From: Pseudomonadota bacterium
GTDB lineage: Bacteria; Pseudomonadota; Alphaproteobacteria; RF32; CAG-239
Direction: 5' to 3'
NCBI GenBank assembly: GCA_918234285.1
Contig: CAKJXZ020000058.1
Location: forward strand, 1-62,216
DNA length: 62,216 nt
Shown here: piece after piece, positions 1 to 62,216 of the stretch
Layout of the letters: every line of letters starts with the position of its first letter
Position numbering within the stretch: the stretch's first letter is position 1
The notes under the pieces: model-generated
The model's input: the letters and a program-made list of their open reading frames with translations, nothing else
What the model was told of the DNA's origin: nothing
Database searches by the model: none
Made by a program: the position numbers and the translations under genes

Positions 1-2057
1 ATATCAATTACCTTGTCGATATTTTCAAGTCCGATGAGTTTATCATAAGGCCCCGGCGGCACGCGGCTGCCGTTCATCTCTTTATCAATTGCCTTGAACA
101 GCGTTTCCAAAATCAGCGATGACTTACCGCTGCCGGAAATTCCGGTAACGCAAGTGAAAGTGCCGAGCGGAATCTTCAAATCGACATTTTTTAAATTGTT
201 GGTGCGGGCACCTTTAAGTTCCAAAAACTTGCCGTTACCTTTGCGCCGTTTGAGCGGCAGAGCAATCGATTTTTCACCGTTCAGATATTTAGCAGTCAAA
301 CTTTTCGGATTATGCAAAACTTCTTCCACCGTGCCGCAAGCCGTAACTTCTCCGCCGAAAGTGCCGGCCAAAGGCCCCATATCCACCAGATAATCGGCGG
401 CACGCATGGCATCTTCGTCATGTTCGACCACAATCACGGTATTACCGATATCACGCAAACGGCGCAGACTATCAAGGAGTTTATCGTTATCGCGCTGGTG
501 CAAACCGATTGACGGCTCATCCAAAACATACATTACACCGGTTAAGCCGGTACCGATTTGCGAAGCCAGACGAATCCGTTGCGCCTCGCCGCCGGAAAGC
601 GTTCCCGACTGCCGCGACAAAGTTAAATAATCCAGTCCGACATTATTCAAAAAGCTCAGACGTTCACGGATTTCTTTTAATATTTTGCGGGCAATTTCGC
701 GCTTTTGCGGCGTTAATTGTTCTTCCACCCCGTTGAACCACGCCAGGGCCTGTTTTACCGACATATCACTGGCATCCATAATATCAAGTCCGGCAACTTT
801 GACCGCCAAAGCCTCTTGTTTGAGGCGTTTACCGTGACAAACTTCACACGGTGCCGCCGACTGATAATGCGCAAGTTCTTCCCGTACCGCCGCCGAATCG
901 GTTTCAACAAAGCGCCGTTCCAAATTCGGAATCACGCCTTCAAACGGTTTGTCCGATACCCACTTGGAAAAAACCATCGGCACACAACGATTGCCCGAAC
1001 CGTAGAGAATCGTTTCCTGCGCATAGGCCGGCAAATCTTTCCACGGCGTTTTGTTGGAAATATCCAAATATTCACACAAAGAATTTAAGGTTTGACGATA
1101 AAAAATCGAATGGCTGCTGACCGACCACGGGGCAATCGCACCACCGGCCAGGCTCAGATTCTCGTTCGGAACCACCAATTCCGGATCCATATACAAACTG
1201 GCGCCCAAACCACCGCAATGCGGACAAGCGCCCTGCGGATTGTTAAACGAAAACAACCGCGGTTCGATTTCTTCAATGGTAAATCCCGACACCGGACAAG
1301 CAAATTTGGAAGAAAATGTAGTGCGCGATTTATCGCCGATGTTCTCAACATACAAAAGTCCGTCACTCAATTTCAGCGCAGTTTCCACCGATTGTGCCAC
1401 ACGGGTTTGAATTCCCTCTTTTATCACAATACGGTCGACCACCACTTCAATATTGTGTTTGATGTTTTTATTCAAATTCGGCAGTTCTTCAATGTTATAA
1501 ATTTCGCCGTCAATATCCAAACGCTGAAAACCTTTTTTTTGCAACTCGGCAAATTCTTTTTTAAATTCGCCTTTTTTTCCGCGCGCGATAGGTGACAGTA
1601 AAATCAACTTTGTGCCTTGCGGATATTCCAGAATTTTATCAACCATTTGCGTGGTGGATTGCGCCTCAATCGGCAAACCGGTGGCCGGCGAATACGGAGT
1701 TCCGGCACGCGCCCACAGCAAACGCATATAATCATAGATTTCGGTAATGGTGCCGACGGTAGAACGCGGATTGTGAGAAACGGTTTTTTGTTCAATGGAA
1801 ATAGCCGGCGATAAACCCTCTATCGAATCGACATCAGGCTTGTTCATCAAATCGAGAAACTGACGGGCATAGACCGACAAACTTTCCACATAGCGCCGCT
1901 GTCCTTCGGCATAAATCGTATCAAATGCCAATGACGATTTGCCCGAACCGGATAAGCCGGTAATTACCGTCAGCTTATTTTTCGGAATGTTGACGTTCAC
2001 ATTTTTAAGATTGTGCTGTCGTGCGCCTTTAATTTCGATATATTTACTTTCTGCCAT
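1..2057 (-). CDS. uvrA: Excinuclease ABC subunit A (5' part; runs off the left edge, so absent from the ORF track)
   Basis: Minus-strand translation from ATG at 2057: [61 protein letters not shown]; second Walker A region ([12 protein letters not shown]) near 115-150. Confidence 0.97.
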
Positions 2058-2130
2058 TTTTTTCTCCGTTGTATCCGATATATACCAATCAACAGCATTT
2101 CGCAACTGTTTAATCGTTATAAAACGACTT

Positions 2131-3258
2131 TTATTTATGCATTTCGGATTTAAAAAAGTCTATCAGTTCATTGGCGGCAGTAAATACACCATACAAACGT
2201 TCTGCTTCTTTTTGGGCATCAGGGCGGCTAAACAGACCATACGTGCGATAAAAATCGAGACCGGCGGTGACTGCCAACATTACGTTATCTTTCCAAAAAG
2301 CGCACTTTAACTTTTTGGTACCGAAAACGGTTTCAATCCGGTTAAGTTTATCCATCAGCACCGGATTGATAACGGTGCGCGCTTCAATCTGATGCTCCGC
2401 TTTGAGCGTGGGATCGGTATCGACATCTTCGGTATACACCTTGTAATGCTCCGAAAAACCGATATCTTCCAGTTTGACCTGCTCCAACCGTTTGCGATAC
2501 GCCAAAGTGTTATATACACGGCAACATATGCCGATGATTGTCGGAATTATAATAAATAAAACCAGACTAAAGATAAGCATTCCGGCATCGCGCCGATTAT
2601 GCCAATCGGTTTTTTGTACCAAATCCCAAAATCCGTATACAATATAAGCCAACAACAAAACCGACGGTACGCTGAACATACTCAAAAACCACGAATTATG
2701 AATATTATAGTCATATTTGCTCGAAACAATGGTGTGACGATCGAAAAACTTAGGTATCTTAAAATAAAAACAAACACCGCTGAAGGCAAACCGGTTGGCA
2801 AAATCGCCCTGAACAGATACATTTTCCAACAGCAAATTGCCCATCACGTATTTTACATCTTGGTGAATTCCCCCGATAATATCCGAGGAAGAAGCATCCG
2901 CAAATGTTGAAAATAAGTTGGATTCATGAAGCAATTTTTCATCAAACTCGGCTTTATAAACGCTAAGCAACGGGAGCAGGTGCGATATGGTGGTTTTGTA
3001 AGCAGCACGCAATTTTTTTTTGAACTCAAAATTGAGGGCAAACGGATAGACCAACGGTGCCGCCCAAACAAATAAAAACAATATATCAATTGTGGCGTTG
3101 CTATTATCGTGCCAAATATATGCAAAAAGCGACGAAACCAAAATAATGAGTGCAGATTCGATTATCAGGAATTTATTTTGATATTTGCGATGAAGCGTTA
3201 CATATTCATCTTGGATAATCTGCCGAAATTTTTCGATTATTTCTTCTTTTTTTGCCAT
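2131..3258 (-). CDS. DUF3137-like membrane protein
   Basis: 375 aa with two TM pairs and [15 protein letters not shown]...[15 protein letters not shown] motif resembling DUF3137; start overlaps the tyrS stop. Confidence 0.6.
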
Positions 3259-4508
3259 TATTTAATCAGTCCGAACTTCTTCTTGCCTTGGGCAATCTTA
3301 ACCGCACCGTCGACCTTATCGGCCGCCGTAATCACATAATTTTCGTCGGTGACCGGTTTGCCGTTGATTTTTAATCCGGCTTGTTTTATCAGACGACGAG
3401 CCTCACCCTTGCTCTCCACAAAACCGATTTGCAAAAAGGCATCCAAAACCCCGATACCGGCATTTAAGTCAGCATTAAGCGTCGGCAGATCATCGCCGAC
3501 CGTACCTTGTTCAAAGGTTTTGACAGCCGTTTCTTGCGCCGACTTGGCTTCTGCTTCGCCGCGGCAGATTTTGGTTGCTTCAAAGGCCAGAATTTTCTTG
3601 GCTTCGTTGATTTCCTTATCCTGTAATTTTTCCAAACGATAAACTTCATCCATCGGCAAATCGGTGTATATTCTCAAGCATTTTCCGACTTCGGCATCGC
3701 CGATGTTGCGGAAGTATTGATAATAGTCATACGACGGCAGTTTATCTTCATTAATCCATACGGCATTGCCCTCGGATTTGCCCATTTTTTTGCCGGACGA
3801 ATCGGTAATTATCGGGCTGGTAAAGCCGAACAATTCGGTATCGTAACGGCGGCGACCGAGTTCGGTTCCGGAGGTTATATTACCCCATTGGTCGGCACCG
3901 GCAATTTGCGCGCGACAATTATATTTTTGCAACAAAACGCAGAAGTCGTAACCTTGCAACAGCATATAGTTAAATTCCAAAAACGACATCGGCTGTTCGC
4001 GTTCCAAACGGCTCTTCACGCTATCCATGGTCAGCATGCGATTAACCGAATAGCAGGTGCCGATATCGCGCAAAAATTCAAGATATTTAATATCCTTAAA
4101 CCATTCCCAGTTATCAACCATCAACGCATCGGTCGGGCCGTCGCCGAACTTCAAAAACTTGGAAAATGATTTCTTCAACCCTTGAGCATTGTGCGCCAGA
4201 GTAGCTTCATCCAAAAACGGGCGCAACTTATCTTTGCCCGACGGATCGCCGATACGCGCGGTTGCTCCGCCCACCAAAGTCAGAGGCTTATGCCCGCATT
4301 TTTGAAACCAACGCAACATCATAAGCGGCACAATATGCCCCACGTGCAAGCTGTCGCCGGTCGGATCGGAACCTAAATATCCCACTGCCGGTTTGCCTGT
4401 TTTTTCGCACTCATAAAGGTAGTTATCAAACCCCTCCTCATTGGTGCATTGATTGTAAAAACCGCGCTCCTGCATAATATTCAAAAATTCCGATTTAAAT
4501 TTTGTCAT
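3258..4508 (-). CDS. tyrS: Tyrosine--tRNA ligase
   Basis: DPTGDSLHVGH (HIGH), GADQWGNI, KMGKS (KMSKS), C-terminal S4-like domain. Confidence 0.98.
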   Translation of the reverse strand: MTKFKSEFLNIMQERGFYNQCTNEEGFDNYLYECEKTGKPAVGYLGSDPTGDSLHVGHIVPLMMLRWFQKCGHKPLTLVGGATARIGDPSGKDKLRPFLDEATLAHNAQGLKKSFSKFLKFGDGPTDALMVDNWEWFKDIKYLEFLRDIGTCYSVNRMLTMDSVKSRLEREQPMSFLEFNYMLLQGYDFCVLLQKYNCRAQIAGADQWGNITSGTELGRRRYDTELFGFTSPIITDSSGKKMGKSEGNAVWINEDKLPSYDYYQYFRNIGDAEVGKCLRIYTDLPMDEVYRLEKLQDKEINEAKKILAFEATKICRGEAEAKSAQETAVKTFEQGTVGDDLPTLNADLNAGIGVLDAFLQIGFVESKGEARRLIKQAGLKINGKPVTDENYVITAADKVDGAVKIAQGKKKFGLIK

Positions 4509-4595
4509 GGGTTATCCTCTGTCCTTTCGTATTTATACCAATTTTTAACGTATACTAGCATAATATTTTGCCAATGCAACAGGATTTAATTTTTA

Positions 4596-5699
4596 ATGAT
4601 AATAAAAAGTTTAAACGCCCTCGGTGTTTACGGCAATGCATCGCTCAACTCGGTTGATTTGGCTCTTATCACAACCGATGGTGTGGATATACAGCAATTT
4701 ATTAAGACCGCGACTATTCATTATCCGGATGATTTATGTCTCGGAATCCGCGCACTTGTCGCCCGTCGGGGTTGGAGTTACGACGAATTGCGGCAAAATC
4801 CGGAAGTACGTCTGATGCGCGAAAAAATCAGCCGTTTTTATGTGGAATGCATCAAAGAATTTGCCGCAAACGAAAAAGTCGATTGCTATGGCATTGACGG
4901 TTTGACCGTATTCAGCAATCCGGCGGAAAAATGTTCGTATCAGTTAGAAAACGGCAGTATGTTGGCAAATGCCTTAGAACATGGTGTAGTCACCCACTTT
5001 CATCGCGCCGATTTACTCTCCGGCGGACAGGCCTCGCCGCTGTATCCGGCTTTTATAAGCTGTTTGGGACAAGCGGTTGAAAAACCGGCATTGTTTATCA
5101 CGGTAGATGCGGTTGCCAGCCTGGTCTATCTCGGACAATCCGGCGAACTGACGGCTTTTGACTGTGCCCCGGCAACGGCGATGATTGAAGATTGGACTTT
5201 CCGCCATGCCAATATGCAAACCGATTATAACGGCAAATTAGCAATTACGGGCAAAGCCGACACGCAAATTGTAGAATCGCTGCTACGGCACAAACTGCTG
5301 AAAAAGATGCCGCCGAAAGCTTTGGATATCATGTGTTTTGCCGATAAGAGGGAACATCTGGAAGGATTATCGCTTGAAGACGGTGCGGCCACCGCCACTA
5401 TGTTTATTGCCGAGGCAATTTATCAGGCCGCTTTTGATTTTCTGCCGCGAATTCCTTCCAATCTGTATATTTGCGGCGAGGGTTGCAAAAATCCGACCTT
5501 GTTGCGTTTTATCAAACAGAATTTTGCGCCGCGACAAGTTCATCTCATCAGTGAACTTAACGAAAATATAACCGCGGCAGGTGCGCAATCAACGGCATTT
5601 AACGCGGTGCGCCGTTTATACGGTCTGCCTTTAACTTACCCGACAACAACCGGCACTTATGAGCCGATGAGCGGAGGAAAAATTTATGAAAAAATCTGA
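4596..5699 (+). CDS. anmK: Anhydro-N-acetylmuramic acid kinase-like protein with degenerate motifs
   Basis: Divergent from tyrS as in other Alphaproteobacteria; GGQASPL, AFDCAP, DGAATAT, LPLTYPTTTG motifs align to AnmK but the phosphate-loop motifs are altered. Confidence 0.8.
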   Translation: MIIKSLNALGVYGNASLNSVDLALITTDGVDIQQFIKTATIHYPDDLCLGIRALVARRGWSYDELRQNPEVRLMREKISRFYVECIKEFAANEKVDCYGIDGLTVFSNPAEKCSYQLENGSMLANALEHGVVTHFHRADLLSGGQASPLYPAFISCLGQAVEKPALFITVDAVASLVYLGQSGELTAFDCAPATAMIEDWTFRHANMQTDYNGKLAITGKADTQIVESLLRHKLLKKMPPKALDIMCFADKREHLEGLSLEDGAATATMFIAEAIYQAAFDFLPRIPSNLYICGEGCKNPTLLRFIKQNFAPRQVHLISELNENITAAGAQSTAFNAVRRLYGLPLTYPTTTGTYEPMSGGKIYEKI

Positions 5700-6423
5700 A
5701 AAAATAACTCTGAATGTGCAGAATTTGTGCAAAAATTACGGTGAAATTCAAGCTTCAAATAACTTGAATTTCAAAACCGAAATCGGCGAAGTGGTTGCAT
5801 TGCTCGGGCCTAACGGTGCCGGTAAATCGACTTTGATGAATATGATTGCCGGCTATTTGGCTCCGACTTCCGGCAAAATCAAGGTTTTGGGTAAAGATAT
5901 CGCGCAATACCCGATTTTTGCCAAAGAAAATATCGGTTTTTTGCCGGAAGGTGCCCCGCTTTATGCCGACCTTACCGTTAAACGCTTTTTGTTGTATATG
6001 GCACAGTTACGCGGTTTAGGCAAAGAAGCCGTGCAAAAGGCGGCCGATATTGCCAATGTCACCGATGTTTTTACGCAAAAAGTAGAAACTCTTTCCAAAG
6101 GGTACCAACGCCGTGTAGGGTTTGCCCAGAGTATTCTGAGCGACCCGCCGATTTTGCTCCTTGATGAGCCTACCGACGGTCTTGACCCTAACCAAAAAGA
6201 TTATATCCGTGCCCTGATTAAAAAGATGGCAAAAGATAAGACGATTATTATTTCCACCCATCTGCTGGACGAGGCCGAATCGATATGTAATCGCATTATT
6301 CTGCTGGATAAAGGATGCATTAAAGCCGACGGTACTGCGGCAGATTTGTTAAAGCAGACCAAAACCCGTAGCATTGCCGCAGCTTTCCGCAAATTAACAC
6401 AAAAGGAGAATCCTGATGAATAA
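5686..6423 (+). CDS. ABC transporter ATP-binding protein (GldA-like)
   Basis: GPNGAGKST Walker A, LSKGYQRR signature, LLLDEPTDGLDP Walker B, STH. Confidence 0.93.
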   Translation: MKKSEKITLNVQNLCKNYGEIQASNNLNFKTEIGEVVALLGPNGAGKSTLMNMIAGYLAPTSGKIKVLGKDIAQYPIFAKENIGFLPEGAPLYADLTVKRFLLYMAQLRGLGKEAVQKAADIANVTDVFTQKVETLSKGYQRRVGFAQSILSDPPILLLDEPTDGLDPNQKDYIRALIKKMAKDKTIIISTHLLDEAESICNRIILLDKGCIKADGTAADLLKQTKTRSIAAAFRKLTQKENPDE

Positions 6424-9400
6424 AGTTTTGACCGTTATTAAGAACGAGCTTATTCGCTATTTTGTGTCGCCGCTCGCTTATGTTTATTTGTTTTGCTTTG
6501 TGATTCTCAATGCTTCTTTTGCCACTTATTTCGGTAACTTTTTCAATCGCGGACAGGCTGATTTGTTGGCAATGTTTGCTTTTCAGCCTTGGTTATATTT
6601 GTTATTTATTCCGGGAATTTCGATGCGCTTGTGGGCCGAAGAATTTCATTCCAAAACCATCGTACAGATTGCCACCATGCCGATTTCCATTACGGCGCTG
6701 GTGCTCGGAAAATTCTTTGCCGCATGGATATTCAGCGGTATTGCTCTGCTACTGACTTTTCCGTTTTGGATTACCATAAACGCTCTCGGTACTCCGGATA
6801 ATTTTGTGATATTTATGGGTTATTGTGCCAGTTTTGTATTGGCGGGCTGTATGCTCTCGATTTCGCAGATTATGTCGGCACTGACCAAAAATCAGATTAT
6901 TGCTTTGGTGCTGGCGGTAATTGCCAATTTATTGTTTTTCTGGAGCGGTATTGAATACGTGCTGTCATTTTTCCGACCGTTTTTACCGGATGCGATTATC
7001 GACGTTATAGCTTCATTCAGCTTTATTACGCATTTTAATACCATAACACACGGCTTACTCTCCTTGAGCGATGTCATTTTCTTATTATCGCTGATAATTT
7101 TCGGTAATTACACGACTATCTTGATTATCAATTTCAAAACAGCCGGAACTTCCGGATGGTTAAAATCGGGTAGCAAAAGTTATACCATAGTCGCATGGAT
7201 ATTATTGTTAATCGGCTTTTTCGGTATCAATATCATCTCCGACAATTTGGCGGTTAATCTGCAATATGACGGCACTGCCGAGAAAAATTTCACGCTGACG
7301 CAAAATACTGCAAATATACTCAAAAATCTCAAGGAACCGGTTACGGCAAGATTGTATTTTTCACCGGTTTTAGGACAGCGTAATTCCGAATTGCGCGAAC
7401 AGTTCGATAATATACGTATTCTGTTGCATAAATATAAAAATGTATCCGGCGGTAATTTTGATTATAAAGTTTATTATCCGGAATTCTTGAGTAAAGAAGA
7501 AGATTTGGCTATCGCAGACGGTGTACAATCCATCCCGCTGATTGATATAAATCAAACGGCCCTGTTTGGTATGACGGTTGAAGACAGTTTGCAAAATAAA
7601 GCGGTTATTCCGTTTTTTGCCACCAGCCAATTCGGGCGTCTGGAACAAGATATAACTTCCAAAATTCATCAATTGTCAAAAGACAAGAAAAAAATCGGCG
7701 TTTTAAGCAGCATTCCGGTTTTCGGGCGCGATTTGGAAAAAGAAGGCGCTATTTATGATGATACCTGGGAAATAATCAAAATGATGGACGAAGATTATCA
7801 TGTTCACCGCATTATGTCTTCCGACGATTTCGATAAATATCAGTTTGATGCAGTAATCATTATCTATCCTAAATCTTTAACCGACGATACCTTAAATAAG
7901 GTCAAAGATTATGCCCGAAACGGCGGCAAAATAGTGCTGATTTTGGACCCGGCCAACGAAGCTTCGCGACTGTATGCTCCGGTGCAAGGGAAATTGGAGC
8001 CGTCGGATTCCGAATTTTTTGAAAACCTTTGGAACTTCAAATTTTATAAAGATTACGTGGTGGCGGATTTGGAAAATTCCATCACGGTCGATGCTACCAC
8101 CGACTATACCAAAAATCCGGTGTTTTCACAAGACGTAATTCAGTTCCGTCTGCACTCAGATGCAATGAATCCGAAACATCCGATTACTTACAATCTCCAG
8201 GAGATAATGATGGCCTCGGCTACGGCCATTATGCCTGATTTACAGAAATATCGCGAAAACAAAATAGCTTTTTATCCGCTGCTGAAAGCCGGAGACATTT
8301 CGGCTATGATTCCGGCCAGCAACGTTATTGACGGACTCAATCCGCAAGATGTTCTCGAAAATTTCCGGCCGGATGAAGGCAATAAATTTATGGCTGCCGA
8401 AATTATAGGCTTAGAACCGGAAAATCCGTATGATGTAGTTGTATTTGCCGATACCGACTTCCTGTACGATCGCTTTTGGATGGATAAAGTATATTTACTC
8501 GACAGCGAATACGTAACGGCGATTTTTGATAATGCCAACCTTTTGTTCAATACTATTGATTATCTGGTCAATGACTACTCGCTCCTCGGTTTGCGCGGAA
8601 AGCGGGTTTGGGAACGACGCTTTGACGATATCGAACTTATGCGGCGCCTGAATTCTTTGCAATACAAGCAAAAAGAAAGGGAAATTTTCGAAAAAATCGA
8701 AGATGCCAAGCGTTCTTTGCAGGAAGTTTGGGGTAAAAAAGCGTTTGAAGGACGCGAAAGCTTTACTGCCGATGAAATGGCCGCGTTGTCGCAAATCCGA
8801 AACCGATTGACCGAATACAAAAAACAATTAAGTGAGGTACGCGGTCAGGCTTATAATGATATCAGTACCGTGGCGGCAAAAATCAATTTTCTCAATATTT
8901 GGGTATTACCGATATGTTTCGGTGTTATTTTACTGTTGATTTTGTTTATTCGCTTTATTCGGCGCAAAAAATCTTTTGCTCTCGGTTTGCACATCAACCG
9001 CAGATTATGTTTATTGGCCGCCGTTTGTGCGCTCATTTTCCTTGGCGCGATGATCTCGATATATGCAGTTAATCGCAGCAATATAGATTCATATGAAAAT
9101 AAACCTGTCTTTCCGCAACTTATGAATCAGCTCAACAGTATTGATAATATTGTTTTGAAAACCAACAAAACCGAGCTTAATTTCAAACTTAAAGACGGAG
9201 TTTGGGTGCTTGAAAGTATGCCGTATTTGCCGGTATATCAGGAACGTATCCGCCGATTTTTGACCACTGTTGCCGACGCACGCTATTTTGCTCGTAAAAG
9301 TGATAAAGCCGAAAATCTGGCGATGTTTAATTTGTTGCCGATTGAAGATGAAAAATCCGAGGCTATTTCCGTTGATTTGAACAGCGCTGGTAAAGCCGTA

Positions 9401-9889
9401 CAGCATTTCTTGCTGGGAGATACCGATGTTGATATCGGCCGCAGTTCTAAAGCTGCTTATATGCGTTTTGACGACCAATTCCAGGTTTGGGAAATCAGTG
9501 CCGATTTCGTCGACATGGATTTGGATTGGCATAAGTGGACCTATTCCAATATTTGGGATTTGCGCTATGGCAGACCGTATGACCGTCATCAAAATCCGAA
9601 AGACGAAATGTATCTTACCAACCTGGTTAAAGTTTTGTTGAATGTACCTTTTGAAGAAGTTATCGATAAGCCGGCCGGTGAGCCGCAGAAAATCTTAAAG
9701 CTCGATATTGAAGGCGGCAACTACGTTGATATTGCTTTCTATAAAACCGCAGATAAAGCTTATATTACCTACAGTCAGGATAAAAATAATCCTAACAAGC
9801 ATTTAAAATTGTTGCAACAATTCTTAGGTAATAAAGCGGCGGTTATTGATACACAAAAAATGGAGATGCTTCTTGAAATTATTAAGTAA
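6416..9889 (+). CDS. Fused ABC-2 permease (GldF-like) + GldG-like + DUF4340-like protein
   Basis: N-terminal YFVSPLAY...IPGISMRLWAEE permease; central DGTAEKNFTLTQNT...EQDIT...DNANLLFNTIDYL GldG-like region; C-terminal soluble domain after two TM helices. Confidence 0.8.
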   Translation: MNKVLTVIKNELIRYFVSPLAYVYLFCFVILNASFATYFGNFFNRGQADLLAMFAFQPWLYLLFIPGISMRLWAEEFHSKTIVQIATMPISITALVLGKFFAAWIFSGIALLLTFPFWITINALGTPDNFVIFMGYCASFVLAGCMLSISQIMSALTKNQIIALVLAVIANLLFFWSGIEYVLSFFRPFLPDAIIDVIASFSFITHFNTITHGLLSLSDVIFLLSLIIFGNYTTILIINFKTAGTSGWLKSGSKSYTIVAWILLLIGFFGINIISDNLAVNLQYDGTAEKNFTLTQNTANILKNLKEPVTARLYFSPVLGQRNSELREQFDNIRILLHKYKNVSGGNFDYKVYYPEFLSKEEDLAIADGVQSIPLIDINQTALFGMTVEDSLQNKAVIPFFATSQFGRLEQDITSKIHQLSKDKKKIGVLSSIPVFGRDLEKEGAIYDDTWEIIKMMDEDYHVHRIMSSDDFDKYQFDAVIIIYPKSLTDDTLNKVKDYARNGGKIVLILDPANEASRLYAPVQGKLEPSDSEFFENLWNFKFYKDYVVADLENSITVDATTDYTKNPVFSQDVIQFRLHSDAMNPKHPITYNLQEIMMASATAIMPDLQKYRENKIAFYPLLKAGDISAMIPASNVIDGLNPQDVLENFRPDEGNKFMAAEIIGLEPENPYDVVVFADTDFLYDRFWMDKVYLLDSEYVTAIFDNANLLFNTIDYLVNDYSLLGLRGKRVWERRFDDIELMRRLNSLQYKQKEREIFEKIEDAKRSLQEVWGKKAFEGRESFTADEMAALSQIRNRLTEYKKQLSEVRGQAYNDISTVAAKINFLNIWVLPICFGVILLLILFIRFIRRKKSFALGLHINRRLCLLAAVCALIFLGAMISIYAVNRSNIDSYENKPVFPQLMNQLNSIDNIVLKTNKTELNFKLKDGVWVLESMPYLPVYQERIRRFLTTVADARYFARKSDKAENLAMFNLLPIEDEKSEAISVDLNSAGKAVQHFLLGDTDVDIGRSSKAAYMRFDDQFQVWEISADFVDMDLDWHKWTYSNIWDLRYGRPYDRHQNPKDEMYLTNLVKVLLNVPFEEVIDKPAGEPQKILKLDIEGGNYVDIAFYKTADKAYITYSQDKNNPNKHLKLLQQFLGNKAAVIDTQKMEMLLEIIK

Positions 9890-10805
9890 AAAATTAAGCG
9901 AATCGCAATATAAATTTGTGGCAACGAGCGCCAGTATCACTACTGCCTGCCTATTGACAATAATTAAGGCAAGTGCCGCATTTATGACCGGTTCGTTGGC
10001 AATATTGTCCTCAACTGCAGACAGTTTGGCCGATGTATTGTCTTCCGTCATAACTTTTATTGCCGTAACTTATTCCGACAAACCACTGACCTGTGACCAT
10101 CGTTACGGCTATGGCAAGGCCGAGGCGGTGAGTGCTCTCATTCAAGCCGCCTTTATCAGCGGTTCGGCATGTTTTATTTTGTATGACGCGGTGTATCGTT
10201 TCTTTCACCCGGTTATTTTGGAGAGAACTTTTTCCGGTATTTGTGTCATGCTCATCAGTATGTTACTGACCTTGGCGCTGATTGTTTTGCAAAAATACGT
10301 TATTCGCCGCGTACAATCGCAAGCCATTGAAGCCGACCACTCGCATTATGTTATTGACTTAGCGGCAAATACCACCGTTTTACTTTCTTTGGCGGTTGTT
10401 CATTGGTTAAAGTGGGAATGGTTTGACATTTTGGCGGCAGTCTTGGTTTCGTGTTACTTACTTTTTACCGCATGGAAAATTGCCGAAAAAGCATTGGCAG
10501 AGATAACAGATAAAGAGGTTGATGCCAAAATCAAAGCCGATATCGTTCGCGAAATTATGAAAACCGAAGGAGTTTTGGGTTATCATGATTTGCGCTCGCG
10601 CTTTTCCGGCCCGCGGCTTTTTTTGGAAGTTCATCTGGAATTTGCGGGGGATTTACCTCTATCGACAACTCACGAAATTGCCGAAAGTGCCGAACAAAAA
10701 ATTATCGCTATTTATCCGAATGCTCAGATAATTATTCATCAGGACCCTTATGGTATTGAAGAAAAACGCATAGACAACGACATCAGCGGTCCGTGCGCAT
10801 TATGA
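9873..10805 (+). CDS. fieF: Cation diffusion facilitator transporter (FieF-like)
   Basis: GSLAILSSTADSLAD, HRYGYGKAE, ADHSHY, HLE, IHQDP; probable TTG start at 9873 after GGAG (ORF track start 9846). Confidence 0.85.
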   Translation: MKLLSKKLSESQYKFVATSASITTACLLTIIKASAAFMTGSLAILSSTADSLADVLSSVITFIAVTYSDKPLTCDHRYGYGKAEAVSALIQAAFISGSACFILYDAVYRFFHPVILERTFSGICVMLISMLLTLALIVLQKYVIRRVQSQAIEADHSHYVIDLAANTTVLLSLAVVHWLKWEWFDILAAVLVSCYLLFTAWKIAEKALAEITDKEVDAKIKADIVREIMKTEGVLGYHDLRSRFSGPRLFLEVHLEFAGDLPLSTTHEIAESAEQKIIAIYPNAQIIIHQDPYGIEEKRIDNDISGPCAL

Positions 10806-12458
10806 TTTTCGGTTAGACTTAGGTTTCAGCGGAATCTTAATTTTGAATTCGGACCCTTTGCCGATTTTACTTTTTACGCTGATTGTTCCTTCGGCTTTAA
10901 CCACCAGACTGTTGACAATGGCCAGTCCCAAGCCGGAACTTCTGCCGTTGGCGGAATAAAACGGTTCAAAAATCCGTTGAAGTTTACTTGCTTCGATGCC
11001 TACACCGGTATCGCTGACCGTAATCACCGCCTGACCGTTTTGTTTGCGTCCGACTATTTTCAAAACACCACCGTCTTTCATCGCTTTCAGAGCGTTTTGT
11101 GCCAAATTCAAGAGCATCATTTTGAAATCGGCTTCATTCCCGACAAAAGTTAAATTATCATCAACTTCATAAATGCATTCAATACCTCTGCGTTTAGCTT
11201 CGTAATCAACCATAAATATTATGTCTTTAACTGCCATTTCAACGTCTATCGGGCTTGCTTCTTTATCGGAATATTGTGCCAATTTCAACAATCTCTCCGG
11301 TATTTGCATGGCTTCTTTCAGTTGTTTGTTAGCCATTTCCAGGTAATTCAGATATTCCTTGTTAACTGAAGTTCGCAATTCGCCGTCGCTCAGAATGCCC
11401 TCCAAAATTAAGCAAATTGCCCCTAAATTATTTTTCATTTCATGTGCCAACGAGGTAGAAAGAAAGGCCAACGACGATACTTTTTGTTGATGCGAATAAC
11501 GTATGTCGGAACTTAAGTCGTGAATAGCTTCAATCACATAATATTCGTTTTCTTTTGAGCCGAAATTTAATTTGGCGGCATTAACATACAACGGAACTTT
11601 ATCTACCTCGTGAATGGCGTGAAACTCGTTTTTATTCTCTTTTATATATTTTATCGGACAATTGTAATGGCTCTGCGGACATACTTCGCATTTATAGCCA
11701 TATGCGGCATGACACTTTTGGCCGATACACGAAGATTTGAGATGAAGTTGTTTATAAAATGCCGCATTAGCCATAACCACGTTATAATCCAAATCTATCA
11801 CGCGAATACCGTCAGGAATAGCATCGATAAGCTGTTGCAAAAAGCGCTCACGCATTTGAGTTTGTGCAATATTATCTTCGATACTGTCCAGCATTTGATT
11901 GAACGTTTTATATAAAATATCGAATTCGTCCTGCAACAGTTTGTTTTTACCCAGCGGCAGACGACTGGAGAAAACACCCGAAGATACATCGTTACTTATA
12001 TCGATAAGCCTGGTTAAAGGATGTATTACCCAGCGGTCTAAAAATATTACCAAAAGCAAAATCAGCAACAATACCACAAACAGACCTATTAACACAATCT
12101 TGGCACCGACAATAATCGCCTCCTGGTTACTGTTATAATTCTTATGCAGTTCTTCATTAAGTTTTTGCTCATTGGTTAACTCGCGCTGAATTACATCAAT
12201 TTTTTCGCCACTGACATCGTAATATTTATTTTCCAGCAGTTGGGGATTTTGGCGGGCGATTTCCGAAACAATGCTTTGCAACTGAATATTATCTATCAGC
12301 AAATCTACCACATACTGGTTGCGCAAATATACGGAATTGCGACTATCCTGCATTTTTTGGCTGTAGAAATTTATGAAAATCGCAAAAAAGACAACAACCA
12401 ACAAAATGGTGAAAATAAACAAACTGTAAAGTATCTTTTTATTTAAGCTGATAAACAT
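10800..12458 (-). CDS. HAMP-PAS sensor histidine kinase
   Basis: Two TM helices, HAMP, PAS (LIDAIPDGIRVID), H-box SLAHEMKNNL, N-box NALKA, DTGVGI, FEPFY, GLGL; no adjacent response regulator. Confidence 0.92.
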   Translation of the reverse strand: MFISLNKKILYSLFIFTILLVVVFFAIFINFYSQKMQDSRNSVYLRNQYVVDLLIDNIQLQSIVSEIARQNPQLLENKYYDVSGEKIDVIQRELTNEQKLNEELHKNYNSNQEAIIVGAKIVLIGLFVVLLLILLLVIFLDRWVIHPLTRLIDISNDVSSGVFSSRLPLGKNKLLQDEFDILYKTFNQMLDSIEDNIAQTQMRERFLQQLIDAIPDGIRVIDLDYNVVMANAAFYKQLHLKSSCIGQKCHAAYGYKCEVCPQSHYNCPIKYIKENKNEFHAIHEVDKVPLYVNAAKLNFGSKENEYYVIEAIHDLSSDIRYSHQQKVSSLAFLSTSLAHEMKNNLGAICLILEGILSDGELRTSVNKEYLNYLEMANKQLKEAMQIPERLLKLAQYSDKEASPIDVEMAVKDIIFMVDYEAKRRGIECIYEVDDNLTFVGNEADFKMMLLNLAQNALKAMKDGGVLKIVGRKQNGQAVITVSDTGVGIEASKLQRIFEPFYSANGRSSGLGLAIVNSLVVKAEGTISVKSKIGKGSEFKIKIPLKPKSNRKS

Positions 12459-12469
12459 AGCGGTTATCC

Positions 12470-13378
12470 TTATTTTTGTGTTTGCTCGGCAACGTAATCA
12501 ACCAGTTGCGGATATTGATCGGTGTGTGCGAGTTTATAAAATGAAAGGGTATAATCAATCATTCCGCCGATATTTTGCAAATTGCTGTCGTGCATCATCT
12601 GTGCCGCCACATTCACTCCGTTGGGAGCCTGTTTCATCCGGCGCTGATATAGACGCGTGTGACGGAAATAATCATAGTCAATACTGGAATTGATGTGTAA
12701 GGCTCGAGCTCTGATACTGTCTTCAAGGTTAGAAAATACCTTATAACGATAGTCAGAATCGGGATCATCCTTAGGCTTCACTCCCTGGTTGGTGTACCAC
12801 ACTTCCTCACGATATAAAGAATTTTCCTCCATTGCCAGACGCGAAGTTCCCCAGTTTGAATAAATGATTGCCGTGGAAATCATAATTGAAGCCGGTATAA
12901 CATCCACTTTTTCAATAAGTTGTTTGAGTAAAACTCTGGCACGGCCCGGCTGTTCTTTAATGGTGGTAAATGCGTCGTATTTCTCGGCCGTTGTATCAAC
13001 TGCGGCACATTCCGCTTCGGTTAATGAACCGGTTTCTCTTATCTTGGTATATATGCGCATAAGCTCGTGCCGCTCGGCTGTTATTTCTTCATTTACTTTC
13101 AGCACCAGCGGCAACAATATACGGATAAATGTCCGGTTTTTGGTGGCATTTTCCGGTGAACTGCTCCAATCATACGGCAGATGTTGAAAATAAATCCGCG
13201 GCACTTTGGCACCGGCCTTGGTATAATCGTACGGATGTTGCCGGAAAAACATTTTTGCCTCGTCGGCCGAAGATTTTTTCACAATAAGAGCTCCGCCGTC
13301 TTCTTCCGTAATCATCTCGGCAAAGGCGGAAGTGGCGGCAAAAATCAAACAAAACAGAAATATTATGTAGCGCATCAT
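12470..13378 (-). CDS. Secreted Bax/GH73 glucosaminidase-like protein, catalytic Glu apparently lost
   Basis: Signal peptide; KNRTFIRILLPLVLKVNEEI and VDVIPASIMISTAIIYSNWGTSRLAMEENSLY match the Bax-family pattern. Confidence 0.75.
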   Translation of the reverse strand: MMRYIIFLFCLIFAATSAFAEMITEEDGGALIVKKSSADEAKMFFRQHPYDYTKAGAKVPRIYFQHLPYDWSSSPENATKNRTFIRILLPLVLKVNEEITAERHELMRIYTKIRETGSLTEAECAAVDTTAEKYDAFTTIKEQPGRARVLLKQLIEKVDVIPASIMISTAIIYSNWGTSRLAMEENSLYREEVWYTNQGVKPKDDPDSDYRYKVFSNLEDSIRARALHINSSIDYDYFRHTRLYQRRMKQAPNGVNVAAQMMHDSNLQNIGGMIDYTLSFYKLAHTDQYPQLVDYVAEQTQK

Positions 13379-13909
13379 TTATTTTATCTCCTTTTGCTTA
13401 ATCTCTTTGATTTGCGGCATATAGCGCAAAAAAGTCCGCATAATCACATTCTGTAAGGTATTGGCCGCATAAGGACAACCGGCACAATGTCCGGTAAAAG
13501 ATAATTCCATAATTCCGTCTTTGATGTGGTGAATAACAATATCGCCGTTGTCGCGGTTAAGAGTCGGCCGAATCAGAGCATCAGCCAGCGCCTCGGCACA
13601 TTCTGTTTCGGTTTGCACGGATAAATTACCCGCCAGAGCATAGGGCGCGGCAAAATAATCATCAATTTCTGCCATAGCCAGCATTTTCAAGTCTTCGACC
13701 GCAACCGCGGCGCTGTGGCGAATTGAAATAAAATCCGGCGAAATCAGCAAACGTTCGGCTCCTTCAAGTTCCATAAGATTGCTGCTCAAGCTTGTGTTCA
13801 GAATATCTGCGGAGTTATTGAGGCACAACAATCCCTCAATTTTCACCTTTTCTGCCGGATAAAAATTGATAATACGAGTTTTTTCAAGCGTTTCCAATTT
13901 AATTTGCAT
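13379..13909 (-). CDS. NifU/Nfu-type Fe-S carrier
   Basis: IRPTLNRDNGDI...GHCAGCP...TLQNVI NifU C-terminal motif preceded by an Nfu_N-like domain. Confidence 0.85.
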   Translation of the reverse strand: MQIKLETLEKTRIINFYPAEKVKIEGLLCLNNSADILNTSLSSNLMELEGAERLLISPDFISIRHSAAVAVEDLKMLAMAEIDDYFAAPYALAGNLSVQTETECAEALADALIRPTLNRDNGDIVIHHIKDGIMELSFTGHCAGCPYAANTLQNVIMRTFLRYMPQIKEIKQKEIK

Positions 13910-14972
13910 GATTTTCCTTCAATAACTTATTGCGAATCTGCTCGCCGGCAATCATCGCCCGTTGCAGATAAAAATTCTGCATTATCAGATGATTCGGCAC
14001 CGATAAACTTTCCGTTGCCCCGTTGCGCACGATAAACGGCTGAAGTTCGGCCGCTTTTTTCAACGAATTGCTCAGATATGTCCATTCGGTGTACAGATTA
14101 TGTTCCAAAATCACGTCTTTGAAATCAAAACCGAGCGTATCGGTAATTTGCCACAATGCAAAAGCATAGCCTTTGCCGTAATAAAACAAGTCGTCGGCCG
14201 AAGTATCCACCCAAAACGCCGCATGCTCTCTTTGGTGAGCTTCGTTGCGGTTTATAATTTTCAGCAGGTTTTTATTGATTTGTCGCAACAAAATATCCAA
14301 ATCATCCGGATTTGGCAGAAAAACTCCGTCTTTGGTAAACTTTTGCAACTCTTTGGCCGCCTTGCGATATTGGGCATTGGAAGACGGAGCCAAATTAAAA
14401 TTTCCCCGATGCGACATCAGCCACACATCTGGCGGATAACTCAGCAATTTGTAGGCCGACTTTATATCTTCTTTCTGTGCGTCCGTGTTCTGTTCAAAAT
14501 GCCGGATTGCCGGTATCATCGCTTTAACTCCGGAAACAATACCGATTTGAAAATTAGGCATATTATCCAACACCGATGCCGGAAATACAAACGGCAAATT
14601 CGGTGTCCACATTTTATCATCAACTTCGCGTTTGAGTAAAAACGACATTCCGTCGGTTGTTTCAAACATCGGCAAGTGTTTATCCGGCAGTTTGTATTTG
14701 GTGGCAACGTCAATGTTCTCGGCAATTATACTGCCGAAAAAATAATAAAAAAATAAAAACGACGGCAGAAAAACGGTAATAAATTTCCAATGGTTCATCA
14801 CCTTAAAGACCATTTTTTTAACTTTGCGCAGATGCGGGCGAATTTTACGAATATATTGCCGCGCCGCATTCCATATTTTACGCAAATCCGTATTGCGAAT
14901 GTTTTGCAGTAATTCAGCAACCTTCTGGCGGATTTTAAGATATGTCATCTTTTGCCGTTTGGTTTCAGCCAT
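13899..14972 (-). CDS. DUF2333 family protein
   Basis: WTPNLP, LDNMPNFQIG, LSYPPDVW, ADDLFYYGKGYA, NHLIMQNFYL motifs; one TM helix. Confidence 0.7.
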   Translation of the reverse strand: MAETKRQKMTYLKIRQKVAELLQNIRNTDLRKIWNAARQYIRKIRPHLRKVKKMVFKVMNHWKFITVFLPSFLFFYYFFGSIIAENIDVATKYKLPDKHLPMFETTDGMSFLLKREVDDKMWTPNLPFVFPASVLDNMPNFQIGIVSGVKAMIPAIRHFEQNTDAQKEDIKSAYKLLSYPPDVWLMSHRGNFNLAPSSNAQYRKAAKELQKFTKDGVFLPNPDDLDILLRQINKNLLKIINRNEAHQREHAAFWVDTSADDLFYYGKGYAFALWQITDTLGFDFKDVILEHNLYTEWTYLSNSLKKAAELQPFIVRNGATESLSVPNHLIMQNFYLQRAMIAGEQIRNKLLKENHAN

Positions 14973-16536
14973 GTTTTCTCCTTGCCATATTTATAATTTG
15001 CTTAAGGTCTATGATATGCAATATTTTAGCCATTATCATAAAAATTGCAAGTGCTATTATTCCGGCGGCGGCCAATACGCAAAACGTATACAAATTGCTG
15101 AAAAGGTACTGCGGAAAATAAAATTGTACGGCTTGCATAAACAGATGGACCACGCCACCCATAATCAGCGAGGCGACTACAATCTTTGCTATTTTCAGCA
15201 ACAAGGCTTTTTTAAATTGCCAGTAACCGCGTTTTTTGAGACCGACCAGATATTGTCCGAGCGAAACAAAGGCGGCGATGGTGGTAGCCATGGCAATTCC
15301 GACGTGTCCGAACCATTGCATTAATATAATGTTGAAAACAAAATTGGTAACAAAAACCCAAAAACTGTATTTAACCGGTGTCACCGTGTCGCCGCGGGCA
15401 AAAAAGTTCGGCATCAGCGCCTTGGTCATAACGTAGCAAGGCAAACCCACGGAATAAGCTATAACCGCATATACGGTCTGGATGGCATCGTGTATCGAAA
15501 ATTGTCCGTGTCTGAATAAAAACATAACAATCGGTGCGGCCAACACAATCAACAACACCGCCGCCGGAAACGACAGCAACATTCCGTATTCCACCGCCTG
15601 ATCTTGCGTATTGCGCGCATTATCGATATCGCCGGCCTTCAGATATTTAGAAAGAATCGGCAACAAGGCCACACTGATCGCCGCACCGACCACCCCGAGC
15701 GGCAACTGTTGCAACCGGTTGGCATAATAAAGCCACGAAATGGCACCGGTTCCGGCCAGCGACACCAAAATGGTATCGACCGCCATATTGATTTGATAAA
15801 TTCCGGCCCCGACAACACCCGGCGCAATGCGTTTGAATAATGTTTTTATTTCCGGATTACGCATAATTTTAGCCAAGTGTAAATACGGGTGCAACGCAAC
15901 ACCGATGTGGCGCAGGTTGAAATAAAGCCACAGCATTTCAAACACACCGGCAAGCGTAATACCGAGTGCGAATCCGTGCGCAGCCGTCGGCATAAACGGC
16001 ACCAATACAAAAGCCGATAATATCATGGTTATGTTCAAAATAACCGGTGCCACCGCGGGCGCCGCAAATTTTTCAAAAGAATTGAGTATTCCGCCCTGAA
16101 ACGAAACAATCGAAATCAACAGTAAAAACGGAAAAGTAATGCGGCAAAGCTGTACCGCCAGTTCAATTTTGCCGGCATCGTTATGAAAACCCGGCGCCAA
16201 AACCGTTACCACATACGGCATCAAAAGCTCAAATAAAATAACCAGCAGACCGACAATCACCGTCAGAATCATCATAGCCTGAGCGGCAAAAAATACCGCC
16301 CGTTTTTTGCCTTCGCCCACCAATTTTTGCGAAAACAGCGGCACAAACGCACTGGTAAATGCTCCTTCGGCAAACAAACTGCGGAACAAATTCGGCAATT
16401 TGAACGCCACCACAAAAGCATCTGCCATGGCGCTCGCACCCATAAAATAAGCTAAAACCATATCCCGTACAAAGCCGGTCACACGGCTGATAAGCGTAAA
16501 ACCGCCGAAAGTTGCAATCGATTTGAATAAAGACAT
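14965..16536 (-). CDS. murJ: Lipid II flippase MurJ
   Basis: SRVTGFVRD, AFKLPNLFRSLFAEGAF, YYANRLQQLPLG, FFARGDTVTP. Confidence 0.97.
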   Translation of the reverse strand: MSLFKSIATFGGFTLISRVTGFVRDMVLAYFMGASAMADAFVVAFKLPNLFRSLFAEGAFTSAFVPLFSQKLVGEGKKRAVFFAAQAMMILTVIVGLLVILFELLMPYVVTVLAPGFHNDAGKIELAVQLCRITFPFLLLISIVSFQGGILNSFEKFAAPAVAPVILNITMILSAFVLVPFMPTAAHGFALGITLAGVFEMLWLYFNLRHIGVALHPYLHLAKIMRNPEIKTLFKRIAPGVVGAGIYQINMAVDTILVSLAGTGAISWLYYANRLQQLPLGVVGAAISVALLPILSKYLKAGDIDNARNTQDQAVEYGMLLSFPAAVLLIVLAAPIVMFLFRHGQFSIHDAIQTVYAVIAYSVGLPCYVMTKALMPNFFARGDTVTPVKYSFWVFVTNFVFNIILMQWFGHVGIAMATTIAAFVSLGQYLVGLKKRGYWQFKKALLLKIAKIVVASLIMGGVVHLFMQAVQFYFPQYLFSNLYTFCVLAAAGIIALAIFMIMAKILHIIDLKQIINMARRKHG

Positions 16537-16634
16537 AACGTACCTCTCGTTCCAGAATTTAGTTTATTTTAGCCGGTGTTGGTAACAAAAAGGTTACTTT
16601 TATCACAAATTATGCAATTTTTTTCGAATTTGTC

Positions 16635-16663
16635 TTGACAAAATATTTTTTATATGTTAAAGT
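16635..16663 (+). promoter_or_regulatory. sigma70-type promoter of the 16721 ORF
   Basis: TTGACA-17 nt-TAAAGT with extended -10 TG. Confidence 0.6.
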
Positions 16664-16720
16664 TAGACAAAAGGGTGAAAAGATTCGCTCAATGTTGGCT
16701 TATGTATTAGGATTAGAGAG

Positions 16721-17119
16721 ATGAAAAGAAAGGTAGACGAATTCTCCATTGGCGGAGCTAAGATGCTGGAAATGAACACTTCAGAAGCTGTTCGTGAGCA
16801 TTCCGGCGCGTCAAGAGAAGCGTTGGAAAGTGACTTTAAGTTGCCGTTGACACCGATGAAAGATTATGCACAAGCGGTTGAAAAATATTCCGGTGCAAGT
16901 TTGGATGCGTTCAAAAATATTTTCAATCAACCGATGGGGCCGATGCAGGAAGCGGTAAATGTTCCTTCTTTGCAGAATCCGTTGGTTGAAGCCATTGAAA
17001 AAGGCTTTAATAATCCGCTTATCGTTAACGGCCAGAGCGAAGCCAAGGTCTTGGATAATGCTAAAGTGGTCAAATTGGAACCGCTGAAAATTACCAAAGA
17101 CCGTGTTCGTTCCGCATAA
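16721..17119 (+). CDS. Hypothetical protein with an internal ~28-aa repeat
   Basis: Own promoter and terminator; EAVREHSGASREALESDFKLPLTPM / QAVEKYSGASLDAFKNIFNQPMGPM. Confidence 0.65.
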   Translation: MKRKVDEFSIGGAKMLEMNTSEAVREHSGASREALESDFKLPLTPMKDYAQAVEKYSGASLDAFKNIFNQPMGPMQEAVNVPSLQNPLVEAIEKGFNNPLIVNGQSEAKVLDNAKVVKLEPLKITKDRVRSA

Positions 17120-17137
17120 ATGTATAAAATTCAATTC

Positions 17138-17163
17138 AGGTCCGCTTCGGCGGGCTTTTTTTT
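17138..17163 (+). terminator. Intrinsic terminator
   Basis: AGGTCCGC-TTCG-GCGGGCTT followed by a T-tract. Confidence 0.85.
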
Positions 17164-17328
17164 ATGATTTATTTTGCAGATTCCGCTTGCATTTCAAAAA
17201 TTTATATGTTAGTAGAGTCATCGAAAAACGAATCGCTTTTATGTATGAGCCGCAAGGCAACCGTAGTAAAAGCACTGTATTAATCCGCTTTGCCCAGCAA
17301 AGCATAGAGAAAATGAAAGGAACATCCC

Positions 17329-17787
17329 ATGAGACATGGTGACGCACATAAAAAATTCAGTATGCCGAAAAGCCAAAGAAGAGCTTTGTTCTCCAATTTG
17401 ACCGGTGCATTGTTGACACACGAACAAATCACAATCACGTTGACTCGTGCAAAAGAACTCAGAACTTTTGCCGACAAGATGATTACCTTTGCGAAAAAGG
17501 GCGACCTCAACAGCCGTCGTTTGGCTGCCGGTTTCTTGCGCAACGATGAAGTTGTTTCCAAACTTTTCTCTACTTTGGCCGAACGTTATAAGGAACGCAA
17601 CGGCGGTTATACCCGCGTGTTGAAGTCCGGTTTCCGTTACGGTGACTGCGCTCCGATGGCAATCATTGAGTTGGTTGACCGCGATGTTAACGCCAAAGGT
17701 GCTAAAGATTTGGCTCGCGTAGCTGCGGAAAAAGCCGCTGCCGCCGAAGCTGAAAAAGCAGAGAGCGAAGTTGCGGAAAGCAAATAG
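17329..17787 (+). CDS. rplQ: 50S ribosomal protein L17
   Basis: MRHG...[15 protein letters not shown]...[27 protein letters not shown]. Confidence 0.98.
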
Positions 17788-17806
17788 TTTTCTAAACTGA
17801 TTTATG

Positions 17807-17839
17807 AAAAACGCCGTTTGACTTGAACGGCGTTTTTTT
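17807..17839. terminator. Bidirectional intrinsic terminator
   Basis: AAAAACGCCGTT-TGACTTG-AACGGCGTTTTTT between convergent genes. Confidence 0.85.
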
Positions 17840-17866
17840 GTTGTGAATGTTGCAACGTAAGCAAAC

Positions 17867-18202
17867 CTAATAACATCTGTCATTAAGTTTGGAATACCAC
17901 GTACTACCTGCTCCGTAACAATTTCTTTCTTTGGTTTGTTGCTGCGAACTGCTATCGGAAACATAGGCATTATAATACATATACCCGTGAAAAAACAAAC
18001 CGCCGATTAATACCACTATACAAAGATTCATACATATTTCTATGTAATCGGCAGCCAAATAAAGAATAGCTACCAAAACAAAAAAATTAACGCGGTTAAA
18101 CACGATGGCATCATATAAATTATTGCGGTCGTGATACAAATTACCCACATAAAACACTATCAATGCGGCCAAAAGCAGGCCTCTGATTATTTTTTCAACC
18201 AT
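17867..18202 (-). CDS. Small hypothetical membrane protein
   Basis: 111 aa, three hydrophobic segments, C-terminal Cys pair, AGGAG RBS. Confidence 0.65.
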   Translation of the reverse strand: MVEKIIRGLLLAALIVFYVGNLYHDRNNLYDAIVFNRVNFFVLVAILYLAADYIEICMNLCIVVLIGGLFFHGYMYYNAYVSDSSSQQQTKERNCYGAGSTWYSKLNDRCY

Positions 18203-18336
18203 TTTAATCTCCTTTACCTCTTTATGATAAAGCAGAATTAATTAAAAAAACAATAAAAAACTTTATTTTTCGAATTACCATCGGCTTATGACTATTATTT
18301 TATCGCTATTTTTAAGATAGTCCGTTGGAACTTATA

Positions 18337-18632
18337 TTCGTCCCCCTATCGCCAATAAAAAAACTCCCCGCAAGAGGGAGTTTTCTTATTGGTGGTCAGA
18401 GAGGGGATCGTCTTGCGGCGCCTTCGGCTTGTTTCGGTCACTCGGTTGCAATTTGTTCGCTGCGCTTCGCTTTCGCTTGCTTGCTTACAAGCAACCTTCG
18501 CCTCTTGCGCTTAAAAAATGCCATTAAGGGCATTTTTTCATGCGCGAGCCCCCTCCACGTCGTGTCGGATGGTTCGTCCCCCTATCACCAATAAAAAAAC
18601 TCCCTGCAAGAGGGAGTTTTCTTATTGGTGGT
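18337..18632. repeat. tRNA-associated 236-bp repeat, copy 1 (plus a partial unit)
   Basis: Exact 21-nt copy of the tRNA-Phe 3' end at 18390-18410, palindrome GCGCTTAAAAAATGCC-ATTAA-GGGCATTTTTTCATGCGC and terminator hairpins; closely similar to 22144-22379. Confidence 0.92.
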
Positions 18633-18833
18633 GTAGTTTGGCAAGTTTAAACTCAAAACATACCAACTACAAATTTTTGTTTTATTTCAATTTATTATAA
18701 TGAAAAACTAAGCATTTATGTGGTAAAATTCTGCTATTTTTGAATTTAAAAAATTTTTAAAAGTGTTCAAAAGCCAGTGAATATATGGCTTCTCGATAAT
18801 TTCATGAAAAATCCAAGAAATGAAAAAAAGTGG

Positions 18834-18862
18834 TTGATTTAAGCGTTGGTTTATGTTATATT
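18834..18862 (+). promoter_or_regulatory. sigma70-type promoter of the 18899 ORF
   Basis: TTGATT-17 nt-TATATT with TG extension. Confidence 0.5.
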
Positions 18863-18898
18863 TAGACAAATGACAAAAATAAATATGGGAGATATAAT

Positions 18899-19894
18899 AT
18901 GGATTTTACTTTTTTAACAGAAGATCAGATATGGGGTAGAGATGCTCTGGATGTTATAAGCCGTTATGGCACGAAGGTTGAGCCGACTGATTTGGCAGTC
19001 CTGTTGGGTGGTAGTGTCATGTTGAGTGATAATGTTCCTTCTTGTCCTTCTTGGTCTGCGTCTTTGGATGGTCATGGGATTGTGCGTTGCGTTGACTCTG
19101 AAGGAAATAGGGGATGGGGCGGCTCGGATGAACGTAGAATTGCTGCTCGCCCCGCTTTATCTCAATCTGAGTTCTTCCGTAAAATCAAATGGGATTCAGA
19201 TAAAACTTATCGAGATTCCAACGAGTATTATGTGACAATATATGCATATGGGGAATATCCGCAAACGGTCGCCGACTATAACACTAGGGAAAAATTAGAA
19301 AGAATGTATGCGGCAAAATCTCTCCGTCCGACCGGAAAACAATATACATTTGATTCGGTTGATATAGACGATCACAATACACCGTTAAAGGCCGTATCTT
19401 ATAAGGAATACAGAATGGGTGATGAAAGGTATATTCGCATTCCCGGACGTCCTGCGGATAAGTATTGCAAGTTATCTACCGACGAACAGGTAGAGGCAGG
19501 GAAAACTTATTGGGTTAAAGTTGAACCTATTGAATGGATGATGGATAGAAGCGGCATAATGGTCGCCAAGAAATGTTTATTCGCCGGTATTCAATTTGAC
19601 ACAGATAAAGATTATGACGGGGATTTTTCCAAATCGTTCATGAAGCATTATTTGGATACTTATTTTGCCAAGGAAATGGAACCGATTGAGCGTATGGCAA
19701 GCAGAGAAGCGAGTAAAAATATTGAAAATTCTGATATGATTACTTCCAAAATGTCACTGTTGCGCGCTGTTGTAGCACCGAATATTTCTGATAATGAAGT
19801 TACTCGGAAAATGCCGAAAGAAGAAAAAAGAAAACGATTAGATGCAGCAATCAAAGCACTGCAAAGTGTGAAAGTGAAAGATATTACTGATTAA
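18899..19894 (+). CDS. Cargo protein with DUF6273-like motifs in permuted order
   Basis: 331 aa; SWSAS...V...G...AARPAL near the N-terminus; YGEYPQT and VKVEPIEW...KKCLFAGIQFD later; GGAG RBS. Confidence 0.6.
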   Translation: MDFTFLTEDQIWGRDALDVISRYGTKVEPTDLAVLLGGSVMLSDNVPSCPSWSASLDGHGIVRCVDSEGNRGWGGSDERRIAARPALSQSEFFRKIKWDSDKTYRDSNEYYVTIYAYGEYPQTVADYNTREKLERMYAAKSLRPTGKQYTFDSVDIDDHNTPLKAVSYKEYRMGDERYIRIPGRPADKYCKLSTDEQVEAGKTYWVKVEPIEWMMDRSGIMVAKKCLFAGIQFDTDKDYDGDFSKSFMKHYLDTYFAKEMEPIERMASREASKNIENSDMITSKMSLLRAVVAPNISDNEVTRKMPKEEKRKRLDAAIKALQSVKVKDITD

Positions 19895-19917
19895 TCAACT
19901 TATTTCACTTTAAAATA

Positions 19918-19946
19918 AAAAAACGGGGATAAACCCCGTCTTTTTT
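19918..19946 (+). terminator. Intrinsic terminator after the 18899 ORF
   Basis: ACGGGG-ATAAA-CCCCGT followed by a T-tract. Confidence 0.8.
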
Positions 19947-19953
19947 ATTTTAA

Positions 19954-20195
19954 TGGTGGAGATAATCGGGATCGTTCTTGCAACACTTCCGTGTTGCTTC
20001 GGTCACTCGGTTGCGATTTGTTCGCTTTGCTTCGCTTGCGCTTGCTTGCTCACAAGCAACCTTCGCCTCTTGCGCTTAAAAAATGCCATTAAGGGCATTT
20101 TTTCATGCGCGAGCCCCCTCCACGTCGTGTCGGATGGTTCGTTCCCCTGCCACCAATAAAAAAACTCTCCATAAGGGAGAGTTTTTTTATTGGTG
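19954..20195. repeat. tRNA-associated repeat, copy 2 (carries a tRNA-Ala-type 3' end)
   Basis: Same core as copy 1; 19954-19974 read on minus is CGATCCCGATTATCTCCACCA (U70/A73, Ala-like). Confidence 0.88.
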
Positions 20196-20218
20196 AAGCT
20201 TTGTAAGCGGTTTATAAA

Positions 20219-21505
20219 CTAATTTGAATGCTCAATCTGTTTTTTAACAGTTTTGGTCGGTTGTGAAAATATGGTATCAACTTTACTCAGAGCAACCAAA
20301 TTCTCATCTTTTTGCAATTCAGGGTTTGATTTTAAAGCATTTTTAATTGCACCGGCTATGTTGCAATTTTCCTTACTACCTTTTCTGAGGTTATACAAAC
20401 CTTCAAGCATTTCATGTTTTATTTCTGGGTTATCAGTATAGTGATATAATTTACATAACATTTCTACGTTTGCCAGATTTGCTTGGTAGTTTTCTGTAAA
20501 GAGTTTTTTCTCTTTTATTAATTTTTGATATACTTTAAAATAGTGGTTAAGAATATTATCCGATGAATTTTCAAAATCCAACGCTATATCCACATCAGCT
20601 TTCCGTACTATTTCCTGACCACTCACTTGTTTTTGTAAACATTTACCCGCAGCAATAATTGCAAGAGCATCCTTTGCCGAAAATCTTTTCATTAAATCAG
20701 GTAAATTGACAGACTGTCCTGTTCCGATTAACAACTTTAAGATTTCAGGATTTCTTGATTGTTGGAACATAATATCTTTTTCTGTTTCAGACAAAGATTT
20801 CATACCTTCCCGTTCCAAAATTCGCTTTTCAATTGCAGCCATACCTCGTTGGTATCCCGAAAATTTACCATCGGAAGAAACTATATCGGTAACATCTTTC
20901 CATTCATCATCTTCTCGACTAAAATCGCAAAAACACCGTTCTTTTTCTTCCTTAGTCATAAAATAGAATTCTCTTAAATCACTGTATTCGTAATTCGTTT
21001 TACCATCAGCAATCAGCCCAAACAATTTTGAACGTAGATTATCTCTTTCTGTATGAGAACGGTGATATGTTTCAATCCAATCAAGCACACCTCCAAATTC
21101 TTTATAATGTTTTATGATATGTAAATCCTTGCCTAAACTTTTTCCTGAAACAAGAGGAACACGAGCGTTAAATGAATTACTGCATTCCGTTTTTTTCATC
21201 ACTCTGTTTATATCATAAAAAGGTGATTTTCTTTCTTGTGCAACAATATCTTTAAACCATTCAGCTCCATTCCTTTCTGCAAAGAATTGCATTTTTGATA
21301 AAATTTCAGGATAATCATAATATAAAATTTTAATTACTTCACTATCACTATTTTGTTCAAATCTATGAGGGTTTTTAGAATCAAAAAATGAATCAAAGCC
21401 GGCATTCTGTGACGATTCAGATTGATGTTCTCTTGAAAAATCTAAAATATCTCGTATTCTAGCAGATAAAAAAAGAACCTCATCATATAAATCTCTATTT
21501 TTCAT
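20219..21505 (-). CDS. Hypothetical AT-rich cargo protein
   Basis: 428-aa ORF, AAGGA RBS, TTGACT-16-TAAAAT promoter at 21566-21593 (minus); visibly more AT-rich than housekeeping genes. Confidence 0.7.
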   Translation of the reverse strand: MKNRDLYDEVLFLSARIRDILDFSREHQSESSQNAGFDSFFDSKNPHRFEQNSDSEVIKILYYDYPEILSKMQFFAERNGAEWFKDIVAQERKSPFYDINRVMKKTECSNSFNARVPLVSGKSLGKDLHIIKHYKEFGGVLDWIETYHRSHTERDNLRSKLFGLIADGKTNYEYSDLREFYFMTKEEKERCFCDFSREDDEWKDVTDIVSSDGKFSGYQRGMAAIEKRILEREGMKSLSETEKDIMFQQSRNPEILKLLIGTGQSVNLPDLMKRFSAKDALAIIAAGKCLQKQVSGQEIVRKADVDIALDFENSSDNILNHYFKVYQKLIKEKKLFTENYQANLANVEMLCKLYHYTDNPEIKHEMLEGLYNLRKGSKENCNIAGAIKNALKSNPELQKDENLVALSKVDTIFSQPTKTVKKQIEHSN

Positions 21506-21696
21506 CTCTTTTATCCTTACTCAGTGGTAATTGTCCAAATACAAAGAATCACTTCCGATAAATTCATTTTACCCTAGTCTAGACAAAAGTCAAGTATTTT
21601 TTACAAAAAAACGATTTTTTCTGATTTGCCATGGAAAATTTCGTAAAATTTTCCAAAATTAAAACTTTATACCGCATTTTATGAAGCGTATTATTC

Positions 21697-21759
21697 GCCA
21701 TGCCGGATTTAGTCCGGCATCTCATACGGCAAAGATACCGGCGCTGCATCCGGTATGAC
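21697..21759. repeat. REP/REPIN-like inverted pair of palindromes
   Basis: GCCATGCCGGA-TTTAG-TCCGGCATCT and AGATACCGG-CGCTGCAT-CCGGTATGAC. Confidence 0.6.
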
Positions 21760-21820
21760 AATACAACAGTTATTGGTGTCTTGCTCCGTAAGTTTCGCGA
21801 TTATATCGCTCAACAACATC

Positions 21821-22379
21821 GCTTCGGGCACTCGGTTGCAATTTGTTCGCTGCGCTTCGCTTTCGCTAGCTTGCTCAAAAGCAACCTTCGCCTCTTGCGC
21901 ACCTTCTCGCTTAAATTTACTTATTTATTTTTTCAGTAGCAAATTTAAGCTTCGGTCACTCGGTTGCGATTTTTTCGCTGTGCGTCGCTATCGCTGGCTT
22001 GCTCAAAAGCAACCTTCGCCTCTTGCGCTGAAAAAATGCCATTAAGGGCATTTTTTCATGCGCGAGCCCCCTCCACTCTCGTGTCGGGTGGTTCGTCCCC
22101 TACCGCCAATAAAAAAAGCTCCCGCATAGGGGAGCTTTTTTATTGGTGGTCAGAGAGGGGATCGTCTTGCTGCGCCTTCGGCTCGCTTCGGTCACTCGGT
22201 TGCGATTTTTTCGCTGTGCGGCGCTTGCGCTGGCTTGCTCAAAAGCAACCTTCGCCTCTTGCGCTTAAAAAATGCCATTAAGGGCATTTTTTCATGCGCG
22301 AGCCCCCTCCACGTCGTGTCGGATGGTTCGTTCCCCTATCACCAATAAAAAAACTCCCTGCAAGAGGGAGTTTTCTTAT
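21821..22379. repeat. tRNA-associated repeats, copies 3 (partial, 21821-21900), 4 and 5
   Basis: tRNA-Phe 3' 21-mer at 22144-22164 lies exactly 236 bp from the real tRNA end at 22380; core palindromes repeated. Confidence 0.92.
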
Positions 22380-22455
<76 letters not shown>

Positions 22456-22738
22456 ATCGGTTCGGAATGCTTTATATTATAGTTTTTCCCAAATGTCTAT
22501 ACTTTTTTTGCATAATTGTGCATTTTTTTACCTATACTCTTTATCTTGATATATATGGTAAATCTTCCTTCAGCCGAAAATACGCGCATTTTAAAAATTT
22601 AAAAAATCGCAAAAATTCGCATTTTTTTGCACTTTTTTGCATAAAATTGATTAAAAATTGCACATTTTTGTTGTTTTTTTGCAAAAATGGGATATAGATA
22701 CACACAATGTGATTTACATGAAAGGAAAAGAAGTGAAA

Positions 22739-23209
22739 ATGGCAAATCCGATTGATACAAAGACTATCAGTAAATTGGCGGAAATTCTTGATAAAAACCA
22801 ATTAACGGGCCTAAATTACGAAGATGAAAACTGCAAAATTTCGCTGTCGCGTGATATTGCCGGCGGTTATGTCCCGACCTACGCGCCGATTGCGGCACAA
22901 CCGGCTCCGGTTGCGGCAACTCCGAGTGCCGTAACAGAAGAACCGGCTAAAGAAGAGGAAGATTTTTCCAACTCTCCGAACGCGGTAAAATCGCCGATGG
23001 TCGGTGTGGTTTACCTCTCCAGCAACCCGAATTCCCCGACGTATGTAAAAGAAGGAGACACGGTTGAAGTCGGCGACACGGTTTGTTTGATTGAGGCAAT
23101 GAAAACTTTCAATCCGGTTAAGGCACACAAAGGCGGCCGAGTTACCAAAATTTTAGTGGAAACCGGCGAACCGGTGGAATATGGCGAACCTTTGATTATC
23201 ATTGAATAA
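22739..23209 (+). CDS. accB: Acetyl-CoA carboxylase biotin carboxyl carrier protein
   Basis: SPMVG and IEAMKT biotinylation motif; start at MANPID preferred over ORF-track 22658. Confidence 0.96.
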   Translation: MANPIDTKTISKLAEILDKNQLTGLNYEDENCKISLSRDIAGGYVPTYAPIAAQPAPVAATPSAVTEEPAKEEEDFSNSPNAVKSPMVGVVYLSSNPNSPTYVKEGDTVEVGDTVCLIEAMKTFNPVKAHKGGRVTKILVETGEPVEYGEPLIIIE

Positions 23210-23223
23210 ACACAGGATTAATT

Positions 23224-24570
23224 ATGTTTGAAAAAGTTTTAATAGCGAATCGTGGCGAAGTAGCATTGCGTATTCATCGTGCCTGTCGTGAAATGGGTAT
23301 CCGTACGGTGGCGGTGCATTCCGAAGCCGATGCCAACGCCATGCATGTGCGCTTGGCGGATGAAGCCGTATGCATCGGACCTGCTCGTTCGGCGGATTCA
23401 TATTTAAATAAACCGGCGATTATTTCGGCGGCTGTGATTACCGGTGCCGACGCCATCCATCCGGGGTTCGGTTTTCTTTCGGAAAATGCCGATTTTGCCG
23501 ATATGGTAGAAAAACACGGTATTACTTTTATCGGCCCGACGGTGGAACAAATGCGGTTGATGGGCGATAAAATCACGGCGCGTAAGGCCGCTAAAGAAGC
23601 CGGTTTGCCGATTACCGAGGGTTCTCCGGCGTTGGAAAGCGTGGAAGATGCCAAGAACTGGGCAGAAAAAATCGGCTATCCGATTATAATCAAAGCCAAA
23701 GACGGCGGCGGCGGTAAAGGCATGAAAATTGCCTACTCCGATGCCGATATCGAAGAAGCCTTCACCATGGCCAAAGCCGAAGCGAAATCGTCGTTTCCGA
23801 GCGATGTGGTGTATATGGAAAAATATTTGCAACATCCGCGCCATATCGAAATGCAAATCTTGGCCGACAAATACGGCAACGTGGTGCATTTGGGCGAGCG
23901 CGACTGCTCAATACAACGCAACAATCAGAAGGTGATTGAAGAATGTCCTTCTCCGGCGCTCAATCAAAGTCAGCGCCACGAAATCGGCGAAATTGTGCGC
24001 AAAGCAATCGCCAAAATCGGTTATTGCAATGCCGGCACGCTGGAATTTTTATATGAAAACGGTAAGTTTTATTTTATGGAAATGAACACGCGTTTGCAGG
24101 TGGAACACCCGATTACGGAAGCTGTTACCGGCATTGATATTGTCAAGGAACAAATCCGTATTGCTTCAGGCGCACATTTAGGATATACACAGGATGATAT
24201 TACCTTCAACGGTCATGCCATTGAATGCCGTATTAATGCCGAAGATCCGACAACCTTTACGCCGTGTCCGGGCAAAATTACCGAATGGCACGCACCGGGA
24301 GGTTTGGGAGTTCGCGTTGATTCCGAGATTTATTCCGGCTACACAATTCCGCCGTTTTATGATAGCATGATTGCCAAGTTAATTGTTCATGCCAACACCC
24401 GTAATGCCGCACTGATGCGCTTGCGCCGTGCTTTGGAAGAATTTGTGATTATGGGGGTTAAAACCACCATTCCGTTGCATCAGGAAATTATTGCACAACC
24501 GGAATATTTGGATGGGCAATACGATATTCACTGGCTCGAAAACTTTATGAAATCGCAAGCCGAAAAATAA
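23224..24570 (+). CDS. accC: Biotin carboxylase
   Basis: LIANRGE, GGGGKGM, ERDCSIQR, EMNTRLQVEHP. Confidence 0.98.
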   Translation: MFEKVLIANRGEVALRIHRACREMGIRTVAVHSEADANAMHVRLADEAVCIGPARSADSYLNKPAIISAAVITGADAIHPGFGFLSENADFADMVEKHGITFIGPTVEQMRLMGDKITARKAAKEAGLPITEGSPALESVEDAKNWAEKIGYPIIIKAKDGGGGKGMKIAYSDADIEEAFTMAKAEAKSSFPSDVVYMEKYLQHPRHIEMQILADKYGNVVHLGERDCSIQRNNQKVIEECPSPALNQSQRHEIGEIVRKAIAKIGYCNAGTLEFLYENGKFYFMEMNTRLQVEHPITEAVTGIDIVKEQIRIASGAHLGYTQDDITFNGHAIECRINAEDPTTFTPCPGKITEWHAPGGLGVRVDSEIYSGYTIPPFYDSMIAKLIVHANTRNAALMRLRRALEEFVIMGVKTTIPLHQEIIAQPEYLDGQYDIHWLENFMKSQAEK

Positions 24571-24622
24571 CGGATTTTGTGATTTTACGGCGGTCGACGA
24601 CAAAGTCGGCCGCTTTTCTTAT

Positions 24623-24991
24623 TTATAAAGCGGCGGTTAATGTTTTAATTGTTTGTTTGATTAACTCTTTATGCGCAACGATAATCTTGTTTTTTGCGTT
24701 CAGACAATTATTAAGCTCGGTCAAAATCCCCGCGGCTTCGTCCGGCTCGTTGACGGCAATTTTCCGCAGATAATATAAGGCAGCCACCAAGATTTCGGTT
24801 TTGGGAGAATAAAGCTGTTTAACTATTTCCTGATACGGCGGCAGTTGCGACAAATCAATATCGTTGTCGGCAGAAATATAGTTGCGCTGAGCATTCAGTG
24901 CTTGATTGGCGGAGAGCGTACTGCCTCCGTTTTTTTTGTTTTTGTAATTAATCAGACCGGTAAACGTATCAAATAAAGATTTTTGCGCCAT
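24623..24991 (-). CDS. Hypothetical protein
   Basis: Likely start MAQKSLF after a GAGGGG RBS; no recognisable motif. Confidence 0.55.
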   Translation of the reverse strand: MAQKSLFDTFTGLINYKNKKNGGSTLSANQALNAQRNYISADNDIDLSQLPPYQEIVKQLYSPKTEILVAALYYLRKIAVNEPDEAAGILTELNNCLNAKNKIIVAHKELIKQTIKTLTAAL

Positions 24992-25163
24992 TTCTTTTCC
25001 CCTCATAATCAATATAACCGTAAAATCATAAAAATAAAGCCAATTTTTGTGCCTGAAAGCTTGATTTGTGCATAATGTCGGCGGAAAGCGCAAAATTTGT
25101 CACTTTTTTGCATTTTATGGCTTGACAAGGCAGGAAAAATATATTATCTAGCAGTTAATCTAT

Positions 25164-25240
<77 letters not shown>

Positions 25241-25245
25241 CTTAG

Positions 25246-25272
25246 AAACGCCCCTTCATGGGGCGTTTTTTT
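25246..25272 (+). terminator. Terminator after tRNA-fMet
   Basis: AAACGCCCC-TTCAT-GGGGCGTTT followed by a T-tract. Confidence 0.85.
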
Positions 25273-25515
25273 AGTGGTTGCAAGGATTTGAAGTGACGAA
25301 AAAGTTCGCAACCGTCGTACGGTCGGTTCACGCCAAGCGAAAGCCGGACGAAATAACAATGATATATCCTTTTAAGGGGATTACTGCCGTTTTAATATTC
25401 ATTTTCTGTTTTCAGCATTTTAATTCGTTGTAATACCTGTTTTTTTAACTTGATTTAGCTGAAAACTTTATTTAGACTACATCCAGTTTGTTATAATACT
25501 ATCGGAAGGTCTGTC

Positions 25516-26652
25516 ATGAAAATTATAAAAATCGAAAGCGCAAAAATTTATCTTAATGTGTTATATGCCATTTGCCTTGTTTTGTTCGGCTACTATTTAA
25601 GTAACCGCTTTTCAGCAAAAACAGCCGATGTTATGACGGTTGTACCGTCGGTGCAAGTTAAAGGGCTGAAAAAAGAAGATGTTTCCATCAAGAAAAAATT
25701 TATTGCGCAAGTGGAAGCCATCAACAGTGTTGATGTTATTCCGCAAGTTTCCGGCTATATCGAAGAAATCAAGTTTGATAACGGCGCCGAAGTTAAAACG
25801 GGCGATGTTTTGTTTGTTATTGAGCAACGCCGCTATAAAGATAATTTGAAGGCTGCCGAGGCCACAACCAAACAGTATGCCGCTGATTTTAAGCGTTTGA
25901 CCTCGTTACACGAGAAAAAGTTTATTTCTGATAAAGACTTGGAAGTTTCCGAAAGTAATTTGCGTAACGCCGAGGCCGCCGAAGACTTGGCGAGATTGGA
26001 TTTGGAATATACCGAGGTTAAATCGCCGATTGACGGTGTAATCGGCAAAGCTCTGGTGACAGTCGGTAACTTGGTGAGTATGAACACGCAAAAACTGGCC
26101 AGAATCGTGCAAATCGACCCTATCCGTTTGGTATTTTCCGTAACCGATAAACAACGTATGGAAGTCAGAAAAGATCTCAGTGAAGAAGATAGCGAACTCT
26201 TTGTGGATATTGAACTTTCCGACGGTGAAATAATTTCGCAACCTGCCGACAGAATTTTCGTCGGTAACGAAGTAAATACCACCACGGCCACCATTCCGGT
26301 ACACATTGATATTGACAATACGAACGGTGATTTGGTGCCGGGAAACTATGTCAATATATATATACGTTTAGCTCAACCGCAACTGACTTTGACCGTGCCG
26401 CAGATTGCACTTTCGGAAGACTCTCACGGCACTTATGTTATGACGGTTAAAAAGACCGGCGACGGCGACAAATACATAGCCCAACAAAAGTATATTAAAC
26501 TCGGCAATGTTTTGGAAGACAGCCAGATTGTACTTTCCGGACTGGAAGAAAATGATTTGGTTGTGGTCGAGGGTATTCAAAAGGTGCGTGACGGTGCCGA
26601 AATCAAACCGATTTTCGTTGATGTTGACAACAACAATAATAAAGGGGAATAA
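25516..26652 (+). CDS. RND efflux periplasmic adaptor (MFP)
   Basis: PQVSGYI, GDVLFVIE, LEYTEVKSPIDG, LVPGNYV. Confidence 0.92.
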   Translation: MKIIKIESAKIYLNVLYAICLVLFGYYLSNRFSAKTADVMTVVPSVQVKGLKKEDVSIKKKFIAQVEAINSVDVIPQVSGYIEEIKFDNGAEVKTGDVLFVIEQRRYKDNLKAAEATTKQYAADFKRLTSLHEKKFISDKDLEVSESNLRNAEAAEDLARLDLEYTEVKSPIDGVIGKALVTVGNLVSMNTQKLARIVQIDPIRLVFSVTDKQRMEVRKDLSEEDSELFVDIELSDGEIISQPADRIFVGNEVNTTTATIPVHIDIDNTNGDLVPGNYVNIYIRLAQPQLTLTVPQIALSEDSHGTYVMTVKKTGDGDKYIAQQKYIKLGNVLEDSQIVLSGLEENDLVVVEGIQKVRDGAEIKPIFVDVDNNNNKGE

Positions 26653-26654
26653 AG

Positions 26655-29600
26655 ATGTTTTCGGCTTTTTTTATCAAAAGACCACGGTTTTCCTTTGTTA
26701 TTTCCATCTTAACCGTTTTGGTCGGTATTATAGCGCTGTTCAGTTTGCCGATTGCGCTGTATCCTGATGTTACTCCGCCGCAAATTACGGTAAGCGCCAC
26801 ATATCCGGGGGCGAGTGCCGATGTGATTGCCCGCACGGTAGGTATTCCGATTGAGGATGAAATCAACGGTATTGAAGATATGTTGTATATGGATTCTTCT
26901 TCCGAGGATTCCACCTACACTCTGACCGTTACCTTTGAAATCGGAACCGATCCGGATACGGCACAAGTTAAGGTACAAAACCGCGTGCAACAAGCAAACT
27001 CAAAATTGCCGAACGAAGTGACGCGTCAGGGCCTTGAAGTAGAGCGAAAATCTTCAAGTACGTTGGCATTTATAGTGTTTTCTTCAAAAACGGGAAAAAC
27101 AGATGAAAAGCAAATTGCCGACTATGTTTACAATAATATCGAGCGTGCCCTTTCCAGACTGCCGGGTGTGGGCTCGGTTGATGTTTATTCATCGCAGCTC
27201 GGTATCCGTATATGGCTGAATGCCGACAAGATGGCGGCGACTCAAATTACCGCCTCCGAAATCAATCAGGCCGTTTCTTCACAAAACTATCAACCGGCAT
27301 TGGGAAAAGTCGGTACAGCTCCGACCGAAAGCAATACTCCGATGGTATATACCTTGCAAACCAACGGCCGCATGTCGACGGTTGAGGAATTTGAAAATAT
27401 TATCGTCCGCACGGCCGGCGATGGCAGTGTGGTGCGCTTAAAAGACGTGGCCAGAGTGGAACTCGGACAGGAAAGTTACGCTATGTCCAGCTTATATAAC
27501 GGCAGTTCCGCCGTTTCGCTCTCCATCAGCCTTTCGACCGGCGCCAATGCTCTGCAAACAATGCAAGAGGTGGAAAACACCTTAAAGGAATTATCCAGGT
27601 CTTTTCCTGAGGATTTGGAGTATAGAATTTCTTACGATTCCACCGCATACATCCACGCTTCCATTGAAGAAGTGGTGTTTACGCTGATTTTAACATTGAT
27701 GCTGGTTGTCGGTGTTTGCTACTTCTTTTTGCAAGACTTTTATTCCACGCTTATACCGACGCTTACCATTCCGGTTTCCATTTTGGGTACGTTTGCCGTC
27801 ATTTCAATGCTCGGATACAGTATCAATATGTTTACGCTGTTTGCCATGTTGCTTGCCATCGGCGCCGTGGTGGATGACGCCATTGTGGTGGTGGAACGTG
27901 TGGTATATTTGATGCAAAACGAAAATATGAAAGCCAAAGATGCCACTTTAAAAGCCATGGGAGAAATTACCGGCGCTTTGATTGCCACTTCTTGTGTGTT
28001 GTTGGCGATTTTCGTTCCGGTGGGTTTTATGAGCGGTATCGTCGGTAAAATTTATCAGCAATTTTCGGTTACAATTTCCGTTGCCATTATGTTCTCGCTC
28101 ATTAACGCACTGACCTTATCTCCGGCATTGTGCTCGTTGCTGATTAAAAAGATAAAACCGCGCACAGAAGGTTTCTGGTTTAAGGTAAACAGCTTTATTT
28201 CGAGGATAATCCATATATATTCCGTGGTTGTGTCGTTTATTGCGAAAAAACTTACCGTTGTTTTTGCAATTTTTGCGACGCTTTGTGTTTTGGTATTCAT
28301 CTTATTTGCCACTGCGCAATCATCTTTTATTCCGGATGAAGACCAAGGTTTGATTGTAATGAGTATGCAGTTGCCGGAAGGTGCTTCCAAAAAGCGTACC
28401 GAAACTTTGATAAAACGAGCCAATAAAATAATCATGGATGAGCCGAGTGTCGATAATGCAACCGATGTTGTGGGTTATTCCATGCTCGGCGGCAGAGGCG
28501 AAAACATTGCCATGGCATTTATTGTGTTAAAACCGTGGGAGGAGCGCAAGAGTATTTCCGAATATTCCACCAACATTTTGCGCCGGTTACAAGCCCAAAT
28601 GTCGCAGTTTCCGGAAGCACAATTCCAATTTTTTGAAATGCCGGCAATTTCCGGTATCGGTACCGCCAATGGTTTGGATATTCGTTTCCAATCCCGTCAG
28701 AGTATGGATTATCAAAAACTTGATGCGTCGCTGCAAGGTTTTCTGGCTCATTTAAATCAGCTGCCGGATATCGCTTATGCGTATAGCACTTTCAACGCCA
28801 AAACCCCGAATATTTTCTTGGATATTAATCGCGAAAAGGCCGAGAGCATGAAAGTTCCGATGAACAATATTTTCGCGACTTTGGAGACATTCTTGGGTTC
28901 GGCCTATATCAATGATATTAACTTGGGAACGCAGGTGAATAAGGTGATGATGCAATCCGATTGGATGTATCGTGACAATATTGACAGCATCAACGAGTTG
29001 CACGTTATGAATAATGACGGTGCTATGGTGCCGATGAAGGGACTTGTCGATTTGCGCAAAGTTCTGGCTCCGCGCTCGGTTGAACGCTATAATCAATTCC
29101 CTGCCGCCACGATTACGGCCGTACAGGCCGACGGATCCTCTACCGGTCAGGCAATGGATGCGGTGGAAAAATTGAAAGATGTTCTGCCTGACGGCTTCAA
29201 TTTTGAGTGGTCAACCATGAGCTATCAGGAAAAAACATCAAGCGGCCAAATCGGAGCGGTGCTTTTGCTGTCGCTCGTTTTCGCCTATCTGTTTTTGGTG
29301 GCACAATATGAAAGCTTTATTGTACCGATTCCGGTGATTTTATCGTTGGTAATGGCGGTCAGTGGTGCTTTAACCGGGCTGTTTTTTGCCGGTTTACCGC
29401 TCAGTATTTATGCTCAACTCGGCATTATTCTGTTGATTGGTATGGCCAGTAAAAACGCCATTTTGATTGTGGAATTTGCCCGTGACGAGCGAGCCAAAGG
29501 CGCAACCATCGTAAATGCGGCAGTGCGCGGCTTAAAAGAACGCTTCCGTGCCGTATTGATGACCGCTTCGGCGTTTGTTTTGGGCGTTTGGCCAATGGTT

Positions 29601-29777
29601 ATTGCCTCCGGTGCCGCCGCAGCCAGCCGTCGCTCTTTGGGTATTCCGGTATTTTGGGGAATGCTTATCGGCACTTTGGGCGGCTTAATGTTAATCCCGA
29701 TGATTTATGTATTAATTCAGTCATTGAGCGAAAAGTTTTTCGCCACAATACACAAATTTAAAAAGTCGGAAGAATAA
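26655..29777 (+). CDS. HAE1-type RND efflux permease
   Basis: FFIKRP, LYPDVTPP, GAVVDDAIVVVE, KNAILIVEFA, RFRAVLMT; 1040 aa. Confidence 0.96.
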   Translation: MFSAFFIKRPRFSFVISILTVLVGIIALFSLPIALYPDVTPPQITVSATYPGASADVIARTVGIPIEDEINGIEDMLYMDSSSEDSTYTLTVTFEIGTDPDTAQVKVQNRVQQANSKLPNEVTRQGLEVERKSSSTLAFIVFSSKTGKTDEKQIADYVYNNIERALSRLPGVGSVDVYSSQLGIRIWLNADKMAATQITASEINQAVSSQNYQPALGKVGTAPTESNTPMVYTLQTNGRMSTVEEFENIIVRTAGDGSVVRLKDVARVELGQESYAMSSLYNGSSAVSLSISLSTGANALQTMQEVENTLKELSRSFPEDLEYRISYDSTAYIHASIEEVVFTLILTLMLVVGVCYFFLQDFYSTLIPTLTIPVSILGTFAVISMLGYSINMFTLFAMLLAIGAVVDDAIVVVERVVYLMQNENMKAKDATLKAMGEITGALIATSCVLLAIFVPVGFMSGIVGKIYQQFSVTISVAIMFSLINALTLSPALCSLLIKKIKPRTEGFWFKVNSFISRIIHIYSVVVSFIAKKLTVVFAIFATLCVLVFILFATAQSSFIPDEDQGLIVMSMQLPEGASKKRTETLIKRANKIIMDEPSVDNATDVVGYSMLGGRGENIAMAFIVLKPWEERKSISEYSTNILRRLQAQMSQFPEAQFQFFEMPAISGIGTANGLDIRFQSRQSMDYQKLDASLQGFLAHLNQLPDIAYAYSTFNAKTPNIFLDINREKAESMKVPMNNIFATLETFLGSAYINDINLGTQVNKVMMQSDWMYRDNIDSINELHVMNNDGAMVPMKGLVDLRKVLAPRSVERYNQFPAATITAVQADGSSTGQAMDAVEKLKDVLPDGFNFEWSTMSYQEKTSSGQIGAVLLLSLVFAYLFLVAQYESFIVPIPVILSLVMAVSGALTGLFFAGLPLSIYAQLGIILLIGMASKNAILIVEFARDERAKGATIVNAAVRGLKERFRAVLMTASAFVLGVWPMVIASGAAAASRRSLGIPVFWGMLIGTLGGLMLIPMIYVLIQSLSEKFFATIHKFKKSEE

Positions 29778-29889
29778 GCGCAAATAAACCGAAATCCGCC
29801 GGCACAACGTCGGCGGATTTTTTGTACGGAATTTCAGAACAAAAAAATCCCGAAACTTCACGCCTCGGGACTTTTTTATCAAGAACGAA

Positions 29890-30375
29890 TTATTCCTGAT
29901 TGTATGCTTTAGCCTGTTTTTTAGCTTCTTCCGAACTTCTGGCAACGTTAACCAAAATGGTTTGCGTTACTTCCGGATGCAGGTTCAATTTTACTTGGTA
30001 AATGCCCAAATCTTTAATCGGCTTTTCCAAATAAATGTAACGACGCTCAACATTGTAGCCGGCTTCTTTAATAGCCGAAGCAATATCGCGAATTGTTACG
30101 GAACCGTAAAGTTGACCGGTTTCGGCAGCCTGACGAATCAGAATTGCGTTAAAGCCGTTCAAAGAAGCTGCTAATTCGGATGCTTTGCCTAAAAGCTCTT
30201 GGTTATGCAATTCCAATGCCGCTTTTTGTGCTTCAAAATAAGCAACGTTGGCATCGGTAGCACGCAAGGCCTTTTTCTGCGGCAACAGGTAGTTACGGGC
30301 ATAACCGGTTTTAACGGTTACTTTGTCGCCCATTTTGCCTAATTTTTCAACGTGTTCGAGTAAAATAACTTCCAT
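29890..30375 (-). CDS. rplI: 50S ribosomal protein L9
   Basis: MEVILLE...VKTGYARNYLLPQ...GQLYGSV. Confidence 0.98.
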   Translation of the reverse strand: MEVILLEHVEKLGKMGDKVTVKTGYARNYLLPQKKALRATDANVAYFEAQKAALELHNQELLGKASELAASLNGFNAILIRQAAETGQLYGSVTIRDIASAIKEAGYNVERRYIYLEKPIKDLGIYQVKLNLHPEVTQTILVNVARSSEEAKKQAKAYNQE

Positions 30376-30384
30376 GATACCCTC

Positions 30385-30609
30385 CTACATAGCAACATAC
30401 GGCAACAAAGCGATATAGCGAGCGCGTTTGATGGCGCGAGCCAATTCTCTCTGCTTTTTAGCCGAAACAGAAGTGATACGCGACGGAATAATTTTACCTT
30501 TTTCCGAAATGTAGCGTGAAAGCAATTTAACATCTTTATAGTCAATTTTCAGCGCATTTTCGCCTGAAAACGGACAAGATTTTCTTTTGAAAAATGTTTG
30601 TTTAGCCAT
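30385..30609 (-). CDS. rpsR: 30S ribosomal protein S18
   Basis: [25 protein letters not shown]...AIKRAR. Confidence 0.98.
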
Positions 30610-30624
30610 TGTTAAATCTCCTTA

Positions 30625-30963
30625 TTAAGCTTCGGCAACGGCAGAATCTTCTTCGATATCTGCGGTTTCGTTGTTGAACTCATCAACTTTAACCGTCATA
30701 TAACGAATAACATCTTCGTTAAGGCGGACAAGTCTTTCATATTCGGAAATTGCGCTTGACGGAGCAACAATGTTTAACAAAACATAGTGACCTTTGCGGT
30801 TTTTCTTAATGCGATAAGCGAGATTTTTCAAACCCCAATTATCAACTTTTACGACCTCGCCGCCTTCTTTTTTAATTACTTCGCTCAAATCAGAAACGAG
30901 AGAATTAACTTGTGCGGCACCAAGGTCTTGACGTGCAATCAGCACGCTTTCATAGTTAGCCAT
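30625..30963 (-). CDS. rpsF: 30S ribosomal protein S6
   Basis: YESVLIARQD...WGLKNLAYRIKKNRKGHY. Confidence 0.98.
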   Translation of the reverse strand: MANYESVLIARQDLGAAQVNSLVSDLSEVIKKEGGEVVKVDNWGLKNLAYRIKKNRKGHYVLLNIVAPSSAISEYERLVRLNEDVIRYMTVKVDEFNNETADIEEDSAVAEA

Positions 30964-31207
30964 ATTTTAATATCTCCTTATGGATTACTCAACAAATGGC
31001 AGACGCCGCGGCACTTATGACGCAACATCGGCCGGTTAATGTATAGCCGAATGACACTGCATCCGGCAAGGGACAAGCGCCAATATACACGAAAATAACG
31101 TAAATGCAAGCATTTTTTTATTAAAAAAAGCGGCGAGGCAAATAACTGTTGACAAAAAAGGAGAAAAGTGTAAACTTATAGTATAATTTATCATAAGGAG
31201 TAAACAG

Positions 31208-32443
31208 ATGGAACAATCACGCAAAAAACCGTTGGTAGAATTTTATGATGAAACTCTTTCCGGAGCAGATGGAGATTATCAGGAGCATAAGGCTAAGGTT
31301 ACATTTTTCGGTGATAACGGCAAAGTATTGAAAGTTACCTTTGAACTTGATGTTGAAACCCATGATTATGATATGTTTGATACGGGTTTCCGTTTATATA
31401 CAACCATTCAAGAGCGTGATGCGGCCGGCACAAGAGAAATCCTAAATAAGGATGAAAGAATATATAAGGGCAATATTAAGGATTTTCTGACAAACCATAC
31501 ACTCAGCAAAAGCGGTCAGGAGCGCAAAAAATTATATCCGAAAGAGTTGCGTGATGAGGCAGCAAAACAAGATGTTTTGTATCGAGCTCTGAAAAAAGTT
31601 TCCTTCGATGAGGATGATAAAGTGGAATCAGTCGCCGAAATGGCTAGGAATATGGTAATTGAAAAATTCCCGAAATACTTGAATTTTTATCTGAATGAGC
31701 AAGCTAAAGAAAAAGAGAAAGAAAAGGAAAAAGAAGTTGCTGTTGAGGAATATATTCCGGAAGAAGAAAAAGAAAAACGCAAAGCCCGTGAAGAATATTT
31801 GAAAACCCACCCAATAGCTCGAGTTCGTCACAAACTAGCCAAAGGAATTGATGATACTTTCGGCACCAAATTAGATGAAAAAACGCCGAAAGAGGTAGCA
31901 AAAGGCGCGTTGTTAAAAGCTTCGATTGCGGCAACATTGGCCGGCGGAGTGATCGGAGCTTACGAATATGCGGATTATAGCGCCAAAAAACAGGCCAAAG
32001 AACAAATTGCCCAGCGTGAACGTGACGAAGCCTTAAAAGCGGAACAGGACCGCCAAGAAGCGGAGCGGCTTGCATGGGTAGAAAACGACATTATGTTGAA
32101 AGAAATGGAAAAAGCCGGCATTAAATTAGAGAAAAAAGCCAAAGACGGCTCCGTGATGCGGCTGTCTTCCGTTGATGCCGTAAGGGAAATAATACGTCAT
32201 GACGACGCAAAATCTGAGACCAAATATAAGTTCAGCAACCCTAAATGGGAAAAGAAAACACCGGCCGAATATGAGAAATGCAGCGACTTTGTCCCGAAAT
32301 TTACGGAAACGGATGCCAAGGTTGTTTTTGAAAATTGGGCATTAAAAATCATATCAAAATACGATTTCAAATTTGTAAAACCGGAAAAAATACGGCAAAC
32401 CGATTGGTCATCGCTCATTTCCAAGGCGGAACAACAACGATAA
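31208..32443 (+). CDS. Hypothetical charged protein with one central TM helix
   Basis: 411 aa, AAGGAG RBS, TTGACA-16-TAAACT promoter (31149-31176), KE-rich tract. Confidence 0.7.
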   Translation: MEQSRKKPLVEFYDETLSGADGDYQEHKAKVTFFGDNGKVLKVTFELDVETHDYDMFDTGFRLYTTIQERDAAGTREILNKDERIYKGNIKDFLTNHTLSKSGQERKKLYPKELRDEAAKQDVLYRALKKVSFDEDDKVESVAEMARNMVIEKFPKYLNFYLNEQAKEKEKEKEKEVAVEEYIPEEEKEKRKAREEYLKTHPIARVRHKLAKGIDDTFGTKLDEKTPKEVAKGALLKASIAATLAGGVIGAYEYADYSAKKQAKEQIAQRERDEALKAEQDRQEAERLAWVENDIMLKEMEKAGIKLEKKAKDGSVMRLSSVDAVREIIRHDDAKSETKYKFSNPKWEKKTPAEYEKCSDFVPKFTETDAKVVFENWALKIISKYDFKFVKPEKIRQTDWSSLISKAEQQR

Positions 32444-32495
32444 TTTACGTCATAAGTTCAATTCCCTGCCCGCCCGATTTATTCCGGCGGGTTTT

Positions 32496-33212
32496 TTACG
32501 GAATCTGTGTAACTTGGCAATCGCTTCCGCAAGTAATAATCTTTACTTCGTCATCTTGAAACACCAAAGCGGTGCAATCATCCATACTCCATCCGCGGAG
32601 TTTTCTTTCTTTCAATTTATTATTGATTCTCTCTTTTTCGTCAGCGGTCAGCCAATTATAATGCGGAACCCCGAATCCTTTAACAAAGGACAAACCTTTA
32701 ACCAAGTCCAGTTGTTCGATATCAGTTATATCATCCATATTATCGTAATACTCAAACCAACATATTGCGCCGGCAGAAATCCCCGATAAAATAATTCCCG
32801 ATTGATATGCTTCGTATAAAATTTTATCAACTCCGTATTGGCGCCAAATTTTCAGCATTGCAGTCGTATCTCCGCCGCCCACATAAATAATATCATGCGC
32901 AAAAATTTTGTTGCGAATCTCTGTTTCAGACATATCGGTACCTATCAAATTCAGCGGTTCGACGGAACTGCAACCCAAGCGCCCCTTAAAGTGTTTTTCT
33001 ATAACTTCCAAGTAACTTTGTTTGTCATTTGAAGCCGTACCGATAAATAACATTTTAGGGTGTTTCTTCCCCGATGATTCCACAATAAAGCGGTCAATTA
33101 AGGTGGTTTCTACATCTGTTTGACAGGACGTACCGTCAGGTAAAATCTTTATTCTGCCGATTTCTCCGCCGCCCACGGCGATAATTGTTTTTTTCATTTT
33201 ATTTCTCGACAT
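32496..33212 (-). CDS. Peptidase E (S51) family
   Basis: IAVGGG, FIGTAS, YVGGGDT, GISAGA (Ser), VPHY (His). Confidence 0.9.
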   Translation of the reverse strand: MSRNKMKKTIIAVGGGEIGRIKILPDGTSCQTDVETTLIDRFIVESSGKKHPKMLFIGTASNDKQSYLEVIEKHFKGRLGCSSVEPLNLIGTDMSETEIRNKIFAHDIIYVGGGDTTAMLKIWRQYGVDKILYEAYQSGIILSGISAGAICWFEYYDNMDDITDIEQLDLVKGLSFVKGFGVPHYNWLTADEKERINNKLKERKLRGWSMDDCTALVFQDDEVKIITCGSDCQVTQIP

Positions 33213-33368
33213 CTGCTTACCCTATACTGTTTTTTTGCAATTATATATCTGATAATTATATTCGTCAATCGGTTTATATCGGCAATATATTTTTGCGCGG
33301 AATATAAACATTATTTTAACATTTTAGGTATATCGTGGAGGCAAAGAAATTTATATTTAAGGTGTCAA

Positions 33369-33887
33369 ATGAAACGATTAAATGTGCTTTTTATCGGGCT
33401 TTGCGCCCTGTTTTGCGCCGGCTGTACAACGGTTACAGAACCACAGCCGAATTTGGCGCAATATTATACTCCGCAGTGCCGCAACGAAACTATGGTAGCA
33501 ATATATGATGACCAAGGTTCTTATACGGTTCCGGGATGTGTTGACTATTATATGCCGTGGGAAGTATACGACGGCTATGAAAGTTTTGCCGGCTACGGGA
33601 ATTTTGACGGATACGAAACTGATAACCAACCGGAGGGTGATTTTCCGGACGTGGAAAACAATAAATATCCGTCCAATCAGGTAATTTTGCAAAATCAAAA
33701 CACTCGCGTTTTGGCTTATTGCCGCGGAAACGACGAACAAATTGCATATTGCATCAGCCGTTTGGAAGGCTCGTGTTATGTGCCGCTGACGGAAATTCCG
33801 AAGGTTACGGCCAAAGCTGATGAACTGCGCCGCGGTTCTTATCCGTCGCGCAGATGGCGTGAAGGGGACGTTGTTCCGAGGTGGTAA
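33369..33887 (+). CDS. Hypothetical lipoprotein
   Basis: MKRLNVLFIGLCALFCAG-C lipobox. Confidence 0.65.
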   Translation: MKRLNVLFIGLCALFCAGCTTVTEPQPNLAQYYTPQCRNETMVAIYDDQGSYTVPGCVDYYMPWEVYDGYESFAGYGNFDGYETDNQPEGDFPDVENNKYPSNQVILQNQNTRVLAYCRGNDEQIAYCISRLEGSCYVPLTEIPKVTAKADELRRGSYPSRRWREGDVVPRW

Positions 33888-33890
33888 AAA

Positions 33891-35414
33891 ATGTTGGCAC
33901 GCGTTAACACCATAGCTTTTAACGGTTTGAACACGCTCGATGTAGATTTGCAGCTGCAGATTTCATCGGGCATGCCGGCTTTCAACATTGTGGGATTGCC
34001 GGATAAAACCATTGCCGAAAGCAAAGAACGCGTGCGCGCCGCCTTAAATACCATGGGGATTGAGTTGCCGGCCAAGCGTATTACCATTAATCTGGCGCCG
34101 GCCGATTTGTTGAAAGAAGGTTCGCATTTTGACTTGCCGATAGCGCTGGCTCTGCTCGCCGGTCTGGGAATTGTTCCGGCGGAAGAAGTGGCCGATTATG
34201 TGGTTATCGGCGAGCTCGGTCTGGACGGCGCGATTATGCCGGTTAACGGCGCATTGCCGGTGGCAATTCATGCCAATCGCATCAACAAGGGTTTGATTTG
34301 TCCGGAAGCCCAAGGGGGTGAGGCCGTCTGGTCTGGTCTGAAAGAGATTATTGCCGCACCGACGCTGTTGGCACTGATTAATCACTTGAAAGGCGTTCAA
34401 CAACTGCCGCAACCGGAAGTAAAACGCAAAAAAACCAAAATTTCCGACTTGGATATGGCCGATGTCAAGGGGCAGGAAACCGCCAAACGCGCGCTTGAAA
34501 TCGCCGCGGCCGGTGCTCACAATATGCTGATGATCGGCACTCCGGGTGCGGGAAAATCAATGTTGGCCTCGCGGCTTGTAACCATTTTACCGCCGCTGAC
34601 AACCGAAGAAGCACTGGAAACGTGTATGATTCATTCGATTGCCGGCGAGCTTAAAAACAGCGAAATCAGCTTTGAACGGCCTTATCGCGACCCGCACCAC
34701 AGCGCTTCGACACCGGCGCTTATCGGCGGCGGACGCAAAGGTGTTCCGGGGGAAATTTCGCTGGCACACAACGGTGTTTTGTTTTTAGACGAGTTGCCGG
34801 AATTTAACCGTTCCACTCTGGAGGCGCTGCGTCAGCCGATTGAAACCGGATATGTGACAATTTCACGCGTGCACTGTCATACGCAATATCCGGCCAATTT
34901 TCAGCTGGTGGCGGCGATGAACCCTTGTCGTTGCGGTTATTTGGGACAAAGCGGACAGGAATGTTCGCGGGCACCGCGTTGTGCCGAAGAATATCAATCC
35001 CGAATTTCCGGTCCGATGATGGATAGGTTTGATATTCATATTCAGGTACCTCCGGTCAGTCCGTGGGATATGGCAGAGGTCAAAAAAGGAGAAAGTTCGG
35101 CGGTTATTCGCCAACGCGTGGTTGCGGCGCGACAAATTCAGCAACAAAGATTTAACGAGCTGGGATATCCGCATTTGCACACAAATTCACAGCTCAAGGG
35201 AGATATTTTGGAGGAAGTAACACAACTGGACAGCGATGCAAAGAGCCTGTTGGTGGGCTTTGCCGAAAAAATGAAAATGTCGGCGCGGGCCTATCATCGC
35301 ACTTTAAAACTGGCCAGAACAATTGCAGACTTGCAAAATGAAAAAAAAGTGTCTAAAGTACACATAGCGGAGGCGTTGTCATACAGATATGTTATGCCGT
35401 CGAAACAGGTATAG
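33891..35414 (+). CDS. comM: YifB/ComM Mg-chelatase-like AAA+ ATPase
   Basis: VGLPD...ESKERVR, NLAPADLLKEGSHFDL, GTPGAGKS, GEISLAHNGVLFLDE, AAMNPC. Confidence 0.93.
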   Translation: MLARVNTIAFNGLNTLDVDLQLQISSGMPAFNIVGLPDKTIAESKERVRAALNTMGIELPAKRITINLAPADLLKEGSHFDLPIALALLAGLGIVPAEEVADYVVIGELGLDGAIMPVNGALPVAIHANRINKGLICPEAQGGEAVWSGLKEIIAAPTLLALINHLKGVQQLPQPEVKRKKTKISDLDMADVKGQETAKRALEIAAAGAHNMLMIGTPGAGKSMLASRLVTILPPLTTEEALETCMIHSIAGELKNSEISFERPYRDPHHSASTPALIGGGRKGVPGEISLAHNGVLFLDELPEFNRSTLEALRQPIETGYVTISRVHCHTQYPANFQLVAAMNPCRCGYLGQSGQECSRAPRCAEEYQSRISGPMMDRFDIHIQVPPVSPWDMAEVKKGESSAVIRQRVVAARQIQQQRFNELGYPHLHTNSQLKGDILEEVTQLDSDAKSLLVGFAEKMKMSARAYHRTLKLARTIADLQNEKKVSKVHIAEALSYRYVMPSKQV

Positions 35415-35424
35415 GAGAAAACAA

Positions 35425-37905
35425 ATGAAACAAAATAAAAATGCATTATATGCACTGGCTGCCGTTCTTACCATGAGCACGGCCGTTGCCGGTATTGCCA
35501 TGGCTGATGCCGATATTGAGGTAACAGTCTACACACCGCCGGTAATCGCAGCACCGGAGCCGATTGTTCCGGCACCGCAACCGGTGTATATCAAAGAAGA
35601 AGTTGAACAAGTTGTGGTAGAACAACCGCAACCGGTAGTGGTTGAACCTGCCCCGATGCCGTGCAGCAGCCCTACTCAGGATTGCTATATTGCACCGCAA
35701 CCGGCGCCGGAGCCTGTGGTTGAACCAGCCCCGATGCCGTGCAACAGTCCGGCTCAGGATTGTTATGTTGCACCGCAACCGGCACCGATACCTGTAGCCG
35801 AACCTGAACCGCAACCGGAGATTGCCCGTACCGGCATTCCGTGCGACGGACCGGAAGAAGAATGCAATCACGTTCCGCCGGCGGATAGAGACGGAAGTCT
35901 GTTCCCGGGCGGCAAATGCTCTAACTGTATCGACAACAAAAAAGAACCTGTTGTTGCGGCAGCACCTGTAGCCGAACAACCGAGAGAATTTGTATATACC
36001 GGTATTCCGTGCGAAGGTGAAGAAGATTGCGAACACGTTCCGCCGGCAGATAGAGACGGAAGTCTGTTCCCGGGTGGCGAATGCAGCAGTTGTACCGGCA
36101 AAAAAGTTAAAGTTCCGGGAACTTGCAACAGATGTGCACGTCAGGCCGAACGCCGCTTAGAATTGCGCAATTACGTTCCGTATACGCCGGTTGTTTACGA
36201 AGCAATGCAACGTAATTGCTGCCAAATGGCTCCTATTGCTTTGGATCACGTTGATTTCCGTATCAAAAAGAAAGGTGTCGACGGCCCTTATACCAGCCGC
36301 CTCGGCAACTATCGTTTTCGCATTTTCGGCTGCCGTCGTTTTAACAAAGAAGCACGTTTGAACAGTGGCAGAATCTTGGAAAAGAACATCAATTTCAACA
36401 CGGTGTTTGAAGAAGCCGTCGGCGATTGCTATAAAGTTTTGCCGGCGCCGAAAGATTTGTGTCTGCAAACCGTACCGACCGATATGCCGGAATATATCTT
36501 AACCGCAGAAATTACCAATTATTTCATGAACGTCTGTGATGAATACGATTGGAATAATGCCGAAAAGAAGAATTCTCGCAACGGTACTTCGGAAATTACC
36601 GTAACCTGGCGTTTGATGAACCTGACCAAGAGCGAAGTTCTGTGGAAGGGCGAAAGCACCGGATACGGCGAACTTTATGAGGGCGAAAAGAATGGTGAAA
36701 ACAAGCTGATTGAGCGTGCTTTTGCCGATGCTGCCTCTAATTTGCGTGCCATGACCGGTTTTGAAGACAGATTAATGCAACGTCTGGCACCGCAAGAAAT
36801 TGCCGCTCAGCGTTGGTCCATAATTGAAGAAGAACGCGCTCTTAACCCGATTAAGTGCGGCTATCGCAAAGAATATGATTGCGCACACACCTGCGAAATC
36901 GGCAATCCGGCTTTTGATGCGACCAAGTGCCAAACTTCCTGCAGTTGCACCGCTCCTACCTGTCAGGCACCTGCTGTTGAAGTAAAACCGGCACCGGCTC
37001 AGCCTTGCTATGCCGTGGTTGAAGGCGTAAAAGTTCCGGCTCCGTGCGAACAGCCGGTTGTTCAGCCGGTTGCTCAACCGATTGATACCTGCTATAACGC
37101 GGCCGGCGAATTTGTTGAGAACAGCGTATGTAAAGTTGTTGACGACACCTGGGTTGATACGGGTGACACAACGGCATTGGATACTTTGTGCGTTACGGCC
37201 AGCAATCCGTGCCAAAAGTTAACACCGGAAACCATGTATCGCCTGCGTTCTTCGGTAGTGCAGATTACCAGTCCGAACGGTCGTAAAGGTGCCGGTTTAC
37301 TGATTTCCGACCGCTTGATTTTGACATCCGGCGATTTGGTAAGCCCTACCAATAACAGCTACGCCATCAAGACCGTTCGCAATACGGAAATGAGCGGCCG
37401 TGCCGTCAGAGTAAATCCGAGCAAAAACACCGCGCTGATTATGCTTGACGAGAGTACCGAATATACTCCGCTTGCGCTGAATCTCAACTTGCCGGAAGTC
37501 GGTAAAAACGGCTTTTTAACTCTGGGTGTTTTGAATGTCGATGACTTCAAAGACGGCGAAGATTATCTGGAAAACAGTGCCAAAATCGAAGGTTATCGCT
37601 ACAGCGAAGAAAAAGGTGCGGAAATTTTAGCCAATACCTTTATTCAAAACGTGACGGTCGGCGGTGCTTTGTTTTATAAGGACTGCACGGTCAGCGGTAT
37701 GGCTCATTCCGGCATCAAAACCGATGATGGTATGGATATTTATGTTCCGACCGAAACGGCTCTGCGCAGCTTGGGCATAAGTATTTGCAACCATGAATAT
37801 GTTGAAGAAAGTCCGTGGCAACAGACTATTTATAAGCCTGTAACCCAACAGATTCAAATCATTCAACAAGCTCCGGAAGCGATGCCGGTTCAAGAAAGAA
37901 AATAA
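35425..37905 (+). CDS. Secreted Pro/Cys-rich protein with a C-terminal inactive trypsin-like domain
   Basis: Start MKQNK after AGGAG; signal peptide; internal repeats; SSVVQITSPNGRKGAGLLISDRLILT trypsin-like signature. Confidence 0.7.
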   Translation: MKQNKNALYALAAVLTMSTAVAGIAMADADIEVTVYTPPVIAAPEPIVPAPQPVYIKEEVEQVVVEQPQPVVVEPAPMPCSSPTQDCYIAPQPAPEPVVEPAPMPCNSPAQDCYVAPQPAPIPVAEPEPQPEIARTGIPCDGPEEECNHVPPADRDGSLFPGGKCSNCIDNKKEPVVAAAPVAEQPREFVYTGIPCEGEEDCEHVPPADRDGSLFPGGECSSCTGKKVKVPGTCNRCARQAERRLELRNYVPYTPVVYEAMQRNCCQMAPIALDHVDFRIKKKGVDGPYTSRLGNYRFRIFGCRRFNKEARLNSGRILEKNINFNTVFEEAVGDCYKVLPAPKDLCLQTVPTDMPEYILTAEITNYFMNVCDEYDWNNAEKKNSRNGTSEITVTWRLMNLTKSEVLWKGESTGYGELYEGEKNGENKLIERAFADAASNLRAMTGFEDRLMQRLAPQEIAAQRWSIIEEERALNPIKCGYRKEYDCAHTCEIGNPAFDATKCQTSCSCTAPTCQAPAVEVKPAPAQPCYAVVEGVKVPAPCEQPVVQPVAQPIDTCYNAAGEFVENSVCKVVDDTWVDTGDTTALDTLCVTASNPCQKLTPETMYRLRSSVVQITSPNGRKGAGLLISDRLILTSGDLVSPTNNSYAIKTVRNTEMSGRAVRVNPSKNTALIMLDESTEYTPLALNLNLPEVGKNGFLTLGVLNVDDFKDGEDYLENSAKIEGYRYSEEKGAEILANTFIQNVTVGGALFYKDCTVSGMAHSGIKTDDGMDIYVPTETALRSLGISICNHEYVEESPWQQTIYKPVTQQIQIIQQAPEAMPVQERK
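35641..36084 (+). repeat. Two intragenic direct-repeat pairs
   Basis: VEPAPMPCxSPxQDCYxAPQPAP twice (78-nt spacing); TGIPCxG(P)EExCxHVPPADRDGSLFPGGxC twice. Confidence 0.85.
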
Positions 37906-37960
37906 GGAGAGCGGCCCCTTATGGGGCTGTTTTTCTTGCTTAAAAGAACAGGAGATGTAA

Positions 37961-38545
37961 ATGCAGATAAATCAAAAAGGCCGCTCAATGATTGAAATGC
38001 TCGGAGTGTTGGGTATTATCGGTGTTTTGAGCGTCGGTGGATTGACAATCGTCGGCAAAGCGCGGCGACAGCAAGAAATAACGCAAGTTCTTTCCGAAGT
38101 ATCTCAGATAATCGAAAGTGCTAAAAAAATCGGCTGTCAATACGACGAAGGCTACGGCAATTTCGTAAATATGTTGGGGCAATCGGATGCTTACCCGAGC
38201 GGAGTGGAATATGAAAGTTCCCAAAGCGACGCTTATTTTACCCTTTCCTCCGATATTAAGGTAAAAATTCCGTACATCCCGGCGACCGAAAACGGTACCG
38301 GTGAAGCAGCATTGTCGCATTTTACCGTTGAAATAAGCGATATGGATGACGATACGTGCATCAATTTAGCCTCCGCCGACTGGGGACATAAGGAGAGCAA
38401 CGGCTTTGTCGGCGCTTCTTTTTCCGGACAAGACTCTTTTACCAGTATGGCTGACAACTATCCGCGTATGGATCCGGGAACTGCAGCCACAAGTTGCGGA
38501 GAAACCAACACCAAACTCTATTTAGGTTTCAGAATCTGCTATTAA
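37961..38545 (+). CDS. Type IV pilin-like protein
   Basis: NQKG|RSMIEMLGVLGIIGVLSVGG prepilin-type N-terminus with E at +5; C-terminal Cys residues. Confidence 0.8.
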   Translation: MQINQKGRSMIEMLGVLGIIGVLSVGGLTIVGKARRQQEITQVLSEVSQIIESAKKIGCQYDEGYGNFVNMLGQSDAYPSGVEYESSQSDAYFTLSSDIKVKIPYIPATENGTGEAALSHFTVEISDMDDDTCINLASADWGHKESNGFVGASFSGQDSFTSMADNYPRMDPGTAATSCGETNTKLYLGFRICY

Positions 38546-38568
38546 TGAATTTATCGAAAGGAAAAACC

Positions 38569-39144
38569 ATGAAAAAAGATTTGCAAAACGGACGTTCGAT
38601 GATTGAAATGCTGGGCGTGTTGTCAATTATCGGTATTTTAACGGTCGGCGGTTTTAATTTGGTCAGCAAAACCGTCAGCGAAAACCGCGTTAACAAGGTA
38701 ATTGATGAAGTCGGCGATTTAGCTCGTCGTACCCGTGTTGTTTTCAGAGAATTTATCTATGACTGTAAAGATAAAAATTCGGGAACTTGCAGTAACGGCT
38801 CCGACATGAGCGAATATATCCATGACGCCAAGTCCTATCCGACAGCATTAGAATGGGTTGATAGTAGTAATGAATGTAATAAATGTTTTCTCGATGATGA
38901 AGATGTGCAAATGACAGTTTCTTACAAACAGGAAAGTGACGTTGAATACTACGTATTGAAAATTGCCGCAATGTCGGAGGAAATTTGTATGGCAATTGCT
39001 AACGGACAATGGGGAACCATGGCTGCTAACGGTTTTTCCGGTATCAGTTTTGAAGCGAGCAGTGTTATCAAAGGCTCCGTAGACTTGACCGCAGCTACTA
39101 CCAGTTGCACGGACAACTCCACCATATTTCTGGCCTTTCGTTAA
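38569..39144 (+). CDS. Type IV pilin-like protein (paralogue)
   Basis: Start MKKDLQNG|RSMIEMLGVLSIIGILTVGG after AAGGA. Confidence 0.8.
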   Translation: MKKDLQNGRSMIEMLGVLSIIGILTVGGFNLVSKTVSENRVNKVIDEVGDLARRTRVVFREFIYDCKDKNSGTCSNGSDMSEYIHDAKSYPTALEWVDSSNECNKCFLDDEDVQMTVSYKQESDVEYYVLKIAAMSEEICMAIANGQWGTMAANGFSGISFEASSVIKGSVDLTAATTSCTDNSTIFLAFR

Positions 39145-39217
39145 TTCTTATCTGATTTAAGCAAAACAAAGCCGCCGCGTCAAAAACGGCGGCTTTGTCG
39201 TGATTGACAAAAAACAC

Positions 39218-39246
39218 TTGCAATTTATTTTTAACCGGAGTATAAA
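39218..39246 (+). promoter_or_regulatory. sigma70-type promoter
   Basis: TTGCAA-17 nt-TATAAA. Confidence 0.55.
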
Positions 39247-39288
39247 ACAAAATGTATTACACATTATTCTTATACAGATTTTGTGGGT

Positions 39289-39470
39289 GTCTTTGACAGC
39301 GTTCTTTGACATGTGGGTAACCTTTAGGGGCGGCGAAAACCACCGGATTACATTTTTTTAATGAAGCACAAAGGGAAACAGTGTTACTGTTTTGCACAGT
39401 AGTCGCCAAGGCAAAGGTTACAGCGGAGAGCATCGGTATTCTGACAGGAAAGATACCCGTGCTCTCTTTT
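39289..39470 (+). ncRNA. Candidate structured leader RNA or sRNA
   Basis: GTAACCTTT/AAAGGTTAC and GGCGGC/GTCGCC long-range pairing; long GAGAGCA...TGCTCTC hairpin followed by TTTT. Confidence 0.4.
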
Positions 39471-39501
39471 CTTAGAAAAATTCACCAACAATTATTATAC
39501 T

Positions 39502-39855
39502 ATGCAAAAAATTGATTTTGTAACTTTCTGCGGTATTGAAATAGGAGTTGACGAGGAACTCCTGTCCGCAAAAGAAGTAGTGCGCAAAGCGCAGAAACAT
39601 TATCAAACCGAGGTCGTTTGCACTCCGGGAATGTTTGCGGCCAAATCGTGCAGCTTCGGCTGGAAGATTGAAAAGAAAGACGACGCGTCGTTACTCGGTG
39701 TTCTGGTACTCTCTACCGGTTGGTATCTTGAACCGATTGAATTCGGCGGTGATCCGCTGAAAGTGTTTATTCCGTTCGGAACAGAATGGGCACAGATCCA
39801 TCGGTACAAGGTGCGCTATATCGACGGCACGCTGGAAATCCAAAAGGCAGAATGA
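39502..39855 (+). CDS. Hypothetical protein with SD-less start
   Basis: 117-aa ORF behind a long leader; followed by a hairpin with A/T tracts. Confidence 0.55.
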   Translation: MQKIDFVTFCGIEIGVDEELLSAKEVVRKAQKHYQTEVVCTPGMFAAKSCSFGWKIEKKDDASLLGVLVLSTGWYLEPIEFGGDPLKVFIPFGTEWAQIHRYKVRYIDGTLEIQKAE

Positions 39856-39940
39856 TGCCTGTTAAAAAAATAGTTTGTCTTGACGACAGACTATTTTTTT
39901 TATTTAATGAACGCATATATAAAAGGCAAACGGAGGGAAT

Positions 39941-40735
39941 ATGCAAATACTTTCTTTTGACATCGGCGGCAGTAAAATAGCTTACGCTTTGGTAAACGAA
40001 GACGGCAAAATATTGGAGCCGGCGCAAACCGTGCCGACACCGCAAACGGCGGAGAAAATTGAACATATTCTGCAAAATGCGACAGCGCAGTATGATTATG
40101 ATGCCTGCGCTCTGGCCACCGCCGGTGTGGTGTTTGAGCACAAATTACAAGGCAAACCGAATAACTTGCCTAAGGGATATAATTTGATTGACTTCGCAAC
40201 GGTATTTAAAGCGCCGTACATCGTTGAAAACGATGCCAATGCGGCAATGTATGCCGAACACAAAATCGGCAACTTACGCGGGGTTAAAAACGGCATTATG
40301 TTGACACTCGGCACCGATACCGGTTGCGGAATTATTTGCGACGGCAAAATCCTGCACGGCAAGTGCGGTGCCGTCGGTGAGTACAGTTTCCCCTTCTCCG
40401 GCCGCAGTTTGAAGCGTCTGGCAGCAGAACACGGCTCGGATTTGAGCGATTGTTTTGCGATTTATGCGGCGGCGCAACAAGGAGATACGGCGGCACGGGC
40501 GGCTTATCACGAGTGGGAAGAAAATCTGATTTCCGGCTTAAAAATGCTTAATGCCCTGCTTGATACCGAGGTGTTTGTGCTCTCCGGCAGTCTTTCCAAA
40601 ATTGTGGATTATGCCAAAGTCACGACCACGTTGGCACTGTTGCAACCGCATAATCCGGCGATTGTAAAGCCGGCAATCTGCGGTACCGATGCCGGTATTA
40701 TCGGCGCGGCGCTGTTAGTAGCGGAAAGCCTGTAA
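39941..40735 (+). CDS. ROK family protein (degenerate)
   Basis: FDIGGSK, ENDANAA, LTLGT, AGIIGAA; the GExGH and CxCGxxGCxE segment is missing. Confidence 0.85.
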   Translation: MQILSFDIGGSKIAYALVNEDGKILEPAQTVPTPQTAEKIEHILQNATAQYDYDACALATAGVVFEHKLQGKPNNLPKGYNLIDFATVFKAPYIVENDANAAMYAEHKIGNLRGVKNGIMLTLGTDTGCGIICDGKILHGKCGAVGEYSFPFSGRSLKRLAAEHGSDLSDCFAIYAAAQQGDTAARAAYHEWEENLISGLKMLNALLDTEVFVLSGSLSKIVDYAKVTTTLALLQPHNPAIVKPAICGTDAGIIGAALLVAESL

Positions 40736-40792
40736 TAAAAAAACACCGCCGACATTAAATCGGCGGCATTTTCTTTATAATTTTGCAGTAAA

Positions 40793-41977
40793 TTATAACT
40801 TGGCCAGACGAACCGTATCGTGCGCAATCACCGATTCTTCGTCAGTCGGGATGATATAAACCTTAACCTTCGAATCCGGTGTTGAAATCATAATTGTTTC
40901 GCCGCGAACACGATTGTTCTTTTCATCAAGTTTGATGCCGAGATAGCCCAAACGCTCAATCAGCTGCTTGCGCAAAACCCAGCCGTTTTCGCCCACGCCG
41001 GCGGTAAACACAATCGCGTCAACCCCGCCCAATACGGCAATATAGCCGCCGATAATTTTCAAGAGCGAGTGAACATAGCAATCGGTGGCCAAAATGCACT
41101 TCTCATCGCCTTCAAAAATACCGTTTTCAACATCGCGGTTATCGGCACGACCGCACAAAGCATACATACCGCTCTGCTTGTTGAGCATATCGTTAACTTG
41201 GTCAACCGTTAAGCCATCCTTTTTCATAATATAAAGCGGAATGTACGGGTCGATATCGCCGCAGCGGGTGCCCATAATGGTACCGGCAAGCGGCGTGAAA
41301 CCCATTGATGTATCAACGCACTTACCATCTTCAATTGCGGAAATCGAGGCACCGTTACCCAAGTGGCAGGTAATGATTTTGCCTTTTTTACCGATGAGTT
41401 TGGCACATTCATCAGCTACATATTTGTGCGAAGTACCGTGAAAACCGTAACGACGAATTTTGTTGCGAACATATTGGTCTTCCGGAATGGCATAGCGATA
41501 TGCTTCCGGTTTCATGGTTTGGTGAAAAGAAGTATCAAACACCACCACCTGCGGAATGTTCGGCAAAATTTCTTTCACTGCTTTGAGGCCCAAAACGTGC
41601 GCCGGATTATGCAACGGAGCAATATCCGAAAGGCTGGCAATATCCTCAATAACTTTATCGGTAACCAACACTGATTCGCTGAAAATATCGCCACCCTGAG
41701 CAACGCGGTGACCAACAGCACTCAATTCATCCATAGAGTTCAAAGCACCATTCAACAGCAAATTAAATACATTGCGAATAGCTTCCGAATGCGTCGGCAT
41801 CGGAATCGGATGTTGTTGTTTCGGCGAATCGCCGTATTGAATTTTAATAACGGAGTTGTCCGCACCGATACGCTCGGCAATACCTTTAGAAATAACGGTG
41901 TAGTTTTCGCCCTCAACGTTATAAAGTTGAAATTTCAAAGAAGACGAACCGCAATTAATTACGAGAATTTTTTTCAT
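40793..41977 (-). CDS. ackA: Acetate kinase
   Basis: NCGSSSLK, APLHNP, RRYGFHGTSH, HLGNGAS, FTAGVGEN, IPTDEE. Confidence 0.98.
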   Translation of the reverse strand: MKKILVINCGSSSLKFQLYNVEGENYTVISKGIAERIGADNSVIKIQYGDSPKQQHPIPMPTHSEAIRNVFNLLLNGALNSMDELSAVGHRVAQGGDIFSESVLVTDKVIEDIASLSDIAPLHNPAHVLGLKAVKEILPNIPQVVVFDTSFHQTMKPEAYRYAIPEDQYVRNKIRRYGFHGTSHKYVADECAKLIGKKGKIITCHLGNGASISAIEDGKCVDTSMGFTPLAGTIMGTRCGDIDPYIPLYIMKKDGLTVDQVNDMLNKQSGMYALCGRADNRDVENGIFEGDEKCILATDCYVHSLLKIIGGYIAVLGGVDAIVFTAGVGENGWVLRKQLIERLGYLGIKLDEKNNRVRGETIMISTPDSKVKVYIIPTDEESVIAHDTVRLAKL

Positions 41978-41989
41978 ATGTAAAGTTCC

Positions 41990-42994
41990 TTATTTTGTTG
42001 CTTGGATACAGGTTATAACGATTGCTCCGACCACGTCTTCGGCAAAGCAACCGCGAGATAAATCGTTTACCGGCGCGTTTAAGCCCTGCAAAATCGGGCC
42101 ATAAGCTTCGCAATCGCCTAAACGTTGCAGTAGTTTGTAGCAGATATTACCGGCTTCAAGATTAGGGAAAATCAACACGCGAGCTTTACCGGCAACTTCA
42201 CTGCCCGGAGCTTTTTTGGCGGCCACAGCGCTGTTCAGTGCGGCATCGGCCTGCAATTCGCCGTCGATTTTAATCCCTAAATTTTTATATTCATCGGTCA
42301 ACAAAGCTTCCTGAGCCATTTTGGTAGCGCGAGTTACTTTATCTACCTCATCGCCTTTAGCCGAGCCTTTGGTAGAGAATGAAAGCATTGCCACATTCGG
42401 CTCAATTCCGAGCAATATAGCGGTTTGTGCCGCATTCAGGGCAATATTGGCCAATTCTTTGTCCGTCGGATTGATGATAACGCCGCAATCAGAAAAAATA
42501 TACGGTTCGTCATGCGAAATCATAATAAAGAAAGACGAAGCGCTGGCGCCTTTTTTGGCGGCCTTAATGATTTGCAACGCCGGACGCACCGTATCGGCTG
42601 TGGAGTGATTAGCTCCGGAAACCATACCGTCGGCATGGCCGGATTTAATCATCAACGTGCCGAAATAATTATGGTTAAGCGCCAATTTATCGGCATCTTC
42701 ACGGCTCAACCCCTTTTCTTTGCGCAATTCATACAGCAAATCAGCATATTCACGCAAACGCGGTGATTCTTCCGGATTTATGAACTCAATACCGTCGGTT
42801 TTCCAACCCTTGGCGGCAAAATGTGCTTTCATCTCGGCCACATTACCCAATACAATCGGCTTGGCCACGCCTTCTTCGCTGACAATATGTGCCGCTTCCA
42901 ATACGCGTAAATCCTCACCTTCCGGCAATACGATGGTTTTAACGTTCTTTTTGGCACGTTCCATCAGTGAATTTATATATTTACTTTTTACCAT
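41990..42994 (-). CDS. pta: Phosphate acetyltransferase
   Basis: IVLPEG, DGELQADAA, FPNLEAGNICYK, GPILQG, NDLSRG. Confidence 0.97.
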   Translation of the reverse strand: MVKSKYINSLMERAKKNVKTIVLPEGEDLRVLEAAHIVSEEGVAKPIVLGNVAEMKAHFAAKGWKTDGIEFINPEESPRLREYADLLYELRKEKGLSREDADKLALNHNYFGTLMIKSGHADGMVSGANHSTADTVRPALQIIKAAKKGASASSFFIMISHDEPYIFSDCGVIINPTDKELANIALNAAQTAILLGIEPNVAMLSFSTKGSAKGDEVDKVTRATKMAQEALLTDEYKNLGIKIDGELQADAALNSAVAAKKAPGSEVAGKARVLIFPNLEAGNICYKLLQRLGDCEAYGPILQGLNAPVNDLSRGCFAEDVVGAIVITCIQATK

Positions 42995-43125
42995 TTTATC
43001 AATCCTTTAAACCGGTTAAAAAAATTATTACTAATAAACAACGGATATTTTAAAAAGTCCATAAAAAAGTTTTGCTTTTTAGACTCATTTGTAATATGCT
43101 TTACGAAAATTTTAGAGGGAAGAGT

Positions 43126-44160
43126 ATGAAAAAGTTATTTTTGTTTATTGCTTTGTGGCTCTTGAGCATGCCGGCGGCGGCCAAAATAAATTACAGCACG
43201 GTCATTCCGGTTGATACTGAGGCGGAAAATTCGGTTGTGGCTAAGGACAATGCCATGCTTGAGGCGCAGCGTCAGGCTTTTCTGGAAGTTGCGGGTAAGC
43301 TCGTTTCGGCCGAAAATGTGGAAAAATTGAGCAAGCTTTCCGATGATTCCATTCAATATTTTATCCGCGCCGTCAGTGTAGATAACGAAAAGGCCGGCGG
43401 CACCAAATATAAGGCCGACTTAACGGTGCATATCAACGAACAGCTCTTGAAAGACTATCTCTCCGAGAACGATATGATTAAGCTCGAAGCCGAGGAACTG
43501 TTGATTATTCCGGTTTTTATGCCACACAAAAATGCATATCCCATGTTGTGGGAAGAAGATAACCTGTGGCGACAAAGTTGGCGCTCTAAGGGTTTGGTAA
43601 AATTCGGCGCGATTGAAATGCGCACCATCGGCGACCAATTCCGCAACATAGAAGATTTGAGCGCACAAAATGCACTGTATATGCCAAACAGCATCTACGA
43701 ACAAATCAGTGCCTTGAGCGAATCGGAAAAAATCTATGTGGTTTATGCCGAAGTATTGGAAAATGATGATTTAAAAATCACCCTTAAGAATGAATATAAC
43801 AAAACCGAAGACAACTTTACCGTTTTTAACGACGGAAAGTCGGATATTTTTGATAAGGCCATCGAAAAGAGTGTTATGGTCATCTCTAATATGGAAAGAG
43901 AATCCAAAAATAATGCCTCCGAAAATACCGTGCATATTTTGAATGCGGTGTATATCTATCAGGATATGAAAGATTGGTTGATGAAAAGCAATGTCCTCTC
44001 CGAGTTGCCGATGGTGGAAGGAGTTGATACCAAGAGTTTCGGTGGCGGCAAGGTTAATTTTTCTATCCGTTATACCGGCCCGTTGCAAGATTTGTGGAAC
44101 ACCTTGCAGGAAAACGGCTTTAGCCATGAAGCATCAGGCAATTACTATATTATAAGGTAA
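43126..44160 (+). CDS. DUF2066-like exported protein
   Basis: Signal peptide MKKLFLFIALWLLSMPAAA; AKDNAMLEAQRQAF, LWEEDNLWRQSW; typical position upstream of an AI-2E gene. Confidence 0.6.
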   Translation: MKKLFLFIALWLLSMPAAAKINYSTVIPVDTEAENSVVAKDNAMLEAQRQAFLEVAGKLVSAENVEKLSKLSDDSIQYFIRAVSVDNEKAGGTKYKADLTVHINEQLLKDYLSENDMIKLEAEELLIIPVFMPHKNAYPMLWEEDNLWRQSWRSKGLVKFGAIEMRTIGDQFRNIEDLSAQNALYMPNSIYEQISALSESEKIYVVYAEVLENDDLKITLKNEYNKTEDNFTVFNDGKSDIFDKAIEKSVMVISNMERESKNNASENTVHILNAVYIYQDMKDWLMKSNVLSELPMVEGVDTKSFGGGKVNFSIRYTGPLQDLWNTLQENGFSHEASGNYYIIR

Positions 44161-44165
44161 AAATA

Positions 44166-45233
44166 ATGAATAAATCCGAAGTAAATACTCAGAGATATAT
44201 ACTGATATTGGCAGTTTTACTGATTATCGGCAGTTTAATGTATGCGTTGCGCTCGGTGTTATTGCCGTTTGTTGTCGGTATTGTCGTTGCCTACTTTCTT
44301 GATCCGGCCGTCAATCGCCTTACCCGCAACCCGAAAATATCCCGCACCGCCGCCACCAGTATTGTGTTGGTGTTGTTTTTACTTATTTTATTGCCGATTT
44401 TGATTTTGCTCGGTATGATGGCAATATCGCAAGTCAGCGATTTTTTGCTTAATTTGCCTGATTATATTGAGAGTTTCGGAACTAAAATCAAAATGTGGAT
44501 AGCGCAGGCTCAAACTCATTTTCCGTCTCTGATTCCGGATAGTCGCGAAGATATTATGCGTAATTTCGGCGAATCGGCAAAACCTTTGGTTAAGTTGCTG
44601 CAAAAAATCATTTCCAACGGTTTTGCGTTGGTTAACGTTGTTTCGCTACTGCTGATTTCGCCGATTGTGGCATTCTACATGTTGCGTGATTGGCATAATT
44701 TTACCGGCAAAATTTATGATTTGATACCGCAGAAAAACAAGCAAAATGTCATTGACGGCGCCAAAGCCGTAGACCGGATTATTTCCGGATATTTGCGCGG
44801 ACAGGCGTTGGTATGTGTGATTTTGGGTTCGTTTTACTCTTTCGGTTTGTGGCTGGTGGATTTGCACTTGGGCATATTGGTCGGCTTTATTGCCGGTCTG
44901 ATTTCGTTTATCCCTTACGTAGGCTCGATTTCCGGCTTTTTGATGGCTATCGTGCTGGTGGTAACACAATACGGAACTCTGCCGAAAATACTGGAAGTTG
45001 TCGCCGTATTTTTAATCGGACAATTTTTAGAAGGTAATTTTTTAACTCCGAAGTTGGTCGGCGAAAACATCGGTTTGCATCCGGTGTGGGTGATGTTTGC
45101 CCTGCTTGCCGGAGGAGTTTTGCTCGGACTTTTGGGAATGATTATTGCCGTCCCGGTTGCTGCCATCATCGGCGTGTTGTTGCGCTACATGATTGAGCAC
45201 TACAAAAACAGCCGAATTTATCTGGAAAATTAG
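44166..45233 (+). CDS. AI-2E family transporter
   Basis: LLPF...AYFLDP, FYMLRDW, YLRGQ, FIPYVG, EGNFLTPKLVG, GLHPVW. Confidence 0.93.
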   Translation: MNKSEVNTQRYILILAVLLIIGSLMYALRSVLLPFVVGIVVAYFLDPAVNRLTRNPKISRTAATSIVLVLFLLILLPILILLGMMAISQVSDFLLNLPDYIESFGTKIKMWIAQAQTHFPSLIPDSREDIMRNFGESAKPLVKLLQKIISNGFALVNVVSLLLISPIVAFYMLRDWHNFTGKIYDLIPQKNKQNVIDGAKAVDRIISGYLRGQALVCVILGSFYSFGLWLVDLHLGILVGFIAGLISFIPYVGSISGFLMAIVLVVTQYGTLPKILEVVAVFLIGQFLEGNFLTPKLVGENIGLHPVWVMFALLAGGVLLGLLGMIIAVPVAAIIGVLLRYMIEHYKNSRIYLEN

Positions 45234-45242
45234 CCTTTTAGC

Positions 45243-46112
45243 TTATGGCAGATACAGCCGCGGGTTTACCGCTTTTTTGCCGTTGCGTACCTCAAAATGC
45301 AACTGTGGAGCGGTTACGCTGCCGGTACTGCCGACAGTGGAAATTTTTTCACCACGAGCGACTTTCTGACCTTTTTTAACAAACATTTTGTCGTTATGAG
45401 CATAAGCAGTTATCCAACCGTCGGTATGTTTGATTAAAATCAAATTACCGAAGCCTTTCAGCTCGCTGCCCGCATAGGCCACGGTGCCGGCATCGGCCGC
45501 TTTAACCGCAGTGCCGAGCGGAGCCTTGATGTTTATGCCGTCATTTTTACGTCCCTTGCCGAGATTACCGAATCCGGAAATAACCGTCCCCTGTACCGGC
45601 CACAAGAATTTAGCCGAGCGATTTTTGGCCGGCGGAGTTGTCGGCACATATGCCTGAGGTTGTTTGGTCGAACTTGCGGCAACGGTGGTTTTAGGTGCAG
45701 GAGCCGAGGCCGTTTTGCTCGTCGATGCCGGTGCGGAAGAAACCGAACCCGGAAGCAACAACTTTTGCCCAACATACAACGCATACGGCGTGGAAAGATT
45801 GTTTACCCTGCTCAGTGAAGTAACGTCAACATTATGCATTCGCGCAATACTGTATAAACTTTCGCCGCGCTGCACCACATGATATTGCTTGGTCGGTAAC
45901 GCTATTTTTTGCCCGACATACAAGGTATACGGCGAAGACAGATGATTGATGTTTATTAAGTCTTTTATCGGCACATTGTAACGGCGCGAAATACTGTATA
46001 AAGTATCGCCTTTTTGCACGGTAACATTACTGCCGGATCCTCCCCACCAGTTGATGGAGGAACAGCCGCACAAACCGCAAAACACTATCAATATGCTTAT
46101 AAACTTTTTCAC
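45243..46112 (-). CDS. nlpD: NlpD-like LysM2-M23 lipoprotein
   Basis: Lipobox LCG-C, two LysM domains, FLWP...NDGINI...TAYAHN...QLHFEVR; probable GTG start at 46112. Confidence 0.85.
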   Translation of the reverse strand: MKKFISILIVFCGLCGCSSINWWGGSGSNVTVQKGDTLYSISRRYNVPIKDLININHLSSPYTLYVGQKIALPTKQYHVVQRGESLYSIARMHNVDVTSLSRVNNLSTPYALYVGQKLLLPGSVSSAPASTSKTASAPAPKTTVAASSTKQPQAYVPTTPPAKNRSAKFLWPVQGTVISGFGNLGKGRKNDGINIKAPLGTAVKAADAGTVAYAGSELKGFGNLILIKHTDGWITAYAHNDKMFVKKGQKVARGEKISTVGSTGSVTAPQLHFEVRNGKKAVNPRLYLP

Positions 46113-46251
46113 AACACACCCCGTTTCTGCGCCCATTTTAGCCGATAATTATTTATTTTTGATTAAGCGCAAACAAATAAGTGCCGACATTATAAAAAAC
46201 AACCCGCCCGGATAAACCGAGCAGGTTGCTTTGACATTGTCACGGTTTTAA

Positions 46252-47535
46252 TCAGTCAAACAAATCCATGAATGAGTCAAAACCATCTTTGATCATCGAC
46301 TTAAAGGCTGATCTGACGCCTGATCTGCATTCGCCGCAATCATAACATTTTTGTCCGGCGGAAGATTCCTCACCGTTTTCTTTATAATCACAACCGTTAT
46401 TTATGCAAGCGCTCTCCAAACTACCGATTTTGCACTCATCCGCAGCCACCGTGATAGCTATCGTAATATGATTTTTGCGGCCGTTTTCTTCTGTTTGTTC
46501 CAGTTTAATTGTGTGTTTTTGAATTTCCTCACTCGGATTTTTATCACATTTTACAATCACCTTATTCAGCGCTTCCTTAACACTGCAAAAACCGCTTGAC
46601 GATATCATTTCATACGGCCATTCTTCTACTTCTTCACCGATTCGCTGCGATAAAATATTGATCACTTCGCCACCACCGGCTGCAGGATATTGTATATTGG
46701 TTTCATCGGCCGAAAATTCGTACATATTGTTCACGCAGCTACACACGTATTTGCCGTTAATCAGTTCTTCTCTTCTGTATCTGTCGGATCCGCAAGATAC
46801 TTCTACCGGTTTATAACAAATGGTACCGTCAGCGGCCCGTTTGGTTCTGGCCTCATAACAGGAGTTGTTATATCGGGATGAATATTCGCTCTCTCTGACA
46901 TATCCGACCATATCACGGCATCTGTAACAATTTTTGATACCGCCGGCGATGGCATATACGTGCTCACAACTCATGCATCCACTCTGAATATTTTCCGTTG
47001 TACCGCTCGGGCACGACATTTCGGCGCTGGTTTTGCACATACCGCAACTCATCAAGCCTGATTTATGTGTCAATCCCTCGGCAGCAATCCATGTTTCCGT
47101 GTCAGCGCATTCTCCCGATGTTTTATAACCTCCGTCACACGGACGCGGCGAACATTTCCACATGGTTTTATCCCCTTGTTTACACGATTCACAGTTCCAC
47201 GCGTCGCCGGAATAATTTGCCGGTAAAGACGTGCCATCACTTGCCGATTCCAGCTTAAACCCGCGCTCATCACAGGTTAAAGAAGCACAACTGAACAAAG
47301 AGCATCCCGAAATATTTGCCGGCGTACATTTCATATTTGCCGGTTCATAGCTATAGTAGCCTCCCTCGCTTTTATATTCGTCGCAAGTTTTTACCTCTGT
47401 TTTTTTAGACTTGGCCGCTTGTTCGCACTCTCCGGTCGGCAAAAAACAAACATCCGCCCGAGAAGGCCATGCCGCCGTTATTGCACATAACAATATGCTT
47501 ATTGAAGTAAATCTTCTTATTATTGCCATCGACAT
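46252..47535 (-). CDS. Secreted Cys-rich protein with BACON-like domain (short paralogue)
   Basis: Signal peptide, ADVCFLPTGECE; colinear with the N-terminal ~410 aa of the neighbouring gene. Confidence 0.75.
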   Translation of the reverse strand: MSMAIIRRFTSISILLCAITAAWPSRADVCFLPTGECEQAAKSKKTEVKTCDEYKSEGGYYSYEPANMKCTPANISGCSLFSCASLTCDERGFKLESASDGTSLPANYSGDAWNCESCKQGDKTMWKCSPRPCDGGYKTSGECADTETWIAAEGLTHKSGLMSCGMCKTSAEMSCPSGTTENIQSGCMSCEHVYAIAGGIKNCYRCRDMVGYVRESEYSSRYNNSCYEARTKRAADGTICYKPVEVSCGSDRYRREELINGKYVCSCVNNMYEFSADETNIQYPAAGGGEVINILSQRIGEEVEEWPYEMISSSGFCSVKEALNKVIVKCDKNPSEEIQKHTIKLEQTEENGRKNHITIAITVAADECKIGSLESACINNGCDYKENGEESSAGQKCYDCGECRSGVRSAFKSMIKDGFDSFMDLFD

Positions 47536-47669
47536 CAGTATCCTCCTCGTTGTGTAAACAGTGCCTTTATGTTAACATATTCTGTTATTTTGTCAACTTT
47601 TTTTATTAGCAACCGCAAAAAAAATAAAGGGCGGATAAATCCACCGCCCTTTTGTTTTTAGTATTCAAC

Positions 47670-50600
47670 TTAACTCGGTCTCGCGCTGCAAGTACAGCAT
47701 ACATAGTCCGCCGTACTGGACGGAGATGTACAACTCGGTACTCTCTTATTGTCACCGCAGGCTTTGGTGTATTGAGGCATATTGCTCTTGCCAACTTCCG
47801 CCTGACCGCTCGGGCACTTACTGGTGCTCGGAGTCTGATTAGGATTACTGCTGCCTACTTTGCTGACAGGGCAACCTTGACCTTGATAACAACAGTATTC
47901 TTCAATAGAGGAAACTGATCCGTATTCTCCGTAAACATCAGATTTGTTGCCACTGGTAGCACAACAGAATCCCGAACTCTCCATGCTGGTGACTAAGGTA
48001 GTATTATAGCACTGTCTGTTAGTACTGTTATTATTGCAGTAATTATATACATTACATACCGTGTTGTACTTACGACCGTACATATAACTATCACAGTTAC
48101 CGATTTCATACTTATATTTCGGCCATGCATACTTTTTCATATACTCATTTGCTGCCTGAGTACCTTGGTACGCTTCACCGAGGTATTCCCAGCCGTCAGC
48201 AGAAGAGTATTTCTTACTGCAATCTACTTTCTTGTTGCCTGTGGTACCACTACCGCTACTGGCGCATACGGTTTTGCCGTTAGGTTGCTTATTAGCAGTT
48301 GTGCCGCTTTTGCATTTATACTTCTTTTCCGCTCCGCATCCCGGATCACACTCCTCATAATTGTCAGTAGTGTTCTTGATGAATTCGGACTCGGCATAAG
48401 TATATCCGGAGCAAGCTTTCGGAGTGCAGCTAGAGCTACACGTATAGCACGTGGATCCGGCATCCGTGGTTCCAGCCGCCTTATAAGTGTAATACATGCT
48501 TGACGGATCTTGGGTGCCGCTTGTTTTGCTGATACTCACGCAATCGTTCGGGTCCTTGGTCTGTCCCGAAGGGCATGTATCATTCTTACATTGATAGCAA
48601 CTCGAACCGTCCTTTGTTGAAGAGCCGCTGGACACACATTTTTGTGTAGACATGCACTGGCCGGAACAATTGCTGGAAGCACTGCCTTTATCGCACTGGC
48701 AAACTTTGCTGGTGTCGAAATAGGTCCTTCCGTCATCCGAAACTTTGGATTCGTTGCATGAACTGTTAGACGTGGTCTGCCATTGGCTACCCCACGGAAC
48801 ACAGTTCTTATAACGGGTTTGACCATTGCAGGTAATCTTGTCGCAAGTCATTGCTCCGTTCAGTTCGGATTGCAGCTTACCTTCACAGCCTTCGCAAGCG
48901 CAAGCTGTGGTATTGGCTTTTTTGCCGGTGCCGCAAGCTTGGTCGCTGATTTTGCAAGTACAATCATAGTAAGCCCAACTTGCACCGAGTTTAATCTTTT
49001 GGCAACTTACGTACGGATTGCCTGTGCAAGATTGACCGTTCGGACAAATCGGAGTAGACATACACGACTTACCTGCCGGGCAGGTGTTTGCCTCACACCG
49101 TTTGCAAACCGCATCTCCGGATTTATTGTTGGTTTCGACTATATGGTAACCGCCGATATCGCCTGTCGGGCAGTTTGCTGCAGATACGTCGGTTGACGTG
49201 CCGCTCGGGCATTCTTGTTTCACCCACTTACAGTAGCCCTGATCTAAAGTGTAACCTGTCTTAGTTTTACCAATCAACGTACAACGACAATTGGTTAATT
49301 TGGTGCTATCGCCCAACTTAATCGTTTGACATTCAACATCCGGATTGTTTGCACAAGATGTGCTGTTCGGACAAACCTTAGTATCGGTGCAGATCTGGCC
49401 GCTTGGACAAGTTTTTGCCGTACATTTACCGCAGTCAGCATTGCCGGATTTACCGTTTTTGCTGAATTCATATCCCTCAGGACATGAGGTTACTTTCGTG
49501 TCATATCCTACCGGACAACCGGCGTCACGGCATTCGCAACGATTATCATCAAAGGTTTGCCCTTCTGTGCACGAACTTGCAGTGATTTTGCACTTACAAT
49601 TGGTATACATTTTTTCCGCACCGAGCGTGATCGGATCACATTTAATATTAGGGTTCGGATCACAACTCGTTCCATCCTTACACTGTATCCAAGGTTTGCA
49701 AATTTGTCCTGCCGGACAAGTTTCTTTGACGCAACGAGCGCAAACGGCATCACCGGCCTGACTGTTCGATTTTTCGAGCTTCCAACCAGGTTCACACGAA
49801 GTTATGCCTTTATCAAAACCGGCTTCGCAGTCTTTAGAAGTGCAACTGCAGTTTTCTTTATCCACGTTAAAACCGGCGCCGCAGTTAATGGCCGAAGGCT
49901 TACACTTACAATCGAAAAACTTGGTGCCGTTACCGACCGGTTTGCTGTCGCAGTCAACTTTACCCGAACAAGGATTGCCGTTCGGACAAACCGGTTCATC
50001 AGTGCAGTCTTTACCTGCAGGACAATCCTCGGAAACGCATTTATAGCAGTAGGAACCGTCGCTTCTTTGGGTTTTAGTCAATTTGAAGCCGGCCATACAT
50101 TCTTGTTCAGCTTCGCTGTAACCGGCAGGGCATGTTTCCGCATCTTGTGGAATTTCGATTGCTCTGTGACACGTTTTACCGGATTCGAGCACCTTGACGT
50201 CATAGCCCTCAGAGGCAGGTGCATCACCATCAATCCATCCGGCTCCGCAATTGTTATTGTTACATTTGTAGCAGATTTGACCCGAAACTGAAGTTTTGCC
50301 GTTAGGTTGAGCAACACTGTTGCCATCGGCACAAACGGTTGATAACTGGCCGCTTTCGCAACTATCCTTATAAATGCGAATACCCACGGTCTTGGTATCA
50401 ACAGTTGTGTCTACGTGCGTTTGAATCAGCGTCATTGTACAACCTGCTTCATTTTCACTCTTATTAGGCGGGCAGGTAACCGTAACTTTATCACCCGATT
50501 GGGATTTGGAAGCCGAGCACGAACAAGCCGTCAGAGATACATTATATTCCCACGGCTCCGCTTCGTTACCTATGTGTTTAGATGTAACCGCAACACTCTT

Positions 50601-51476
50601 AGTGCCGCCGGAAGCATCAAATTGCAATAACGACGGGTTAACAGTAAATTCATACGTGTAATCCCTACACTTACACATTGTCTTACCGTTAACGACTTCT
50701 TCAGATAAGTATTGATCACTCTTTTCGCCACAGGTTCTTTTTGTTCCTTTATAGCACAATTCGCCGTCAGCCGCACTCTTTGTTGTGAAATCGTAGCAGG
50801 AAGTATCATGAGTTGCCAAAAACTCACTTTCCGGTTGGTAACTTCCCATAGTTTTACATTTATAGCAAGGGTTGCCGCCATAACCGGTATCACCTACGTT
50901 AGCGCACTCATAGCATCCGGTCGGAATTACCGAACTTGAACCCTCCGGACAAGTTAGTTCCGAATTAGAGACGCAAACGCCGCATATTTCGATACCGGAT
51001 CTGTTTACAGGTGTTTCCGGCTCAATAAGAGTCTCGTTTTCTGCGCATTCGCTACGAGTTTTATAATTACCGGCACATGGTTTAGGCAAGCATTTCCAGA
51101 AATAGTCGGCCCCTTCCAGACAAGATTCGCAAATCCATGCATTCGAGGAATATCCCAGAGGCAGATGAGTTTTACTGTCTGTAGGACCGAGTTTAAATCC
51201 TTTATTTTCGCATGACATGCCCGTGCACTCATATAATGAGCAACCGGAAATATTAACGACCGAACAACTCATCCCTTCTTGTTCGGTTTTGTAATATCTC
51301 CCCATTGCAACATACTCGTCACACGACTTCTGCTCATCTGCTTTTGCCGTAGCCCCTCTTTCGCAGTCACCTGTCGGCAAGAAACAGATGTCTGCCCAAG
51401 ACGGTGCTACATGAATCATACACGAGAGTATACACATGTACGCGCATCTTTTGATTGTTTTAGCTATAGATAACAT
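47670..51476 (-). CDS. Large secreted Cys-rich repeat protein with BACON-like domain
   Basis: 1268 aa, ADICFLPTGDCE, about four ~100-aa Cys repeats, AAGGAGG RBS. Confidence 0.8.
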   Translation of the reverse strand: MLSIAKTIKRCAYMCILSCMIHVAPSWADICFLPTGDCERGATAKADEQKSCDEYVAMGRYYKTEQEGMSCSVVNISGCSLYECTGMSCENKGFKLGPTDSKTHLPLGYSSNAWICESCLEGADYFWKCLPKPCAGNYKTRSECAENETLIEPETPVNRSGIEICGVCVSNSELTCPEGSSSVIPTGCYECANVGDTGYGGNPCYKCKTMGSYQPESEFLATHDTSCYDFTTKSAADGELCYKGTKRTCGEKSDQYLSEEVVNGKTMCKCRDYTYEFTVNPSLLQFDASGGTKSVAVTSKHIGNEAEPWEYNVSLTACSCSASKSQSGDKVTVTCPPNKSENEAGCTMTLIQTHVDTTVDTKTVGIRIYKDSCESGQLSTVCADGNSVAQPNGKTSVSGQICYKCNNNNCGAGWIDGDAPASEGYDVKVLESGKTCHRAIEIPQDAETCPAGYSEAEQECMAGFKLTKTQRSDGSYCYKCVSEDCPAGKDCTDEPVCPNGNPCSGKVDCDSKPVGNGTKFFDCKCKPSAINCGAGFNVDKENCSCTSKDCEAGFDKGITSCEPGWKLEKSNSQAGDAVCARCVKETCPAGQICKPWIQCKDGTSCDPNPNIKCDPITLGAEKMYTNCKCKITASSCTEGQTFDDNRCECRDAGCPVGYDTKVTSCPEGYEFSKNGKSGNADCGKCTAKTCPSGQICTDTKVCPNSTSCANNPDVECQTIKLGDSTKLTNCRCTLIGKTKTGYTLDQGYCKWVKQECPSGTSTDVSAANCPTGDIGGYHIVETNNKSGDAVCKRCEANTCPAGKSCMSTPICPNGQSCTGNPYVSCQKIKLGASWAYYDCTCKISDQACGTGKKANTTACACEGCEGKLQSELNGAMTCDKITCNGQTRYKNCVPWGSQWQTTSNSSCNESKVSDDGRTYFDTSKVCQCDKGSASSNCSGQCMSTQKCVSSGSSTKDGSSCYQCKNDTCPSGQTKDPNDCVSISKTSGTQDPSSMYYTYKAAGTTDAGSTCYTCSSSCTPKACSGYTYAESEFIKNTTDNYEECDPGCGAEKKYKCKSGTTANKQPNGKTVCASSGSGTTGNKKVDCSKKYSSADGWEYLGEAYQGTQAANEYMKKYAWPKYKYEIGNCDSYMYGRKYNTVCNVYNYCNNNSTNRQCYNTTLVTSMESSGFCCATSGNKSDVYGEYGSVSSIEEYCCYQGQGCPVSKVGSSNPNQTPSTSKCPSGQAEVGKSNMPQYTKACGDNKRVPSCTSPSSTADYVCCTCSARPS

Positions 51477-51634
51477 GACGTCCTCCTTATTCTATAGAAT
51501 AATGTAGGTATAGTGTATCACATTTTTTTTTGAATTTGTGTGACATTTTTGTTAAATTTTTATGACTTTATAACACATTATTCTTGATTTTTTAATGCAT
51601 ATTGCTATTATGCCCCTACAAAAAAGAGGATTTT

Positions 51635-53080
51635 ATGACGCAAAAACCGGAAATTACGGACTCTAGCGGTGATAAGTATAAATACGGCTTTACTACCGAA
51701 ATTGAAGCCGATACCGCACCGTGCGGTTTAAATGAAGATATAATCCGTCTGATTTCCGCCAAAAAAAAAGAACCGGAATGGCTGTTGGAGCGCCGACTTA
51801 AGGCCTATCGTCATTGGTTGACGATGACAGAGCCTCACTGGGCAAAATTAAAATACGATGCCGTGGATTTTCAAGGTTTGAGCTATTATGCCGCGCCAAA
51901 GCAGAAAGAGCGTCCGCAGAGCCTTAAAGAAGTTGATGAAAAACTGCTCGAAACCTATAACAAACTCGGGATTCCGCTCAAAGAGCAGGAAGCTCTTGCC
52001 GGGGTGGTGGCGGTTGATGCGGTTTTTGACAGCGTTTCGGTGGCAACAACCTATCGGGCAAAGTTGGCGGAACAAGGCATTATTTTTTGTTCTATCTCCG
52101 AAGCAGTACAAAATCATCCCGATTTAGTGCAAAAATATTTGGGTTCGGTTGTGCCGTACACCGACAATTTCTATGCCTGTCTCAATTCCGCGGTGTTTAC
52201 CGACGGTTCGTTTGTATATATTCCCAAAGGCGTAAAGGCACCGATGGAGCTTTCCACTTATTTTCGCATTAACGCGCAAAACACCGGACAATTTGAGCGC
52301 ACGCTGATTGTGGCGGAAGATGACAGCTATGTTTCTTATTTGGAGGGTTGCACCGCGCCACAGCGTGACGAAAATCAGCTCCATGCAGCGATTGTGGAAA
52401 TTGTGGTAATGAATAATGCCGAAGTAAAGTATTCCACCGTCCAGAACTGGTATCCGGGAGATAAAGACGGTAAAGGCGGAGTATATAATTTTGTGACCAA
52501 ACGGGCAGCTTGCCGGGGAGTTAATTCTAAAATTTCGTGGACACAAGTGGAGACCGGTTCGGCCGTGACTTGGAAATATCCGTCGTGCATTTTACAGGGA
52601 GACAATTCGGTCGGCGAGTTTTATTCGGTGGCGATTACCAATAATCGCCAACAAGCCGATACCGGCACCAAAATGATTCATTTGGGCAAAAACACGCGTT
52701 CCAAAATCATTTCTAAAGGTATTTCCGCCGGATTTTCCAATCAAACTTACCGCGGGTTGGTGGATATTGCCGCCGGTGCCAAAAATGCGCGCAATTATTC
52801 GCAATGCGACAGCCTGCTTATCGGCTCGACCTGCGGTTCTCACACGGTGCCATACATCCGTAACCGCAACAAATCGGCAATTTTGGAACACGAGGCAACC
52901 ACTTCAAAAATCAGCGCGGAACAATTGTTTTATTGCCAGCAACGCGGCATAAAGGAAGAGGAAGCGGTCGGTCTCATTGTTAACGGATTCTGTAAAGAAG
53001 TTATGCAAAAACTGCCGATGGAATTTGCCATAGAAGCGGGAAAACTTATTAATATCAGCTTAGAAGGGAGTGTCGGATAA
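51635..53080 (+). CDS. sufB: Fe-S cluster assembly protein SufB
   Basis: [51 protein letters not shown]. Confidence 0.98.
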
Positions 53081-53397
53081 TGAAAAAAATCAACGAAGAA
53101 GAATTGTACAAACGTGCCTTGCGGGTTTGGGGAAAAGAGCCGCAAATGCTTCAGGTTATTGAAGAAATGAGCGAGCTGATTAAAGAGATTTTGAAAAACG
53201 TCAACCGCAAAAAAGATAATATTGATGAGATTATAGAAGAAGCGGCCGACGTGGAAATTATGCTCGGACAACTCAAATGTTGCTACGGAATTACCGATAA
53301 AATCCGCACGTATAAGGCTGAAAAGCTGAAAGTTATAGAACAACGACTCGATGATTGGGAACAAAAGGAAAAGAAAGATGGCAAAGAAGTTGCTTGA
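53080..53397 (+). CDS. MazG-like NTP pyrophosphohydrolase
   Basis: IEEMSEL...IIEEAADV (EExxE/EExxD) all-alpha motif. Confidence 0.75.
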   Translation: MKKINEEELYKRALRVWGKEPQMLQVIEEMSELIKEILKNVNRKKDNIDEIIEEAADVEIMLGQLKCCYGITDKIRTYKAEKLKVIEQRLDDWEQKEKKDGKEVA

Positions 53398-54142
53398 AAT
53401 AAAGAATTTGTATGCCGGAATCGCCGAAAGCGGCAAAGAAATCATCAAAAGTCTGAATTTGACGATTAATGCCGGTGAAACTCACGCGATTATGGGACCG
53501 AACGGCGCCGGAAAATCTACTCTTTCGTATGTTTTAACCGGCAAACCGGATTATATTGTTACCGGCGGCAGTATGCATTTTTGCGGGCATGATTTAACCG
53601 CACTTAAACCGGAAGAGCGCGCCGCACTCGGTATTTTTTTGAGTATGCAGGCACCGGTGGAAATTCCGGGAGTGACCACACAGGTTTTTTTGAAACACGC
53701 CGTTAATGCCGTGCGCAAATACAATAATTTGCCGGAATTGGATGCGGCTGAGTTTTTAAAACTGTTGCGCACAAAAGCCAAAGAGTTTGAAGTAAGTGCC
53801 GAAATGCTTAAGCGCGAAATCAATGTAGGTTTTTCCGGCGGCGAAAAAAAGCGCCTGGAAATTTTGCAACTCAGCTTGTTGCAGCCGAAATTAGCTATTT
53901 TGGACGAAGCGGATTCGGGTTTGGATATCGATGCGCTTAAAATCGTAGCAAACGGTGTTAATCAATGGCGCACTGCCGATAATGCTCTTTTGATTATCAC
54001 ACACCATCTCGATTTGTTGCGGCAGATTAAACCGGATTTTGTGCATATTTATACGGACGGCCGCATTGTCAAAACCGGTGATATGGCACTGGCGGAAGAG
54101 TTGGAAATAAACGGTTACAAAAACTATTTGAATGAGGCATAA
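53378..54142 (+). CDS. sufC: Fe-S assembly ATPase SufC
   Basis: GPNGAGKST, PVEIPGV, NVGFSGGEKKR, LDEADSGLDIDA. Confidence 0.97.
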   Translation: MAKKLLEIKNLYAGIAESGKEIIKSLNLTINAGETHAIMGPNGAGKSTLSYVLTGKPDYIVTGGSMHFCGHDLTALKPEERAALGIFLSMQAPVEIPGVTTQVFLKHAVNAVRKYNNLPELDAAEFLKLLRTKAKEFEVSAEMLKREINVGFSGGEKKRLEILQLSLLQPKLAILDEADSGLDIDALKIVANGVNQWRTADNALLIITHHLDLLRQIKPDFVHIYTDGRIVKTGDMALAEELEINGYKNYLNEA

Positions 54143-55392
54143 TGAGTTTACTTGAGCAAGACATAGAGTTGTTCGGTACGGATATTCCGTGGCTTGAAGG
54201 CTTGCGTGAAAAAGCGCGTACCGTATTCGCGCGAATCGGATTACCCACTGCCAAAACCGAAGCGTGGAAATATTCTTATTTTAAGGAAGATGCACTCAAT
54301 AAGCCGCAAATTGACGATACCCCTCATCAATGCGACGGCCATTGTCACGATGAAAGCAATCTGCCGTTTGCGACTGTTGAGATAAAATATTGCAACGGCA
54401 AACTGACGCATATTGCGCATGATTTACCGCGCGGTGTAATTATTCGCCCGCTGTATGAGGCAATAGAAGACGGCGAAATAAAACCGTATCTCAATAAATC
54501 TTTTGATATGGAAAAATTCCCGTTTGCCGCACTAAATACCGCTTTTTTGGATGAAGGATTGTTTGTTGTCATCACTGCCGGCACAATGCTAAACCAGCCG
54601 ATTTATTTGTACTATCATCAGCATGCCGGTATGAACAGATTTTGCAACATTCGTAATGTTATTGTTTGCGAAAAAGGGGCTAAAGCCACAATTATCGAGC
54701 ATTTTGACGGCGAAGATGATGCGCAATATTTCAATAATATCGTTAATGAAATTTATATCGGAGCCGGCGGAATTTTGCGGCATTATAAACGGCAGAGTGA
54801 GACACAAAAAGCGCACCATATCGCCTTAAACAGCGTACAAGTTAAAGCCGGAGGACAGTACAGCAGCTTTATTGTTCACGGCGAATGTACCTTGGCACGC
54901 AGCGAAAGCTATATACGCCTGTTGCAGGAAAATGCCGGTGCCGAAGTCAACGGCGCGTATCGTTTAACGCAAAACGGCGTGAGCGATATTACCACCAACA
55001 TCCGCCACCTGGCGCCGCACACCGCTTCCGAACAGCTGGTTAAGGGAGTACTGGACGGTACGGCCAAAGGTGTATTTCAGGGACAGATTCATATTGCGCC
55101 CGATGCCCAACAAACTATGGGCCACCAACTTCATCGTGCGCTGGTTTTAAGCGACGAGGCCGAGATTGATTGTAAACCGGAGCTGGAAATCTTTGCCGAT
55201 GATGTCAAGTGTTCGCACGGAGCAACCAGCGGTGATTTAGATACCGAGCAACTGTTTTATATGCAATCACGCGGCATACCTTTGAATGAAGCGCGACAAA
55301 TTTTGATTGAGGCTTATCTAAACGAGGTTTTTGCAAAAATCGAGGATTCAGCCGTTGCCGAATGGTTGCAGGACGGATTAAAGCATATTTAA
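54142..55392 (+). CDS. sufD: Fe-S assembly protein SufD
   Basis: EAWKY, GVFQGQI, KPELEIFADDVKCSHGAT, FYMQSRG. Confidence 0.95.
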   Translation: MSLLEQDIELFGTDIPWLEGLREKARTVFARIGLPTAKTEAWKYSYFKEDALNKPQIDDTPHQCDGHCHDESNLPFATVEIKYCNGKLTHIAHDLPRGVIIRPLYEAIEDGEIKPYLNKSFDMEKFPFAALNTAFLDEGLFVVITAGTMLNQPIYLYYHQHAGMNRFCNIRNVIVCEKGAKATIIEHFDGEDDAQYFNNIVNEIYIGAGGILRHYKRQSETQKAHHIALNSVQVKAGGQYSSFIVHGECTLARSESYIRLLQENAGAEVNGAYRLTQNGVSDITTNIRHLAPHTASEQLVKGVLDGTAKGVFQGQIHIAPDAQQTMGHQLHRALVLSDEAEIDCKPELEIFADDVKCSHGATSGDLDTEQLFYMQSRGIPLNEARQILIEAYLNEVFAKIEDSAVAEWLQDGLKHI

Positions 55393-55412
55393 AAAGAAAA
55401 AAGCTTGATACT

Positions 55413-55814
55413 TTAGATCAAGCTTTTTTCTTTATGGTATATAACAATCATATTAACCAGTTGGACGGCGCACCGTATGGCAAAAATGCCGTAAAGCACC
55501 AACCACAGAGTACTCGTGTACTCGTCAGTGTAGTACTGATGGTCAATCTCAGAGACATAACAGTCCACCCAGCCGTTCCACTTACCGTCAAACGTTACAT
55601 AAATAGCCGTACCGAGGGCGCAGATGCCATGAAACAACATCGTCGGCCACGAAACTTTATTACCGAAGGTAATGCAAATATCAATGATTGTCACTAACGC
55701 AACAATAACAACGACCAACATCGGTGCAAAATCTATTCCGATAATTGCCAACGCCAATGCTAACACTGAAACGACAGGCGCAAACACGCACAAATCTCTT
55801 AACTCTTTCTTCAT
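55413..55814 (-). CDS. Hypothetical membrane protein with SD-less start
   Basis: 133 aa, ~4 TM; TTGACA-17-TATACT promoter at 55846-55874 (minus). Confidence 0.6.
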   Translation of the reverse strand: MKKELRDLCVFAPVVSVLALALAIIGIDFAPMLVVVIVALVTIIDICITFGNKVSWPTMLFHGICALGTAIYVTFDGKWNGWVDCYVSEIDHQYYTDEYTSTLWLVLYGIFAIRCAVQLVNMIVIYHKEKSLI

Positions 55815-56027
55815 AATAACTATAATTTCTAAACTTTGTACTCGGAGTATAACAAAGTTTTAGACAAATGTCAATATTTTTTTCGCAATTTTTTACAGAG
55901 ATTTTCATCGGCGGTGATGAGATTTAAAATTATCAACCAAGCCGGCAATCAGCTTTTTTCGCCGTTTTCTTTCATTTTTTTGAGAATTTCGCTATACTAT
56001 ATATTTGTCGATTTATAAGTGCTTAAC

Positions 56028-56513
56028 TCATCCGGCATAAACGTACGTTCTGACACCCCAAACGACCACCGCCGCCAACAAACCGGCGCAAACATCGTCC
56101 ATCATTACCCCGACGGCGTTTTTCATTTGGGAATCGAACCATTTAACCGGCCCCATTTTCTTAATATCAAAAAAGCGAAAGGCGGCCAATCCGACGAGAT
56201 ACAGCCACCAATCGGTCGTATTTCCCTGCAAGGCATCGCCGACAAACAAAAATGCCAACAACTGCCCGACAACTTCGTCTACCACCACTTTACCCGGATC
56301 CTTTTCTTCTTTATCGCGAATCAACACATCAGTTGCATAAATACCGATAATCGCAATCGGAATCGCCGCAACGATAATTCCCGGTGTACCGAAGAAATAG
56401 CATAACAAAAAAGCCAGCGGCAAAGTGCCGATTGAACCGACTGTCCCCGGAGCTTTCGGTGACAATCCCAACCCGAAATAAGTGGCAATAATCAATGCAA
56501 GTTTTTCTGACAT
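56028..56513 (-). CDS. pgpA: Phosphatidylglycerophosphatase A
   Basis: PKAPGTVGS, DPGKVVVDEVVG, FRFFDIKK, GVMMDD. Confidence 0.95.
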   Translation of the reverse strand: MSEKLALIIATYFGLGLSPKAPGTVGSIGTLPLAFLLCYFFGTPGIIVAAIPIAIIGIYATDVLIRDKEEKDPGKVVVDEVVGQLLAFLFVGDALQGNTTDWWLYLVGLAAFRFFDIKKMGPVKWFDSQMKNAVGVMMDDVCAGLLAAVVVWGVRTYVYAG

Positions 56514-56644
56514 TTTTATATCCTTTCAGTATGAAATATTTATAACCGAGGTTGTATTTGCGCGCAACGATATTATATTTTTTTACACAAAGTTAAACTT
56601 TGCACGCTATACTTCCGCTACAACAGAATTAAGGAGAAAATAAA

Positions 56645-56830
56645 ATGGCTTTGAAGAGAATCGCATTATTTTTGGCACTGCTCGGCGGTATTAACTGGGG
56701 TTTGGTCGGTGCATTCAAATTTGATTTGGTGACGTTTGTATTCGGCTTTTTCCCGATTTTGGTGCCGGTTATACAAATCATTATCGGTATTGCCGCTTGC
56801 TACGCTTTGTTTACATATATGATAAAATAA
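56645..56830 (+). CDS. DUF378 family small membrane protein
   Basis: GGINWGLVGAFKFDLV; AAGGAG RBS. Confidence 0.85.
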   Translation: MALKRIALFLALLGGINWGLVGAFKFDLVTFVFGFFPILVPVIQIIIGIAACYALFTYMIK

Positions 56831-56860
56831 ACAGATATTCATAAGCTTTGACGCCGCGGA

Positions 56861-57358
56861 TTATCTTTCTGCGGCGTCTTTATTTTGCATACGCTCCAAA
56901 GCGCGATACAAGGCCGGACGCATAAACTTGCCGCGCCAAATACCGCGTTTATGTTCTTTGGCGCTTTGTTCTTCTTTATCGTATTTGTTACTGCGATAAG
57001 CTACGGCGTATCCGGCAAAAATCATCGTTTTATTCAGCGAAACACCATCGGCAAAGCACTCGCATATTTCACGGTTGTATTTATCCTTATCTTCCAGGCA
57101 ATCACACCGCACTTCGGCATTTTTTAATAAGTTTTCGAGATATTGCAACGAATCCAGTCCGCACGGATATTCCCGATTATCGGCATCGTAGCAGATCTGC
57201 ACAAACTCCGGTGCATCGATGCCGTCCAATCTGATACGTCTTTCGCCCTGTTCCAGCGAATCGCCGTCCACGGCTTTGTATTCCGGCGGTGCGGCAAAAA
57301 CATCCGCCGCCGCAAACAAAAGCCCGATAAACATACAAATTGCTTTAATCTTTTTCAT
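56861..57358 (-). CDS. Secreted thermonuclease (SNase-like)
   Basis: VDGDSL, IRLDGIDAPE, DKYNR, GYA, KRGIW. Confidence 0.92.
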   Translation of the reverse strand: MKKIKAICMFIGLLFAAADVFAAPPEYKAVDGDSLEQGERRIRLDGIDAPEFVQICYDADNREYPCGLDSLQYLENLLKNAEVRCDCLEDKDKYNREICECFADGVSLNKTMIFAGYAVAYRSNKYDKEEQSAKEHKRGIWRGKFMRPALYRALERMQNKDAAER

Positions 57359-57477
57359 ATTTATCATATTAACGCATAATTTTTTTTGTTCAATCATAAT
57401 TTTATTTACTTTTCGTTCATATTATCCTGTTATTGTAGCCTAAAGAACTATAAGCTTATTTTGATAAAGGTATCGCG

Positions 57478-58860
57478 ATGTTAAAACAAATAGGATTCCT
57501 CTCAATGTTCGGTCTGTTCGCGTTTGGCGCACGGGCAGTTTCGGCGCAAACTTATGTTGATCCGATGATGGATATGCAATATGCGCAGCCACAGCAATAC
57601 GCACAGCCGCAACCAAATATTCCACCACAATACGCACAGCCGCAAGCAAATGCTCCGCAACAGCAAAAGGCTCAACCAAAAGTAAAAATGCCGTCTTCAA
57701 TCATTGTTTGCCGTTCCAAACAATGTGCTCCGGCTAAGTTGTCGCAGTCAAAAGAGTATATTTTCAACACCCTTTTGCATATGTTTGACAGCAACGCCAG
57801 ACAGAAAGCTCTGGTTTGCGAAGGGAATGCCCAAACGCATGCTTGCACTGAAGAATATGTTTCCGTGCCGATTACGGTGGGTGTGACACCGGCATATATG
57901 TATATCGATACCGTAAAAATTACTGATGTTTCGATGAATCCGCAGAACACGATGGCGTTGAATCTGGTTTTGAACTGGAACGTTACTTATAACGGGCAAA
58001 CCCCTACTTGTCGTCCGAGTAAAACCTTGCTTCATGTCAAAAACGTAAACAATGTTCTGATTCAGGATAACGGCTACACTTGCCGTATGACCACCATCGG
58101 TACTACCACGATTCAAACCATGTTTGCCGTTGATTATATTGACATGGATTACGGCTATATTGGCGGATTTTATTCCATCGGCTTATCCGGTCCGGCTTTC
58201 GGCGGCGGCAACGGTTATATGATGTTGCGGTTACCGAATGACGTAACCATTGAAGCTAAAGATTTCTCGACGGATGCTCCGGTCGAAGACAATAATCCGT
58301 TTGCTCCGCAGGCGGTTGAGTCAGCTCCGGAGATAAGCATGCCGCAATTAACCGTTCCGGCTCCGCAACCGGTTGTTCCGACTCCGCAGCCTTCGGCAGC
58401 AATGGGACAATATATTTATAATGCGTATACCGGACAGTTTATTCCTCTGCCGACCATGCCATATACGACTCCGATGCCGACGACCCCAATGATGCCGGCT
58501 CAGATGATGCCGGCTCAGATGATGCCGAATCCGATGATGCCGGCAGCTATGGCTCCGGTAGCCGACCCGAATCACGTTCCGGCTCCTAATGTTAAATCGA
58601 CAATTAAGTATAATCATCCGGCCAAACAATATGATGAGGCGCAAGAATTGGCACGCATCAGAGCAGAAAAAGATGCCAAAACCAAGGAGCACATGCGTCA
58701 CGAGCTGGAAAGAAGAAAGAAAATGGAACAGGAAGCGGTTGATTTCGGCGGGGCCAAAGTGTTCCCGTTACCGGCCGGCAAGAAAGTTGACAAAACAGGC
58801 CCGACCGATCCGAACAGCCTGAGTGATTATGCACCGACGGAAAGTCGTCGCTTCGAATAG
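57478..58860 (+). CDS. Secreted hypothetical protein with Q/P/M-rich low-complexity tracts
   Basis: Signal peptide; QYAQPQ three times; MMPAQ tandem repeats; central Cys-containing globular domain. Confidence 0.7.
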   Translation: MLKQIGFLSMFGLFAFGARAVSAQTYVDPMMDMQYAQPQQYAQPQPNIPPQYAQPQANAPQQQKAQPKVKMPSSIIVCRSKQCAPAKLSQSKEYIFNTLLHMFDSNARQKALVCEGNAQTHACTEEYVSVPITVGVTPAYMYIDTVKITDVSMNPQNTMALNLVLNWNVTYNGQTPTCRPSKTLLHVKNVNNVLIQDNGYTCRMTTIGTTTIQTMFAVDYIDMDYGYIGGFYSIGLSGPAFGGGNGYMMLRLPNDVTIEAKDFSTDAPVEDNNPFAPQAVESAPEISMPQLTVPAPQPVVPTPQPSAAMGQYIYNAYTGQFIPLPTMPYTTPMPTTPMMPAQMMPAQMMPNPMMPAAMAPVADPNHVPAPNVKSTIKYNHPAKQYDEAQELARIRAEKDAKTKEHMRHELERRKKMEQEAVDFGGAKVFPLPAGKKVDKTGPTDPNSLSDYAPTESRRFE

Positions 58861-58881
58861 ATTCAGCTTAATATAAGCCAC

Positions 58882-58914
58882 AAAAAACGTCTGATTTATT
58901 TTAGACGTTTTTTT
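58882..58914 (+). terminator. Intrinsic terminator
   Basis: AAAAAACGTCT...AGACGTTTTTT. Confidence 0.8.
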
Positions 58915-58928
58915 GTATAAAATTTTGC

Positions 58929-58957
58929 TTGCAAATTAGTAAAAGTTATGTTAACAT
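58929..58957 (+). promoter_or_regulatory. sigma70-type promoter of the large lipoprotein gene
   Basis: TTGCAA-17 nt-TAACAT with TG extension. Confidence 0.55.
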
Positions 58958-59126
58958 CAATTTTGCAAAATTACCTATTGTGCCTATAATTAAGAGAAGA
59001 AGTACCAATTTTACTTCTTTTCGCAGGTGATTTTATGTGCATTGTACTTTCCTAGAACAACTATGTTGTTTTACGGTCTCTAGATATATAGCAAACAAAA
59101 ATCATACATTTCAAAAAAAACAAGTT

Positions 59127-62100
59127 ATGGAAACGAAGAATGGTTTAACAAGAGCATTCAAGTGGATGGTAGCGCTATTCGCTGCTGTCATGTGTTTCAC
59201 CGCCTGCGAGCAATTCAAGGGCGAAGTGACAACAAAGTCCGAGGACGAACCGGCAATACCGTCCGTCTCAGGATTCGCCTACGCAGTAACTTTGGAGCAT
59301 TCCATTGACACTGCCCAGAAGGTCAAGGTCAGTGACCAGATGACCGCAGGGTTGACGATATGGACAACCGAGGACGGCGCAAAAAAGGACAAGGTGTTCG
59401 AGAACAAGGAGTATCCCAAGATGGAAGCTTATTCCCGTCTGGCGCGTGAGAATTACAACATTACTCGTGCGCAGCTCGACATTCGTCCTACCTCTGAGAA
59501 CATTGCTCGCGATGAGGGCAAGGACAACGACGGTAACAAGCTTGAGTTGGACACCGTGTACCATTACTACGCAGATGCGCAGATAATGAGTATTCCGGTG
59601 AAGATTACAAGCAAGACCGTAGAGTACGAAAATGAGGTGTACAACTATCCCTCTGTGACGTTGGTAAAAGCCGAGTTCGTTCACCTCAAGAACAAAGAGA
59701 TTAGTGCCAAGGCTCGTACCCGTGCAACTTATGTGTCCGGGGTTTATGACACCGAGTACAAGGTAAATCTCTACTTGAAGGAAACGGGCATTAAGGACAA
59801 CCCCAAGAGTTTTGTGTTGCCCATTTATGCATTTACCCAACGCAGCGTGCTTGACGAAGATGCCATTGAGAAAGTGGTGGCCGAGAACAAAACCCGCGAG
59901 CTGCTCGACAGCTTAAGGGAGAGATGCTCGTTTGAGAGAGTCACAACTTGGAAATCGGGTGAAACGACTCGGGAGAAGATTGAAATCATCCTTCAGCACA
60001 AAGTGGACAAGATTGCCCCCTACAAGAAGGACGTAAAGAATTTCAATTATCAGCTGGCACAAGTGAACGGCATCCAGCCGGGTAGCGAAGCAGAAAACCG
60101 CACCGAGGGCAACTGGAAGGTATGGCGCAAAACCGACACCTATTCAGCTGACCACGCAAACGGTGTTAATGCCGATAAGATCACTACCGATTATTCTCTT
60201 ATGCACGAACGTGCAACCTATAAAGATGATTATCTTGAGGTTGATTTCGACTATGAGGATTATCGCGTAGATGAACTTGCTACCAACGTAACGCCGATGA
60301 ATTCCGATCGCGAAGGTTACACCGAGGCTTTGTTCGATAACCGCATCAACACGACCTATATCGCTTACAGGCAGCAGGTCAATGAGCTGGTTTATCTGTA
60401 CAAGGCTGACAAGAAGGCTGAAGACTACAAGTTTGAGAATCCGAAAGTAACGGTCTACAACGACTCCGTAACCACTGATATTGATTTCATCATTATCTTT
60501 GATGACGGCACCAGGGAAAAGATTCATGATCACCTCAAAGCCGCACGTTCTCTGAGATGTCTCACCGACTGGGTTTCTAACCAGAAGATGGCTTCGCAGA
60601 TTACAAGCGATGAGGTAAGAGTTAATCTGCTCTCCGGCGACGAAGTCAAGAACGGCTACTGGAAGTACACCAAACAGACTCGTAAGCTTTCTTCCGACGC
60701 TACCCTGTACGACGGTTCGGTTATGCCAAACGAATGGGAAGCTATTGTTCCTAACGGATTTGTTTATTCCCGCGAGGGTAAGACTTATACGTTTGACAAT
60801 ATTGCATTCAACGTGAAGCAGATGGGCGGTTCGCTCACCGCAGCCGGCGAAAAGGACGGTTTCTCTTTGCATAAGTACGGCGACGCAATCGACGTGATTT
60901 ACGGAGATAATACTCAGCGCTCAGTTGCACCCGGATTGGTAAAAATCAGCAATAACACTGTTGAAGGTTACGAAATCCGCAACAAGCAGATGAGTATCAC
61001 TCCGGACAAGGTCGTGGTTTCTCTCGACTTTATCACGAAGTTCGTCAATGGTAACGAAAGTAAAGACCCCGTTGTAAGGGAGTTCCCGCGTAGCCTTGTT
61101 CTGAACACAAATTGGACCGCTAACGAGAATTCTGCTACCGAAAACACTGCTGCCCCGACCTTTACTCTGGCCTCGGCCAACAACAGGGAAGACGGCGAGT
61201 GGAAGTGGAAGGAGGAAACACGCAACATTACAGCTACGGTTACATTGGCTGCAAGCCTGCAGACTAACGGCTGGACAAGCGTGGATCCGAATAACATCGT
61301 ATTCACACGCCAGGGCATCACGGCAGATTTCGGCACGTTGACATTCACAACCAACAAGGTATCCAGCACCGCTACTCTGAAGGAAAGCAACGCTAAGACG
61401 GAAACCTACGACTACGCCAATATCATTAGCGTACGTTACGGTAACTCGACGGCAAGCGACCTCCAGAACAGCACAGCTCCGGGTAAGATTATCGTGCAGA
61501 AGGCAAGAACCATTACCGGACACGAGTTCCGCGATCCGTCACTCACCGTTGAAACTGACTATGTGCTTGTCAAAATCACTTATGTCACCAAATTCAGCGA
61601 TGATACAGAGGAGAAGGAAACTTCAAATCTGAAGGTGAATCGTATTCTCAACCCGTACACTTCTTGGACATCAAGTGAGACAAATGCAAACGAAACCACC
61701 GGTTCCGCCAGCGTAAACCTCACCAATTCCGAGAACAAGACGGACGGTTATTGGAGCTTTGTTGCCGAAACACGCGACATTCGAACCAAGGCTAAGCTGG
61801 CCGGCAGTGAGCAGACCAACGGTTGGACTTCAGTTGATCCTAACAACTTTGTATACACCCGCGATGGGCAGCAATACAAGTTTGATAAGATTAACTTCAA
61901 TGCCTATGAGGCAGGTCATTCCGTGAATCTCTCCAGCGAGACGGCAACAGTTGCAACCTATGCTTACAGCGATAAGATCAACGTAAGTTTCGGTAACAAC
62001 ACCAAGTCGTCAAGCGCACCGGGTACTATCACGGTCAAGAAGGAAGTTACCATCACCGGTTACGATATTACCGATCCGAAGATTACCGTTAATCAGAATG

Positions 62101-62216
62101 ATGTGACCACGTCTCTGACATGGGTTACCAAGTATTCTGACGGAACCAAGAAGACTGAGGCAGTGAACAAGTCGTTCCCGCGCAGCTTCCGCGTTCTGAC
62201 CAACTGGTCGTCAAAG
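59127..62216 (+). CDS. Large repeat lipoprotein, Bacteroidota-like (3'-truncated by the window; not in the ORF track)
   Basis: Open for 1030 codons from METKNGLTRAFKWMVALFAAVMCFTA-C to the window edge; ~180-aa beta-rich repeats. Confidence 0.88.
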   Translation, partial: METKNGLTRAFKWMVALFAAVMCFTACEQFKGEVTTKSEDEPAIPSVSGFAYAVTLEHSIDTAQKVKVSDQMTAGLTIWTTEDGAKKDKVFENKEYPKMEAYSRLARENYNITRAQLDIRPTSENIARDEGKDNDGNKLELDTVYHYYADAQIMSIPVKITSKTVEYENEVYNYPSVTLVKAEFVHLKNKEISAKARTRATYVSGVYDTEYKVNLYLKETGIKDNPKSFVLPIYAFTQRSVLDEDAIEKVVAENKTRELLDSLRERCSFERVTTWKSGETTREKIEIILQHKVDKIAPYKKDVKNFNYQLAQVNGIQPGSEAENRTEGNWKVWRKTDTYSADHANGVNADKITTDYSLMHERATYKDDYLEVDFDYEDYRVDELATNVTPMNSDREGYTEALFDNRINTTYIAYRQQVNELVYLYKADKKAEDYKFENPKVTVYNDSVTTDIDFIIIFDDGTREKIHDHLKAARSLRCLTDWVSNQKMASQITSDEVRVNLLSGDEVKNGYWKYTKQTRKLSSDATLYDGSVMPNEWEAIVPNGFVYSREGKTYTFDNIAFNVKQMGGSLTAAGEKDGFSLHKYGDAIDVIYGDNTQRSVAPGLVKISNNTVEGYEIRNKQMSITPDKVVVSLDFITKFVNGNESKDPVVREFPRSLVLNTNWTANENSATENTAAPTFTLASANNREDGEWKWKEETRNITATVTLAASLQTNGWTSVDPNNIVFTRQGITADFGTLTFTTNKVSSTATLKESNAKTETYDYANIISVRYGNSTASDLQNSTAPGKIIVQKARTITGHEFRDPSLTVETDYVLVKITYVTKFSDDTEEKETSNLKVNRILNPYTSWTSSETNANETTGSASVNLTNSENKTDGYWSFVAETRDIRTKAKLAGSEQTNGWTSVDPNNFVYTRDGQQYKFDKINFNAYEAGHSVNLSSETATVATYAYSDKINVSFGNNTKSSSAPGTITVKKEVTITGYDITDPKITVNQNDVTTSLTWVTKYSDGTKKTEAVNKSFPRSFRVLTNWSSK

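What the first reader, a model, noticed from the sequence alone, without database searches (positions are those of the whole stretch)
59127..62216. Hidden >1030-aa Bacteroidota-style repeat lipoprotein in an alphaproteobacterial chromosome
Seen: an ORF absent from the track because it runs off the edge. It has lipobox FTA-C, an AKARTRAT segment (~59706-59729), strong AAG/GAG codon preference (housekeeping genes here favour AAA/GAA), no SD, and ~180-aa beta-rich repeats starting near 60421, 60966, 61518 and 62058 (G.....P...V....V......VTK.SDG...; NGWTSVDPNN). Established: FT(A/S)C lipoboxes and TR(A/S) propeptide motifs are typical of Bacteroidales lipoproteins such as type V pilins. Inference: a cross-phylum-acquired or host-mimicking surface protein whose usual maturation machinery this organism may lack.
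Basis: partly seen in the sequence, partly recalled or inferred. Interest (0 to 1): 0.75.

Follow-up and report, generated by a model that had tools for sequence, protein, structure and literature searches.

The report
Giant repeat lipoprotein, genus-conserved, odd codons
The open frame is the start of a real gene for a very large, repeat-built lipoprotein that nearly every species of this rumen alphaproteobacterial genus carries, and its Bacteroidales-like codon usage and missing ribosome-binding site are old, conserved traits, not signs of a recent transfer or a misassembly.

Summary
These are the frame open to the contig end, the FTAC lipobox, AKARTRAT, four ~180-aa repeats, the AAG/GAG bias and the lack of an SD.

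The gene continues on contig C24, giving at least 1307 aa. Read depth and near relatives suggest one or two more repeats.

The family has an N-domain, 3-6 repeats and a C-domain, plus a one-repeat paralog. It matches no Pfam or NCBIfam model and has no clear PDB fold match. It occurs in 27 of 29 sampled species of the same genus. Other genera of the family give only weak partial matches. It was in 0 of 400 other genomes sampled from the phylum.

Two independent MAG assemblies keep the same gene order across 58.9-59.1 kb, so the junction is not chimeric.

Orthologs keep the G-ending Lys/Glu/Gln codons and the SD-less A/T-rich leader, although synonymous sites between species are saturated. The signature is therefore maintained, not left over from a recent transfer.

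The last repeat plus C-domain has a relative in a BspA-LRR protein on a Bacteroidaceae contig. The C-domain alone also occurs in phage-like virion proteins.

The best reading is a lipid-anchored fibrillar adhesin. It is not a type V pilin. An old cross-phylum origin of the distal module remains possible.

The parts
58886..58915 (+). Hairpin (stem 58886-58892 / 58903-58909) followed by a T-run, just after the stop of the upstream gene. Probably its terminator, which would make the lipoprotein gene a separate transcription unit.
   Evidence: Read directly. Function inferred.
58962..58990 (+). Sigma-70-like promoter candidate (TTTGCA, 17 nt, TATAAT).
   Evidence: 10 of 12 matches. Two sites were found in the region against 1.0 +/- 1.1 in shuffles, so this is weak evidence.
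59097..59126 (+). A/T-rich, G-poor leader without a Shine-Dalgarno motif.
   Evidence: The same kind of leader precedes the orthologs in six other genomes, while flanking genes have GGAG-type SDs.
59127..59207 (+). Lipoprotein signal peptide (27 aa) ending in the lipobox FTAC (59196-59207). Cys27 is the predicted lipidation site.
   Evidence: The Cys is conserved in at least 90% of 27 aligned family members. A helix spans residues 6-25 in the model.
59208..59258 (+). Low-confidence, acidic linker after the Cys (residues 28-44). Probably a flexible tether.
   Evidence: pLDDT is below 50 for residues 19-43. Sequence.
59259..60420 (+). All-beta N-terminal domain (residues ~45-431), specific to the family.
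   Evidence: Model pLDDT 85.7. No Pfam or NCBIfam hit. Foldseek TM is at most 0.19 and the best VIA Z is 4.6.
59706..59729 (+). AKARTRAT. The core is T-R-(A/S/G), with Arg199 (59721-59723) invariant. It lies between two long strands (176-197 and 201-220), where model confidence dips.
   Evidence: R199 is invariant in 27 of 27 aligned members. Mean pLDDT is 60 for residues 191-200.
60421..60965 (+). Repeat 1 (~182 aa).
60966..61517 (+). Repeat 2 (~184 aa).
61518..62057 (+). Repeat 3 (~180 aa).
62058..62216 (+). First 53 aa of repeat 4, cut by the contig end. The last 118 nt overlap the end of contig C24, which carries the rest of a repeat and the ~155-aa C-terminal domain.
   Evidence: Depth is 2-3 times higher at 62049-62216, and four runs show loose ends at 62022. 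This points to one or two further repeat copies collapsed in the assembly.

Best explanation
Window 59127-62216 is the 5' three quarters of a native, genus-conserved gene for a giant lipoprotein.

Architecture:
- an SPase-II signal with lipobox FTAC;
- a short acidic tether;
- a ~400-aa all-beta N-domain;
- a stalk of tandem ~180-aa beta repeats, 4 by direct joining of contigs C58 and C24 and probably 5-6 in reality;
- a ~155-aa aromatic-rich beta C-domain, encoded on contig C24.

I read it as a lipid-anchored fibrillar surface adhesin. The N-terminal acyl chains would hold it in the outer membrane, the repeats would act as a spacer, and the distal unit (last repeat plus C-domain) would bind a ligand, probably a glycan. 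The same unit or C-domain is reused at the ends of BspA-LRR/dockerin surface proteins, one of them on a Bacteroidaceae contig, and in phage-like virion proteins.

The gene belongs to a small class of about 2% of the genome's ORFs. The class includes its one-repeat paralog and the gene next to that paralog. These genes combine G-ending Lys/Glu/Gln codons with SD-less A/T-rich leaders. The signature is kept in orthologs across species whose synonymous sites are saturated, so it is maintained (selection, or a gene-specific process) and is not the trace of a recent transfer.

Shown: the gene, its architecture, its distribution, the signature and its conservation, and the homology of the module.

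Inferred: lipidation, surface exposure, the adhesin role, and the reason for the signature.
For: Gene and continuation.

Family: 32 homologues of 735-1704 aa at 30-85% identity. The three with organism names are all 'Alphaproteobacteria bacterium'.

Constant architecture: 3-6 repeats in long forms and 1 in the short paralog. Of 40 rows, 21 have 4 repeats, 8 have 6, 5 have 5, 4 have 3 and 2 have 1; P0001, P0029 and P0031 are truncated.

Distribution: 27 of 29 other genomes of the genus. There are weak partial matches in 4 further genera and none in 17 genera. None of 400 other genomes of the phylum, from 211 other genera, has a match.

Synteny: L028 and L029 are collinear with window 49.6-62.2 kb and then with C24. 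A contig of run X1 bridges 58603-60148 with 0 differences.

Structure: the last repeat plus C-domain folds at pLDDT 95.4 and the N-domain at 85.7, both all-beta. For the C-domain the best match is the fucose lectin AAL (5mxc_A): Z 5.4, rmsd 4.5, 110 aligned. This is weak.

Module reuse: profile hits to LRR_5/dockerin proteins and to proteins with virion-structural PHROG hits. P0112 matches at 26% over 297 aa, E 3e-22. It lies on a contig whose YifB has 7 of 7 organism-named relatives in Bacteroidaceae.

Signature.

Conservation of the signature: long-form orthologs have AAG 0.65-0.90, GAG 0.41-0.72 and CAG 0.72-0.93. Flanking genes mostly have AAG 0.03-0.35 and GGAG-type SDs. 4-fold identity is 49% for SufB and 30-37% for the gene itself between species.

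Expression hint: a bovine metatranscriptome run has 7 contig pieces within 59981-62216 and none in 56800-59876.
Against: - No experiment shows lipidation, localisation or binding.
- In this protein the residues after the Cys (E-Q-F-K-G) hold one acidic residue, so even by Bacteroidota rules a surface-export signal is not clear.
- No known surface-lipoprotein exporter was found. The Slam family PF04575 gave no hit, but the control genomes were silent too, so that result is uninformative.
- The lectin resemblance is weak, and Z values under 8 are common by chance according to the tool's own note.
- The RNA evidence consists of assembled contigs from one run that was found with this gene. DNA carry-over cannot be excluded, and depth cannot rank genes.
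- The codon class is defined by thresholds that I chose.
- Only one Bacteroidaceae contig served as the codon reference.
- The phage assignment of some C-domain carriers rests on two PHROG families, one of unknown function. A scan of viral contigs with P0114 found nothing.
Confidence: 0.62

Rival explanations
1. Recent cross-phylum acquisition, or a chimeric assembly. In this reading a Bacteroidales gene was newly inserted or mis-joined at 58.9-59.1 kb, and its foreign codon usage has not yet ameliorated.
For: The codon usage lies in the extreme tail of the genome. It is closer to a Bacteroidaceae contig than to the gene's own genome. There is no SD. The gene sits at a contig end.
Against: Two independent MAG assemblies have the same gene order on both sides. 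A contig of a public run bridges the junction with no differences. Orthologs occur in 27 of 29 species of the genus and carry the same signature despite saturated synonymous sites. No full-length homologue carries a Bacteroidota name.
Confidence: 0.04
2. Ancient acquisition from Bacteroidales of the whole gene, or of its distal module, at the base of the genus or family. Donor-like expression signals were then retained because they work, or are selected, in the new host.
For: Patchy distribution: one family of the order has it, and 0 of 400 other genomes of the phylum. A relative of the last repeat plus C-domain lies on a Bacteroidaceae contig. The lipobox, the leader and the codon usage are Bacteroidales-like. 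A neighbouring class gene gives a sub-threshold hit to the PG1828 lipoprotein family.
Against: The direction of transfer is not resolved. The N-domain was seen only in the alphaproteobacterial lineage or in unlabelled proteins. Module relatives also occur in phage-like and dockerin proteins of unknown taxa, so a phage or another phylum could be the source. This reading is compatible with the best explanation, differing only on origin.
Confidence: 0.25
3. A type V pilus-like subunit. In this reading a lipoprotein precursor is cut after the invariant Arg199 by an Arg-specific protease, its own or a neighbour's, and then released or polymerised by strand exchange.
For: It is a lipoprotein precursor. 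T-R-(A/S/G) has an invariant Arg lying between two long strands where model confidence dips. FimA and Mfa1 are matured from lipoprotein precursors by Arg-gingipain (PMC8512630, passages read).
Against: The cleavage sites of FimA and Mfa1 are Arg46 and Arg49, not residue 199. No FimA/Mfa Pfam family matches, even at E <= 1. No pilin appears among the listed fold matches. There is no fim/mfa-like operon. The size is 3-4 times that of a pilin. Peptidase C25 was not found in the genome, though that control was silent.
Confidence: 0.05
4. A periplasm-facing outer-membrane lipoprotein or envelope scaffold, not a surface adhesin.
For: In Proteobacteria most lipoproteins face the periplasm (general knowledge, recalled). 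No surface exporter was identified.
Against: A chain of 1300-1700 aa with an extended beta repeat stalk would hardly fit the periplasm. The distal module is shared with secreted or surface proteins (LRR_5, dockerin, CBM5/12) and with virion-like proteins. Repeat number varies between close relatives, as is usual for surface proteins.
Confidence: 0.12

Closest known systems
Fibrillar adhesins (anchor, stalk of tandem beta domains, distal binding domain), such as SraP or RTX adhesins
   Same: Same overall plan: a long stalk of tandem beta repeats with variable copy number (3-6) and a distinct terminal domain. The weak fold rows include SraP and RTX-adhesin repeats.
   Different: The anchor is an N-terminal lipid, not LPXTG, T1SS or an autotransporter. 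The repeats are ~180 aa and match no Pfam stalk domain. Binding has not been tested.
Bacteroidota surface lipoproteins with a lipoprotein export signal (LES), such as SusE/F-type proteins
   Same: An N-terminal lipid anchor followed by tandem beta domains. Acidic residues follow the Cys in much of the superfamily: 63 of 100 members have at least 2 D/E at +2..+6. This compares with the LES C-X-K-(D/E)2-X of C. canimorsus and SDDDD of B. fragilis (PMC5080379, passages read). The leader is SD-less and the codon usage is Bacteroidaceae-like.
   Different: The host is an alphaproteobacterium. This protein itself has only one acidic residue at +2..+6. There is no sequence or fold match to Sus proteins. 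The comparison with SusE/F is recalled, not tested.
Type V pilins (FimA/Mfa1)
   Same: A lipoprotein precursor with a conserved Arg.
   Different: The Arg is at residue 199, not 46-49. There is no family match, no pilin fold match and no fim/mfa-type operon, and the protein is 3-4 times larger.
BspA-type LRR / dockerin surface proteins that carry the same 'repeat + C-domain' unit (for example P0112, on a Bacteroidaceae contig)
   Same: A homologous ~300-aa unit: 26% identity over 297 aa, E 3e-22, and profile E 1.2e-47.
   Different: There the unit sits directly after an SPase-I-type signal at the N-terminus and is followed by LRR_5 repeats. There is no lipobox, no N-domain and no stalk.

Membership tests
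Bacterial lipoprotein (SPase II / Lgt substrate) | Signal peptide with a positively charged n-region, a hydrophobic h-region and a lipobox ending in an invariant Cys | tested here: met
   K4 and R9, then a hydrophobic helix at residues 6-25, then F-T-A-C27. The Cys is conserved in at least 90% of 27 members. F at -3 departs from the classical L. No dedicated predictor (SignalP or LipoP) was available.
Bacterial lipoprotein (SPase II / Lgt substrate) | Acylation and cleavage shown biochemically | not testable with these tools
   Needs globomycin, palmitate labelling or mass spectrometry.
Type V pilin (FimA/Mfa1 superfamily) | Sequence match to the FimA/Mfa pilin families | tested here: not met
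   Pfam at E <= 1 gives only one meaningless hit (PF23763, E 0.91). NCBIfam gives none.
Type V pilin (FimA/Mfa1 superfamily) | Arg/Lys cleavage site at the end of a short N-terminal proregion (Arg46 in FimA, Arg49 in Mfa1) | tested here: not met
   The only invariant Arg is residue 199, which is 172 residues after the Cys. Pilin positions are from PMC8512630 (passages).
Type V pilin (FimA/Mfa1 superfamily) | Two-domain pilin fold | tested here: inconclusive
   No pilin appears among the Foldseek rows or the 50 VIA rows for either model. A family that is not listed is not thereby excluded.
Type V pilin (FimA/Mfa1 superfamily) | Operon with anchor and tip pilins, and an Arg-specific gingipain in the cell | tested here: inconclusive
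   The neighbours are an SNase, a PQ-rich secreted protein and an unknown cytoplasmic-looking protein. PF01364 was not found in G000, but it rang in no control genome either.
Bacteroidota LES-type surface lipoprotein | A polar or basic residue followed by at least two acidic residues within +2..+6 of the Cys | tested here: inconclusive
   This protein has E-Q-F-K-G, with one acidic residue. 63 of 100 lipobox-bearing superfamily members have at least 2. The regex used sometimes picks an earlier Cys.
Bacteroidota LES-type surface lipoprotein | Host of the phylum Bacteroidota, with its export pathway | tested here: not met
   The nearest records are alphaproteobacterial MAGs. The family is found only within one family of that order.
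Fibrillar adhesin (architecture class) | An anchor, a stalk of tandem repeated domains and a distinct terminal domain | tested here: met
   The definition of the class is recalled, not taken from a call.
Fibrillar adhesin (architecture class) | Demonstrated adhesion to a ligand | not testable with these tools
   Only weak lectin-like fold rows (AAL Z 5.4, RSL Z 3.7).

The most novel reading that the evidence does not exclude
A genus of rumen Alphaproteobacteria keeps, under selection, a second 'Bacteroidales-style' expression regime for about 2% of its genes. The regime combines SD-less A/T-rich leaders, G-ending Lys/Glu/Gln codons and F-x-[AS]-C lipoboxes. Most of these genes are ORFan envelope proteins, and this giant lipoprotein is the largest of them. 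The two features could be mechanistically linked: SD-independent initiation on A-rich leaders would favour removing A-rich codons from the coding region. Alternatively, the class could mark a long-standing pool of genes exchanged with Bacteroidales neighbours and their phages, used for cell-to-cell attachment in the rumen.
Probability: 0.2. Interest if true: 0.75.

Novelty: new variant of a known kind. Interest (0 to 1): 0.55.

Why it matters
The gene defines an uncharacterised protein family with three domains that match no Pfam or NCBIfam model and have no clear solved fold. It is the largest envelope protein of a widespread but uncultured rumen and gut alphaproteobacterial genus, so it is a good candidate for how these small-genome bacteria attach to particles, to host mucus or to other microbes.

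More generally, it is a clean case against a common assumption. Atypical codon usage together with a missing SD is usually read as 'recently foreign'. Here the signature persists in orthologs through saturation of synonymous sites. That warns against codon-based calls of horizontal transfer and raises the testable question of gene-class-specific translation signals. The shared distal module links alphaproteobacterial, Bacteroidaceae and phage-like surface proteins of one habitat.

Tried and rejected
Searches that found nothing useful:
- Pfam and NCBIfam on the protein and its neighbours gave no family.
- Foldseek against PDB for both models gave TM of at most 0.19.
- VIA-wide gave a best Z of 4.6 for the N-domain and 5.4 for the C-terminal model, which is too weak to name a fold.
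- ESM Atlas on the N-domain gave no usable hit.
- Earlier findings of this scan, by place and by sequence, gave nothing.
- The C-domain searched against longer proteins in the word-indexed library returned only the same family.
- Cluster look-ups of 20 distant hits returned no organism names.
- A viral-contig scan with P0114 found no match.
- Slam (PF04575) and gingipain (PF01364) were not found in the genome, but neither rang in any control genome, so both results are uninformative.
- One literature search on rumen Alphaproteobacteria, Bacteroidetes HGT, lipoproteins and codon usage listed 13 papers, none relevant by title or abstract start. I make no claim that the family is unpublished beyond that search.

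Ideas considered and dropped:
- The bias as high-expression codon bias. Rejected because EF-Tu, EF-G and the ribosomal proteins use GAA and show no CAG preference.
- A missing-tRNA explanation. Rejected because tRNA-Lys(CUU), tRNA-Glu(CUC) and tRNA-Gln(CUG) genes are present.
- A T9SS C-terminal domain in P0112. I guessed this from its last residues, and neither Pfam nor NCBIfam supports it.
- PCA of RSCU. The class does not separate on PC1-3, and the target is unremarkable there. The signature lies mainly in the two-fold codons.
- Hexamer enrichment in class leaders gave only AAAATT (9 of 32 against 91 of 1602). This is driven by a paralogous subfamily and does not involve the target.
- Gln at +1 of signal peptides as a Bacteroidota mark. 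Dropped because typical-codon genes here show it too.
- The part of the RNA run without cover (56800-59876) is no evidence that the neighbours are silent.
Full report
WHAT IS THERE

The window is contig C58 of a 2.0-Mb, 71-contig genome with 43.4% GC. From ATG 59127 the + strand is open to the last base, 1030 aa.
- FTAC lies at 59196-59207 and AKARTRAT at 59706-59729.
- Four units start at 60421, 60966, 61518 and 62058. They align end to end at 29-39% identity. Scores are 212-341 for the full units, against 32 +/- 5.6 in 200 shuffles.

The last 118 nt of the window equal the reverse complement of the end of contig C24. There the frame continues for 277 aa to a stop. A direct join therefore gives 1307 aa with four repeats.

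The true gene is probably longer:
- In three DNA runs the depth at 62049-62216 is 2-3 times that of the gene body, and contigs show a loose end at 62022.
- The two nearest public assemblies have one more repeat. The L028 gene is 1484 aa.

NOT AN ASSEMBLY ARTEFACT

L028 is from a record titled 'MAG: Alphaproteobacteria bacterium'. L029 is from one titled 'uncultured proteobacterium'. Both are collinear with window 49.6-62.2 kb and then with C24 read backwards from its end. A contig of run X1 covers 58603-60148 without a difference.

THE FAMILY

The word-indexed search found 32 homologues of 735-1704 aa at 30-85% identity, none with a Pfam domain. The three with organism names are alphaproteobacterial MAG proteins.

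The architecture is constant:
- a lipoprotein signal;
- a ~400-aa N-domain;
- 3-6 repeats of ~180 aa;
- a ~155-aa C-domain.

Of 40 rows examined, 21 have four repeats, 8 have six, 5 have five, 4 have three and 2 have one. Three of the rows are truncated proteins.

The genome also has a one-repeat paralog at C28:1862-4147 (761 aa, 27% identity).

Distribution, using a profile of nine members:
- It found matches in 44 of 201 genomes of the order.
- These include 27 of 29 other genomes of the same genus, with both the long and the short form, often a few kb apart.
- Genera g4 (7 of 11), g16 (4 of 4), g6 (4 of 24) and g12 (1 of 2) gave only weak partial matches.
- The other 17 genera gave nothing.
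- In a sample of 400 other genomes of the phylum (211 other genera) nothing matched.
- An exhaustive HMMER pass over 1.84 billion representatives gave only 190 proteins at E <= 0.001.

STRUCTURE

AlphaFold models built with the family alignment are confident and all-beta. The N-domain has pLDDT 85.7. The last repeat plus C-domain has pLDDT 95.4.

Residues 19-43 are disordered, which fits a tether after the lipidated Cys.

Foldseek found nothing in the PDB, with TM of at most 0.19. VIA-wide gave only generic Ig/cadherin-like rows:
- N-domain: best Z 4.6, with 0 of 48161 chains at Z >= 5.
- C-domain: the fucose lectin AAL (5mxc_A) at Z 5.4, rmsd 4.5 and 110 aligned residues, and the Ralstonia lectin at Z 3.7.

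These values are within what the tool calls common, so I name no fold.

Arg199, inside T-R-(A/S/G), is invariant in 27 of 27 aligned members. It lies between two long strands, where confidence dips. Its role is open. It could be a cleavage site or a binding residue.

THE DISTAL MODULE IS SHARED ACROSS LINEAGES

The profile also hits proteins with other architectures.
- Some are BspA-type LRR proteins with dockerin, MBG or Omp28 domains. In these the 'repeat + C-domain' unit follows the signal peptide directly.
- Others are very large proteins with CBM5/12 or beta-flower domains. Two of the five tested match a virion-structural PHROG.

One LRR protein, P0112, aligns with the C24-encoded end of our protein at 26% identity over 297 aa, E 3e-22. 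It lies on a 42-kb metagenome contig. The YifB protein of that contig has 7 organism-named relatives among its best 120 hits, and all 7 are 'Bacteroidaceae bacterium' at 74-84% identity.

So a Bacteroidales relative of the distal unit exists. No relative of the N-domain was seen outside the alphaproteobacterial lineage or unlabelled proteins. The direction of any transfer is unresolved.

THE CODON AND SD SIGNATURE

The bias is real:
- AAG is 0.81, GAG 0.56 and GC3 0.60. These are the 99.7th, 97.9th and 98th percentiles of 1119 ORFs.
- CAG is 0.85 against 0.40 for the genome. The gene prefers TTC, TAC, AAC and GAC and avoids GCG, TTA and ATA.

It is not the high-expression pattern:
- EF-Tu is 0.39/0.06 and EF-G 0.36/0.07.
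- Ribosomal proteins mostly have GAG below 0.3 and CAG around 0.3.

The matching tRNAs with C34 are present.

The gene is one of a small class:
- 24 of 1403 ORFs of at least 150 aa have AAG above 0.6 and GAG above 0.45. They are spread over many contigs.
- Only 3 of these 24 have a strict SD at -18..-5, against 55% of the other 1374.
- The class includes the paralog, the gene next to it, several small lipoproteins and secreted proteins, and ORFan membrane proteins. None of the members tested has a Pfam or NCBIfam family above cut-off.

The decisive point is conservation. In five other species of the genus, and in L028, the long gene has AAG 0.65-0.90, GAG 0.41-0.72 and CAG 0.72-0.93, with an A/T-rich leader lacking an SD. 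In the two species where they are present in the fetched region, the short paralog and its ~306-aa neighbour show the same bias. The genes around them mostly have AAG 0.03-0.35 and clear GGAG-type SDs.

Between these species, 4-fold sites are near saturation. Identity is 49% in SufB and 42-45% in DnaB and SufD. It is 30-37% in the gene itself. A donor signature left to mutation would be gone by now. It is therefore maintained.

The target's codon vector correlates at r 0.75 with the six genes flanking P0112 on the Bacteroidaceae contig, but only at r 0.54 with its own genome. Only 5 of 708 of the genome's own ORFs of at least 300 aa lie closer to that contig than to the genome average, and the paralog and its neighbour are among them. 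This rests on one reference contig.

EXPRESSION

A bovine metatranscriptome run holds seven contig pieces at 97-100% identity within 59981-62216. This is a hint only. The pieces are assembled contigs, and the run was found with this gene.

INTERPRETATION

The best reading is a lipid-anchored fibrillar adhesin native to this genus. Cys27 would be acylated, the repeats would form a spacer of variable length, and the distal unit would bind a ligand, plausibly a carbohydrate. The arguments for that are its aromatic-rich conserved positions, its weak lectin-like rows, and its reuse in LRR/dockerin/CBM surface proteins and virion-like proteins. Lipidation, surface exposure and binding are all inferred.

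- F is at lipobox position -3 in 37 of 100 superfamily members.
- 63 of 100 have at least two acidic residues at +2..+6. This compares with the export signals C-X-K-(D/E)2-X and SDDDD (PMC5080379, passages read; its supplementary figures were not seen).

This protein itself has only one acidic residue there, and typical-codon lipoproteins of the genome can also be acidic after the Cys.

The type V pilin analogy fails:
- FimA and Mfa1 are cut at Arg46 and Arg49 (PMC8512630, passages read), whereas the invariant Arg here is residue 199.
- No pilin family or fold matches.
- There is no fim-like operon.

An old cross-phylum origin of the distal module, or of the whole gene, remains possible. I give it about 0.25. 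It concerns origin only and is compatible with the functional reading above.

WHY THE SIGNATURE PERSISTS

This is not explained. My inference, which is untested, is that SD-independent initiation on A-rich leaders and the avoidance of A-rich Lys/Glu/Gln codons inside the gene go together. Continued exchange within a habitat-wide gene pool is the alternative.

VERDICT

This is a new, uncharacterised family of a known kind of protein, with an unusual and conserved expression signature.

Noticed in passing
L010 (G000:C28:1862-4147) and L009 (G000:C28:4316-5296): A one-repeat paralog (761 aa, lipobox FSAC) is followed by a ~300-aa signal-peptide protein with beta-barrel-like sequence and no family. 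Both have the same G-ending codon bias. The pair is adjacent in the two other species of the genus where it lies in the fetched region, and there it sits a few kb from the long gene. The neighbour could be a partner or exporter.
   Followed up: partly
Whole genome G000, for example L007 (C28:56185-56862), L013 (C63:2618-4333), C30:47980-48474, C30:70596-71141, C30:100361-100825, C19:7337-8170: About 2% of ORFs form a class with G-ending Lys/Glu/Gln codons and mostly no SD. By one threshold this is 24 of 1403 ORFs, by another 32 of 1634. Many are small lipoproteins or secreted proteins without any family. One gives a sub-threshold hit to the PG1828 lipoprotein family (E 1.8e-6, below cut-off).
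   Followed up: partly
L011 (C28:58399-59556), L014 (C24:58143-59465), L012 (C12:77443-78948), G000:C32:27654-28976: A paralogous set of ORFan proteins of 385-501 aa belongs to the same codon class. Two share a GNPLSM motif near the N-terminus. Three of the four, together with C24:2636-3238, have nearly the same leader of the form CAAAATTTT(T)ACA..T directly before the ATG.
   Followed up: no
window 57478-58860 (+) and 56861-57397 (-): Upstream lie a 460-aa secreted protein rich in PQ/PM low-complexity sequence, with no family, and a secreted SNase-type nuclease. Both have typical codon usage and are syntenic with the lipoprotein gene in L028, L029 and G199.
   Followed up: partly
L016 2-1276 (-) = G000:C24 about 82001-83275; L028 14576-16348: The gene downstream of the lipoprotein gene (590 aa in L028) has no signal peptide, an SD, typical codons and no family.
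   Followed up: no
window 6416-9889 (+): A 1157-aa ORF matches the gliding-associated ABC permease GldF (E 2.8e-33) and GldG (E 2.9e-15). Both hits are far below the curated cut-offs, so it is probably a general ABC-2 type fusion.
   Followed up: no
window 35389-37905 (+) and 47670-51476 (-): Two large ORFs (838 and 1268 aa) have no NCBIfam family at E <= 1e-5.
   Followed up: no
P0114, P0142, P0106, P0072 (distant profile hits): The ~150-aa C-domain also sits inside proteins of 1800-2250 aa that carry CBM5/12 or beta-flower domains and PHROG hits (virion structural protein; phrog_24956). This suggests use in phage receptor-binding proteins. A viral-contig scan with P0114 found nothing.
   Followed up: partly
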